The notes below the pieces were generated by a model, which worked only from the letters and a program-made list of their open reading frames with translations, had not been told where the DNA came from and did not search any database. Positions 1-64,000 of a stretch of 64,000 bases of DNA are shown here, piece after piece. Made by a program: the position numbers and the translations under genes. The DNA comes from the human T2T-CHM13v2.0 reference genome, Homo sapiens. Where the stretch lies: NCBI RefSeq assembly GCF_009914755.1, contig NC_060938.1; one strand, 5' to 3'. How positions within the stretch are numbered: the first letter of the stretch is position 1; the number at the start of each line of letters is the position of its first letter.

Positions 1-1427
1 GAACGTTCATGCATTTTGTAAAAGTTTTCCAACTAATTCTGATCTGCTGTCCTAAAACATGCTTTAAGTGATCTATCTCTGTGCTCTCCTCCCAACTCAG
101 ACATCCCAAATAAATAAAGCTATAAGTGGAATGCAGAGGCAAAAAAAAAAAAGATTTTAACCCAGGGTCATCCCATTTTTTTCTAACAGTGGCCTAAATG
201 ATTAGAAACCCATGAGGTACAATTTTTTAATGCACATTGTTTAACTTTCAGCTATGGTGAGTCCTGAGTTCAACAATTACAAACAATGTCACTCAAAGTC
301 ACAAGTTAAGTGACTTCTCCATTTTTTCCCTCATTTCAGTAATCCTTCCTGTTGTCCTAGTTTTGTGGTATGACTTTAATGAAGTTCAACTTTATTATCT
401 CAAAAAAAACAAAAAAAATTAGTTTTATTTAAAAGTACTATTCGCCCAATACAGAAGGAAAAAAAAAAAAAAAACTAGCAAAGTCAGGAAATTAGCCCCT
501 ACCGGCATACAAATTTACAGGTCAAAGCAAGCCCTTCCTGTCCTCACATGAACTGCAGCCTGGAGACCACCACAACCTCCTTCCTCAAAACTTGTCCACG
601 AGATACACAGCAACAGTGCTCAGATCTTGTTTTTTAACCAGAATGTTTTCCTCAGAAGTCTTAAATGAAAGCTAAATGTACAAAAGGTACAATGGAGAAA
701 CATTCTGATCTAGTGAGAATGGGAGACCTAGGATTCATTTTTTCAGGCTCCCCCTGCCTTTCCCCATCCCTCCCTCCACCTTTCACTCCAGTCCTGGTTC
801 ACTAAGATACCTCGGCAGAATACTTTACATTTGAAACCCACTGAAATGAAAGAATCTAAAGTTCAGACTGAAGGGGAAGGGAGCACCTTAAGTGGCAGTA
901 TCAAATTATAATTTCAGTTCTTAGCACCAAAACTCATTAACTCAGGGTAGTTACATGGTTGACTCATGAACTAAAACAATTCTATGAATAGTTTAAGAAA
1001 TCCGATCAAGATTTTATGAGCAACTTCCTCATCTCTTACATATCAACATATAATGTTTTAGGATGAGAATAATATAGTAATAATTATACATCACTGTCAT
1101 AAAAGACAATAGCACTTCTAACTGAATTATACAGATAAACCCAGAACTAGCCTCTTACATATTGCAAACAGGTAATAAAATATTGCAAAATGAAATTGAT
1201 CTATTTAAGTTCCTTTTTAAATCTTCTCATATTAAATAAACACACACATATTTACTCAACAGGAAAATCTTGCAACAAAATTTCAAATACTAACCTGCCA
1301 AAAAACAAGTAATTTTTCCTCTCAGCAGGAACTCCTGGCTTTTGGCCCACAACCTTTGCATAACCAAAATGTGTTATGCAAAGGTGTTCAAGGTGGCCTA
1401 AGCTACATTGGAAAAAAAGCTAAAAAT

Positions 1428-1730
<303 letters not shown>

Positions 1731-2278
1731 CTAAAAATATACTTCACAGTGGCAGGACCACAGATGTCACTTCAGATGAGCAAGAATGAATCCACCAAGC
1801 ATCACAATAGAGGTGAAGCCTACATTTCACCAAAGCAGAAAAAGGATCCTACAAAATATGCAATTTTTAACTGATAAAATAATGAAACCTCCTGATACAA
1901 AAGTATGGGATAGGGCAATGCCTCTATGACATTTAAATGCTAAAATATTAGTTATTAAACTGAAGCAAATTAGGTCACTCCAGTTCCCACAAAGTTGTCC
2001 AGCTCTAGACCAATTCTAAAAGTATGTTAGGTAAGACAAGGCTAAGAAGGACAACCACCCTGGGCATCCCGACACCTAAAGTCCTCCAACCTGGGGATAA
2101 TTTAAAGAAAGCCGACCTCCTAAACTTATTACAGAGTCCACCATCCAGGAGAGGAAAGACTAGAAATTATCTAAGTGAATTATGTAATTTGTACAAGACC
2201 AGAGTGGTGCTATACTGGAATGGATTTTCTCCTGTAAAATAACCTAAGCATTCTTCCCTTTGGGGGGAAAAAGCTACT

Positions 2279-2303
2279 GCTTCTCAGCCTTTTGGTTAAG
2301 ATC
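2279..2303 (+). pseudogene. 5' fragment of U2 snRNA (truncated pseudogene)
   Basis: GCTTCTCAGCCTTTTGGTTAAGATC matches the U2 5' end GCTTCTCGGCCTTTTGGCTAAGATC at 23/25 nt; similarity stops just after. Confidence 0.7.
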
Positions 2304-2481
2304 TAACCTGGGGGAATGCCACTGACAAGGTATTTTATTTGCAGCCTCTTTTGACATCATGACATCTTACTTAAAGACAGAGAAACAAATGGAAGCTAAG
2401 GAAAAAGCTTTTTAGTTAACCTATCCTACCTCTAATAAAGTATGATATTGAAAGAAATCTCTACTAAAAATACAAAAATAT

Positions 2482-2960
<479 letters not shown>

Positions 2961-3659
2961 CAAATATATTTCACAAACAAAATGGATGACTACATGCCAA
3001 TTCCCTCCCTGATTAACACAAAAGAACAAAGAAATTGAGATAAGAAAAATTTTAATGTAGATATTTGGCCTGAATTAATAGATATAACAATATCTAAGTG
3101 GGTATTACTAAAAGTTACCATTTATTGAGCTCTAGACATATACTAGGCAGTGTGCTAAGACTTGATGTGTGCATGAGCTCACCTAAAAGTCTGGTTCTAC
3201 TATTAGCTGTAAGTCTGTAGGGAAGCTACATAACTTCCTCAAGCTATGTTTTTCTAACTCAAAGACAGATACCTTAAAGATCATCTGCTGCTGCCTCTCC
3301 TTTGACCCACTAACAGAGACTACAGGTTATTAAGCAATATAAAACAAGGGTTATTAACAGACTCTGTTTTTTGCTGCATCCCCCTCAACACCCCCGAGCT
3401 CCACAAATCTTAAAGTCAAATGCTCTTAGCCTACTTTATTTTGGTACACACCTCAGAAACGAACAGAACTGTCAAACACCTGTGAAGGCAAAGATCAGCT
3501 CTGTTCTGCTCTACACGGCCTCTGCAGCAGCTAGCAGTACTTAGCTCTCAGTAGCACCCACTCCAACAGCAAGTTGTTTAGCTGTTCCTTATACACACGC
3601 ACACACATACGCACACTCACACACACACAGACTCTGAAGCTTCCCTGGCCTCTCCATCT

Positions 3660-4260
3660 AACTACCACCATCCTTACCTCTTGCTGCAAAAACTCCTAAC
3701 TGGGCTTCCCACTTCAATACTTTCTCAACTCAAAAAGCCAAGTGTTCTTTTTAAACCTTAAATCAGAACACGCCACTCTTCTGCTTCAGATTCCCCAAGG
3801 ATTTCCTACGCACTGCATATCTAAACTACTTACGATGACCCAAGGCCCTACTAGATTTGGCCTGCTTACTTTCCAGATTGCTCATTAGGCCCCAGCAACA
3901 TGAGTTTCCTTTCAGTTTCTTCAGGAGCCCTTCTCTGCCAGGTCCTTCCTAGCTGGGCCTTTGTCCTTCTTTATTCTCTTCCAGGAACGCTGTTCCTGGC
4001 TCATTCAGGTGGCTAGCTCCTCCTCAAACTTAAGGTCTCAGTTCAAATGTCATCTCAGAAGAGTCTTTCCAACCACCCTACATATAAGGTAAGCTCCCAC
4101 TAGTTACTCTCAATCGCATCACCCTTTTGGTTCATTTATAGGTTTATCATAATTTGAAATGGATTACGTACTTCATTTAATTGAGTATATTCTGTCTTCT
4201 CTCACTAGAATAAAAACTACCTGTTTGATTCTCTATAATATTTGTTGGATAAAATAAACA
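3660..4260 (+). mobile_element. Degenerate L2 3' region
   Basis: L2-like motifs CTTAAATCAGAACACGCCACTCTTCTGCTT and GGTCTCAGTTCAAATGTCATCTCAGAAGAGTCTTTCC. Confidence 0.6.
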
Positions 4261-4399
4261 AACTCCCATTCATGGGTCTGATGTTTTTTAAAATAAATAA
4301 ACAAGAAATATACAAGACTTATTTGTACAGGACTTATTTGAAGCAAAGTTTGAAAATCTACTGAGACACATAAAAATCTGTTAGAACACAGGACAGAAA

Positions 4400-4870
4400 G
4401 TACATAAAGATGTCAATTTCCCCAAACTTCACCTCCAATTTCAGTATTCCCAATCAATATTCAGTATTCAATAAAAATCTCTATGATTTCTTTTTGAATG
4501 TCACAGAATGATTCTAAAGTTCATCTAGAAGAACACATAGACCAGAATTGTCAAAGTCTGAAAAAAAAAGAGAAATGAACAGGTAATTAACCCCATCTGT
4601 ATTAAAATTATAAAATGATAGTAATTTAAAGTGTATGGTAATACACGAGAGACCAAAATAACAAGACCAATCAGAAATAGTCCCAAACACATTTAGTAAA
4701 TGACAAAAGCTGCAATTCTAATAGGGGGGCAAAAAACAGATTATTCACTAAATGGTGCTGACACAACTAGCTAGATGGGGTAGAATTCACACACAATTTT
4801 ATCCCCCAAAATATGTCTCACTTCTTATACCAGAAATAAATTCCAGACGGATCAAAGAATTAGAAGTTTT
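4400..4870 (+). mobile_element. Old L1 (L1ME-like) ORF2 fragment
   Basis: AAAGATGTCAATTTCCCCAAA, ATGATTCTAAAGTTCATCTAGAA, AAATAAATTCCAGACGGATCAAAGA. Confidence 0.6.
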
Positions 4871-5219
4871 AAAAAGAGAAGGAAAAGGAAAATAAAGAAA
4901 CCATTGAAGTATTAAATACAATCTGGGGACTTCTTTGTTTTAAAAATACAAAAACACATGCAGTTAAAAAGTCTTCCTCTCACTCATTCTTCCTACTATG
5001 ACAACCAATGTTTCCAAGTATCATATATCCTGTGATATACAAGCAAAAATGTATACATTGTTTTTCATCTTTAAAGCAAAGACACATAGAGGCATATAAT
5101 GTTCCTCACTTTGTTTTTCTAGTTTAGTAGCTAGGTGAATATTTTACATTTTGGAGCAAGGAAAGTCTTAAGTAGAGCACAAAACACAAAAGTCACATAA
5201 ATAAATTAATAACAGTCAC

Positions 5220-5375
5220 AACTAACATTTATTATTTACTTACTTTGTGCCAGCCATTATGCCTAATGCTATTTACATTATCTCCATTGTACAAATAAGG
5301 AAATTAAGGTGTACAGAGGTTAAATAATGTGCCCAAGGTCCCACAGCAGCACAGTGCTGGGTTTGGATTTATCTG
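5220..5375 (-). mobile_element. MIR
   Basis: MIR core-like CCATTGTACAAATAAGGAAATTAAGGTGTACAGAGGTTAAATAATGTGCCCAAGGTCCCACAGC. Confidence 0.7.
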
Positions 5376-5439
5376 ATTGCATAACATTACAAAAGAATAG
5401 CTAGGGGGATATGTGCACACGTACGAAAAAAGTGAATAA

Positions 5440-5773
<334 letters not shown>

Positions 5774-5873
5774 AAAAAAGTGAATATGTAGAGAACTTTT
5801 AACCTGTGAAAAACCAGTAACCCCAACAGAAAATAAACAAAGAACAAAAGTAGGCAATTTATAAAAGACATAT

Positions 5874-6302
<429 letters not shown>

Positions 6303-6693
6303 TCAGCCTCAATAGTGATTGACAAAAGGCCATCACATTTTTTCAGTTCCTAAATTGTCAAAATATTTTAAACTGTAATATCTAGTATTAGCCAGGGTAT
6401 GGGGCATATGTGAATACTATTGGTAGCTTTACAAATTGGTACAACAACCTTTTGGAAGGAAAATGTATAAATATCTATCCATATCTACATTATTCACATC
6501 TTTTGATTTCAGCAACTCCACTTCTAGGAATCTATCCTACAAAGCTGTTTGTATAAAGTACACAAAATACATATACATATGTACATGTGCATAAATAGTC
6601 ATACACACACACAATTGTTTACAGCTTTCTTTTTCTGGCAACAACAAAAAAATCCAGTGACCATAAGTTGATTAAGCAAATTATGGTATTTTC

Positions 6694-6983
6694 TTTTTTT
6701 GTTTGTTTGAAACAGAGTCTCACTCTGTCGCCCAGGCTGGAGTCCAGTGGCATGGCTCACTGCAACCTACACCTCCCAGTTTCAAGTGATTCTCCTGCCT
6801 CAGCCTCCCAAGTAGCTGGGATTACAGGCACATGCCACCATGCCTGGCTATTTTTTGTATTTTTAGTAGAGATGGGGTTTCACCATGTTGGCCAGGCTGG
6901 TCTTGAACTCCTGACCTCCGGTGATCCAGCCAGCTCGGCCTCCCAAAGTACTGGGACAACAGGTGTGAGTCATCGTGACTGGC
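6694..6983 (-). mobile_element. Full-length AluSx-like
   Basis: Antisense dimer; TSD AAATTATGGTATTTTC. Confidence 0.93.
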
Positions 6984-7740
6984 AAATTATGGTATTTTCA
7001 TGTACTAGAAATGGGGTATTTAAGTTGCTGTTAATGATTGATAGAGGTAACTCTGAAATAAATAGACAAACTTGCAACAGTAGTATATAAAAGAATAGTA
7101 TATTATGATCCCATAATTTAGAAAATTATACAAACACAGAAAAAAAAACTGGAAGAATATGCAGCAAACTCAGTAGATTACATCCAGGAATTTCAGTATA
7201 TATAAAAAATAATGTATTACTTACAATTAGTGAAAGATCAAATTTTAAAATAGCATATCCTCCTTCATGCATTAAAATGATTTTGTGTGAATATAAAGTA
7301 ACTTCTTTCTCCCCCCTCAACAGAATGTATATACTCCTACATCAGGTATATTAATGTTCTGCATATTTTAGGTTATAACTCCTAGATAGCACGTTTTGAT
7401 TTCATTCCAAATACCTCCAAATACATAAAAGTTATTGTAGTTAAAAATGAATTTAAAAATATTAAAAGTAATGCAAAGTTAAACATCTTTGAACAGAAAC
7501 TCAAAGTCCTGATGATGACTACTTAAACATTTTCAAAATTACATTAATCTCCATGTTATTGCCAAGGGAAATGAATTGCCTAAAACAAATTACTCTGAAT
7601 GTGAACAGTGTATGACAGTGATAATGGCAAGAAGAATGTCTGTCAGTTCAACCAAGTATGGGGTAAAGGGGCAATCTATAAGCATAAAGGTGACTCTCAT
7701 CATAAATCTGAATCAAATTTTGCTAGAAAAATGTAACCTT

Positions 7741-8050
<310 letters not shown>

Positions 8051-8234
8051 AGAAAAATGTAACCTCCATATATTTGGTTTTGATTATCAGTTTATTTATG
8101 TATAACAAATAAAAAAGACAGCCAAACAGCCCAAATTTTGTTCCTCGAGTACACTGTAATGGGGGAAAGAAATCCAAATAAGTTGGGAATCTTGACTTTT
8201 CCTTTACTCCTGACGAATCTACTTAAGAATTTAA

Positions 8235-8631
<397 letters not shown>

Positions 8632-8841
8632 AATCGTCCCATATTTCTAACTCCCAGTTTTTTCCTAGGATTGAAATTACTCCGAAATTCCCTGCATATA
8701 TAAATTAAAACATTATTGCTTTCTAATATTATCTAGAACTATGAGTGCTGTCTAGGATGAACCAATCCCATATTTACTTTCTCTTCCTCCCCCAAATCCC
8801 AATAAACAGAACTTTTTTTTCTTTTTTAAAGAAATGCTTTT

Positions 8842-9128
8842 AACTGGGCTCAGTGGCCCGCACCTATAATCCCAGCACTTCAGGAGGCCAAGGTGGGAGG
8901 ATCTCTTGAGCCCAGCAATCTGAGGTCAGCCTGGGTAACATAATGAGACTCTGTTTCTACAAAATAAAAGAAATTGACCAGGTGTGGTGGCACACACCTG
9001 TAGTCCCAGCTACTCAGGAGGACCGTGTGAGCCCAGGACTCGGAGGCTGCACTGAACCATGATCACACCGCCACACTCCAGCCCGGGCAACAGAGAGAGA
9101 CCCTCTCTGTAAAAAAGAAAAAAAAAGA
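8842..9128 (+). mobile_element. AluJ
   Basis: GGGAGGATCTCTTGAGCCCAG and GAGGCTGCACTGAACCATGATC (J diagnostics). Confidence 0.88.
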
Positions 9129-9732
9129 AACATTTTGATAATTTACTAATTACAGCTATGTTAGTCACTGACATTGGTGAAATTTCTACCTGTTTTTTAA
9201 TTTCCAAAAACTATTCAGCATCAAACTGCCATATGTTTATCAGACATCTTCTACAGCATCCACACTAACTCTAGCTGCTAAGCTCTTTTATGCATTCAAC
9301 AAGTATCTACTACTCCTTGGCACAGGGTGTTATTCTGGGAGTGAGAAAAGAGGAAAAAAAAATTTAAAAACTCAGATACAGACATGCCTACAAAGGGCTT
9401 ATGGTCTAGAGGCAAAGGATCAAGAGTTTCCAGAAAAAGAAAATATACATTTTGGAGAAGAGGGAATAGGAGAGACACTTCCTGGATGACGTAATATGTG
9501 ATCAAACCCTTGAAAAATAGGATAAATTTAGATGTAGTAGAGTTTGGAAGATAAGGGAGGAAAGGAGTATTCCAGAAACAAGCATAGTAAGAAGAAAAAA
9601 CAAATAAAAAATTCTTCTTAATGCAACACAAAATAGCCCAAGTAGAATAAAGAAATATGCCATGCTTCAGTATTTATGTAAAGATTATCAGCTTAATGAA
9701 AATATGCCTTTTCCTTTACAATAAATTTTACA

Positions 9733-9880
9733 GGCTGGGCATGGTGGCTCATGCCTGTAATCCCAGCACTTTGGGAGGTCATGGTGGGAGGATTACTTGA
9801 GCCCAGAATTCAAGACCAGGCTGGGCAAAACAATCAGACCCCATCTCTATTTTTAAAAAGTTAAAATAAAACAAAATAAA
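9733..9880 (+). mobile_element. FLAM / AluJ left monomer
   Basis: Single monomer GGCTGGGCATGGTGGCTCA...GACCCCATCTCTA plus A-rich tail. Confidence 0.85.
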
Positions 9881-9956
9881 TTTTATAGCATGTATACATA
9901 CAGAAAATATTACAAATGAGCTTTTTGATGTAAAAAAATTCATAAAGAATACAGTC

Positions 9957-10240
9957 GGCCAAGTGTGATGGCTCACACCTGTAATCCCAACACTTTGGGA
10001 GACCAAGGCGGGCAGATCACTTGAGGCCAGGAGCTCGAGATCAGCCTGGACAACATGACGAAACTCCGTCTCTAAAAATACAAAAATTATCCAGGCATGG
10101 TGGCATATGCCTGTAATCCCAGCTACTTGGGAGGCTGAGCACGAGAATTGCTTGAACCTGGGAAGTGGAGGTTGCAGTGAGCTGAGATTCTGCCACTGCA
10201 CTCCAGCCTGGGCAACAGAGTGAGACTCTGTCAAAAAAAA
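9957..10240 (+). mobile_element. AluSz/Sx-like
   Basis: GATCACTTGAGGCCAGGAG, dimer, short tail. Confidence 0.9.
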
Positions 10241-10378
10241 ATTCATGTTTGTGCTATTTATCTAAGCATTTATATTAATATAACAATTGAAATCCTTCAT
10301 ACTTAAAAAAAATCCAGAAGTCTGAAAGTAGGCAAAACAAACAACAGCTAATTTATAAAATAATTTAACCTATTTGTA

Positions 10379-10504
10379 GGCCAGGTGCAGTGGCTCATGC
10401 TTGTAATCCCAGCACTCTGGGAGGCCAAGGCGGGAGGATCACCTGAGGACAGGAGTTCGAGATTAGCCTGACCAATACGGAGAAACGCTGTCTCTACTAA
10501 AAAA
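10379..10504 (+). mobile_element. AluSp-like left monomer only, truncated at the linker
   Basis: CTGACCAATACGGAGAAAC...TCTCTACTAAAAAA followed by non-Alu sequence. Confidence 0.88.
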
Positions 10505-11170
10505 TGATTTTAACACTGTCTTTATTTCCCAAAGATCACTGAAGTCATGTTAAATAAAAGGCATTAGAGATTCTATTTTTCTGACAAAATATTTAAGAGA
10601 CTTCCTTTTCTTCTAAGCCAAGTAGTTAGGGCTCCTTTATATATCCATCATATACACAACACTTCTAGACAGGAAAAGATCTAGCAGTTGTTAAGTTTTT
10701 CTTTCTCATTTTATGAACCCTAACACAACTTCCACAGACTATCTATGACATGAACTTTCTGACTTTTCCTGTACTTCCCTCTTTCATAATTAGTCATTCT
10801 ACTTTAGGACAAAAATTTGCCATACAAGATCCTCTCATATAACATTTCTTTCCTTCACAACTTTTCTTACCATAAATACATCTTCATATCCACAACTTTC
10901 TTTAGATCTCTCTCCCTGACTGATTTCTGATGCCCACCCAAACCTAAAAGGTCAGATAACACAAAGCAAAACAGAGGAGAGCTTTAGATTTTGAGAGAGA
11001 CCCGTCTGCCTGAAGTTCTTGGGGTTCCATGAGGACAACAGAGGTTTCTCCTAAAATGGGTTTTGTAGCACCTTCTGTTTTTCTTTAAGGAGTCCCAGGC
11101 TGTCAGAAATTACCTTAGGTCTTGTCATGTGGGCACTGAGTGGCAACAAGACAGACTAGGGAACAGTCGC
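10505..11170 (-). mobile_element. ERV1 internal fragment (MER4-group-like), no flanking LTR
   Basis: Motifs TTTAGGACAAAAATTTGCCATACAAGATCC, AAAAGGTCAGATAACACAAAGCAAAACAGA, TTCTTGGGGTTCCATGAGG and AAGGAGTCCCAGGCTG, recalled from MER4-group internal sequences. Confidence 0.6.
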
Positions 11171-12519
11171 AACATGACAGACAACTGAGCAGAAAAAAAC
11201 TTACTGCAGTCCCCACTGTAAAGATGGATAAACTGAGGCACCATGCAGTTTAAAAATTCATGTTACATAGAGTTGGGCTCCACAGCTCACTCTCTTAACC
11301 ATCCTGTAATTTTGCTGAATCTATGCCCAGTCACTGAAGTACTTGTACGGTACCTCATGGCCCCCTTAGAGCTTAGAACCTGGGTTTCATTCTTGCTCTA
11401 CAGCTATATAATTTAACAATTTTCCTCTGAATTTGTTGGATTCTAACCCTATATTTCTAAAATTTTATTAATATTACTGAATCTTAAAGGGAGCTGTGAT
11501 GTCTTTAGTTTTTAGAAATATTAAATCTATCAACAAAGGACTATATGAAGTTAAACTGTATTCAAATTTCTACATGCTTTAAAACTTTGAGGCAACATAT
11601 TAAGAAACACACCTAAGAAACTGCAACCAATCTACTCTGGACAAAAACTTAGATACTAACTCTTCAAAATAAGCTACCTAGTGGTATTTATACATATTCT
11701 TCCATATACCAACAGTATCTTACATGCTCATAGCCTTAAAAATAACTGAAGTGTCAGAATTATAGGCATTACACATTTCTGTTGGCTTGAAAAATGATAA
11801 AAAATGCATAAACTTCTAGAGTGATCAGTTTAATAAAAGAGTTCATACCAAAGGTAATAATACTAGGAATCAAAGAGGGCTAAACACTGCAGGTTCTTAA
11901 AGGTGAAAGTTAATAAAACCTTGTTTTTGGTTGTGAATGTTTGCCTTACAACATTATACACATGATTCTCCCCTCTTCTTTTTCCTCTTGCAAAGATGTG
12001 TTGATGAACCCTTTGTTCATGCAGATGATAATACTCTTGAAAATGGTGGCAGAAAAAAAATTAAGGGAATATGGTTCACTTAATCATCTCATAAATTAGA
12101 ACTTATTACCCCTGTGACTCTTGCATAGCTCCAGAAAAAAGTGTGAGAGAGATGAAATGGCTGTTTGCTACCAATATTTTATGTGATGCTTCATTTTTTG
12201 ATTCCTTGAATAACACAACACATTAGTCCATTTATGCCAGAGGTTGCAATTTTTTGAATTTTTGCATAAGTGAAAAATCAGACCTTTTCGATGACATTTA
12301 ACAGTAGGATATAAGTAATTTCCACATGCTTAGCATGGAACACTAGGCATAAATGGGTTAACACAATTATGAAAGCATAACTATTCAAGTAACTAATTAT
12401 ACAACTCATTTTTTTTCCTCATCTCTAAAACATAGTAAGGGATCAGTTATTTAAAAAACACAACAGTGACAAGTATTTTATTTTTAACTCAGTTTTGGTG
12501 GTTAAGGCCATTGCTTGGC

Positions 12520-12640
12520 ATAAGAATACAAAAACAGGAGGAGAAACAAGAATACAAACATGAAATAGAAGCAGTAGCAAAAGAAAATGAAGAGGAACAA
12601 GAAAATGAGAAGAAAACACAATGGAAGAAAGGAAAAAGAA
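12520..12640. repeat. GA-rich low-complexity tract
   Basis: GAAAATGAAGAGGAACAAGAAAATGAGAAG... Confidence 0.7.
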
Positions 12641-13326
12641 CAGGTGTGGGAATTAGAAGGCCTATCATATAATACTTTTTATCCCCTCCTCGATTCATAA
12701 AATTTGAGTAACTCCAAGAGTATCACAACAAAAAACAAGCAAAAGGATACACAAATAGTCACTAAATTTTGTTAAGAATGAGATAATGCTGCCACTCATG
12801 CCTAGCTCAGGCACCGGCAGGAGGAGGGCACACTCCAGAGATTGCAGGAGAAGGGGGAGGACTCCTCTTTGCCCTAGGTGTACCACCACCACTGCCACCG
12901 AGACCTTCGTTACAGCACCCACAGGTTCCTCCCCACCCCAGAACGGGATGGGCCCTGCAGTGCTCCTACTCCCCCTTCCCGGCCCCCAGACTTCCTACTG
13001 CTACCACCACTAGCACCAATGCCAATACAACCAGTCACCCTCAATGTACCAGCCCACTCTACCAGGCTCCTACCACCAAGCCCCCGTGGGTGCCCTCCTA
13101 CCGCTCCATTCTAGCTATGGTCTCCATCTCCACCACCAACTGCATGAGGCAAGCTGCAGAGCCACGGCATCTGCTCAACCATACCACAGGCGACTCCTCC
13201 TTCTCCTTCTTCAGAGTGGCTTGGAGCAGCTGGGCAGGCAAAGCCAGAAAAGCCCAAAACAGGACTCAGGGATTGGAACCATTAGAGCCTCACCTCGTTA
13301 GGCTGGTGACTGGGTGTCAGGGATCA

Positions 13327-13434
13327 GTTTCATTGAAGGCACTCACACCCACCTTCCAAAGTCCAACCTCTCCTTCTGGCAAAAGCTGGCCAGGAACTGG
13401 GGCCTGGGGTGGGAGTGAGTGCCTTCACTGAAAC
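13327..13434. repeat. Inverted repeat / hairpin with 27-bp arms
   Basis: 13327-13353 GTTTCATTGAAGGCACTCACACCCACC vs reverse complement of 13408-13434 GTTTCAGTGAAGGCACTCACTCCCACC (25/27). Confidence 0.9.
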
Positions 13435-13844
13435 AGGCCCTTGGCCAAGTACACCTGGCCAGGAATTGCTGGGCCCACCAAGGCTGTCCTCCTCCGGGAG
13501 CCTGCGTAGGAGAAACTAAGACCCAGCCAGCCCTCCCCACCAAAGGGCTGGTTCCCATTCCTGACACCTCCACCAACAGTGCCCTGTTTCCCACTTCCCC
13601 CATGGTGCCTACTACTCCCTGCCCGGTAGTCCCACGTGATCTTCGCAACACAAAGCATGAGGGCAGGCTGGGAAACCACAGTGGGTGTGGAGGCCCTACC
13701 ATGCAATCCAGCTCGAGCAGAAGAAAATCGCCTTCTAGAGTCTGGAGTCTGAGAAGAAGAAAACGATACCTTACTTGGAAGCTACGAGAAGAAGGAAGCC
13801 ACTGCTGTCACTGCTGCTGCCACCTCACCAGCTCGCCAATGCCA

Positions 13845-14410
13845 CTGGCAGTGTAGCCCCCATGGCACCCCTAATCTGCCCCCTGCCACTAGCAGTGTAG
13901 CTCCTGGATAACACATCCAACACACCCTACAGTTTCAGGCAATGTAACCCCAATACCCCCTGACAAAAACACTCCCCCCACACCTCAGGGAGCATACCAC
14001 CCAATAGTGCCCACAATCTGACCCAGCCACAGGCAGTTCAGCTCCTAATGGTGCACCCCTCCAGTCACAGTGTAGCACCCAACAACGCCCCTAAACCACC
14101 CCCCCGCCAGCATTGTAGCCCTGGATAACTCCACCCAACCCACTCCCTGCTGCGGGCAGTGCAGCAGAAAATAGCGCCCCTAATCCTTCCCCAGCCACCA
14201 GCAATACAAGCTATTGTACACAATCTGCCTCCCCCCACCACCCCTGCCACCACAGGCAGTATAGCCCCAGATAGCCAGGCAACCTGCCCCACCACCAGCA
14301 ATGCAACCCCGGAGAGTGTCCCCAACCAGACCACTGCCACAGGCATGGTAGCCTCTAGCAGTGAACCCCAATAGGACACCCAACCCTTGCCCCCAGAGGC
14401 ATACAGGGCA
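13845..14410. repeat. Degenerate ~43-47 bp C-rich minisatellite (~13 units)
   Basis: Recurrent RGCAGTGTAGCCCC-like core at ~13847, 13891, 13938, 14032, 14067, 14109, 14155, 14254, 14297, 14357. Confidence 0.75.
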
Positions 14411-14427
14411 GGCCCGGAAAAACTCAC

Positions 14428-14757
14428 CTACCCCATCACATTTCTACCACTGTGGCTGAGCTGCAGTCTCCGATGTCACCACCAACCACAGCGAGGCGAG
14501 CCATGGTGGCACAGGTTCCAGCCTCCAGCATGTGGCAGTGCCTCTTCCTTCTAGTCCTCCAGCCCAGCAGGAGAAGCTCCTGCTGCCGAATGCTCTCCTA
14601 CTGCTCTATCGCCACCACCAACTGCAGCGAGGTAGTGACCCAGGTTCCAGGCTCCATCCATCCTCCACCCTCCAGCAGGCGGAAGATTGCGGCCTCTTCC
14701 AGTCCTCTAAGCTGGGCACAGAGTTGCTCCTCCACTCGACACAGAAGAGTCTGAAAT
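14428..14757 (-). ncRNA. Putative first exon of a leftward spliced non-coding/pseudogene transcript
   Basis: Inr-like TCATTTC (A at 14757) 31 nt downstream of TATATAAA; consensus donor TAG|GTGAGT at 14428/14427; no credible ORF. Confidence 0.55.
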
Positions 14758-15047
14758 GACCTGACGCCACCTCAGCATCCTTTATATATGAGGTTATGCA
14801 AATGCAGTTCCTGGACTGCATGTCTTGATTGGATGAGAAAAAAACCTCTAGGCCTACTCTGATTGGACTTTATTTTCATGCTGTGATTGGTTGTGTTAAG
14901 ACTTGCTCTCATCCAATCAGAACATGATCATAAAGTCCAATCAGAGTAAGCCTGGAGGTTTTTTTCTCATCCAATCAAGACATGCAGTCCAGGAACCTCC
15001 ATGGGCACTACCGCAGTACATAAATGATGCTGAAGTGCGATCACTTT
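14753..15047. promoter_or_regulatory. Palindromic bidirectional Pol II promoter (6 CCAAT boxes, octamer, TATA, Inr)
   Basis: GATTGG at 14827, 14861, 14885; CCAATC at 14913, 14937, 14971; ATGCAAAT 14796-14803; TTTATATA 14781-14788; TACATAAA 15017-15024; arms 14807-14873 and 14930-14996 are 65/67 complementary. Confidence 0.75.
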
Positions 15048-15210
15048 TTTTCAGGTTCCTGTATCTTCATGTCGAGTTGCTCATTGCCCAACGTAGAGGA
15101 CTAGGAATCAGGATTCGGTGGCTATATGCTGGAGGCTGGAGCCGCGGGAGCGCGGCTCGCCTCATTGCAGTTGTTGGCAGTGACGGAGAGATAGCATCGC
15201 GGCTGGAGAG
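15043..15210 (+). ncRNA. Putative first exon of a rightward non-coding transcript
   Basis: Inr-like TCACTTT at 15041-15047; inverted homolog of the leftward exon; small CpG cluster; possible donor GAG|GTAGGA at 15210/15211. Confidence 0.4.
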
Positions 15211-16440
15211 GTAGGAGAAGGAAAACAGTTTTGGGATAGATAGAGGGGAGCAAAGAGGGTAGTTAGGGCCAAAGGGAAAAAAGGATAGCTTAGCCAGAGA
15301 AGGAATTGAAAAAAGATGGTGGTGAAAAGATGGTGGGGAAAAAGGTTTTTGCGTAGATGGAGGTGTAATAACAGGGTGGGGAGTGGGAGGGAAGGAAGGT
15401 TTTGCAGAAAGACGGTGGGTAAAAAGTTTAAGGGTACATGGAGGGGGAAAAGAGGGTGGCAAGTGGGCGGAGGAAAGAGAGGGAGGTGATGGGGGAAAAC
15501 GGGTGGAGCAGTAGGGAGAGAAGGTTTTGTGAAAAGACAGTGTGGAGAAAATGCAGTGGGGGAGAAAAGTTTTTGGGTTGAGCAAAAGAGGGTAGCAAGT
15601 GGGAGAAGGAAAAAGAGGGTAGCCAGCAGGAGGAAGACAAGGTTTTGTGAAAAGACAGTGGCAGAAAAGAAAGACAGTGAAGAAAGAAAAAGACAGTGGG
15701 TGAAAAGTGTTTCGATAGATGGAGGGAGGAAAGAGGGTGGTGAGAGGTAGCAGGGATGGCGGTTGGGAAAACAACAGAAAAATAGTTTGGGGTAGATGGA
15801 GGGGAAAAAAGAGGGTGGCAAGCAGGGTAGGGGAAAAAACAGCACTAGTGGTAAAGGGGGGAGACTTTGAAAAGGTGGTGGGGAAAGTTTTGGTGTGTAG
15901 ATGGAGGGGGAAAGAGAGAGGTGGATAGGCGTGGGGAGAAGGCTTTGTGAAAAGACGGGGGAAATGTTTTTGGGTAGATGGAGAAGGGAAAGAGAATGGC
16001 AAGGAGGAACGGGGGGAAAGACGATGAAGAAAACAGTTTTTGGTTGGATGAAGCGGGGAAAGAGGGTAGTGAGCAGCAGGAGTGGAGAGAAGGTTTTGGG
16101 AAAAGACGGGGGAAAATGTTTTTGCTTAGATAAAGGAGCAAAAGAGATGGTTGAGAGAGCAAAAGAGATGGATGAGAGCGGGATGGGGAAAAAGAGGCTG
16201 GCCAGGGATAAGGGGAAAAGACAGTGGGAAGAAACTGGGGAAAGGGTTTGGGTAGATGCATGGGGAAAAGGGTGTTGAGCAGGAGAGTAGAGGCAGCTTT
16301 GTGAAATGAGGGTGGGCAAAAAATGATGAAGAAGTTTGGGGGCAGATGGTGAAAGAAAAAGAGTGGTGAGAGGGAGGGGGCCAAAGGCCGCCGGGAAAAG
16401 AAGGTAGGGAAATAATGGTGGGGGACAAAGGTTTGGGGTA
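15211..16440. repeat. Purine-rich degenerate tandem repeat (~70-120 bp units)
   Basis: Repeated GTTTTGGGTAGATGGAGGGGGAAAAGAGGGTGGCAAG and AGAAGGTTTTGTGAAAAGACGGTGGGGAAAA-like motifs; C-poor on the + strand. Confidence 0.85.
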
Positions 16441-17220
<780 letters not shown>

Positions 17221-20200
17221 TGGAAACGTAACTTTATTTTTTAGTGTTGTATTTGTATATATACTTTAATAGCCCTGAGTTTTAATAAAGTTGCTTTTAA
17301 AATATGTATCTTATTTTTCAGAAATATACCCTAAGGCATGTGATTAGTTGGGTGGCATGTTTAGTTTTTACAATTGAAGGATTGTCATTCCTTTGTACAA
17401 AAAAAAAAAAAAAGTGAATTTTTGTCATATACTAGAGGAAAGAAGGCAGATACTAAATAATAAATATTGTATGCTTTCATGTAAATAAAATTTGAAATTA
17501 TATAAAGACAGAATGCATTAAACCTTTCTGGGGTTGAAGTGGGGAATTCATTGGTAAAGGTCGTACAATAAATGTGTAGATGAAGGGAATATTCTATATT
17601 TGATTGTGTAGGTGGTTAACTAGCTTCATAAATTTGTAAAACTGAACTGGACTAAAATGTGTGCCTTATACGCAGATTATTCTATAAAATTGATTAAAAC
17701 TAGTTAGAGAATCAGTCAAGGGGAAAAGAAAGAAAAGCCACGTGAAAAAATAATGAAAATGCACTAGAATTATCTTTGATGACATTAAATATAGCCTGGT
17801 CTTCTCTTAATTGTTTTTAAAATTTATGTAGGTTTCTCAATCCTTTGATATTTTTTCTTCAACACATCTTACATTCTCATATATGTTAATGTATGGCTAC
17901 ATAAGGGAGGGCTCTCTTACAGTTGGACTGGAATAGCTTAATATTTATATCTAGAAATGCATTGGAAGCATAACACTGACCCGTGAGCAAGATGAAAATG
18001 GCATGTGCTAGTTAGTGATTCATAATATATTGCTTTAAGTTTAATGCCAACTGGTCTACATCGTTGAGAATGTTTAGTTTGATGGTTTACACAACTTGGC
18101 TTAAGTATATGACCAACAATGTATGAGGGAGCCTGCTATAAAGACTTTTCTGCACTTCCCTTAAATTATTATAGTAAGCTCAAATCTTGAAGGTTTATAA
18201 TATACAGATAAAATGTGTCTGTGAGACTGAGAAAGGATCTTTAGGGAGAAAGGCTCTGTTCCCGAAAGACAGACTTTCAATGATTTCCTGCATTTTATTT
18301 CTGTCGTACTTTACCTTTATTAAACACTAATAAGGTGGTTCTTATAGGGCCTCATAGGCCTTTTTAGTTTTCCAACCTATTCATACTTGGTGCAAACCTA
18401 GTAATTTTTTGCGTGATAGTATTGGAATTTTATTCTGAGGCTAGGCTTCACACTGTAAAAACAGCTTTTTGGAATTGTATCATTTCCAGTCTTTCCATCG
18501 TGTTCCACTGTCGCAGCTACACACCAGATATGAAGACTACAAGCAACCTCAAAAGGTAACACATCTATAGTAGATGCTTTTACCTCTTGTAAAATCTAAG
18601 GAAAATATACTAAAAATGAAGGCATCAGTAAAATAGTATCATTTTAGGTTGACCTCCAGTATTTCAACATCATTCTAGCTTCAGAGCAATACATTTGCAA
18701 GGGGAAATGGGGTACTTTTGTGGTTTTTTACACCTGTTATTTCAGTTGAAATTGAAAAAAACTAATTTGAACTATAACCATAAAAAGGTTTTATCAGTAT
18801 TGAAATAAAATAACAAAATGCATTTGTGGGTCTGACCTCAGGACGGATTTTCAATAGTCAATACTACCTCTAACTCTCACTCCCCCTTCTCTGAGCATCA
18901 GCTTTATTCTTATTCCATCTTACTTAATTTGGCACTGACAGATACAGACTCATTCTTACAACATATACCATCAGAAGTGAAACCTTCACTGTCTCCAACT
19001 CTTAAAAATCTGAGATGCACTTTGACTATTCTCAGATCATGGGTCTATTACTTGGATCAAAAAGTACTGCACAGGGACAGTTTCAAGGTTGGAGTGACAA
19101 AGGAATAGCTCCCTAATGAGGGAGTATCATAGAAATGATATTTCCATGGTCATACTTTTGTGAACTAGGCAGACATCCCTTCATGTCAACTACATTTCTA
19201 CTTTGAACAGATAAATATTCATGCATATACAACATTATACAGTAATATAAGCATGACTTTTCATTAAAATTTTAACCAAAACAGTCTATTTAGGTGAATA
19301 AATACCGATACAGGAGATAGTTGTGCTTGAATGATCTTTACCCTTGGGGAGACATAAAGGAAAGAATGTCATACTTTATTATGAAATGACTGTCCAGCAT
19401 ATTTATGAGTAAACTTTCATAATAAATTATTGTCTAAAGTAAGCACAAAAATCCTTTTAATATCCTCTTTTAATACATAGAATAAATATAAGAAAATAGC
19501 ACAAATGGTATTATGCCAGCACACAGAAATACTTGCAGTTAAAAGTCAATCCTATATTTTGAGAACTTGACAAAATCATAATTGAAAATAATGTATTGTC
19601 TTACATGCAGATGTTGTGTAATCAAGGACATCCAAATCAACTTACATCCAAATGTTTCACAATTAGTCTTATTCTGTGAAGTATTATAAAGCCATGCCCT
19701 CAGGAATATAAAAGCACAAAGGGAGCCAGGACTCCAAATAGCCATTTATTCATTTCCTAAGGTTAGGTACAGTGAGGACTGCATTTTCAACATTATCAGG
19801 GCCATAGAGACATTGGAGCTTAAGGATAAGATCCAATTTCATACCAATCTGTAAAAGGATAAGCCAGTGTAATGACCCAGATGTTCACCATAATAATTAC
19901 CATCTTGAGTGATGATGCTATGAATACAAAGGAACACTGCATCTCTAAAACAAACTACATTTATGTGACATGAGACCAATTTTTGATGGAAACAAGGCAA
20001 ACTGTGAATGGTAATTTTGTCTTTTTAGTTGTTTTCATTGTGTGTATTCATATCTGAAAATACAATAGCATATAATTAGAAAAGTTATAACAAAATAAAA
20101 TAAGATTAGAAGTCTTAACTTTTTATATCAAACGTTCTGCACACAAATATAGCCTTTTACTGATGATCTATGGCTCCAAAATATTGGTAGCTATAATTAT

Positions 20201-20959
20201 GCTTTGTAAAACAAGCTATGAATGCCTTACTACAGAAAGACACAAAGAATCATTTCCTTACTCACTCACTGCTAGTAGACCCTGAGGCACAGCATTTCCT
20301 GCCCAGATACCTGATTATTAATCCAGTTTTCGTTAGGGGTATACTAACATTAACTAACGGAGATCGGTACTTAAACCAGTTAATGTAAAGAAATGCTGTA
20401 GGAACTGAAATATTCCTTTTAAATTAACAAAAGTGTTCTTTCTAGATAGACAAAGTTACATGAGGACCCAAATGTATACCAGAAAATCATTTGATGAATA
20501 TGGAATTAATAAAAGAATGCTTTGTTATATGGTTTTAGTACTTTGTTGGTGCCAGGTTAAAGACATGTGGCCCTAGATAGGATAACTCTACAGAAGAGAA
20601 TTTAATTTGTTTACCTGCTTCACTAGAAATCCAACAATTAAGTCAGTGACTCTATTTTCCAATATTCATTTCCTCCATTTTCTCATCTCTTTTTGATGGT
20701 ATCATTTCGTTATTTTATTTTCTTTGAGATGGAATTCATTTTGGCTAAAATGACTTTTTGACTATTTGTGTGTGTATATATATGATTTTAAAATCAATGA
20801 ACAGTATTATTTCTTTATTTCGAAGATTATCCCTCTATGTTCTCTAAAGTCGATACTGTGAAACAGTCCAGATATGAGTCTAGGAATGGCAGTAGGAAAT
20901 ACTGTAAAACTGGAAGCAACTTAATAGGTAATCAATAGGGAAAATGAAACTCAATATAA

Positions 20960-22950
20960 TTGACTCTAGGTAATGTAATGATGCATTTATTTTACATTTT
21001 TCTTGCATTCCTGAGATAAGTCCTGCCTGGTTATAGTATATTATATGTTTTATGTTTTGCTGGATTTTGATCATTAGCATTTTGCTGAGGATTTTTTCCA
21101 TCTATTTTTGTTAAAGATATTGTTCTGTGTTTTTGTTTTCTTTTTTTTTTTGATGCTATTGTCTGTTTTTGTTATTAGGGTAATACTAGCTTCATAGAAT
21201 AAACTGGGAAGTGTATTCTCTTTTTTTTTTTTGCAAGAGTTTGTAAATAATTGTATTAATTCAACTTTGAAGGTTTGGTAGAAGCATTCTTGGCTAGAAG
21301 ATTTTGTTGCTGTTGTCATTGTTTCCTGAGGTGGTAGTTTTGATTACTAAATCTCTTTACTTGATAAGATTTTATATTTCTCCTTGACTCATTTTTGCTA
21401 ATTTGAATCTTTCTTAGAATTTGTCCAGTTCTTAAAAAATACCTAAATTTTAGATATATTTTTTCATAGGTACTTTTATAATAATTTTTTATTTCTTTAA
21501 GTTTAGTGTCCTTTTAAAAATTTCATTAATACTTGAATAGTTTCTCTTTCTTGTTGATCGGTCTATCTAAATTGTGGCCACTGCTGATGTGTTCAAAGAA
21601 ACAATTTTTGGCTTTGTTGAGGATCTCAATTGTTTCTGTATTTTCTATTTCACTAATTTGTATATCCCTAATACTTTCTTGTGGTTGCTGTAGTTTTAAT
21701 TTGCTGCTCTTTTTTCAGTGCCTTATGGTGGCAGGTTAGAGAATGTTATTTTTGAGTATGAGAACTACATTTATTGCATCACATAAGAGATATTATGCAT
21801 TCTTAAAGTATTTTATCTTTTTTAAAGTATTTTCTAATTTATCTTACTACTTCTTCTTGGGCCCATTGTTTATTTAATAGCATGTTGTTTAATTTCCACA
21901 TAATTCTGAGTTTCCCAAATTTTCCTATTGCTGATTTATTATTTTACTCAATTAATGTCTGAAAATATACTTTGTATTATTCCAATGTTTAAATTCATTG
22001 AGGTCTATTTTATGGCCTGGGATATGGTATTCCTGGGTAATGTTGTGTGTGCACTTGAGAATCTACTGTTGTTACAGTGTTCTTTAAATATCTAATCAGT
22101 CTAGTTATTTTATAGTATTGTTCAAGTGTTCTATTTCTTTATCGATCTTCTGCATAGTCATTTTATCCACTTTTGAAAGTGAGTATTAAAGGCTGCAAGA
22201 AGTATGTTAAATTGTCTAATTAATCTCCATTTTTGGAGGTTTCTACGTCAATGGATTTTGAAGGCTTTTCATCACACATATATATGCTTATAATTATTAT
22301 TTATTTTTGAGATATTGGACCTTTATTTTTATGAAATATCTCCCTCTACCTCTGTAACCCCTTTTGTTTTAAAGTCTATTTTTTTCTGATGTTAATATAA
22401 CAATTCCAGCTTTCTTGCGGTTACTGCCTGCATCATATAACTTTTCCATCCTTTTTTTCTATGAATTTTCATCTTTGGATCTAAAGTGTGTCTCCTGCAG
22501 ACAACATGTGGATGGATCTTCTTTATTTAATTTGTTTTTCCTCCAGTCTGACAATCTTTTATTTGAATATTTAAATTCATTTTCACATGAAGTTACTAGT
22601 ACAGTTAGATTTACATCCATCATTTTACTTCAGTTTTCTGTATACCTTATGTCTTTTCATTCCTCTATTCCTCCTTTACTGCTTTCTTTTGAATTAGGTA
22701 TTTTTTATAAAACATTGAATTTAATAATATTTTATCTATGTTTTTTCAATGTTTCCCTGAATTGCTACTTTAGGGTTTACTGTAGACATCTTATCACAAT
22801 CAATTGTAGATGCATAACAATTCTAGTGCCATATGTATATATAAATTTTACTTTTGTTCACTTTTGTGTACTTTGGCTCTCCTTTTTGTGCTATTGTTGC
22901 TGTACACATTACATCTATATTTGCTATATACCCAATAATTTATTGTTTAT
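20960..22950 (-). mobile_element. Old L1 (L1M) ORF2 fragments
   Basis: Antisense L1 text; ORF 21074-21319 (FYQTFKVELIQ...LPSLFYEASITLITK) is a decayed L1 ORF2 reverse-transcriptase-proximal segment. Confidence 0.8.
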
Positions 22951-22959
22951 GTTACTTGA

Positions 22960-23330
22960 TGATATGGTTTGTTGTTTTGTCCTCTCCAAAATTCATGTTG
23001 AAACTTAATTTCAATGTGACAGCATTAAGAGCTGGAACCTTGAGGGTATGATTAGGCTATTAGGGCTCTGTCCTCATGGATGGTATGAGTGTGTTATAGA
23101 AGGGCTGGAGGGAATTAGGACCCTTTGCCTTTTCATTCTTTCCACCATATGAAAATACAGCATTCATCCCCTCTGGAAGATGCAGTGTTCAAGGCACCTC
23201 AGCAGACACCAAACCTGCCAACAAATTGATCTTAAACTTCCAGCCTGCAGAACTATGAGAAATAAATTTCTTCTTTAAAAATTTCTCAGTCTCTGATATA
23301 TATATGTATCAGCATGAACAGACTAACACA
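22960..23330 (+). mobile_element. MaLR solo LTR (MSTC/MSTD-like)
   Basis: TGATATGGTTTG...GACTAACACA termini; perfect 5-bp TSD CTTGA. Confidence 0.88.
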
Positions 23331-26300
23331 CTTGACGTAATTTTATGTCTTAAAAAAAGAGATAAAAAGAAACGTACTATGTATTTACAGCTTTTGTTAT
23401 ATTAACAGTCTTATTTATTATTTCAGGTCTTTTCATTTGTTCAGCATTTGAAACTTCTTCCTGACACCAGAGGGGCTCTTCTTAGCTGTCTTTTTCCTGG
23501 GTTATTCCTGGTAAACTAGCTGATATTTGTTTCAAAGCATATGTCTCTAATAAAGTGCCAGTCTCTCTTATTTGCTTTTTACCATCACTTCATTGTTTTT
23601 CAAAGTACCCTTATGGTTGAATTTCCCCAAACTCTTCTTTTGGGAAAAGCTTTACACTCTCTGCTCTATGTTCTGCCCCTTCCTTTGGGCAAAGCTTCTG
23701 AGCTTTGGCTCTGGTGATTGCAGCAAAGAGAGCAGCATTCTCCTCTCGGAGTGACAGCCCTTCCTGGAGACTGGGTCACTGGGATGAGAAGTAGCCATTG
23801 GTAATCTCAGCTTGCCACTCCTGGAATGAGAACTTTGCCTTACAGACAAACCAGAAAGAAGGCAATCAGAGCTCAATGTTCTCAGTGTGTTGCACCCAAA
23901 CAGTCCTCATTCCATGAATTAGAGCTGGTAGGAAGAAGTGACATCCTACTTCTTGGCCACATTCCACAAAAGCTTAATCTCAAGAACAGGTAGTGGCAGT
24001 AGGTGGGGGTTGAAATGAAAAATTCTGATGTACTATTACTCCCAGAAAGATGCTATAGCCCCCCAGTGGGGTCTAGTAAAAGTTCTGTGTTCTTGGCTAC
24101 ATTGCCTTGAGTAGAATTTATATCAAGATAGTCTGTGAGAAAGAGAGGTAATAATGGGTTGTGGATAAAATGCAAAAAAACTCTTACTGTTCTTAGTTTC
24201 AGTAGATTTTCTTGAATAAATACTTCATCATTTTCTATGTACCATTAAGACTTTTCAAGTGACATAGGTGATGGTTGTTGTATAATTTTCAACAATTTTA
24301 TAAAAGATTCATGGAGCTCTTCACATAGCCATTCTAGAGGTGGAACTTCAGCATTTCTTATTTAAGGAAATTAAGGTTTTCTTTAATTTCTCTCCCTTCT
24401 TCTAAAATATGCTTTCGAATCTCACTCTCTACAGCAAATTGGGTCTCAGTATATTTCTTTCTCCAAGAGAAGTCTGTTAGATACTCAAATAATTTTTGTT
24501 TTACATTGTTATGTTTGAAAGGTTGTTTTGTTGTTAAAAGACAATAGGAAGATCAACATGAAATCCTCACGCTCATTGTATGAATATTATGTTTTCATTC
24601 AGAAAGAGTTACAATATATTTGAGTGCTCATGAAGCTTTAAAAAGAAGTGGATTAAGTAATCAATCTCCCTAGACAGATAAAAAAGCACATGATATTTTG
24701 GTATTCCCCAACTTTTATTATTTGACTTTCATGTTCTAGCAAATAACTTCCAACAATTTGTCAACTTACTTGCACAGTCATTTATATTTTATATTATTAA
24801 TTCCATTATTTATGCATGTGTCAAATAGACTTTAATATATAGAGTAGATGTTGACACACTCAAATTTGTAACAAAGTGAAAAATTACTTTGATACATATT
24901 TCTTTTTTTCTGACAAAATTCTGAAGTGCTTTTCCATCTCTTCTAAAACAACATATAGAAAACATGTTTTTTTCTCATTATTAAATACATGACTCGCAAT
25001 ACAGCAAAATTAATTGGCTATAAAGCAAACCTTTAAAAGAGAATAGTTTGGTGAAAAATATAAGCATTCTTAGTTATACATAAGATCCCACAGAGCCAAT
25101 TTAACTTTTTATTCCAGATTTATGTCCCAATTTAAAACTTTAATTCCTACTGTCTAAGCATTGTGGCTAAAAGTATGAGATAATTAATTACTCCTGACAT
25201 CCAACTTTTGTGATCATAGTAGGTGACATTCCTTTGAAAAAACTTGAAAATTTTCTGCTAAATGTTATGTTTGTGTATGGGTGTAGAGTTTCATTTTCAA
25301 AACAAGCTCTCACATATAAAAGTTAAGTGTTTTAATTATCTTTTAAGACTATGTCCTTGGATGCTATGCTGTATGCCAATATTTATACATGTTGAATATG
25401 CTTTCATTTAACTTACATAGCCATAATGCTTAACTTTAAGCAGAGATTCCTTATTAATTCTGATGAATGTTGCTAGAAAATACGCTGAAAATAAAATATG
25501 TTAGAATGATTTTTAATAAAAAGATTAAAGGAAAGAAGCTAGCAGAAGAGCCAGCACCACAGAAAGCAAAGTCACATTCTGGATCCAAGCAATGTTTCCA
25601 TGAACAAAGAACCAGCAAATAGAATTCATGAGATGGAGCAGAAGCAAGAGAGTGAAGAGGAAGTAGACTTTTTTTTTGTTTTTGTTTTTTATTTGTTTTC
25701 TCATGAGAAGAGTGTACTAGTAGTAGAAATAACTTCTATGAATGAGACCAGAAAGACATAGGTAGAATATCTGGACCATCTGTATAGGATAGGTAGTTAT
25801 TGTATTGTGTGTTCTGGAGGTAAGATTTATATAAATTCAAGCCTACAATATTATCAAGGTCCGTTAAGCAAGCATCCATTAGACAGCAAGAAAGACTAAG
25901 AGGCTTTCAAACTACCAGTGTCAATAGTTAAATGTGAAGCAAATATATAGACATTTGGTACTATGACAAAAAATAATAATGAAAGGTTTATCATAATATA
26001 ATATAATATTTTGTTCTCCTGTTTGGTAATTATATAAAGGTACATACTAGTTTTTCAAAACTTAACTAATCCTCTTTAAATATATTTCTATGAAATCTCC
26101 TGCTATACTTGGGAAACAGTTTACAGTGTGAACTCATTTTGTAGGATTTTTTTTTAAAGAATCATGAAAGAATAGCGATAAATTTAAATAAGTTTGCCAG
26201 TTGAATCATGTATGTGATAAAAAGGCTTTATATTTCTGATTCCTAAATCAGGGCATGACAGTACGAATCATAAATCAATTATTCTTATGTCCATTGTACA

Positions 26301-26499
26301 ATTATAGAAGAATAATGCCAAACCTTTTTTGAATGAGGGTGTGTCATGAGCATCAAAAGGGAAAAAAAAGTATGAAAATCCCTAAGAGTTTTACTCTGGA
26401 GAGTCATGTAGATTGTGCGTTCTTTAGCTAACATTTTAAAACAAATATCTGAAATCACTTGCTTAACCCCTTTGAATAATATACTATTGCCCTTAAGAG

Positions 26500-26950
26500 A
26501 AATTCAGTAATCTACTAAAGGTCCTTTTCATATAACCCTGACTTCTTTCTCCAGTCACGTGCCCTTACTGGTGTCTATGACCCAAACACACTAGTTGTGT
26601 CTCAATTTCGCTAAGATGTTCTGCATTCTTTCTTCTCACAGCTTTTATGTCTATTGCTGCTTCTTCAAGGCATATTCTCTAGTATTTGCTAGCTACTGTC
26701 TATTATTTTGAATCAGTTTAATGGTTTATTTTCGAGGAGACAAGGGCAAATTTTGCTGCTCTATATTCCCATAGTATTGTGGTCTTCTCTTTATTAAAAA
26801 CTCATCGGGCTAAAAATTGTTTGTGATTCCCATTTATTTACCTGCTAGATTCTAAATTCCATGAGGACTGGAAATGCAACCCTTTATTTACCTGTGTATC
26901 TCAAACATTGTATTCCTCCTGTGAGATAGTCATGTATTTATTAAAATGAA
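26500..26950 (+). mobile_element. Degenerate L2 3' region
   Basis: CTAGATTCTAAATTCCATGAGGACTGG and upstream L2-like motifs. Confidence 0.5.
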
Positions 26951-27377
26951 AGAAATTTTTATGTCTATAGACTGCATTACCAATACCTCTTGCACTATGA
27001 AATTTTCCTTAATTTCAAAAAAGCCAAACATTGTTTTTTTCTCATTTATATAGTTTGAAATTCTTTTCTGGCAATAATGTTTCACCTATAAAAAGACCTA
27101 TTAAAATTTATTTAATAATAAGGGGAGGAATAAAATAACTATGCATTTTTTTGTTGAAAGCACAATTGTGTCTGATACTTTAATTACACTATCTAATTTA
27201 ACCTTTCATAAATGCCCAGAATATGAGAATATCATCCAAGATTTAAATACCAATTACCAAAATTTACAGCTATCAAATGGAAGACTCAGGTTTATGCTAT
27301 GCCACGTTTTCTCTTCTTTCCTTTTTGTGATGGTGTTCCAAATTGTGGAGAAAGAAAACATTCTATTTGTGATTGCT

Positions 27378-27910
27378 TCTGCTAGTTACTTCTGCAAAAC
27401 AAACTACTCAAATTCAGTGGTGTGATGCAATAACCATTTTGTCATCCTCATATATTCTGGGGTCAGGGGGTCAAAAATGCAAAGTGGGGTGACATCTCTG
27501 TGGTCTACAGTAATTGGGGCCTCTGAGAATTCCTAGATATCTAGGAATGAATTAAACGTTGGACAATGAAGTTTTCTGAAAGCTTCTTTACGTTTGGCTC
27601 CTGCATTGGTATGACTTAAAGGCTGCGCTCAAAATAATCTCTTAACCAGAGTGTCTGAATATTGCTTCTTCATGTAACTTGAGCTTCCTCACAACATGGA
27701 ATCATACAGGTAGCTTGCCTGAGTGTTGCAGTTAATGGGTCAATGTATTGCCTTTAATAATCTTGCCTCAGAAGTCACATAGAATTACTTTAATGCTGAG
27801 TTGGTTTAAGCAATCACAGCCTGTCTGACTTCAGGGGGAAGAAACATGATGTCTACCCTTTGATGTGAGGACATTCAAAGTATTCGTGGCTATATTTTAA
27901 AAAAGCCACA
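27378..27910 (-). mobile_element. Old MaLR LTR (MLT1 family)
   Basis: AACAAACTACTCAAATTCAGTGG...TCTTGCCTCAGAAGTCACATAG...TTTTAAAAAAGCCACA. Confidence 0.65.
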
Positions 27911-29244
27911 GTTATCTTCTTTTTAAAGAGATGCCATATCCTTATTATCAGCAATAGAATCAGGATTTGAAAATAGTTCTTATGCTACATATGCATTTTT
28001 TATAATCATTCTTTCTATTATAATCTTTTTCAGAAAGGGTGAAGGGGTAAGGATTATGTTTCATACTTTGTGAAATTCTGTGCTCTATAAGCATTTTTAT
28101 TTTTTGTCCATAATAGATGATGGTACAAAGTAACTCAAAACTAGAGTGTATAAACATAAAAAATACAAGTTTTCATATCCAAGCTGTGGATAAGATATTC
28201 AAATATAAAAAAGATTGTGAATTTGTTTTAAAAAGTCTTCTAATTTTGTAAAAAGAACTAAGATAATTGTCCACTAATCACTCATTAAATCTCCTCCTTA
28301 GTTCTACTTCCACAAAAGCTATTACCATCTATGATTAATTTGGATTTCAGAGGAAGAAAATACAGTTTGAGGAAAATGGATTGTTGGAGCAATCTCAATG
28401 TTAACTACATAAAATAGCTTATTACTTGAAAAATGAGGATATTGTATGAATTTTCGCAAGTCAATTGGTAGCAAAAACGACATTTAAGTGATTGTAAATA
28501 TGTCATATATAAAACTATCTTGTAAAGATGTTACAGAGATATTATATGTTACTAGCTTCTGGATTCAGAAAAATAACTGGAACAGATTTAAGTTGGGTAA
28601 TTGTAGTGTGTCTAATAATTTTAATACAAGGTAAAAACATTTTCTGTTGAAAATCAGTTTTAATATTGTTTGGTTTTATTTATATTTTGAAAATTTAAGG
28701 ATTCTTGAATATTCTTAAGTAAATTGCAATTTAATGCAATTGTAGTTATACTCAGTAATATAGTTACACTTGATTAAAGCCATTATAAAGGAAATGTAAT
28801 CCCATACTGATTATCTTCACATTTCTTTTGGTTAAAGATCAGTCTGTTTCATTGAGATAACAGTTCAGGAGAAAAGTTATTGACTACATGTATCTATAGT
28901 ATTGTCTAAGCAACAGGAGTTTAGTTTGCATGTTTTTTATTTTTGAGAGTACATCAACGTAATGAAATGTATTTAAAATTGTACCCATATATACATAATG
29001 ATATATATATATATTTATGTTTTACAGCAGTGTTTTTCCTTGGAGATGATTCAATCAAATTGCAGAAGAGACACTTCTAATTAATTATTGGGAAGTACAA
29101 GCTAGGATTATTGTTTTCCTGAACGTTTGTGACTAGCAGTGATCTCTTACAGACGTGGGGGTCTGGACACTTGGACCTTAAATTGGAAATGGTTAAAAAA
29201 TTGTTATCCAAAGAATGACAATGGTTTGTTTGCCAAGTCTTTTT

Positions 29245-29541
29245 GTTTTGTTGTGTTTTGTTTTTTGAGACGGAATCTGTCACCCAGACTTGAGTGCAGT
29301 GGCGTGATCTCGGCTCACTCTAACGTCCACCTCCTGGGTTCAAGCAATTCTCCAGCCTCAGCCTCCTGAGTAGCTGGGATTACAGGCAACCGCCATCATG
29401 CCCAGCTAATTTTGTATTTTTAGTAGAGATGGTGTTTCACTATGTTGGTCAGGCTAGTCTTGAACTCCTGACCTCAATGAATCCATCTGCCTCAGCCTCC
29501 CAAAGCGCTGGGATTACAGGTGTATGCCACTGCGCCCAGCT
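29245..29541 (-). mobile_element. AluSx/Sq-like
   Basis: Antisense dimer; TSD GCC(A/G)AGTCTTTTT. Confidence 0.92.
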
Positions 29542-29622
29542 GCCGAGTCTTTTTAATGTTAGTATTGCTGTTGAATATATCTGGTGTTTTCATTCAAGAA
29601 AATACTTAAAAGCCATTTTAGG

Positions 29623-29922
29623 GGCCGGGCGCGGTGGCTCACACCTGTAATCCCTGCATTTTGGGAGGCTGAGGCAGGTGGATCATAAGGTCAAGAGATT
29701 AAGACCATCCTGGCTAACACAGTGAAACCTCGTTTCTACTAAAAAAATACAACAAATTAGCCGGGCTTGGTGGTGGGCACCTGTAGTCCCAGCTACTCAG
29801 GAGGCTGAGGCAGGAGAATGGCATGAACTTGGGAGGTGGAGCTTGCAGTGAGCCAAGATTGTGCCACTGCACTCCAGCCTGGGTGATAGAGTGAGACTCC
29901 GTCTCAAAAAGAAAAAAAAAAA
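29623..29922 (+). mobile_element. AluY-like, no evident TSD
   Basis: ATCCTGGCTAACAC and GAATGGCATGAAC...GGAGCTTGCAGT. Confidence 0.92.
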
Positions 29923-30796
29923 TCAACACCTAAAAATTTACTTTCTTCTAGTCAATTTATTTCGATGTGCATCATAAATTAATAACAAAAGGGGTAGATA
30001 TTTTATTGAGCTATGGTTCCTGAATCAAAACCACAATCTGGAGGTTTCCGTCTCTTCATAAAAGAAGTTAAAACTCAGTGCATGTTGCTAGACGTCATTT
30101 AAATGATCTTCATTCTTCTCTGTCCAAGAGCAATGTGTGAAGTATTAGGCCAGAAAGAGAGATATAAATAATCTTTTCCCATGCACCCCATGCTGGTCAC
30201 AGAAGCTGGCTCTTTAAAGTTTGAGTAACTGTCACTTTGTCAGGCATGGTTATAAAGTTTCCAGAAAGAACTAGTAAGGAGCATTAATATAAGATTTCCC
30301 CAGATGCCAATTTTGTTTTCTGCTATATCTCACTCCTCTTTGAATTTCCTCATACAATTTTCCATTTAAAATGGAGAATTCAGCTTTCTTGATCCTATAA
30401 TAAACACATTTGTCTTTATTTGATACAACTTCTCTTGGCAAGCATATTGATTTTTTTCTTTTACAAATAGTCTGGCATTTTATAAAAAGACACATTAAAA
30501 TATCTTTATGGATAGGCAGATGATCTGATATCTGAGCTTTAGCAGTTAACTCTTTAATATTTAATGTATATCATTCAACAGGTATTATCCACTTCCTACT
30601 TGGAAATTAAACACTTTTCTGCTACATATCTCATCTCAATTAATAAATCTAATTGTGCATGCTAAGGTTTATTACTTGCAACACTCCTTTAACAAGTACA
30701 ACTGACTCAGGAACATATGGTAAAAATACTACTTAACTCTCTTAATAATTAGCTTATAACCAGTGTGAGCAAGTAAATATTTGAGAATCATCTCTC

Positions 30797-31102
30797 CACC
30801 GGGCGCCGTGGCTCACACCTGTAATCCCAGCACTTTGGGAGGCTGAGGCGGGTGGATAACGAGGTCAGGAGATCGAGACCATCCTGGCTAACACGGTGAA
30901 ACCCCATCTCTACTAAAAACACACACAAAAAATTAGTCGGGCATGGTGGCGGGTGCCTGCAATCCCGGCTACTCAGGAGGCTGGGGCAGGAGAATGGCGT
31001 GAACACGGGAGGCGGAGCTTGCAATGAGCCGAGACTGCGCCACTGCACTCCAGCCTGGGCGACAGAGCGAGACTCCATCTCAGAAAAAAAAAAAAAAAAA
31101 AA
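30797..31102 (+). mobile_element. AluY
   Basis: CpG-rich Y diagnostics; TSD AGAAT(C/T)ATCTCTC. Confidence 0.95.
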
Positions 31103-32464
31103 GAATTATCTCTCAAAAAAGTTTTATATGCAACTTTTTAAATGTTTTACTAATATAAAGACGCAGAGCATATAACACACAAGTAATAAAATATTAGTTC
31201 CCTTTTCAGGGGGAGTTTTTGTTAATTTTTGCCAAACTCTTAAATCCATAGATAACTGACTGCAATCAGCAAATGAATAGAGTTTCAATATGAATATTGG
31301 TTACTATTTTTATGTACATTAGTGGTAAGATAGAAGTAAAATTAATTAAAACCTTTACTTGTTCACCAATGATAGAATCACTTTTCTGAGAATCATGAAT
31401 ATTTAATACAAGGATATGTCCTTGTATGTTGGGGCTGTTCGCAATGTAATGGTTACAGACACAATTTAAAAAATAATTTGCATTATTAGAATACTTTTAT
31501 TCATTCTTCATTTTTACTTTTATTAATTACTTTTATTAATTCTACACAATCAAAATATTAAATCTAACCCTGATATGCGGTGTTAATTTTCATGCTGTAA
31601 ATATTCTCTTCATGACGGAATTACAAGGTACAACCTAAGGCCACTAATAGGGAGCTGGAGAGATGCACATTAGCTTGCCATTATATAATGTTGCCATGAT
31701 ACAAACGTCATCTATGTAAGTATTTTTGGTAGCATAAATCACAGCAAAATATAGCAAAATACTTAGGAAGTGATGAATTTAAGTAATTTATTTTCCTTAT
31801 TTTTAATATAATTTAATTATAAATTAACATGTTTATTTTAATAATTTCTGTGTCTAAAAATGACCTCAAAAAATTTCTAAAAATTTAATAGTTGGATCTC
31901 ACAAGTTGATATGAGATAGCTCTCAAACACAATTGTGTATAACTAAAAAGTCTAGAATTATAGTTAATTTTAGAGTCAGGAAATAAAATGATGTGGTCAG
32001 AATTTTATTTCTCTTATCTAGGGAACAGCTAAGATTTAATTTTATGTCTAGATTGGGTCACATGTTCATATCTGGACAAATCAATTACAACCATCCAGTT
32101 GGAATCCCCTGGTCAGAACTGGGTCATGGACAAATTCTAGAATTTACAGATTTACTAGGTGCACCTAAACCTCGTTGATTCAAACTTGAAAACATTATTC
32201 CATCAAAGAAAACTGGCGAAAAGAATTGCTAAACATTTATTGCATACTCTTTCCAAAAATATATACCTACAGTATAAAATACTAACTAGTAATGAGAATG
32301 TTTATTGAAAATTTACTATATTTCAAACACTCTGCTAAAAACTTTTACATATTATCTCATTAGATAAAATAATACAACTTTATCATTCATATTATTTATC
32401 TCCATTTTAAATATAATTAAGTCTCTAGTTATATCTTCCTATTTAAGATCACGTATGGAAAGTA

Positions 32465-32524
32465 TTAGCATGGTGCAAAAGCAATTGCGGTTTTGCCACT
32501 AAAAGCAATGGCAGATTACTTTTA
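32465..32524 (+). mobile_element. MADE1 (Hsmar1-derived MITE), right end deleted
   Basis: TTAGCATGGTGCAAAAGCAATTGCGGTTTTGCCACTAAAAGCAATGGCA resembles the MADE1 TIR TTAGGTTGGTGCAAAAGTAATTGCGGTT. Confidence 0.8.
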
Positions 32525-35500
32525 CTTGTAACGGTAGATTGTAACGTGTTAAAATCTGTATTCCAATCTTGACTCCAAAACTTGCATTTTACATATAGAA
32601 TGCAGCACTCCTAGTGAACCCCACATTCTCATCATTAAAAGTCCATTCACTTTTGTTCATGGCACTTTCGATCATAGTGTCATAGAATATTTTAGCTGCA
32701 GAACAAAGCTACCCATTGCCTAGAACATGAAAATAAGTGGGAGGTACTGTCAATCTAGGATGAAAACAGTAGAACATGGTTCTAATGTAGGAAGAATGTC
32801 TTCTTTAGGAGATCAATAAATAGTTGATCAGACAGAAACATGTGATTGACTAAGTCTGAATAATGAAAAAAGAGAAAACTAGAGTGGCAAGTAATGAGCT
32901 GAAGCTGGGGACACATGAAAAAGTAGTAGAAAAAACTTCCCGAAGGAAAAGTTGCAAATGCCTTTATTTTTGTTTATTTTAGGTCTATATGGCTCGATTA
33001 AGCTTTTCTTCCCAAATCCATATATTCCAGGTAGATACAATGAACTTCATTAGATTTGCTTCCAACAGTTTGTAGTCATTGTTTAATTGGGGATTTTTCT
33101 GCTACTCCAAATATCATATGGAATCCCAGTCATCTCTTAGTGTCTTTTTTAAAAATGAATTTGCCAATATTTTATAGGTAATACAAGTCCAGAATAGTAA
33201 AATTATCCAATAAAAGCAAGCCAACTAATCAATTAATCTGAAAATAAAATTGTCTCCTGAAATTCTACTATGTAGGGGTCATTGCTGTTAAACATTAGGG
33301 CCCTCCACTATTGTGGGGCCAATTTAGTTCTATACACTTTCTGATACTCTCAACCGTGTCACTACAACATGTATCCCTTGTCCTGAACACGAAGTCTTTT
33401 TCTGGTTCTTCTACTCCCTCAAATTCTTAAAATTAGACCCAATATTGTCTGAAGGAAGAACTTGGGGCTGGGAATTAGGATGTTATCAATGAAAATGATG
33501 TAATCTAAAGGACACTGGATATCTTTAGATACATATTAACAGATGAAATATGGCTAGCAACATAGAAGCATAAGACATTGTGAACAGAAAAGAAGAAGAT
33601 GAAATTATCTAAAATCGGAAGTATAAAAAAATCAAGGACATCGGAAGTCAGTCTAGGGGAGCAAAGTTTACTCTATTTTTTAAATAATAATTTTCTTTCA
33701 TTTAATAATATATTCTTTAGAAATTACAAGGCTAGGTATTAAAACTTGTGATATCAGTGTGCTCAAATTATGTCTACCTATTGGAGATTATCACTTCTAT
33801 CTTTTCAATTTATGTTTTAGAAAAATTACTTGTTCCTGTTTAAATGTATATTCATCCCAATATAAAATACACAAATAAAATGATGTAGTAGACTCAATAC
33901 TTTAAGAAAAAAACTTAAATTCTAACATTCTGTAGTTCTTCCACATCTCATTTGTAAAACAAGTAACTGGTTTTTAAATTAATGCCCCATAAACAGGTTA
34001 AATTTATTTTTAAATTTGCCCTGCAGAGAAAGGGGTTGTAGCATTTTATTTTCAACTTATAAAATCAATCTAGATATTGAAATAACCTTGTCATTGGCAG
34101 ATATTCTAACAGATGATCTAAACACTAATTTTTGCCTATGACTTATAGCAATTTTTGATTTGAATCTGTAGGACCTAAAATACTTTTTACTCTGAACACG
34201 TCACCAAACAGTGCAAGACTTTAAGCTAAAAGTAGCTAGGAAATGTACAGGGACTCTTAAGGTGTTTGAAACAAAGATTTTATGAGGCTTATCCTCTGCT
34301 GAAAGAAAAAAAATCATTTCTTCATTTCCGATAATGTCAGAATAGATAGGCCATTGTTGCACACATAACTGAGTCTGACTGTAAGAATGAATTATGCCAG
34401 GTGAAATCCTCTAAATGCTTACTTAACGCTATAGGATGAAAATTTACAAGCAAGAAAAGTTGCAAAGGAAGCCTCGGGGAAAGGAAGAGAGTATCAACAT
34501 CACAATGAAATCTGCATTTGCCATTTTAAGTCAGTTAGTGTAACAGGAATTAGAGAAGCCTGCTGTATTTAAAAATCATCTTTTGCCCTTGTGTGCATGT
34601 GTTTCAGCATTGAAATAATCAGTCGTCTTTCAAATATGATTTGATAGCATAATTAAAGTACCCCACTAGCACAACTTTCGAAGCTAAGCTTTTCCTTTTT
34701 CTAGTGCACTTAGAAATTTTTTCACTTGTGTTTGATAGCCCAGACCAATTGACTTAGAATTCCCTGCCTGATATTGTAAAGAATTTACTTCTATTTATGT
34801 CTTTTAACACATAAAATGTTCTAAACTGTCACATCTAATTATGGTAGCATGTAGGCAATGAAGCCTAACAGGACATCTGACTAAACTAGATGTGCCATGT
34901 TAGTATCACAATACATCAAATTTGATATAATGCCCTTTTTTCACTTTATATTATAAAATATTTGATTTTGCTTTTTCATATTTTTTGCTTTTAGATTCAG
35001 TAATATATAAAAATATCAAGTTTTAAAATTTAGTGAACCCAAGACCTAACGCCTTGAAGTAATTAACAAATAAGACGACATGTCTTTGCCTGTGCATATG
35101 CATGTAAACATATTTATGAATACAGTCATGTTGGAGGGCGTGATTTACACAGCATCTTTTAGATATTCAGAGGGTACTTTGGAGCAGCCTATACTTTTGA
35201 TTTTTAGCAATGTTCTTGCAAATCAGTCATTCAATTCTACTGGAATGAGATTTAAACAGTCCAAGTATGGCTGTGTATTCATATGCTTCTCCTTGTGTCC
35301 CTCTCCCCTCCCACCACCCCAAGGCTCTGGTAAAGACATTTTTGTTTTTGTTCTCCAGACTCCTTATATAGGTCTAATCTATTACTCTTTATTCACCAAT
35401 GTCTGTATATTGCAGTGACTAATTTCTTATTATTCCTCTACCGAGACTCTTCTGCAAAATTCTTGGGAAAATGAATTCATTAAGTCTTCTTACATTCTGG

Positions 35501-36257
35501 TTGCAGTTTATGGTTGGCCCTTAGATTTTGGGAGTCAAGTATACCATTCACAGCCTAGAGAGACAAACATGATAGCAGTTGTTTTCTTTTGGATAAAGGA
35601 GTTAAGATTTCTTCCATATAAACAGTTGGGGAAAAAGCAGATATATTTATTAGGCCTTATTTAAGAGTTTATTGATTCTGTTTAAGAAAATCATTAAAAA
35701 CATCAAAAAAAAAAAAACAGTGTGGAAGGAACTTTCAATGCTGAACATTGAACATTGAAACTTGAATGTTAAAGCATGAACATTGGCTTTCAAACACACC
35801 AACAAAACAATTATATATATGTAACTTTCACTGTATGAATTTACATGCCAATTTGTAGATGTCTCTTTGTAGAAAAGAAAACATGAAAGATTAATATATT
35901 GTTTTATAGGCCATTAACAAGTGCTGTATTTTATCTAGCAGTCTTATTTTAACATTTCTTCCCACATTATATGCCAGTTCCACAAAATGTATTTTAAACC
36001 AGTTTTACCTTCTTTTCGGTTCCTTCGTTAATGAGTTCTATATAGTCTTAAAATATGTTTATCCTAGGTTTGTGTGAGAATCATCTTTTTAATATTAAAC
36101 TTCTAAATTTTGGTTATGTCCCAGATAAAAGATGAAAAGAAATGATCATACTTTTGAGGCATTTTTTTATTCCAATTAATGTCTGTAATAAATCTATTAA
36201 ATTTAGTTCAAGAAATATTTATGGAATGACTACTTATACAGGTAATGTGATAGCACC

Positions 36258-37010
36258 TGAAAGGGGAAAGGTTTCCTTGTCCACCTTGCAGGACATGTGA
36301 CAGGGGAAGTGGCTTGCTTCTTCAGTGCCCTGCTGCTCAGACCTCTCAGGGAGGATACAGATGGGCAGGCTGTGGGGCTCCGACCCCACGGCAGTGTCCG
36401 GGGGTGAATGTTTACAGCTCCTGAAGCCCCAGTGGGTGAGTGATATAGGGTGCTCTTTTAGTTTTGCCATCTATGGGCTTGTGTTAACCACCTCAGTTAC
36501 ACCCCCTACCATGTTGCAAGGACAGAGGGCTTTCTGTACCCCAGGTTCTTGCCTTGATGTACTGGAAGAATTGGCTCACACCTGAGCTTGGAGAATTAGT
36601 ACAAGGTTTTATTTAGTGGCAGTCTCTCTCAGCAGATGAGGTAGCCAGAAGGGAGACGGTTTTTCCCTGATGTGGGGCTGTGGAGCTTCTCCAACTGCTC
36701 TGGCCAAATTTTGCATCATTCTGCTGGCCGATGGCCTGCTGACCTGCTGTTATCTTCCACCTGCGTGCTCCTCTTGACATCCTCTTTACGTATAGCTGCT
36801 TGTGTGTCTGCCTGCTAGGGTCTCAGGGATTTTTACAGACACAGGATGGGGCATAGTGGCCGAGGGTGGTCTTAGGAAATGCAACATTTGGGCAGAAGGC
36901 AGGTGATGCCCTAGCCAGGGACCATGCCCTCCTTTACCCAGCACTTCCCTTCCCCACTTCTGCATCATTTAAAGGGACCATGACCTTCCCTTCCCAGCAC
37001 TCCCACGTCA
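36258..37010 (-). mobile_element. ERV1 solo LTR (LTR1 family)
   Basis: Minus strand begins TGACGTGGGAGTGCTGGGAAGGGAAG...GGTCCCTTTAAATGAT and ends CCCCTTTCA; near-TSD CACC/CAGC. Confidence 0.8.
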
Positions 37011-40000
37011 CAGCTACTCATAAAAAGTGGCTACCATCTGGTCGCTTCACTCCAAGAGATCCATATAAGAAAATTTAAAAGAAGATATAAAGATAATAAA
37101 TGATAAACATTTATAGATAGTCATAATAAAGTGGATCATAAGAAAGGTGAAATGCTGTAGAAACTGATTAAATAAAAATAACTTTATCTACAAATTCAGA
37201 GGATATCCCATTCCTACTAAAAATTAAGTACATATTCAACTTACGTTAAAAATGACACTGTAACCGCTCTTCTACTCTCGATGAAATCAACTTTTCTGTC
37301 AAAGTTAAAGGATGGTACTGTACAGCACTTCTCACCATATTTTTTCAACTTTTTTCTTTCTATTCTAACAACCCTTTAATTTTCTCAACATTCTTGGCTG
37401 ATGCCTCTTACTTAATGCCCCAAGTATTCAACAGTCAGCTACTTGGAACGTGACTGATATGGTGGATATGGATGTTTCCGCTGCCTTTAAGGACATCAAT
37501 TGTAACTGAACAGTAATCACAGACAAAAAGCCTTATGAGAAAATAACTAGTTCTCCACAATTTAACACTCTCAGTAAAAACCACCCATGACTTCATTATG
37601 TAACATTCTTTGTTTTGGTATAAATATGAAAAAAATCAGATTCATAACACATTTGTCTTGAATTTTTTTTGCTCATAAAGAAGAATTTTATCAGGAATGC
37701 TCACCACTTCTACTGCCTGAGCTTTCTATTAGGCATGATTTTAGATGCAAAAATGTTTCCTAAATGAGGTTTTATATTGATCTCCCATTATACTCAAGCA
37801 CTCCCTAACATAAAAAACCTCACAAGTACATAGTAAGTTTGAAGATAACAGATTTATAATTTTGATTTTCAATAAAAAGTACTTTATCCTATTTTACTTA
37901 GAAGAGAATAGCATATTTAGAAATGAAAAACAGTTTTCACTTTTTAATGCAACTAGTTAAAAATAGTTAACTTTATTTTGTAGTACTTAAGACAAAAATG
38001 ATATACTTGTAAATATTACAGATACATTTTTAAGTTGACAAAGTATTCTCAGCCATTTTAAGTTATAATCTGTCAAAGACAAAATATGCTACTACAGAGG
38101 ATCCAAGATGATAGGTCTGATCTGTCAGTCATGAGGGTTTATAACAAATAGTATAGATTGAAGCAGATCAAGCATGAAGTCCAAGAAAATCATCTAATGC
38201 TCTGTTGTGTTGGCAAATTCCAAAGGTGTGGAGATTATAAAATTAGAAAGAGGCAAGTGAATAGTTTGAGAGACAGTGGGCTCATCAATGGAGACATGAC
38301 ATAAACAACAGAATTACTTTACAAAAGGAAAATGGACATTTTTCAGAGACTATCATCCCACTTATAATTGCTTTAACTAGTGCACAAATGACTTCCTAAG
38401 ATGACAGGTATCAATCTTTCATCAACCTTTCTCTGCAGTGATGCATAGAACAGATGGTGTTAAGGTATCCAATGGAAGTGTCAAGGTCCATAACATAGGA
38501 TACAATAAAATAAAATCACTGCAATACTTATTCCACTGTTAGAAAAAAAGATAACAAAAAATAACATACCAGATTACTGGCGTTGAGGTTGAGCATGACT
38601 TTGCAAGAATGACCAGGGCCTAAAATATGCCTCCCATTTATTGCAATGGGTATTTATGAGGCCAAAACTCTGTTCATATATTAGAAAATGTGTTGGAGAA
38701 AAAAATGAGAAAAAGAGAGGTGTGGTCCCTCCCTGCTGTCACAAAGTTTAACTCAAGTAACGTGTACTCAAGCAAGCAAGCAACATAGCATATTGCAATA
38801 GTGTTTTAATAGGAAAATACAAGTTAACTGCAGCAGCATATTTAGGAGAAAACAATTTTCCAGGAAGGATTTTCAGAGACATAGTTATTACTCATCATAC
38901 TTAATACATACATACATTTATAATAGGTTCTACCTTTGTATACTACAATTCAAATGTACCAACTTATTTTCTTTAGTCTATACAAGTTTCTTTAGTCTAC
39001 ACGAGTTTATCTTGTCCCATTACTCCTATTATTTAAAAAAGAAGAAAAATACATACATACATATGCATATACACATCTATATGTATATGATAACTCTATC
39101 TCTACTGATTTAAAAATAGTTAATACTAATCAATTCAAATGTTCTCTCAAAGTCAACCAAAATTAATAGCCCATGCTCAGAAATCATATATAAATCTAAA
39201 GTCTTCACACTTACGCTGTACCTTCATGAATTTTTGTTTATGGAAATCAATATTTTATGCCAAAAATAGAATGCTTCTTAGACAATAATTGAAAGAAGGA
39301 AATTCATTGTATAACAGAAGATTAGCAGTTGATTGAGACAAAGAGATTGTTATATGATGAGTTAAAATGTTTAATTGTGTTTGGATCCTATATCAGAACT
39401 AATTTCCTCTCTTTTTAGGTTAGCATTGAGGTGAACCCCTTGATGATAAAGCCATGTCATCACCTGTTTTACTCTAAACAAAGACATTTATAAAAATGTT
39501 AAACCTGATTATATTTCATAGTATTAAGAAAGATTCTTGTGTAAGATTGTTATTAATTTTTACAATGCTTCTGATGTTAGCTGAGGTAAAATCAATTAGA
39601 ACAACCGTATCTTAGGAAAATAGAGTCAATGAGCAGAGATTATCACATATTTAAAGGAAATAAAGCAGATGAAAGCTGTTACTGAGGAACGAAGTAAAGA
39701 GAGTTTGAGACAGTGGAAGATGGAACAGGAAGAAAAAAATAAGATGGTGATATCGCTTAAAATCATTTTGGAAGAGTCATTTACACACTATGGATGAATA
39801 GCAATTTATTCCTGGAAAATGCTTGTTGCCCAGGTTGTGCAAATTGTCAGTTATGGATAGATTTAGTTATTGATCAATCATACTGCTTTCAAGAATTTTA
39901 ATCTGTTTTGATTTCTTAAAAAGTTCCCGTGTATATAAACAAAGTCCATTTACTTGATGGCATTATATTAACCTTAGGATATTTGGAGGACTTTGCATAC

Positions 40001-40128
40001 GTGGAGACAAGGGCATTCCAGATCTCAGATGTTTTCAGGACAACCCTCTCACCTAGTGAAACAGATTGTATGTTTTTTCCACTGTGGCTTGCTCCTATTT
40101 ATTTCTATTTCCTTCAGCCCAGAAAGGA

Positions 40129-40200
40129 TTATTGTAATATTGATATATTGATGTATTATTGATGTATAATTATGATATATTGATGTAATATTGATATATT
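40129..40200. repeat. Degenerate (TATTGATRTA)n short tandem repeat
   Basis: TATTGATATATTGATGTATTATTGATGTA... Confidence 0.7.
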
Positions 40201-43200
40201 ACATCAGCATTTTTTAAATTCTTACATTAATCTATTTAAATTGAGGTCCTATTTTACCTCAAAGATATCTATTACCTGTATTTATCTATCCAATCGAGTT
40301 CGTGCCACATATATTTTTTTTAATTCTGCAATTCCTCTGAAGCTTTTAAGATCTTTTCTTGCTGGTTAGAATAATCCTCAAGTTTTTCTAATCATAGCAC
40401 TTTTATTTTCTCATTCTTCCGATTAAAATTCTATCCTCTTCATTTAAAAAGGTGAATATATTTGGATCTGTCATCTCCAATGAATGAAAAGCAATTAGAA
40501 ACCCTAGAAAAGATAAATGAAATAATTATTACAAACCATTTTAAAATTTGTTAATTTTTCCAGATTTCTATAAAAAGCAAATGCAAATAGGAAAGAAACA
40601 AGAACTGGGCTTTCATGGGTTTTCATATATTTTCCAATCTGAGCTGTCTTCAAGACTTGAAGATTAACTAGTGGTAAACAAGAGAAAATTTAAAATGAGG
40701 ATTATAAATGTAGAAGTTATCAAAGATTACAATTTTTTAAAATCTCAAAGCTTTTGTTTAAAGAGATTCCCATCAAAGGAATTTGTATCAAAAAGAAAAT
40801 GAATAAATCTGAAATGTAATTAGAATCAATAAGAAAATATCAGAGCTGGAAGAACATTAATAAATCCTTAGTAAAAATAGCACTATACAGATGAAAAAAG
40901 AGTCAGGGGTCAAGAAACTTAATTGATTTGTCTAAGGTCATGTTATTTGTCAATTCATTTCCAAGACCAGTGTTTCTCCAAATAGAGATTAATGAAAAGA
41001 AGAAAGAAAAAGAAGAAAAAGCAGATCTCCACTTTTTTTTTTTTTTCACCTGGAGGTCCTGATTCATTTGGTGTGGAATGGAGCATTCAAATTTCCTGTT
41101 TCCTTGGCTAACAGCAGAAAACTATTAAATGGAAGAAAATAAGATGTGAACTGAAGTGGTAGAAAAAAGTAAATGAAAAAAAAACAGAACAGGAGACTTT
41201 GTTTTCGGCAGTTTTTTAATTATACATATAGCTCCCTCAGCAGCCACATGAGGAGGGCCGGCTGGGTCTTTCTCCATTCTTTGGGCGAGTATATTTCAAA
41301 ATATGCTTAAGAGACTATCACATCCAAATCACCAGAGAGGAGATCGTAGCTAGTCCCAGGCTTTTTTCAATGTAACTTAGTAAAAATCCATGTGAATAGT
41401 TCCCCAAATTCTGCATTTTTAACAAGCTCCCTGCTTATGGAGCTGTCTCCTTGAGTGCAGGAAGGACAGGCTGTTTTACTTTATAACTGGGACACCAAGT
41501 ACAGATCCTGGTTCATAGGAGGTGCCTAGAAAACACATGATTGGTAAATAGTTAAATTGAATTAATAACTATAATAAGCAGTAAAACTTAATAAATGCTA
41601 GTATTTTTTTAAGTTGTATATATCTACTACTAGATATAAATTTTGGTTGGTGGTGGTCTTCATTTACCAACGTTTTGATTTTTACACTTTTCCAAAAAAT
41701 GTCAATTGCTATTCTGTACTCTATACAATCAGAAGGAAGTTCAGTTTGAGCACATAAAAATGACATAATATTCTGCAGTATCTAGAATACACAGCTTGAT
41801 ACTTCAGATTTATTTTTATCTTTGAAAGATATTAATAAAATAAGTAATTTATAAAAATGGAGAGATTTTAATAATTGAAACAAAAATACTAATTATGATA
41901 AGACTAAACATGTAATGTAGCCGTAGGTTGAAATAAACTTGGAACACTCTAGTTGTCTGCATACAATTTGCTTTCCCCAAGAACTACTTCTGCAAAATGT
42001 TCACTAGCCTGCAGAGATAACCCACATAGACTATGTTATTAATATGCAATCTTCCTTCCTGAAACAGTTTACATATACAGTATACAGCATCTGGACCTTG
42101 TAGTGGAATTTCCAAAGTTTGCTGTGGTTTGGGAGCTGCATATGGGTCAGTAATCATTATCCAGACACCATCATTTATAGTACACATACGTAAGAATGGG
42201 TGTGAGGCAGTGATAGGAACAAGTTTTGAGTGATCCCAAATATAATCCACCTGACTTAATACTTGTTACATGAGTATTTGGTGAGTGAAAAATCTGTTAG
42301 GAAAATGTGGAACTTTTAAATAATATGACTCTCATACCTCATTGAACGTTTTGGATTTTTGCAGAAGAGGGAAGAGCATTAATTTTATAGTCAGCAACAA
42401 CACATTGCATGCCTCCTACAAATTAAGCATCATAATATTATCTGGAGAAAAATAAATGTCATGAGCCTTAATCTGTAATTTCTAGGAAACTACTTGGCCT
42501 ATGTTCTCATTTGTCAATACCTGTAGTCTCCAACCTTAATTATGTACTGTTCAATAACCTGCTTGCTTGCTTACTTTAGTATAGTGTCTTATCTAAAGTT
42601 TCATCCTCTGGGTGTTAATCTCTCACTGGCAACAGTTTCAACCATAATTTTTTGACTCTTGATCACAACTCACTCATATGACCCAGGGAAACAAATTACA
42701 GTGTTCTCTTTGCATTGATTTGACTTCCGGGCCTTTGTAAATCTTAATTCTCTAATTAGGCTGTAAAAAGAAACTGCAATATATAGATTCATGAAATAGA
42801 ATCAGGACAGGGGAAACATTTTTAACAGTTTTGAAGCCCAAGGGCATTTTAGAACTGTCACTATGATGTGTTGGGTTTAAAAATTCAACGGTCTATATTA
42901 AAATAAATAGGCTTATGACAACACAGTTCCTGCTCTAGGCATCTCAGAATCACCGTAGTTTCGTATATTTGGAAATGCTTAAATATACTGGAAATAAAAA
43001 ATTATATAACATTTTCATATTACAATATTAAACATTCTATTTTCATTCCTACAACTACTGTTCCATTTCATGTCCTAATCATTGCTTGTCTAATTTCAAC
43101 AATTTCTCAAATGGTTTCTATTACTAGGAATCCGTCCTTTGTCAGATGACTTTCCTAGAAAACAATATCTATTTTATGTGACTTTAGTATTTCAGAATCA

Positions 43201-44096
43201 CATGGTTTCCTCATATCTACTCAGTTGTTTTAAAACTAGTGAAAGTATTCATTTTACAAAGGCAATATCACATAAAACTTTGTTATATTTTAAGAAGCAT
43301 GGAGACTTCTACTTATTGCCATGATAGAATAATTGGTACTGGAATAACCCTCCATGGATGAACAAATATTAAACTGAATGATTGAACAACCACTGGACTA
43401 TTTGTAAAGATCTAAAATATTGTGCCACTTTCTGATAAAATGTGCATTTACATATATATTATTCTTCAGAAATGTATCTATTAATAGCATTTTTCCTTGG
43501 GTATGTGTAAATAAAATGTTAGCTATTTTCTAGTTTAAAAAATGACTTTTATAACTAGTGATTATTTATTTATTTTATATTTAATTGTAATGAAACTTCC
43601 ATTTATTCCTAAATGTTGATTATTTTAATCCCTCCAAATATAAGTTTCCTAAAAGCAGCCATCTTGATTGTCTTGTATTCTTATATATTCTCATAACGTC
43701 GTCCAATACTTGGCATTCTTTACATACTCAAAACACATATGCTGAGTTTTTGAAAGGATGCATACTTATTAATTTTTTTGTCAAATACTCATCCATGTTA
43801 CAGGTTAAACAGCTTTCCGTTGAAGATTTTTTAATAAATACATTAATCAAAATCACCATATTTGCATACATATTTTACAGTAGACATGATAGAAATTGTA
43901 AATGGCTTGGTCATATATATTAATATTACTTACATTAAAGAAATCTATGTTAGCCTTCAGTTACTTTGCATCGTCTTCTGGTAAGATAAGTGGCAAAATA
44001 TTTAAATCAAGTAAATGGAGAAAAGACACTAACATTATTTTATAGAAAAATACACTTGACAGATGCAAGTTAAGCAAAATAAGATTTGAGGTTTGG

Positions 44097-45365
44097 TGAA
44101 AGGTCTTTAAAATGATAATGGAAAAAATACACACTATGAAAAAATACTCATGAATTTCAAAACTTTTGCATAATAATAAACTTGTACTAACTTTTTATAA
44201 CATGTTTGAACAGTATCTAGTTTGAGGCATTAAGAAGAAAAAGGTATCAGTTTGAAAAGAGCCCCTAGAAAAGTAACATGTATTCTATTCAAATGAAGGA
44301 AGAACCAATATCAAATTTATGGTGAAGGTTGTGTAGAAAAATAATGAATCATTGATGCTTTATGAAAAGTTTAGGAGGACAATAACCTAGAGAAATGAGC
44401 AGTGTGCAAGTGGTTAACTTGTTTTAAGAAGGGACAAGACAATGTTGAAGCCCACAGCGTCAGACCATCCACATCAATTTGTTAGAAATAAAATACCTTG
44501 TTCATGCCCTAATTGAAGAAGAACAACAATTAACAGCAGAAACAGTGCACAACACCACAGACATCTCAACTGGTTAACCTTACACAATTCTGACTACTAA
44601 AAAATTAAAGTTGTGCCAACTTTCCATTTAATAGATCCCAAAACTTGTTCCTGGGTCAGCTGCAGACAAGAGCAAAACATTCAGTGAAAATTTTAAAGAA
44701 GTGAGATCAAGATCCTGAAGGCTTTCTTAAGAGAATTGTAACAGGAGATAAAACATAGCTATACCAATATTATCCTGAAGACAAAGCACAAATAAACTAA
44801 TGGCTATCAAGAGTTGGAAGTGGTCCAGTCAAAGTAAAAGTGGACTGATCAAGAGCAAAGGCATGGCATCATTTTTTGGGATGCTCATGGCTCTTTGCTT
44901 ATTCTCTGGAAGTTCAAAAACTATAAATCCTGCTTATTATGAGTGTTTGAGAAAGTTAGTCAATGCTTTAACACACAAACACCCAGCCAAACTTCATCAG
45001 AGAGTCCCTCTCTGCCATAACAATGCTTCTGCTCATTACTCTCATTAACAAGGGCAATTTTGTGAGAGTTTTAATGGAAAATCATTAGGCATCCCCCTTA
45101 GGGTTCTGATTTGGCTTCTTCTGACTTCGTTTCTTTCCTAATTTGAAAAACATCTGTAAAGGGCGTGAATTTTATTTAATTAATAATGTAAAAAAGACTA
45201 CCTTGACATGGTTAAATTCTTAGGACCATCATTTATTTAGAGATGAACTAAATCGTTGCTGTCATTGCTTACAAAAGCGTCTTAGCTCATAGTAAGAGAC
45301 AAAGTTCATACTTAGATTTTTATTTTTAAGTTTAATTTCTTGGTGAAGTTTTTGAAGTCCCCTCA
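44097..45365 (+). mobile_element. Near full-length Hsmar2 mariner with decayed transposase
   Basis: Right TIR AAGTTTTTGAAGTCCCCTCA+TA; degenerate left TIR; remnants IVTGDKT*LYQYYPE, HNNASAH and SDLASSDF; stops and frameshifts. Confidence 0.9.
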
Positions 45366-45419
45366 TATATGAAACCTTTTCCTATAATACATACAAATAA
45401 ATGTATTACATTTTACAGC

Positions 45420-45880
45420 AGCATTCATTCAAAAAATATTGTGAGTACCCATTACATGTCTTTAACCATAGAAGGAATTTGGATGGTATCTGTGAACAAA
45501 GCATAAAAAATCACTGTCGTCATGAAACTTAACTCCTGCTAATGGAAAATATGCAACAAATGATAATCAAATAGATATAATAAATTACATATTATGCTGA
45601 GGATGCTAAGTATTTTGGGGGAAATGAAACAAGGAAAGTGAGTTTAGAAATAATAGGAAAGTTAAAATTATAAAGAGGATTGGGAGGTAGAGTGACATTT
45701 TAACCATAAGAAGATAGTTTATTAAGAGATTGAAGAAGATTTTGGTCACATGGTTCTCTTGGTAAGGGGCATTTAAGCAAAGGAAAAAAACCTGTGCAAA
45801 GCCCCATGACACAGCTAATTTGACATGTTCAAGGATCAGTAAGAAGGCCCGGGAGGGTATAAGGCAGTGAGGGAGGAACA
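45420..45880 (-). mobile_element. L2 fragment
   Basis: CATTCATTCAAAAAATATTGTGAGTACC...TGTGCAAAGCCCC...CATGTTCAAGGATCAGTAAGAAGGCC. Confidence 0.6.
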
Positions 45881-46859
45881 GAGGAGTAGATTAGAAGAGA
45901 AAAATATTGATATTTAACAAAGATATTTCATATTTGATCATGTTTGTCATATGTTTCACAAAGAATCATGTAGAGACTATAGTCTCTAGATTTTGTAATT
46001 CAAATCTAAAATACATTATTACAATTAAGAAAAATTAATTTCACAATAATAATAATGGAAGGTGCAGTGTGTCTTGTTCAGTTGACAAATTCAGAACCAA
46101 AAGAAAATGGAAAAATTCAGGTATTCTCATTCACATTTTATGTAAGAGAACTTCATCTCATAGCTTTTAATGACAAAATAAGATGTTACCATAATATAGC
46201 ACTTTTAGGTGTTTTTAAAAGAAGTATATTCTATCCATGACACTAATAGCCCACAACTCACAATTGGTAGCAGAAGGTAGGACGTTGTTTTTTTTTTAAA
46301 TCCAAATCTCTAATCTCTCAGGGTATTTCTAAAAGAAGAGCAATTTGATTCTTTAGTTTTGTGAAAGTGAAAGCCCCATAACCTTTTATGGACCAAGTGG
46401 TTCATCACATTTGATCTGTTGAGCTATAAAAGCATGAAACTTCAATATGAACATGACACAGAACTCTTACCATTTATTCTTTTGTTCCATGTGGCCACAG
46501 CTTTCAGCTCTCAAAAGCACTTCTTTTACATCATTTTTTGAAGTTGGTACCTTTAATGAAAAGGTTTTCTCAATGTCCATGAATTTTGCAACTACTATAC
46601 ATCAGGTGACAGCTTAACAGTAAAGAGCTTTAAAAACATTGCTTCACTTCATTTTCCATAAAATTTAAGTATACAGAACAAAATAAAAACACTATTGTAG
46701 CGAAGGCACCAGAAAAAGACTGTCAGTACTTGAATATTTATGATATAATCAGTAATATGTAAAATACATAACATATATGTACATATACATATTTATATTC
46801 AGCAGCTAGTTTACACTACCTCTCTATCAATCCCTCCACCCACCTCTCCCTCTTTCAAG

Positions 46860-47480
46860 TTGTTTCATATTTTGCAGCTCTATTGCTTGGTGCATAAACA
46901 TTTAGGATAGCTATGTTTTTTGAAGGACTGTCCCATTTATATTAATATAATATCCCTCAATACCTCTGGTAATTTTATTTGCTATGAAGACTACTTTTTC
47001 TGATATGAATGTATCCACTCCTGTTTTAAAAACTTATTATTTGCGTGATATATGTTTCATCATTTCACTTTCAACCTTCCTATATTTGAAGTGCTTTTCT
47101 CAGGGGCATGTAGTTGGGATATGTGTTTAAATTGACTTTGCTAATCACTTTTAATTGGTGTATTTAGAACATTTACATTTATTAATATTTTAGGGCTTAC
47201 TTTTGCCTTTTTGTTTGTGTTGCTGTTTGTTTCATAGTTTTCTTCTGATTTCATTTACCTATCTAGTTCTGGGTTATTTCAACATTTGTTAAATTTTAAT
47301 TTTGATTTATTTGTAGTGTTTATGAGAGTATGTATTTATTTCTATAGGTTTTCCTTTTAGTCATATTTATGTAGGTTATTACAATCTACTGCTATTCATT
47401 TTACTGGATCAATTGAAATACCAAAATCTTACCTCTCTTTATCTCTTAACCTTCTCTAATTTATAATGTAGTTGTGTTAA
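46860..47480 (-). mobile_element. Old L1 (L1M) endonuclease-region fragment
   Basis: TATTTTGCAGCTCTATTGCTTGGTGCATAAACATTTAGGAT...CTGAAGACTACTTT-like L1 antisense text. Confidence 0.65.
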
Positions 47481-48002
47481 ATTTTTCTTCTGTATTCTAC
47501 AGCTACTGTAGAGAATTTTATGGGAGTTTTGAATGTAGATCTTTTTCTTTTTTCTTCTAGAAATGTTACTGTTTTCTTTCATGCACTGAATTCTCATCAT
47601 TATGAGTGTTTTCTGAGGTATAACTTTTATACGTGTAATGTATAGAATGTATAGATATAATGGTTTATGTATAAAAGTTACATATAATATGTATTATATA
47701 ATATGTATTATGTATGTATTATGTATTATTATTTGTGTGTGCTTGTGTGTGTACGTGTATGTATATAATAGGGTTCCAGTGGCCTCATCAACCTGGCAAC
47801 TATGCACCTCTTTTAAAAAATGTCAATAATGTTTAACCCTGTTTTTACAAGTATCTCATTTTAGGGCTTTTAAACATAGGTAAGTTCTTTATTGCTTTGA
47901 ATGAAATACAATGAAAATGACATTTGCCAGTATCAGGCATCTGGCCTTCCACTGGCACTTTCCATGTTCTAACTTTCTAGGAACACTCACTCATAGGGAA
48001 TC

Positions 48003-48372
48003 TATGTTAGTCTGTTATCACACTGCTGTAAGGAACTACCTGAGACTGAGTAACTTATGAAGAAAAGAGGTTTAATTGACTCACACTTCTACAGGCTGTA
48101 CAGGAAGGCTGGGGAACCTCAGAAAACTTACAATCAGGGAGGAAGGCAAAGGGGAAGCAAGCACATCTTACCATGGCATAGCAGGAGAGAGAGTGAAGGG
48201 GGAAGTGCTACCACTTTTAAACAAGCAGATCTCTTGAGAATTCCATCATGAGAACAGCAAGGGCAAGTCCTCCCCCATGATTCAATCACCTTCCACCAGC
48301 CCCCTCCTTCAACATGAGAGGATTACAATTCACCATGAGATTTGGGTGGGGATGCAGAGCCAAACCATATCA
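48003..48372 (-). mobile_element. MSTA-like MaLR solo LTR
   Basis: TATGTTAGTC...AAGAAAAGAGGTTTAATTGACTCAC...AAACCATATCA; TSD GAATC/GAAGC. Confidence 0.9.
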
Positions 48373-49590
48373 GAAGCCAACCAACAAGTACCAAATCCAG
48401 CTTTCCTGAAGTTAACAAGTTTGACAAAGACTAAGCTGTAGTAAAAAGTACAGCAAAATTGAAAAGATTATCAGATGCAATGATAAGATTAACATCCTCA
48501 GATTACATATTCATGTAACTCTTATTCATCAAAAAATGTTTAGAGAAAATGGGATAGTATTAAAATTTTATAATTTGTGGAAATGTTGCTGTATTAGAAT
48601 AATACCTAGATAATGAATGAAAAATACAGGTTATGGCTATGAAGCCTTTATTTTGCAATAATCTATTCGAAATAAACAGCAAAATTCTTCCTCATTTTCT
48701 TTACCATAAGAGCATTCATTATTTTGTGTGAAAAAGATTTTTCTTTCATTAGTATTGTAAATGATAACTTTATTTTTTCTAGTATATTTATGATTTTGGT
48801 TTACTTGTGCTATTTTATTTTTTAAATTAATACATTTCTAGATCAATTTAATTTTAGGTTTTTTGATACTGATTACTTTTTTTAATATTTCATGATTTTT
48901 ATAAGTGTATATAGAAATAATAGTCACCTTACATTTTACTTCACAATACTTTATTATTGGATTATTATTCTTTACAATTGTATGCCTTGCAACTGTTTTT
49001 ATTAAATGCTCTTTATTTGTATTAAAAACATATAATTTATCTGCAGTATACAAAGGTTTATGTGTATATACATAGTTTTAATCCTTTTGATAACTTTATT
49101 CAAATCCATTACATCATTGCTAATTGACATATTTTGTCTTTGTCAAATTGTTTATACGGTCACATATGAAAGTAGACACATCAAATATTTTAAATATGAT
49201 TTATGCTTTTAAAGTTCTTATTTTATGAGTATTCAGTTAATTCAATACAATATCCTTTGGTATGTTAAGTTTATATTGTTATAAATTAAGGATGAATTAT
49301 TCTGTTTATAATTACATAATACATCCTTGCTTTAGTAATTAATAACCTTTGCTCTATATGAATGCCCTCATACTAATCCATTTTGACTTTTATTACATAA
49401 TATGTATACATGAAAAAATCTATGCAACACACATATGAACCTTAAAGCACAATAATTTAAAAAAAATTAGTTTCAGGAATCAACTACTCAACCCATCAAG
49501 CAGAAGGCCAATTGTATTGCTATATGGATTTTTGTTTCTTGTTACTGTATCTTAAGGTTTTCCTCCATACCAGGTTAACCAATAACCTGA

Positions 49591-49606
49591 ATATATACAT
49601 ATATAT

Positions 49607-49656
<50 letters not shown>

Positions 49657-49672
49657 GTGTATATATATATAT
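49591..49672. repeat. (TA)n microsatellite
   Basis: Interrupted TA run of ~80 nt. Confidence 0.95.
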
Positions 49673-51620
49673 GCAGAAATTTTTTAGATTTAAAAATGTT
49701 TAATCACAAATGTAAAGTTCCTAAAATGCATAATATATATGCATATGGGTATATTCATCTGCATTTATTTGTGTACATATTTAGGTGCTTATGTTTTTTT
49801 AATAATTTTGCTGACAATAAAATTATGCTATAAAGAGTCTTACAGCATTCTTTTTCATTCATATATTTTATTTCTGAGATGTGTTCTATAACCGTATTTT
49901 CTCTGATCTATAGTATTTCATTGGCAAATACACTACATTGTATACAGCCAGTCAGTCTTCTGAACCGTTTTTTTCTCTCCCACTTAACTACAATCCCATT
50001 CTTATGGAAACACTGGTGGTGATGTACAAGAGTTCCCAAAGATATATGACTCTAACAGTGAAATTACTGCTTTTTGGAGTTTATGGGTATTTAACTTTAT
50101 ATGGCTGTCACGTTGTTAATGTACTTGTATCAATTTAAAAGCCTAGTAAGAGCAATAAAACTATCTATTGATGAAAATTCTTACTAATGCTTGATATTTA
50201 TTAGTAAGCTTCTTAATTGTTGTCTATTTGATATGAAACATCTCATTTTGGTCCTAATTTACATTTTCATGATTACTAATTATATTTATATAAGTCATTC
50301 CTAATTACTTTCCTATGAAAACCTGTTGCCTATAATTTTGAAGTTGTCTATAGTTTTCTTAGGAATAATTAACACTTATCTATATATTATTGCGTTTTTT
50401 TTTTTGTTTTTAGAATTCAAATAACTTTCCCAGATTATGAATTCTCTTTCATTCTCTGTGGGATTTTTTCTTCTAATTTTTACTTCTAATTTTTCCTTCA
50501 AATTTTTATTGTGGAGATATTTCATACACACCAAGTTAGAGGTTTACTAAGTCTCATGTGCCTATGCCTTACTTGCAGTGTTCTCAACATTTTGCCAATA
50601 GTGTTTCATTTTACTCTGCAGTTTTTTATGTTTACTTTGAACATCATAAATCACTGCAATGCTGCAATACTGTAAATAGCTCACTTATCATCTCTGAAGA
50701 AGGATTTGTTTTTATGATTACCACATTGCCATTGTGAAACCATAGCAAATTAAGAATTTTTTTTTTTTTTTGGTGTCACCTACTAGCCACTAATTATGCT
50801 CTTTTGCTGCCAGTTTTTTTTCTTTTTGTATGCAGTTGGTTCCTGCAAAACTTCACCCAATCATCACCTGGCAAATTATGATACACATTTCAAAGTAGAT
50901 ATTAATTACACTGAGAATAAATCCCTTGGCTCCAAAATCATGTTAGGTGCCCTTTCTATACAGTGTAATAGCAATACCCACTTCTTCCTTTGCATATATA
51001 TTCCCAGCCTGCAACTGTATTGTTACATATGTATCTTTGGAAGTGCACTATAAAAGCTTTATTTACCAATTTATTGCTTATTCTTAGTGGAGAAATTGCA
51101 TACGGTCATTACTCAATATGAATGAATAAAACACATAAAATAATTAATATTTTTGGAAAACTTTTAATCGTAGATACTATTTTTTCATATTTCCACGGTG
51201 CCAAACACAGTTCTTAGCTCTTTCTATATCAGAAAAAATAAACAAGCTTTTCAATTCTTCACTTTTTGTAATATAGGAAAATATTTTAACATCTCTAATG
51301 TTAAATATTTTGACCAAAGTTAAGCATGCATCTGGCGGAACATACAATTAATATTTATGTTCCTATGAAAATATTTTATTGGCCAAAATACCAACTATAA
51401 TAAGCACATATAACTGCAACAGTTATAAATGGAATATATTTTAGTTTGGCTCAGCATTCAGATTTAACATTTGCAAGTGTTGTGAACATGGTAGCTTGCT
51501 TAAGAACTGGAAATTATGCAATAATATACCCCTTACTTATCTTCAGGTACGCAGTATGTCCAAATGCTCTCAGGGAACCTCACAAAATTTACTTCCCTTT
51601 GCCCCAGGGTAATACCTTTC

Positions 51621-51800
51621 ATTTATGTGTGTATATATATTTATATTTATGTATATATATTTATATTTATGTATAGATTTTGTGTACATATTTTATATAT
51701 TTATATACATATTTATGTATATATATATTTATATATTATGTGTATATATATTTATGAATATTTATGTATATTATGTATATATGTATATATATTTATATTC
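51621..51800. repeat. TA-rich low-complexity repeat
   Basis: TATATATTTATATTTATGTA reiterations. Confidence 0.9.
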
Positions 51801-52098
51801 TTCCATCTATATTCACTTAAGTAGGTAGACAGTATTTCTTTCTTACCTCTAAATATTTTATTTACACAAGACTTTATGATAACTTGGGCAACAGAAATAA
51901 AACAAAAACAGCTTACAGTGTTTTTCCCAAGGCAAGCAGAAGACTCATAATATTGTGACAGCAGTAAACTTTAAAAAGAGGATAATTTCTGTGTGTGTGT
52001 ATGTAAGCAGCTCATGTAAATGATTGTTTTCACCTTTGAATTAAACTGGTCCTAATCCCAACTCATCTAGCAATTAGTTGAGATAAACGTAAAATAGG

Positions 52099-52414
52099 TT
52101 TTTTTTGGTTTGTTTTTTTCTTCTTTTTGTTTTTTGTTTTTTGTTTTTTGTTTTTCACCCAGGCTGGAGTGCTGTGGCATGATGTCGGCTCACTGAACCT
52201 CCACCTCCCGGGTTCAAGCAATTCTCCTGCCTCAGCCTCCCCAGTAGCTGGAACTACAGGCACATGCCACCACACCTGGCTAATTTTTTATATTTTTAGT
52301 AGAGACGGGATTTCACCGTGTTAGCCAGGATGGTCTCGATCTCCTGACCTCGTGATCCGCCCGCCTCGTCCTCCCAAAATGCCAGGATTACAGGCATGAG
52401 CCATGGCACCCAGC
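52099..52414 (-). mobile_element. AluSc8/Y-like with T-rich microsatellite tail
   Basis: CCGTGTTAGCCAGGATGGTCTCGATC; ~20 nt before the tail are missing. Confidence 0.9.
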
Positions 52415-55400
52415 GTTTTATGTTGTTGTTTGTTTGTTTGTTTGTTTTTAGGCTACACCATTCTTGGAGTAAATATAGGTAACTAAAAACAATTACAAAA
52501 AAAGTATTTATTAGACTCCAGTCTATTACTATGAAAATTCAGCCTTCCATAAATTCCACACTGATAACACTAAGAGTACCCAAAGAACATTCCCCACATG
52601 TATGTTTGTTTGTTTTGGTGGGCCCTCGTAGAAGACTAAACATGTTCTGAGGACTGACAATTGGGACACTCTTTTCACCAACTATTTGCATTTTGTACTA
52701 CTGCAATGATTAGTAGCTCTCTATTCTACCTGACATCTGAAGTAGCATTTAACATCCTCTGTTCTTCTCAACGATACTCTACAATTGATACCCAAATAAA
52801 AATTATTTATCTTTTTTTTCCTGTGGATTTCACTTGTGTCGCAGAAGTTACTGTTACGTATATTAATGAGTTGTATCATCACACAGTAGTCTGCCACATA
52901 ATGTATTTTCATGTTACTCATTTTAGAAAGACCTCCTTGCTCTAGATGTATTTAAGCTCAAGTGTATAAAACTATTAGAGTCATTTCTGGTGGCTCGGGG
53001 AAAGAAAAAGAGGAGATATGGAAATGCTGAAGTTGACAGACACTATATATTTTATTTAGAGAATGAACAGGACAAATCTGCTGTAAAATACACACATACT
53101 TTTTAAATACCGAAATTGTGCCAGTACTGTTAAGAGAAAAATATGGAAAAATATGTTTTTAAGAACTCAACAAACATTAATTAAATGCCACTGTATTCTA
53201 GATAATATGGTATAGACTCAGTCATTTCTGTTGTATCCACATCATGTCCTTCAAGAATCCGACAAAGTTATACTCTCAAAGAAGCATTAGATAATATCAA
53301 ATGAAAATACACTCTTTATTCAACAGGATCAACTAAAGGGGCGTGGGGGAAAGGGGTTGATCTGTTCAGTGTATGCAACAGTGAAGCAGTTGGAATTTCA
53401 TAGAAAGAATATACTCCCAGGGCAGAAGGAGATTTGAACTTTGTATCTACAAAGGAGAAAGTCTTATGATGGCAGGCTTGCAGGCTTTGTTACATTGAGA
53501 ATATAAAAAGGAATGAATTTAAAAGTTTTAGTCAAACTGCCTTAGAAAAATAGAGATACTCTGGCCTGTACTTAATGTAACACTTCTTGGCATCCCTCAA
53601 AATTTTGGTAAGATATCTAAATCTCTCAAATCTTAGTGACTGAAATTATCATAAAAATTAGAGCACAAAAGAGTCATGATGTCTTATTGTGATCAGCAGG
53701 ACACATATCGGGAAGCTCATTGTTAGGAGAGTCCTTCAGAGAAGATAGGCAAAAAAGAAGTACACAGCAGATAAAATCTTTTCAGTAGAGCAAAACTCGG
53801 GGAAAATTGAAGTAAATGAAAATTGATCCGTGCCTTAAGATTTTAAAAAATTAGTATTGAACAAATTAATAGATCGTTTTCTGACTTTTCTGATTTCTCT
53901 TCGATATTTGATAACCTATTCTTCTTGAAAATTGCTCTCTTCTTGATTTCCATAATACTGATCTCCACTAGTTTTTCTCCTTTGTTATTACTTTTCATTG
54001 GCAGAAGGAGCCGTTGAGACTCTGGATTTGACAGTAGATGAGACCAAAAAAAAAAAAAAGGCAGAGTACCTGAATTGTTTGGTTTCTTGATTGCTGGTAG
54101 AAAAAAGTGTAATGAGCTCCCACCCTACACAAAATCTGTTGGACAGCCTGGACCAGCTGCTTCCATTTCCTTTCCTCTGTCCGCACCATAAATAATAGTA
54201 TTCTTCAGTGTTTGGCTATATTCTCTTTTCTTCTATATTTTATACTTCACTGGGCAATTGTATCAACTTTAATTTAATTGACCCCACTATTATATTAATA
54301 GTAACTCCTAAATCTTCCTTACTAGCACAGATGGCATCTTTTTATTCGTACACAACCAAACAATAATAGATCTTGACAATCAGATGTTGTACAGGACGCT
54401 GATATTTAACACGCCCAAAATTCAGTTCATAAATTTCTTCTAAGAAAGTTGTAATAAAAATGCTAAGAAAAGTTAAAACTACTGATATTGGATTAGGAGA
54501 ATTTTATGAGGAAGTATTTTTGTGGTTTCTCCATGTATTACAACTGTACATATGCTAATTGATTTTTTGTGTGCCAGGCAATTATCTTAGTAGGAATATA
54601 AGGTGCAGAAATGACAGAGTCCTTACAGAGCTGGCATTCTTATCAGCACAAAAATAACTTATCTAGAAACAAATAAGTATACAACAAATTTCTAAGAGTA
54701 AAAGATAATGTGTGTTAGGGATAGGGAAGTAGAGTTGGGACAGGGATATTTTAGATGGCATTATCCGGAAGGACCTCTCCGAGATCTTTTGAAACGAGAA
54801 ATGGGTAAGGTAAAGAAGAAAATTATGTCAAGCTTCACAGGAAGAGTAAGGCACATTTTCCTAAGTAAATGCATTTTCCAATTTAGTAGTAAAATTTTAT
54901 GTTTAGATGATTCTTTTTAATAAATACGGAGAAATACTGCGCATGAGTGTTTTACTCTGAGGACATGCACTGTATTTAAGGTTAAGGAAACACTGGCTAA
55001 AAAATAGATATATACTCACATGGAAAAAAAGTAAAATAGATTTGAGACAATGAATTGTTTAACTTTTATCTCAGATAATCACATTTGCACATCTTAATGA
55101 AGTTAAATATTCACCTTTAAATAAAAGAGTTTGTTTTTTTAAAAAAAGTAATAAATATAGTGCAAAAAAATTGTGGACTTGAAAGTGAATTAGGTTTCAA
55201 TTTTGACATAACAGGAAACTTCCTTCGTCATCTTTTAGTGTTGTGTTTATATAGCTTACACATTTTCTGCAAATACATTAGACTCAAATATTGACATTAA
55301 TTGTCATATTCAACACGGTCAACTTAAAATATGAGATACAGGATAAATATTTTATGTGAGTCAATAACTATGTTCATTTCCCAATGCTTGAGAAAAAAAT

Positions 55401-58369
55401 TCAGGCACCAGTTATTACCTATTACAGTGGATGATGTGAAAACCTAAAGAAAATTCTTCTGTAGTACAAACTTTTTGAGAGTTTATCAAGATTATCTCTA
55501 AAATGATAATGATAATTTTCTTCATGGAAGAATAACAATATTTAAATTAACAAGGAAGCTTGAAAATTTTAAGTACAGATAGATTATCAGTTATAAATGG
55601 TGTGAACTGATAAATGTTATTTGTATAAAACCAGAAACAATAAAGCATTTTTATCTTCTGTAATAAAATCTCAAAATTCATGGAAGTCAACTCTTATTTT
55701 AAAACAATACGTGTATACAGTCCTAATATTTTGCATATGCTTATTTTAGGTTGACAGCCTATGGAAATGCTTACTTATGCATAGTATATGAATTTCTAGT
55801 AATCATTTATTATAAAGAAATATGAATAACTGTGCATTAGGTGCAAAACTGACGTTTACCTCCAAATAATTTATATTAGTAATTTGCTCTAGAATGGTTC
55901 ACCTATTTTTGCTAAGAAAATGTTTAGATATAGTTTTCTAATTACAAATAAGTCAATATTACACCCTCACCTTATATTTAATGTTTGTGTTTAAAACTTT
56001 TTCCTTATCCTTGAAGATAGATAATCCAATCATGAATATAATCTTTACAATATATCTGGAATGCTCACTTTATTTACATTTGGAAGCAATGTCTTTTAAA
56101 ATGACACAATCATGTATAAAATGATCTGAAAATTAATTGGAATTGATAATGCACTTAAAAATTTTAATTACATGCTACTATCTTATTAAAAATTAAACTT
56201 ATGATTATGTAAAAGTGAATAAACCCTTGAGAAACTCAAGACCATGTGAATATTATTTCAGGCAGGTTGGATAAAGAAATTTCTTATGATTGTATGTCTT
56301 TCATTAGTACATGACCCAAAAATTAAAAATATATATTTTCATACATTATGTTTTCAGTTTTAAATCAGGAATAAAACATGATGAATGACAAATAGTTAGG
56401 TATTTTTGATATATTTAAAAATCAGTAAATTCTATATTGTAGTAGATGTGCTAAATATTCCTTTTAGTCAATCTGATGTATTCAAGACAATGGAAATTTT
56501 GAATTATAACATCAAAATGTCACTTTTATCATTTTAATATATTTACTGAAGTGTCAAAATAAAAAATTATTGGGAGATGAAAAGTTTTAATAAATATAAT
56601 TAAAATGATTCATGCAATAATATTTAATACTTTGTGCCACCACATATAATGTGTGATTGCATAAGTTTAAATATTCCAAAGCTTTATAAAATTATGTAAA
56701 TTAGATGTGACATTATTTTATCATTAATAAAAACATATAGTGAATTTTAAATTTCAGTGCCTTCAAGCTATTAAGTGGCAGAATCTGAAAACAAGGTATA
56801 ACTTTCTCATTAAATTTACTCTATCACATTGAATCTGAGATCAGATTATATAAAAAACACAAAATAATACCATAACTTTCAAGTCAAAACAGTATTTCAA
56901 CTTTATAAAGATGGATGATGTACAAGAAGAGAAAACTCCTTAAAATTATATATCAAACATCTAATGTTTAGATTTTATTCAACACTAAAGAGACTTTTTT
57001 TTTAGTATGTGTGATTTCACTTTATTTACAGAAATTTTTGATACATAAATGAAATAATTTTACTTTATAAGAGAAAATTTGTTATCTCCTTTTTTCAAAT
57101 ATATGCTTAGATTAATAGTTTGATATATAAAGCTTGATATCCATAGAATGTTTCAAGAAGATTGCCTCTTGATATAAATGAAGTACATATAAAATGTATA
57201 TCAAACTACTGGCTTCCAAAAACAAATATAATGGTTGTAATATAAAAACATAATTTTGAATCCTGAAATTCTGGAAACAATTTATAATTTATTTTTAGTA
57301 CAATTAGTTCCTAAACTGTAAATTAAAATAATAATTGATAAATTATAATTATAAATTATAACTAAATTGATACATTTTAAAGCAAATATCCAGTTTATTT
57401 GACAACATTTATATTGGGTAATTAACAAAATTTTTTCACTGTAATATGAAGCCATTTTCTCAAAATTATAAATGAGATCTGAATACACCCAGTTCGCATT
57501 TTATTACCTCCTTCTTTAGAGTATTTCCCAATATATAGCTCTTTATAATTTTATAATATTTTGACATGTCTTTTTATGGTGTAGTTGGATGAGTCCACTA
57601 TTTGTTTAGGTACAAAGAGTTCAGCATGCAGTTTCTGCCACTTAATAACTGTTTAATCTTAAACTAGTTTTTATGCTTTCACCTCAATAAGTATTATGGG
57701 AAAAATAATTTCTAGGGGAGGTTTGGTAAAATGTTAACAATGCATTATTATATTGGCCCTCCTATGTTTGTGTATATAGGCATTGCATACATAGGAGAAG
57801 GATAACATGAAAATTCAAAACAAACATATAAAAAGACATGGTAAATATCTAGCTTACAAAAAAAGAACTTGTCATGTTTTTGAATTTCTATATGCAAAAA
57901 GTTACGACATATTTAAAGTCTAAACAGAGACATAGGATGGCTTAAGAAAACCAAAACGCTTACCTGAATAGATAAAAATAAAGGCCACAAATCATAATAA
58001 CAATAAAAAACACAAATGCAGAGAAGTAAGATAGTACTGTAACTGGTATTAACACTGAGAACATCTGTTGAATACTTTTGGCCTAGAACTGAATCTTAGT
58101 GGGTATATATATATTTTTTTCCTTTTCTTTTTTTTTTTTTTTTTGCACAAATTGAGAGATAAACTACCAAACCTGGAACCTACAAAGGGTGAAAGGTTAG
58201 TTGTTTAGAGACGAGACCCCACAGGGAATGATCTCCTGAGTGCACAAAAATGCCCACTTGTTAACAAAAACGAAAGATAATGTATTTGCCCATATTGACA
58301 ATAATATTGAGTAGAAATCAAAAATAAAAGCTAAAAGTCTCCACTAAGTTTCTAGAGACACAATCTAAT

Positions 58370-58632
58370 TGTTACCGGTTGAGCGTGTCCGGCTCCTTGG
58401 CGTTTTGAACAAAGAACTGGACAAAATGCACAAAGCAAGGAAAGAATGAAGCAACAAAAGCAGAGATTTACTGAAAATGAAAGTACACTCTACAGGGTAG
58501 GAGCTGGCCTGAGAAAAGGTGCTCAAGAGCCCGATTACAGAGTTTTCTGAGGAAACCCTCTAGTGGTTTCCCATTGGTTACTTGGTGTACACTCTATGTA
58601 AATGAAGTCGAAGCCCACATCAGAATGATTGT
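58370..58632 (-). mobile_element. Partial ERV1 LTR (MER51-like)
   Basis: TGTTACCGG...TTGGCGTTTTGAACAAAGAACTGGACAAAA...AAAATGAAAGTACACTC. Confidence 0.7.
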
Positions 58633-58914
58633 TTCTCAGAATTGTTTAAAAACGCCAATCCTCAGATTTGGGGCTGGGGCCAAATAAATTAAAAACCAAC
58701 CTATAACTATCACTCTAAAATAAGCCAAAATTTAAAAAATAAACAATATGAAAATTGATGTAAAATAAAGCAAAACATAAAATTATAGAAATAGATGAAA
58801 ATATTAACTATTTTAAAAATATTAATGGTAAAAATGCCTTAAAAATTCCCTCTAAGAAAAAAACATTGCCAATTGAGTTTCATGTCTAAAGACAGTTTCA
58901 CAGCTGAAGACTAT

Positions 58915-59005
58915 GAGACAGGCTAAGGTAAGAGAATTGCCTGAGCCCAGAAGGTTATGCCCAACCTGGACAATCTAGCAAGACCCTGTCTCTAAAATAA
59001 AAAAA
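58915..59005 (+). mobile_element. Degenerate FLAM/AluJ fragment
   Basis: AGAATTGCCTGAGCCCAG...AGCAAGACCCTGTCTCTAAAA. Confidence 0.7.
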
Positions 59006-59365
59006 TTATCGGACTAAATAAAAAAAATCCAAATGTACACTATTTAAAAAAAAAACTTTCTAATGCTTAAAGATGGTCAAAAGTAAAATAAGTTTAAGGC
59101 AAAACAATTATGAGTGCAAACCAAAACAAAACCTGTAACTCAAGATCAAGACCAATACAGACTCAAAAAGTTTTAGTACATATTAGATATATTTGTTTTA
59201 AATTTACAGTAATAAAAGAGCTTAAAAATATACAAAGCAAAAATGATAGAACAAGGATAGCTATGTCAATGACAGACTAAATGCATATATAGTTCAATAT
59301 ATGTATAAAAATTTTAACAACAAAATTAACATGTTTAAGCTGAATAAAATACATGGAATGCAGCC

Positions 59366-59734
59366 TGTATTAGTCTGTTTTCACAATACTACAAAGAACT
59401 ATCTGAGATTGGGTAATTTATGAAGAAAAGAGGTTTAACTGACTCACAGTTTTGCATGGCTGGGGAGGTCTCAGGAAACCTACAATCGTGGTGGAAGGCA
59501 AAGGGGAAGCAAGGCACATCTTCCCACAGAGGCAGGAGAAAGAGAAAGAGTGAAGGGGGAAGTGCCACACTTCTAAACCATCAGATCTCCTGAGAACTCA
59601 CTCACTATCAGGAGAACAGCAAAGGGCAAATCTCCCCCCACGGTCCAATCACCTCCCACTTGGTCCCTCCCTCAACACCTGGGGATACAATTCGAGATGA
59701 GATTTGGGTGGGGACACAGAACCAAACCATATCA
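59366..59734 (-). mobile_element. MSTA-like MaLR solo LTR
   Basis: TGTATTAGTC...AAACCATATCA; perfect 5-bp TSD CAGCC. Confidence 0.92.
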
Positions 59735-60642
59735 CAGCCCTTCCAAACTAAAGCATATACATTATTTCAAAAACCCATGATATATTTGGATAAGTAATCA
59801 TGTGCTGGTCATATCTTATTAAAAAATTAGTATCGTAGGCCTTATTTTTCAGCCATATTGTTATCACTATAGACATTAGTAACAATAGTAAAATAACAAA
59901 AGACCCTTTGGACATAAAAATTTAATGAGCACATACAAAAATAATAATACAAATAAAATTCCCTAGAACTCAGTATGTAAATATTACTTCTTGAAACTTG
60001 TGAAAGGCAGCTAAAGCAGTACGTCTAAATTTGTATTACACAATATATGGTAATTATAACAGATGGGATGAAAAAAATCATCATTACTAAGATGTCAAAT
60101 TCCCCAGATTAATCTGTCAAATTTTACTGTATTTGGTGGAATATCATTATGTCATATCTCATTAAATGTCAATGACTTTCAACAAGATAATAAGTTCTTG
60201 TTGATAGATTGATCATCTCCCAATAGGCAGCCTTAGTACTCCAGTTTTTCTTAGTGACTCACTGGCTACTTATTTTGGGCTGGGGATTACTATGATGAAG
60301 CTATATGGCCCTGGAAAGAAACAGATAACTATTTGAAAAACATGGTAGCATTTTATCCTGTTTAGCATTTTTCAAATTGTAATATTTTTATATAATATTA
60401 AAACGTAGCCTTCTCAAAAGTTAATGTAACATACTAAAAGCCATTAAAATATCCTAATTTGGCAAACCAGACTAGTTTTAATTACCCATACAATTCTAAG
60501 GTTTATGACCTCTGAAGTAATATTCCACAACTGTTTTGTAATCAATCTGTAATTATTTTTGTGATGTCACAGAGTAGCTGATCCCCCTCCAAAAAATAAA
60601 CAGCTTTCAAAACATTTGTTATTATTTATCATTGTCTATGCA

Positions 60643-60816
60643 TGTATTCATTTTGTGCTGCTATTATGGAATACCTGAGACTATGTAAATTATAAACCAC
60701 ATAAATTTATTTCTCACCATTCTAGAGACCAGGAAGTCCAAGGTGAAAGGGCTGGTAAAACTTTCAAGGGCCTTCTTGATACATAATGCCATGGCAGAAA
60801 GCAAAAGGGTGAAGAA
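60643..60816 (-). mobile_element. Partial MaLR LTR (MSTC/MSTD/MLT1A-like)
   Basis: AATACCTGAGACT...AATTTATTTCTCAC...GGAAGTCCAAG. Confidence 0.7.
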
Positions 60817-61114
60817 AGCTGGGTGCGGTGGCTCACACCTGTAATCCTAGCACTTTGTGAGGCTGAGGTGGGTGGATCACAATGTCAGGAGATCGAGACC
60901 ATCCTGGCCAAAATGGTGAATCCCTGTCTCTTCTAAAAATAGAAAAATTAACTGGGTGTGGTGTCGCGTGCCTGTAATCCCAGAAACTTGGGAGGCTGAG
61001 GCAGGAGAATCACTTGAACCAGGGAGTCAGAGGTTGCAGTTAGCCGATATCGTGCCACTGCACTCCAGCCTGGCGACAGAGTGAGACTCCGTCTCAAAAA
61101 AAAAAAAAAAAAAA
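60817..61114 (+). mobile_element. AluSc-like
   Basis: GAGATCGAGACCATCCTGGCC and CAGCCTGGCGACAGAG; TSD AAAAG(G)GTGAAGAAA. Confidence 0.93.
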
Positions 61115-62098
61115 GGTGAAGAAAATAAATCCAAATTATTCTGTGTGTCATATTTAGTTAGATCTATCCTACTGTCCATATGATACAAGAGCTGTAAGTA
61201 AAATTAAATCTAAATAAAACATGGTTTAAATAAATTTGACATTTTAAGTGAAAGTATGCCAGTATATTTAGAACAGTTCCATGAGTATAAAACCCTTACA
61301 CTCTCCATAAAATTATATTCAACCACCATTTGACTGCAGTTTGTTGCTTCATAGTCTGAGAAAGGCTCTTCCACTTAAATATTGCACCTATTTTCTAGAC
61401 CTGGGAAAAATAGTACATGCCAGTCAACTAGGTATACTTAAAAGAGTATTCCAAAAATGCTTATCCAGTGCTTTTTGTTTATATTTCATTGGTATAACTA
61501 TGTCTCCTAGTAGTATTGGCTACAATGGGCCCTGAGAGACACATTTTTTTTTAAGCTGGAAGATGGTTTTCTTTATGATAATTATGGTTAATTTACAGAA
61601 GACAAAAATGCAACTTAGGCTATTATCTGTGAATGTCACATGAATCCAGTGCATTTATTTGCCATTGCTTATTTATTGGTATAGGTCCTAACCTTGTGAC
61701 TTACTCCTCTATACCAAAGTGAACAGTGAAGATGTTCTATAACAAATCTCTCCATGGGAAACATTTATATTCTTATCCTACTTTAGTAACATCCCTTTTT
61801 GGAATAAACACACTCTGCAGAATAGAATGGAAGCCCTGCTGGAACTTTTTTTTTCTTTCTCTTAAAACAATCATAGTCAATTTTAAGAGACTATGTTAGG
61901 GTTCTCTAAGTGGACTTGATGATGAAGGGCTACTAGTAATGCCTGTCTTTATACTTTGTGGATCAGATAATGTCATACTGACTGAGAGAAATAAATATTC
62001 TGGTTACATGGGTTCCATGATACTTACATTAGTACCAAGGGCTGTTTCTCGAAAAGATCTAAAAAAGAATAGAGATTTCTTCAAAAATTTGATATACA

Positions 62099-62467
<369 letters not shown>

Positions 62468-62544
62468 CTACAAAGTCCCATATGAAAGAATCAAATGGCC
62501 AAATTTAAAGCAGAGGAACTTGCCCTGGATTTTAAGAATGTGGA

Positions 62545-62838
62545 TTTTTTTTTTTTTTTTGAGATGGAGTCTCACTTTGTCACCCAGGCTGGAATGCAGT
62601 GGCACAGTCTTGGCTCACTGCAACCTCTGCCTCCCAGGTTGACACAATTATCTGCCTCAGCCTCTCAAGTAGCTGGGATTAGAGGTGCCTGCCACCACAC
62701 CTGGCTAATTTTTGTCTTTTTAGAAGAGATGGGGTTTCACCATTTTGTCCATGCTGGTCTTGAACTTCTGACCTCATGATCCACCCGCCTCTGCGTCCCA
62801 AAGTGCTGGGATTACAGGCATGAGCCACCGAGCCCGGC
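62545..62838 (-). mobile_element. AluS (Sg/Sx-like)
   Basis: Antisense dimer with a T16 tail. Confidence 0.92.
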
Positions 62839-64000
62839 GGAATTTTTCTAAAAATGACTTTCTTAACTCACAATATATAAGTCCCTTAACCTCATAGGTA
62901 AGTCTTATTTTCCAGATATAAATGAAATTTCAATGTTGAAAAACAAAGGAGCATGACATATGCCAAGTCTACAAGAATAGCTATCGAATTCATTCAAGAT
63001 GAAATTTAGAGCAGAATATTATATAATTATTTTAAATAAAAGTAAAGGATATGACTTAGGGTGGTGGTCCATGGTACTTGATGAGTTGAGAGGTATTATT
63101 AACACTCTTCAACTGTGATCGATTTTTCAGTAGGTTAATGACCAGTTTGAAGTATTTGAAGAATTAATTTCTCTTTGTAGTCTACAAGGAAAAAATTCAA
63201 GTGAAAATATTCTCACTTGAATTTTTTCAAATATGTCAAGTTAAAACTGATTTCGTACATCCAGAAATGGAATCTGCTAAGATGGTTTACAAATATTGGT
63301 GGTAAAAATGTATGTGCATCAAAAAGTACGTAATTGGAAAAATTTATAGTATGTGAAAATGCAAGGTATATAAAATCTTTTGTTATTCCCTATTACCAGC
63401 ATCTAGTTGAAGAAAATGTTTGAATCTATCATGTGAACTTCATTTATCCTTGTCTATGTAACCATTGTTAATTCTATAAATATTTTTATGGAAAATTGAA
63501 GAATCCTAACCTACCTGCATAATAATTAGGTCGTTTAGCAGTGGTAACATTTTATACTAATTATTTGGACAGATCGACGTGATTGAAATTTTTCTAAAGA
63601 AGAATCACCCCAATCACTTCATTGAAACGCTTTGAAATTAGCTTTTATTGTAAACATTTGTAGATATTTATCAAAACTAATTCAAAAATTACAAAGCAGA
63701 ATAGTGCTTACATGGAAAGTGTTGACTACTATAATGTAATTTCAACAACTAAACAATAAATCATTTAGCAAAATGCCAATCTGCTGTACATTCTCTCTGT
63801 GCTTTCATAACTTATAACAAAAAGGTTGTTCTTCATTCCCATGCAAATTTGCAGTAAAATGTATTTTCTCTGAGTTCAAACTACAGTTTCAGGACTGGTA
63901 TTTGAAAATTGATGTAGCTATTAAAGAAAATTTAATATTTCAAAATGAATGTAATTATACAATTGAGAAACTCCTACCTAACCTTTAACTGGAAGTGACA

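What the first reader, a model, noticed from the sequence alone, without database searches (positions are those of the whole stretch)
14700..15110. Fold-back palindromic bidirectional promoter made by inverted duplication of one promoter plus first exon
Seen: symmetry axis at ~14901 (AAG-A-CTT). Arms 14807-14873 and 14930-14996 are 65/67 complementary, with weaker pairing through to the centre. Homology continues outward: TATATAAAGGATGCTGAGGTG vs TACATAAATGATGCTGAAGTG, TGTCGAGT in both, and TGCCCAGCTTAGAGGACT vs TGCCCAACGTAGAGGACT. There are six symmetric CCAAT boxes, the outer pair in each arm 34 bp apart. Inference: an NF-Y-driven head-to-head promoter that could extrude a cruciform and produce two divergent RNAs with related 5' exons. 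This is the best candidate for an undescribed system in the window.
Basis: partly seen in the sequence, partly recalled or inferred. Interest (0 to 1): 0.8.

Follow-up and report, generated by a model that had tools for sequence, protein, structure and literature searches.

The report
Palindromic promoter core of REP522 repeat
The palindrome is real, but it is one copy of an already catalogued human repeat family (REP522) whose conserved centre looks like a two-way promoter with six CCAAT boxes, not a new system.

Summary
Six TGATTGG/CCAATCA boxes lie symmetrically, spaced 34/24 and 24/34 bp. Weaker inverted homology spans 14604-15188.

The palindrome is not unique to this locus. The T2T genome holds at least 45 copies, mostly pericentromeric or acrocentric, inside a shared 4-6 kb unit. 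The inverted duplication predates all of them.

Two diverged chr15 copies carry the miR-5701 sequence at their centre. A T2T miRNA preprint places mir-5701 in the 'Rep522 repeat'. A FANTOM5 meeting abstract describes REP522 as '~1.8 kb, largely palindromic, unclassified', and strongly enriched for cancer-activated CAGE promoters. So this is most likely the REP522 core.

The left arm has CCAAT x3, an octamer and a TATA box 26 nt upstream of the annotated lncRNA start at 14762. The core evolves about twice as slowly as its flanks, and the CCAAT boxes are its most conserved columns.

NF-Y binding and right-arm activity are inferred. The right TATA is degenerate here and no transcript is annotated on that side.

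Verdict: a known repeat with published promoter use. My additions are the six-box architecture and its conservation.

The parts
10503..16570 (.). Shared duplicon unit that carries the palindrome. The part common to most old copies is about 12500-16570.
   Evidence: BLAST of window 5000-25000 against 20 ten-kb paralogous loci. Homology starts at 10503 in 4 loci and ends at 16567-16575 in 8. All 20 loci cover 14750-15000, and none has non-Alu homology beyond 17250 at under 86% identity.
13830..14360 (-). C-rich (G-rich on the transcribed - strand) degenerate repeats of about 44 bp, in intron 1 of the lncRNA.
   Evidence: Direct-repeat families D6, D9, D10 and D12. GC skew is -0.38 to -0.47.
14428..14762 (-). 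Annotated first exon of the predicted lncRNA LOC105379562. The splice donor GT lies at 14427-14426 on the - strand.
   Evidence: Hub annotation. The 9-mer around the donor is identical in 17 of 33 aligned copies, and most of the others keep the AC/GT dinucleotide.
14477..14685 (.). Tandem duplication of about 136 bp inside the left arm's transcribed part. It explains why outer inverted matches are offset.
   Evidence: Direct pairs D16-D18 with spacing 129-147. Inverted pairs I2, I3 and I9.
14604..15188 (.). Full extent of the imperfect palindrome: promoter plus about 150 bp of transcribed sequence on each side.
   Evidence: Minus-strand self-alignment, 69.9% over 601 columns. Outward alignment.
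14780..14788 (-). TATA box of the left promoter (TATATAAAG on the - strand). Its first T is 26 nt upstream of the annotated start at 14762.
   Evidence: The CTTTATATA core is kept in most of the 33 copies.
14796..14803 (+). Octamer ATGCAAAT (ATTTGCAT on the - strand), between the TATA box and the first CCAAT box of the left promoter.
   Evidence: The overlapping 8-mer is identical in 12 of 33 copies. Majority bases of the right arms show a related ATGTGCAT.
14807..14893 (.). Left core arm, with three TGATTGG boxes at 14826-14832, 14860-14866 and 14884-14890. These are CCAAT boxes at about -66/-70, -100/-104 and -124/-128 from the start at 14762.
   Evidence: Box conservation is 28, 32 and 25 of 33 copies.
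14870..14888 (+). Position homologous to mature miR-5701 of the chr15 paralogs. It matches 15 of 19 here (mismatches at positions 6, 10, 12, 14). The mirror site 14915-14933 (-) matches 16 of 19.
14894..14909 (.). Non-palindromic 16-nt spacer with the symmetry axis at 14901. It is conserved among copies.
14910..14996 (.). Right core arm, with three CCAATCA boxes at 14913-14919, 14937-14943 and 14971-14977.
   Evidence: Conservation is 27, 23 and 26 of 33 copies.
15017..15024 (+). Degenerate TATA box of the right arm (TACATAAA). The most common 10-mer among the other copies keeps the T. The mirror-image start would be near 15043, but none is annotated.
   Evidence: Over window 15019-15028, TATAAATGAT occurs in 11 of 33 copies and the window's CATAAATGAT in 1 of 33.
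15200..16500 (+). Purine-rich (76% purine, 41.5% G, 6% C) degenerate repeats of about 70-140 bp spacing, flanking the right arm.
   Evidence: Direct-repeat families D1-D5, D7 and D8. GC skew is +0.70 to +0.79. Composition.

Best explanation
Window 14604-15188 is the palindromic centre of one copy of the low-copy human repeat REP522. The copy sits in a 4-6 kb duplicon that spread by segmental duplication to at least 45 mostly pericentromeric or acrocentric places. Each arm is a TATA-type promoter facing outward. Reading outward from the axis, an arm has three CCAAT boxes with NF-Y-type flanks (24 and 34 bp apart), an octamer, a TATA box, and a start site about 26 nt further on. The two arms share the six-box array. 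In this copy the left arm drives the predicted lncRNA LOC105379562. The right arm has a weakened TATA and is probably weak or silent. By inference, NF-Y (possibly with an Oct factor) opens the element when heterochromatin is lost, which would fit the published REP522 RNA peak at the 8-cell stage and in cancers. Shown here: the structure, the copy family, the age of the palindrome, motif conservation and the TSS/TATA geometry. From papers: REP522 is palindromic and carries CAGE promoters. Inferred: NF-Y binding, bidirectionality in this copy, and the silencing/activation logic.
For: Family: 82 matches on both strands give 40 places, plus 2 chr15 places and 3 truncated chr9 places. The chr13 and chr21 twins are 411/411 identical in the core and 99.6-99.7% over 3.4 kb.
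Age: orthologous arms are more alike between copies (L-L 0.834, R-R 0.815) than the two arms are to each other (0.744), so the palindrome is ancestral.
REP522 link: the two primer-derived pieces of miR-5701 lie contiguously at L041:4995-5013 and in L042, inside diverged copies of this palindrome. The T2T miRNA preprint says hsa-miR-5701 overlaps the 'Rep522 repeat'. [quoted passage not shown] REP522 is more than 2-fold enriched in lncRNA exons.
Promoter: the TATA box is 26 nt upstream of the annotated start, with the boxes at about -66 to -128.
Constraint: in 13 independent sister pairs the core differs at 78/2193 sites (3.6%) against 806/11075 (7.3%) in the flanks, p = 1e-11. Box columns deviate 0.043 against 0.101 for other core columns, p = 5e-4. 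19 of 33 copies keep 6/6 CCAAT pentamers and 27 of 33 keep at least 5.
Against: No RepeatMasker or Dfam library was available, so REP522 identity rests on a chain: homology to the mir-5701 loci, one sentence in a preprint, and a descriptive abstract.
That abstract gives 1.8 kb. Another paper calls REP522 'mostly telomeric'. Here the shared unit is 4-6 kb, the palindromic span is 585 bp, and most copies are pericentromeric.
The lncRNA model is only predicted. No CAGE, PRO-cap or NF-Y ChIP data could be consulted.
The right arm has a degenerate TATA and no annotated transcript.
CpG observed/expected is 0.15-0.24 on the left, as expected for DNA methylated in the germline, so the copy may be silent in most cells.
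Slower change in the core could partly reflect a lower mutation rate or gene conversion. Against the AT-rich distal part of the unit, the core is more conserved in 7 of 7 loci, but by only 1-12 percentage points.
One copy (L014) has a disrupted core and reverses the trend.
Confidence: 0.75

Rival explanations
1. It is primarily a small-RNA (mir-5701-type) hairpin gene. Transcripts crossing the palindrome fold into a long hairpin that is diced, and the promoter-like motifs are incidental.
For: The centre of two chr15 paralogs holds the miR-5701 sequence. The RNA fold of 14800-15002 is -140.1 kcal/mol, z -21.4. A 2026 preprint reports miR-5701 detection and target repression in HEK293 (passages).
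Against: The window copy matches the mature sequence at only 15/19 and 16/19 positions, with seed positions changed. An 87-nt-arm hairpin is far longer than a canonical pre-miRNA. The hairpin lies upstream of both outward-facing start sites, so the element's own promoters would not transcribe it. Rfam gives only sub-threshold hits to unrelated hairpin families (45 bits against a gathering score of 100). The T2T preprint lists mir-5701 among putative miRNAs that merely overlap repeats. Conservation peaks on the CCAAT boxes rather than on the miRNA position.
Confidence: 0.07
2. It is an inert relic. An ancient palindromic repeat sits in heterochromatin, its promoter-like motifs are not used in this copy, and the lncRNA model and apparent constraint are artefacts of prediction, mutation-rate differences or gene conversion.
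For: The transcript is 'predicted'. CpG is depleted. The BAGE-locus REP522 is H3K9me3-covered with no Pol II in liver. The core's excess conservation over the AT-rich part of the unit is modest. 14 of 33 copies have lost at least one CCAAT pentamer.
Against: The core changes half as fast as the flanks along 13 independent recent lineages, and the CCAAT columns are the least variable. Published CAGE work finds REP522 among the most cancer-activated promoters. REP522 RNA rises at the 8-cell stage. The annotated start sits at the distance from the TATA box expected for a TATA-driven start.
Confidence: 0.13
3. It is a fold-back DNA transposon (MITE-like), or two head-to-head LTRs, whose terminal inverted repeats happen to carry CCAAT boxes.
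For: Palindromic shape. More than 45 dispersed copies. Recurrent unit ends near 10503 and 16570.
Against: Homology among copies runs for kilobases beyond the palindrome on both sides, with different sequence on the two sides. The palindrome is therefore internal, not terminal. The arms are 200-350 bp of decaying identity with no defined ends. Copies cluster in segmental-duplication regions, often as near-identical pairs. The only description seen calls REP522 an 'unclassified interspersed repeat'. Target-site duplications were not searched for.
Confidence: 0.05

Closest known systems
REP522 (Repbase/RepeatMasker 'Satellite/telo'; described as an unclassified interspersed repeat of about 1.8 kb, largely palindromic)
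   Same: Palindromic. Low-copy and interspersed in duplicated regions. Overlaps mir-5701. Carries lncRNA first exons and promoters.
   Different: The match to the consensus was not run. Here the palindromic span is 585 bp inside a 4-6 kb shared unit. Only some paralogs (L040, L041/L042) are palindromic over 0.5-2.8 kb arms. Most copies found here are pericentromeric rather than telomeric.
hsa-mir-5701 hairpin loci on chromosome 15 (the chromosome band is recalled from miRBase, not from a call)
   Same: Paralogous copies of the same palindrome centre, 81-83% identical over 14815-14997.
   Different: The window copy lacks the mature sequence: 15/19 and 16/19 matches, with the seed changed.
NF-Y-dependent promoters with multiple phased CCAAT boxes, and divergent histone H2A-H2B promoters with CCAAT-octamer-TATA order (both recalled from textbook knowledge)
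   Same: CCAAT boxes with NF-Y-type flanks at about -66 to -128. Octamer immediately upstream of a TATA box. Two outward-facing TATA promoters sharing the CCAAT boxes between them.
   Different: No sequence homology to any histone locus appeared in the genome searches. No coding gene lies on either side. The symmetry here comes from an inverted duplication.
LTR12 (HERV9 LTR) NF-Y-bound repeat promoters (recalled; a Fleming 2013 abstract, seen only in a search listing, says NF-Y binds repetitive elements)
   Same: A repeat family carrying several CCAAT boxes that acts as a promoter when derepressed.
   Different: LTR12 has tandem boxes, not inverted ones. It is a retroviral LTR with thousands of copies and is unidirectional.
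PATRRs (palindromic AT-rich repeats of 22q11, 11q23 and 17q11; recalled)
   Same: Human palindromes in low-copy-repeat regions that are able to form hairpins or cruciforms.
   Different: PATRRs are near-perfect, AT-rich, several hundred bp long and lack a spacer. This core is 80/87 complementary with a 16-nt asymmetric spacer, which should hinder cruciform extrusion (inference).

Membership tests
REP522 | Sequence match to the REP522 consensus or Dfam model | not testable with these tools
   No Repbase or Dfam library is on hand. Rfam does not hold it.
REP522 | Largely palindromic organisation | tested here: met
   Inverted self-homology spans 14604-15188, with core arms 80/87 complementary. 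All 22 further ten-kb loci tested also show a central palindrome, 175-694 alignment columns long. L040 has arms of 2.8 kb.
REP522 | Unit size of about 1.8 kb | tested here: inconclusive
   The shared homology unit is about 4-6 kb and the palindromic span in the window is 585 bp. Which 1.8 kb the consensus covers is unknown to me.
REP522 | Contains the hsa-mir-5701 hairpin (the preprint says mir-5701 overlaps Rep522) | tested here: met
   Both primer-derived pieces of miR-5701 are contiguous in L041 and L042, at the centre of copies of this palindrome. Only 2 of the 22 genome hits of the 13-mer were fetched. None of the first 40 loci held either piece.
REP522 | Carries transcription start sites and lncRNA first exons | tested here: inconclusive
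   The hub's RefSeq table puts a predicted lncRNA start at 14760-14762, 26 nt from the TATA box.
NF-Y-dependent promoter | CCAAT pentamers with NF-Y-favoured flanks, about -60 to -130 from the start | tested here: met
   Six TGATTGG/CCAATCA boxes are present. The left-arm boxes lie at about -66 to -128 from 14762. They are the most conserved core columns.
NF-Y-dependent promoter | NF-YA/B/C occupancy and dependence of transcription on the boxes | not testable with these tools
   No ChIP data were available.
mir-5701 gene | Mature miRNA sequence present with an intact seed | tested here: not met
   15/19 on the + strand at 14870-14888 and 16/19 on the - strand at 14915-14933. Positions 5/6 of the seed differ.
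Fold-back DNA transposon / MITE | Inverted repeats at the ends of the mobile unit | tested here: not met
   The palindrome is central. Homology among copies extends 2-4 kb on the left and 1.6 kb on the right of it.
CpG-island bidirectional promoter | CpG observed/expected above about 0.6 with high G+C across the promoter | tested here: not met
   Observed/expected is 0.22-0.24 for 14000-14999. It reaches 0.70 only in 15000-15499. The core is 42% G+C.

The most novel reading that the evidence does not exclude
The REP522 core is a selectively maintained regulatory module. Six phased NF-Y boxes, plus an octamer, are arranged as a palindrome feeding two outward TATA promoters. Under this reading, NF-Y (with OCT factors) causes the family-wide bursts of REP522 transcription at the 8-cell stage, in embryonic stem cells and across cancers. 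The conserved asymmetry of the centre would mean that the DNA-bound protein array is what selection sees, not hairpin formation. In the held library no paper contains both 'REP522' and 'NF-Y' (0 papers). The primary CAGE papers (Kaczkowski 2016, Horie 2017) could not be read and may already contain a motif analysis.
Probability: 0.35. Interest if true: 0.5.

Novelty: already known. Interest (0 to 1): 0.3.

Why it matters
REP522 is a little-studied repeat that FANTOM5 work singled out as strongly enriched among cancer-activated promoters. It is also reported to peak at the 8-cell stage. A concrete promoter model for its core gives a testable cause for that behaviour. The model has six conserved NF-Y-type boxes, an octamer and two TATA boxes, and NF-Y is implicated in both settings (recalled). 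It also explains why a putative miRNA (mir-5701) maps to the upstream region of a promoter. For this genome scan, the main value is negative: the 'undescribed system' is a catalogued repeat that soft-masking did not flag.

Tried and rejected
- Rfam on the region, on five paralogs and on the whole window gave only sub-threshold hits to unrelated, mostly plant, miRNA hairpin families and a Phe leader. An example is MIR4372 at 45 bits against a gathering score of 100. Nothing reached a gathering score. I read these as generic hairpin matches.
- The first look for the miR-5701 primer pieces in the 40 loci then held found nothing. A genome pattern search then found two other chr15 loci.
- Pfam on 7 open frames of the unit gave 0 families, so I treat the unit as non-coding.
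- G-quadruplex idea: despite strong GC skew, only 1 canonical motif lies in each flank. Dropped.
- CpG-island idea: not met.
- A second copy of the unit elsewhere in the window: none found.
- The sigma-70 and terminator scan is irrelevant to a human promoter.
- A search for 'HSREP522' returned 0 papers.
- Kaczkowski 2016 is not held under its PubMed id.
- Paper reading closed, before the supplements of the NF-Y ChIP paper (PMC3730095) could be searched for REP522. Whether NF-Y ChIP peaks on REP522 are already tabulated there remains open.
- Tandem Repeats Finder did not report the GA-rich or C-rich flanks as arrays, because they are too degenerate. Only repeat finder families show them.

Full report
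OBSERVATION.
- The repeat finder reports one outstanding inverted repeat: arms 14807-14893 and 14910-14996, 87 nt, 92% complementary, 16 nt apart. It also reports weaker inverted pairs further out: 14701-14723/15080-15102, 14514-14536/15121-15143 and 14479-14502/15154-15177.
It finds each quoted string at mirror-image places.
- TGATTGG occurs 13 times in the window, which is what chance predicts for the whole window (12.97). Six of those lie in 14826-14977, three per strand, spaced 34 and 24 bp in each arm.
- The 203-nt centre folds at -85.9 kcal/mol as DNA, and 0 of 200 shuffles do as well (z -20.5).
- A minus-strand self-alignment puts the full inverted homology at 14604-15188, 69.9% identity.
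- The palindrome therefore covers the promoter-like part and about 150 bp beyond each predicted start.

IT IS A FAMILY, NOT A LOCAL EVENT.
- The window's genome is held. The 411-bp query gives 82 matches, both strands at most places, which collapse to 40 places including the window's own.
- Two more chr15 places and three truncated chr9 places bring the total to at least 45. This is a lower bound, because only 40 of 60-65 candidates were scored.
- Copies on chr13 and chr21 are identical in the core and 99.6-99.7% identical over 3.4 kb.
- Copies of 83-94% identity lie on chr17 (five), chr7, chr20, chr15 and chr9.
- Copies of 74-83% identity lie on chr2, chr22, chr14q, chr13q, chr5, chr18, chr21 and chr10.
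- Most copies are pericentromeric or on acrocentric short arms.
- Homology among old copies extends far beyond the palindrome. It runs from about 10503 (more commonly about 12500) to a sharp right end at 16567-16575. The palindrome is therefore the centre of a 4-6 kb duplicon.
- The two flanks differ. The left flank has C-rich repeats of about 44 bp (GC skew down to -0.47). The right flank has 1.3 kb of purine-rich degenerate repeats (GC skew up to +0.79; 76% purine).
- No open frame in the unit matches Pfam (0 of 7).

THE PALINDROME IS ANCESTRAL.
I aligned 33 of the 45 places: the window plus 32 loci. I left out the two identical twins and ten places that I never fetched. In this alignment the arm-specific differences are shared by nearly all copies. 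Left arms resemble left arms (0.834) and right arms resemble right arms (0.815) more than the two arms resemble each other (0.744). The inverted duplication therefore predates the spread of the family, and the arms have not been homogenised since.

THE CORE IS CONSTRAINED.
- Majority-base agreement is 0.89-0.94 in 14801-14950 against 0.52-0.81 outside 14801-15000.
- Against the window, the core (14815-14990) is significantly more conserved than non-CpG flank sites in 26 of 32 copies. The difference is not significant in 5 (the youngest copies). It is reversed in 1 (L014, whose right arm is disrupted).
- In seven or eight of those 26 copies the flanks are only 46-62% 'identical'. That means they are not homologous throughout, which inflates the contrast.
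- A cleaner test uses 13 independent nearest-neighbour pairs. The core differs at 78/2193 sites (3.6%) and the flanks at 806/11075 (7.3%), Fisher p = 1e-11.
- Within the core, the 42 box columns deviate less (0.043) than the other 134 columns (0.101), one-sided p = 5e-4.
- A more sober comparison uses the AT-rich, CpG-poor distal part of the unit. The core is more conserved there in 7 of 7 loci, but by only 1-12 points.
- All six CCAAT pentamers are intact in 19 of 33 copies, and at least five in 27 of 33.

PROMOTER ANATOMY.
- On the - strand the left arm reads outward as follows: CCAAT boxes at about -128/-124, -104/-100 and -70/-66; the octamer ATTTGCAT (14796-14803); then TATATAAAG, whose first T (14788) is 26 nt upstream of the RefSeq-predicted lncRNA start at 14762 (hub annotation).
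- The exon's GT donor at 14427-14426 is kept in most copies.
- Majority bases of the right arms show the mirror arrangement, a related octamer followed by TATATAAA.
- In this window the right TATA reads TACATAAA. Over window 15019-15028 (the TATA minus its first two bases) this 10-mer is seen in 1 of 33 copies, while 11 of 33 have the T form. No + strand transcript is annotated.
- The region is not a CpG island: observed/expected is 0.15-0.24 on the left.
- The CCAAT-octamer-TATA order and the shared-box divergent layout resemble histone H2A-H2B promoters (recalled). No sequence homology to them appeared.

IDENTITY.
- Rfam holds nothing relevant.
- The name REP522 began as a recollection, which I then tested.
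- A T2T miRNA preprint (passage read) lists 'hsa-miR-5701 (Rep522 repeat)'.
- The 3' ends of two miR-5701 primers printed in a 2026 preprint (passages read) were absent from my first 40 loci.
- The 13-mer occurs 22 times in the genome, twice on chr15. At those two places both pieces are contiguous (L041:4995-5013 and L042). They sit at the centre of an 81-83% diverged copy of this same palindrome.
- The window's homologous sites match only 15/19 and 16/19.
- Other passages report the following: REP522 is more than 2-fold enriched in lncRNA exons; it is up at the 8-cell stage and 'mostly telomeric'; it is H3K9me3-covered at the BAGE locus in liver; it is expressed in ESCs and lung tumours; and it is linked by Horie 2017 to cancer-specific lncRNAs (Horie 2017 and Kaczkowski 2016 themselves were not seen).
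- Some paralogs are palindromic over much longer arms: 2.8 kb in L040 and about 0.5 kb more in L041/L042. This fits 'largely palindromic'.
- I put REP522 membership at about 0.8. The consensus match itself could not be run.

MECHANISM.
- Most likely (0.75): a REP522 core acting as an NF-Y-type, TATA-containing promoter. It was ancestrally bidirectional. In this copy the left arm drives LOC105379562 and the right arm is weakened.
- The copy is probably silent in most somatic cells and derepressed in early embryos and tumours.
- NF-Y binding is inferred from motif quality, position and box-specific conservation. It was not measured.
- Cruciform extrusion is possible on energetic grounds, but the 16-nt asymmetric spacer and 7 arm mismatches should hinder it (inference).
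- Rivals are a small-RNA hairpin gene (0.07), an inert relic (0.13), and a fold-back transposon or paired LTRs (0.05).

NOVELTY.
The element is a catalogued repeat with published promoter activity, so I rate it 'already known'. What I did not find in print is the six-box NF-Y architecture and its conservation. A search for 'REP522' with 'NF-Y' returned 0 papers, and the 14 papers holding 'REP522' (passages read in 9 of them, with none found in the main text of a tenth) do not mention it. However, the two primary CAGE papers and all supplements were out of reach, because paper reading closed.

Noticed in passing
L040 (G000:C22:32581000-32590999), locus coordinates 1917-4588 vs 8305-5577: This chr22 paralog is a much larger palindrome, with arms of about 2.8 kb at 72% identity. 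The window's left-flank sequence (12460-13700) is present on both sides of the core. It could be either a secondary inverted duplication or a more ancestral, fully palindromic form of the element.
   Followed up: partly
window 14477-14538 vs 14613-14685: A tandem duplication of about 136 bp lies inside the lncRNA's first exon (left arm only). It offsets the outer inverted matches to the right arm.
   Followed up: partly
window 15200-16500: A 1.3-kb stretch is 76% purine (41.5% G, 6% C) with GC skew near +0.78. It is built of degenerate repeats spaced 70-140 bp apart that Tandem Repeats Finder misses. It holds only one canonical G-quadruplex motif despite the G-richness. It is conserved as the right flank in most old paralogs.
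   Followed up: partly
L001 (chr21:9.09 Mb) and L003 (chr13:12.02 Mb) vs window 13200-16610: The chr13, chr14 and chr21 short-arm copies are 99.6-100% identical over 3.4 kb. This is as expected for the recently exchanging regions shared by acrocentric short arms. Reads from this element cannot be assigned to one chromosome.
   Followed up: no
L014 (G000:C17:22754967-22758346): This chr17 copy has flanks 93% identical to the window, but its right core arm is disrupted: the Y5 box is deleted and Y6 is mutated. It is a natural 'half-promoter' allele for comparison.
   Followed up: no
G000:C9:43085800, C9:44378315, C9:77949096: Three chr9 places hold only the first 113 nt of the 176-nt core, at 94% identity. 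They are truncated copies ending near the symmetry axis.
   Followed up: no
window 12500-13700: This GC-rich part of the unit (up to 62% G+C) is conserved at 70-77% in 14 of 20 ten-kb paralogous loci. It contains long proline-rich open frames with no Pfam match. Exon 2 of some LOC105379562 transcripts (13700-13824) abuts it.
   Followed up: partly
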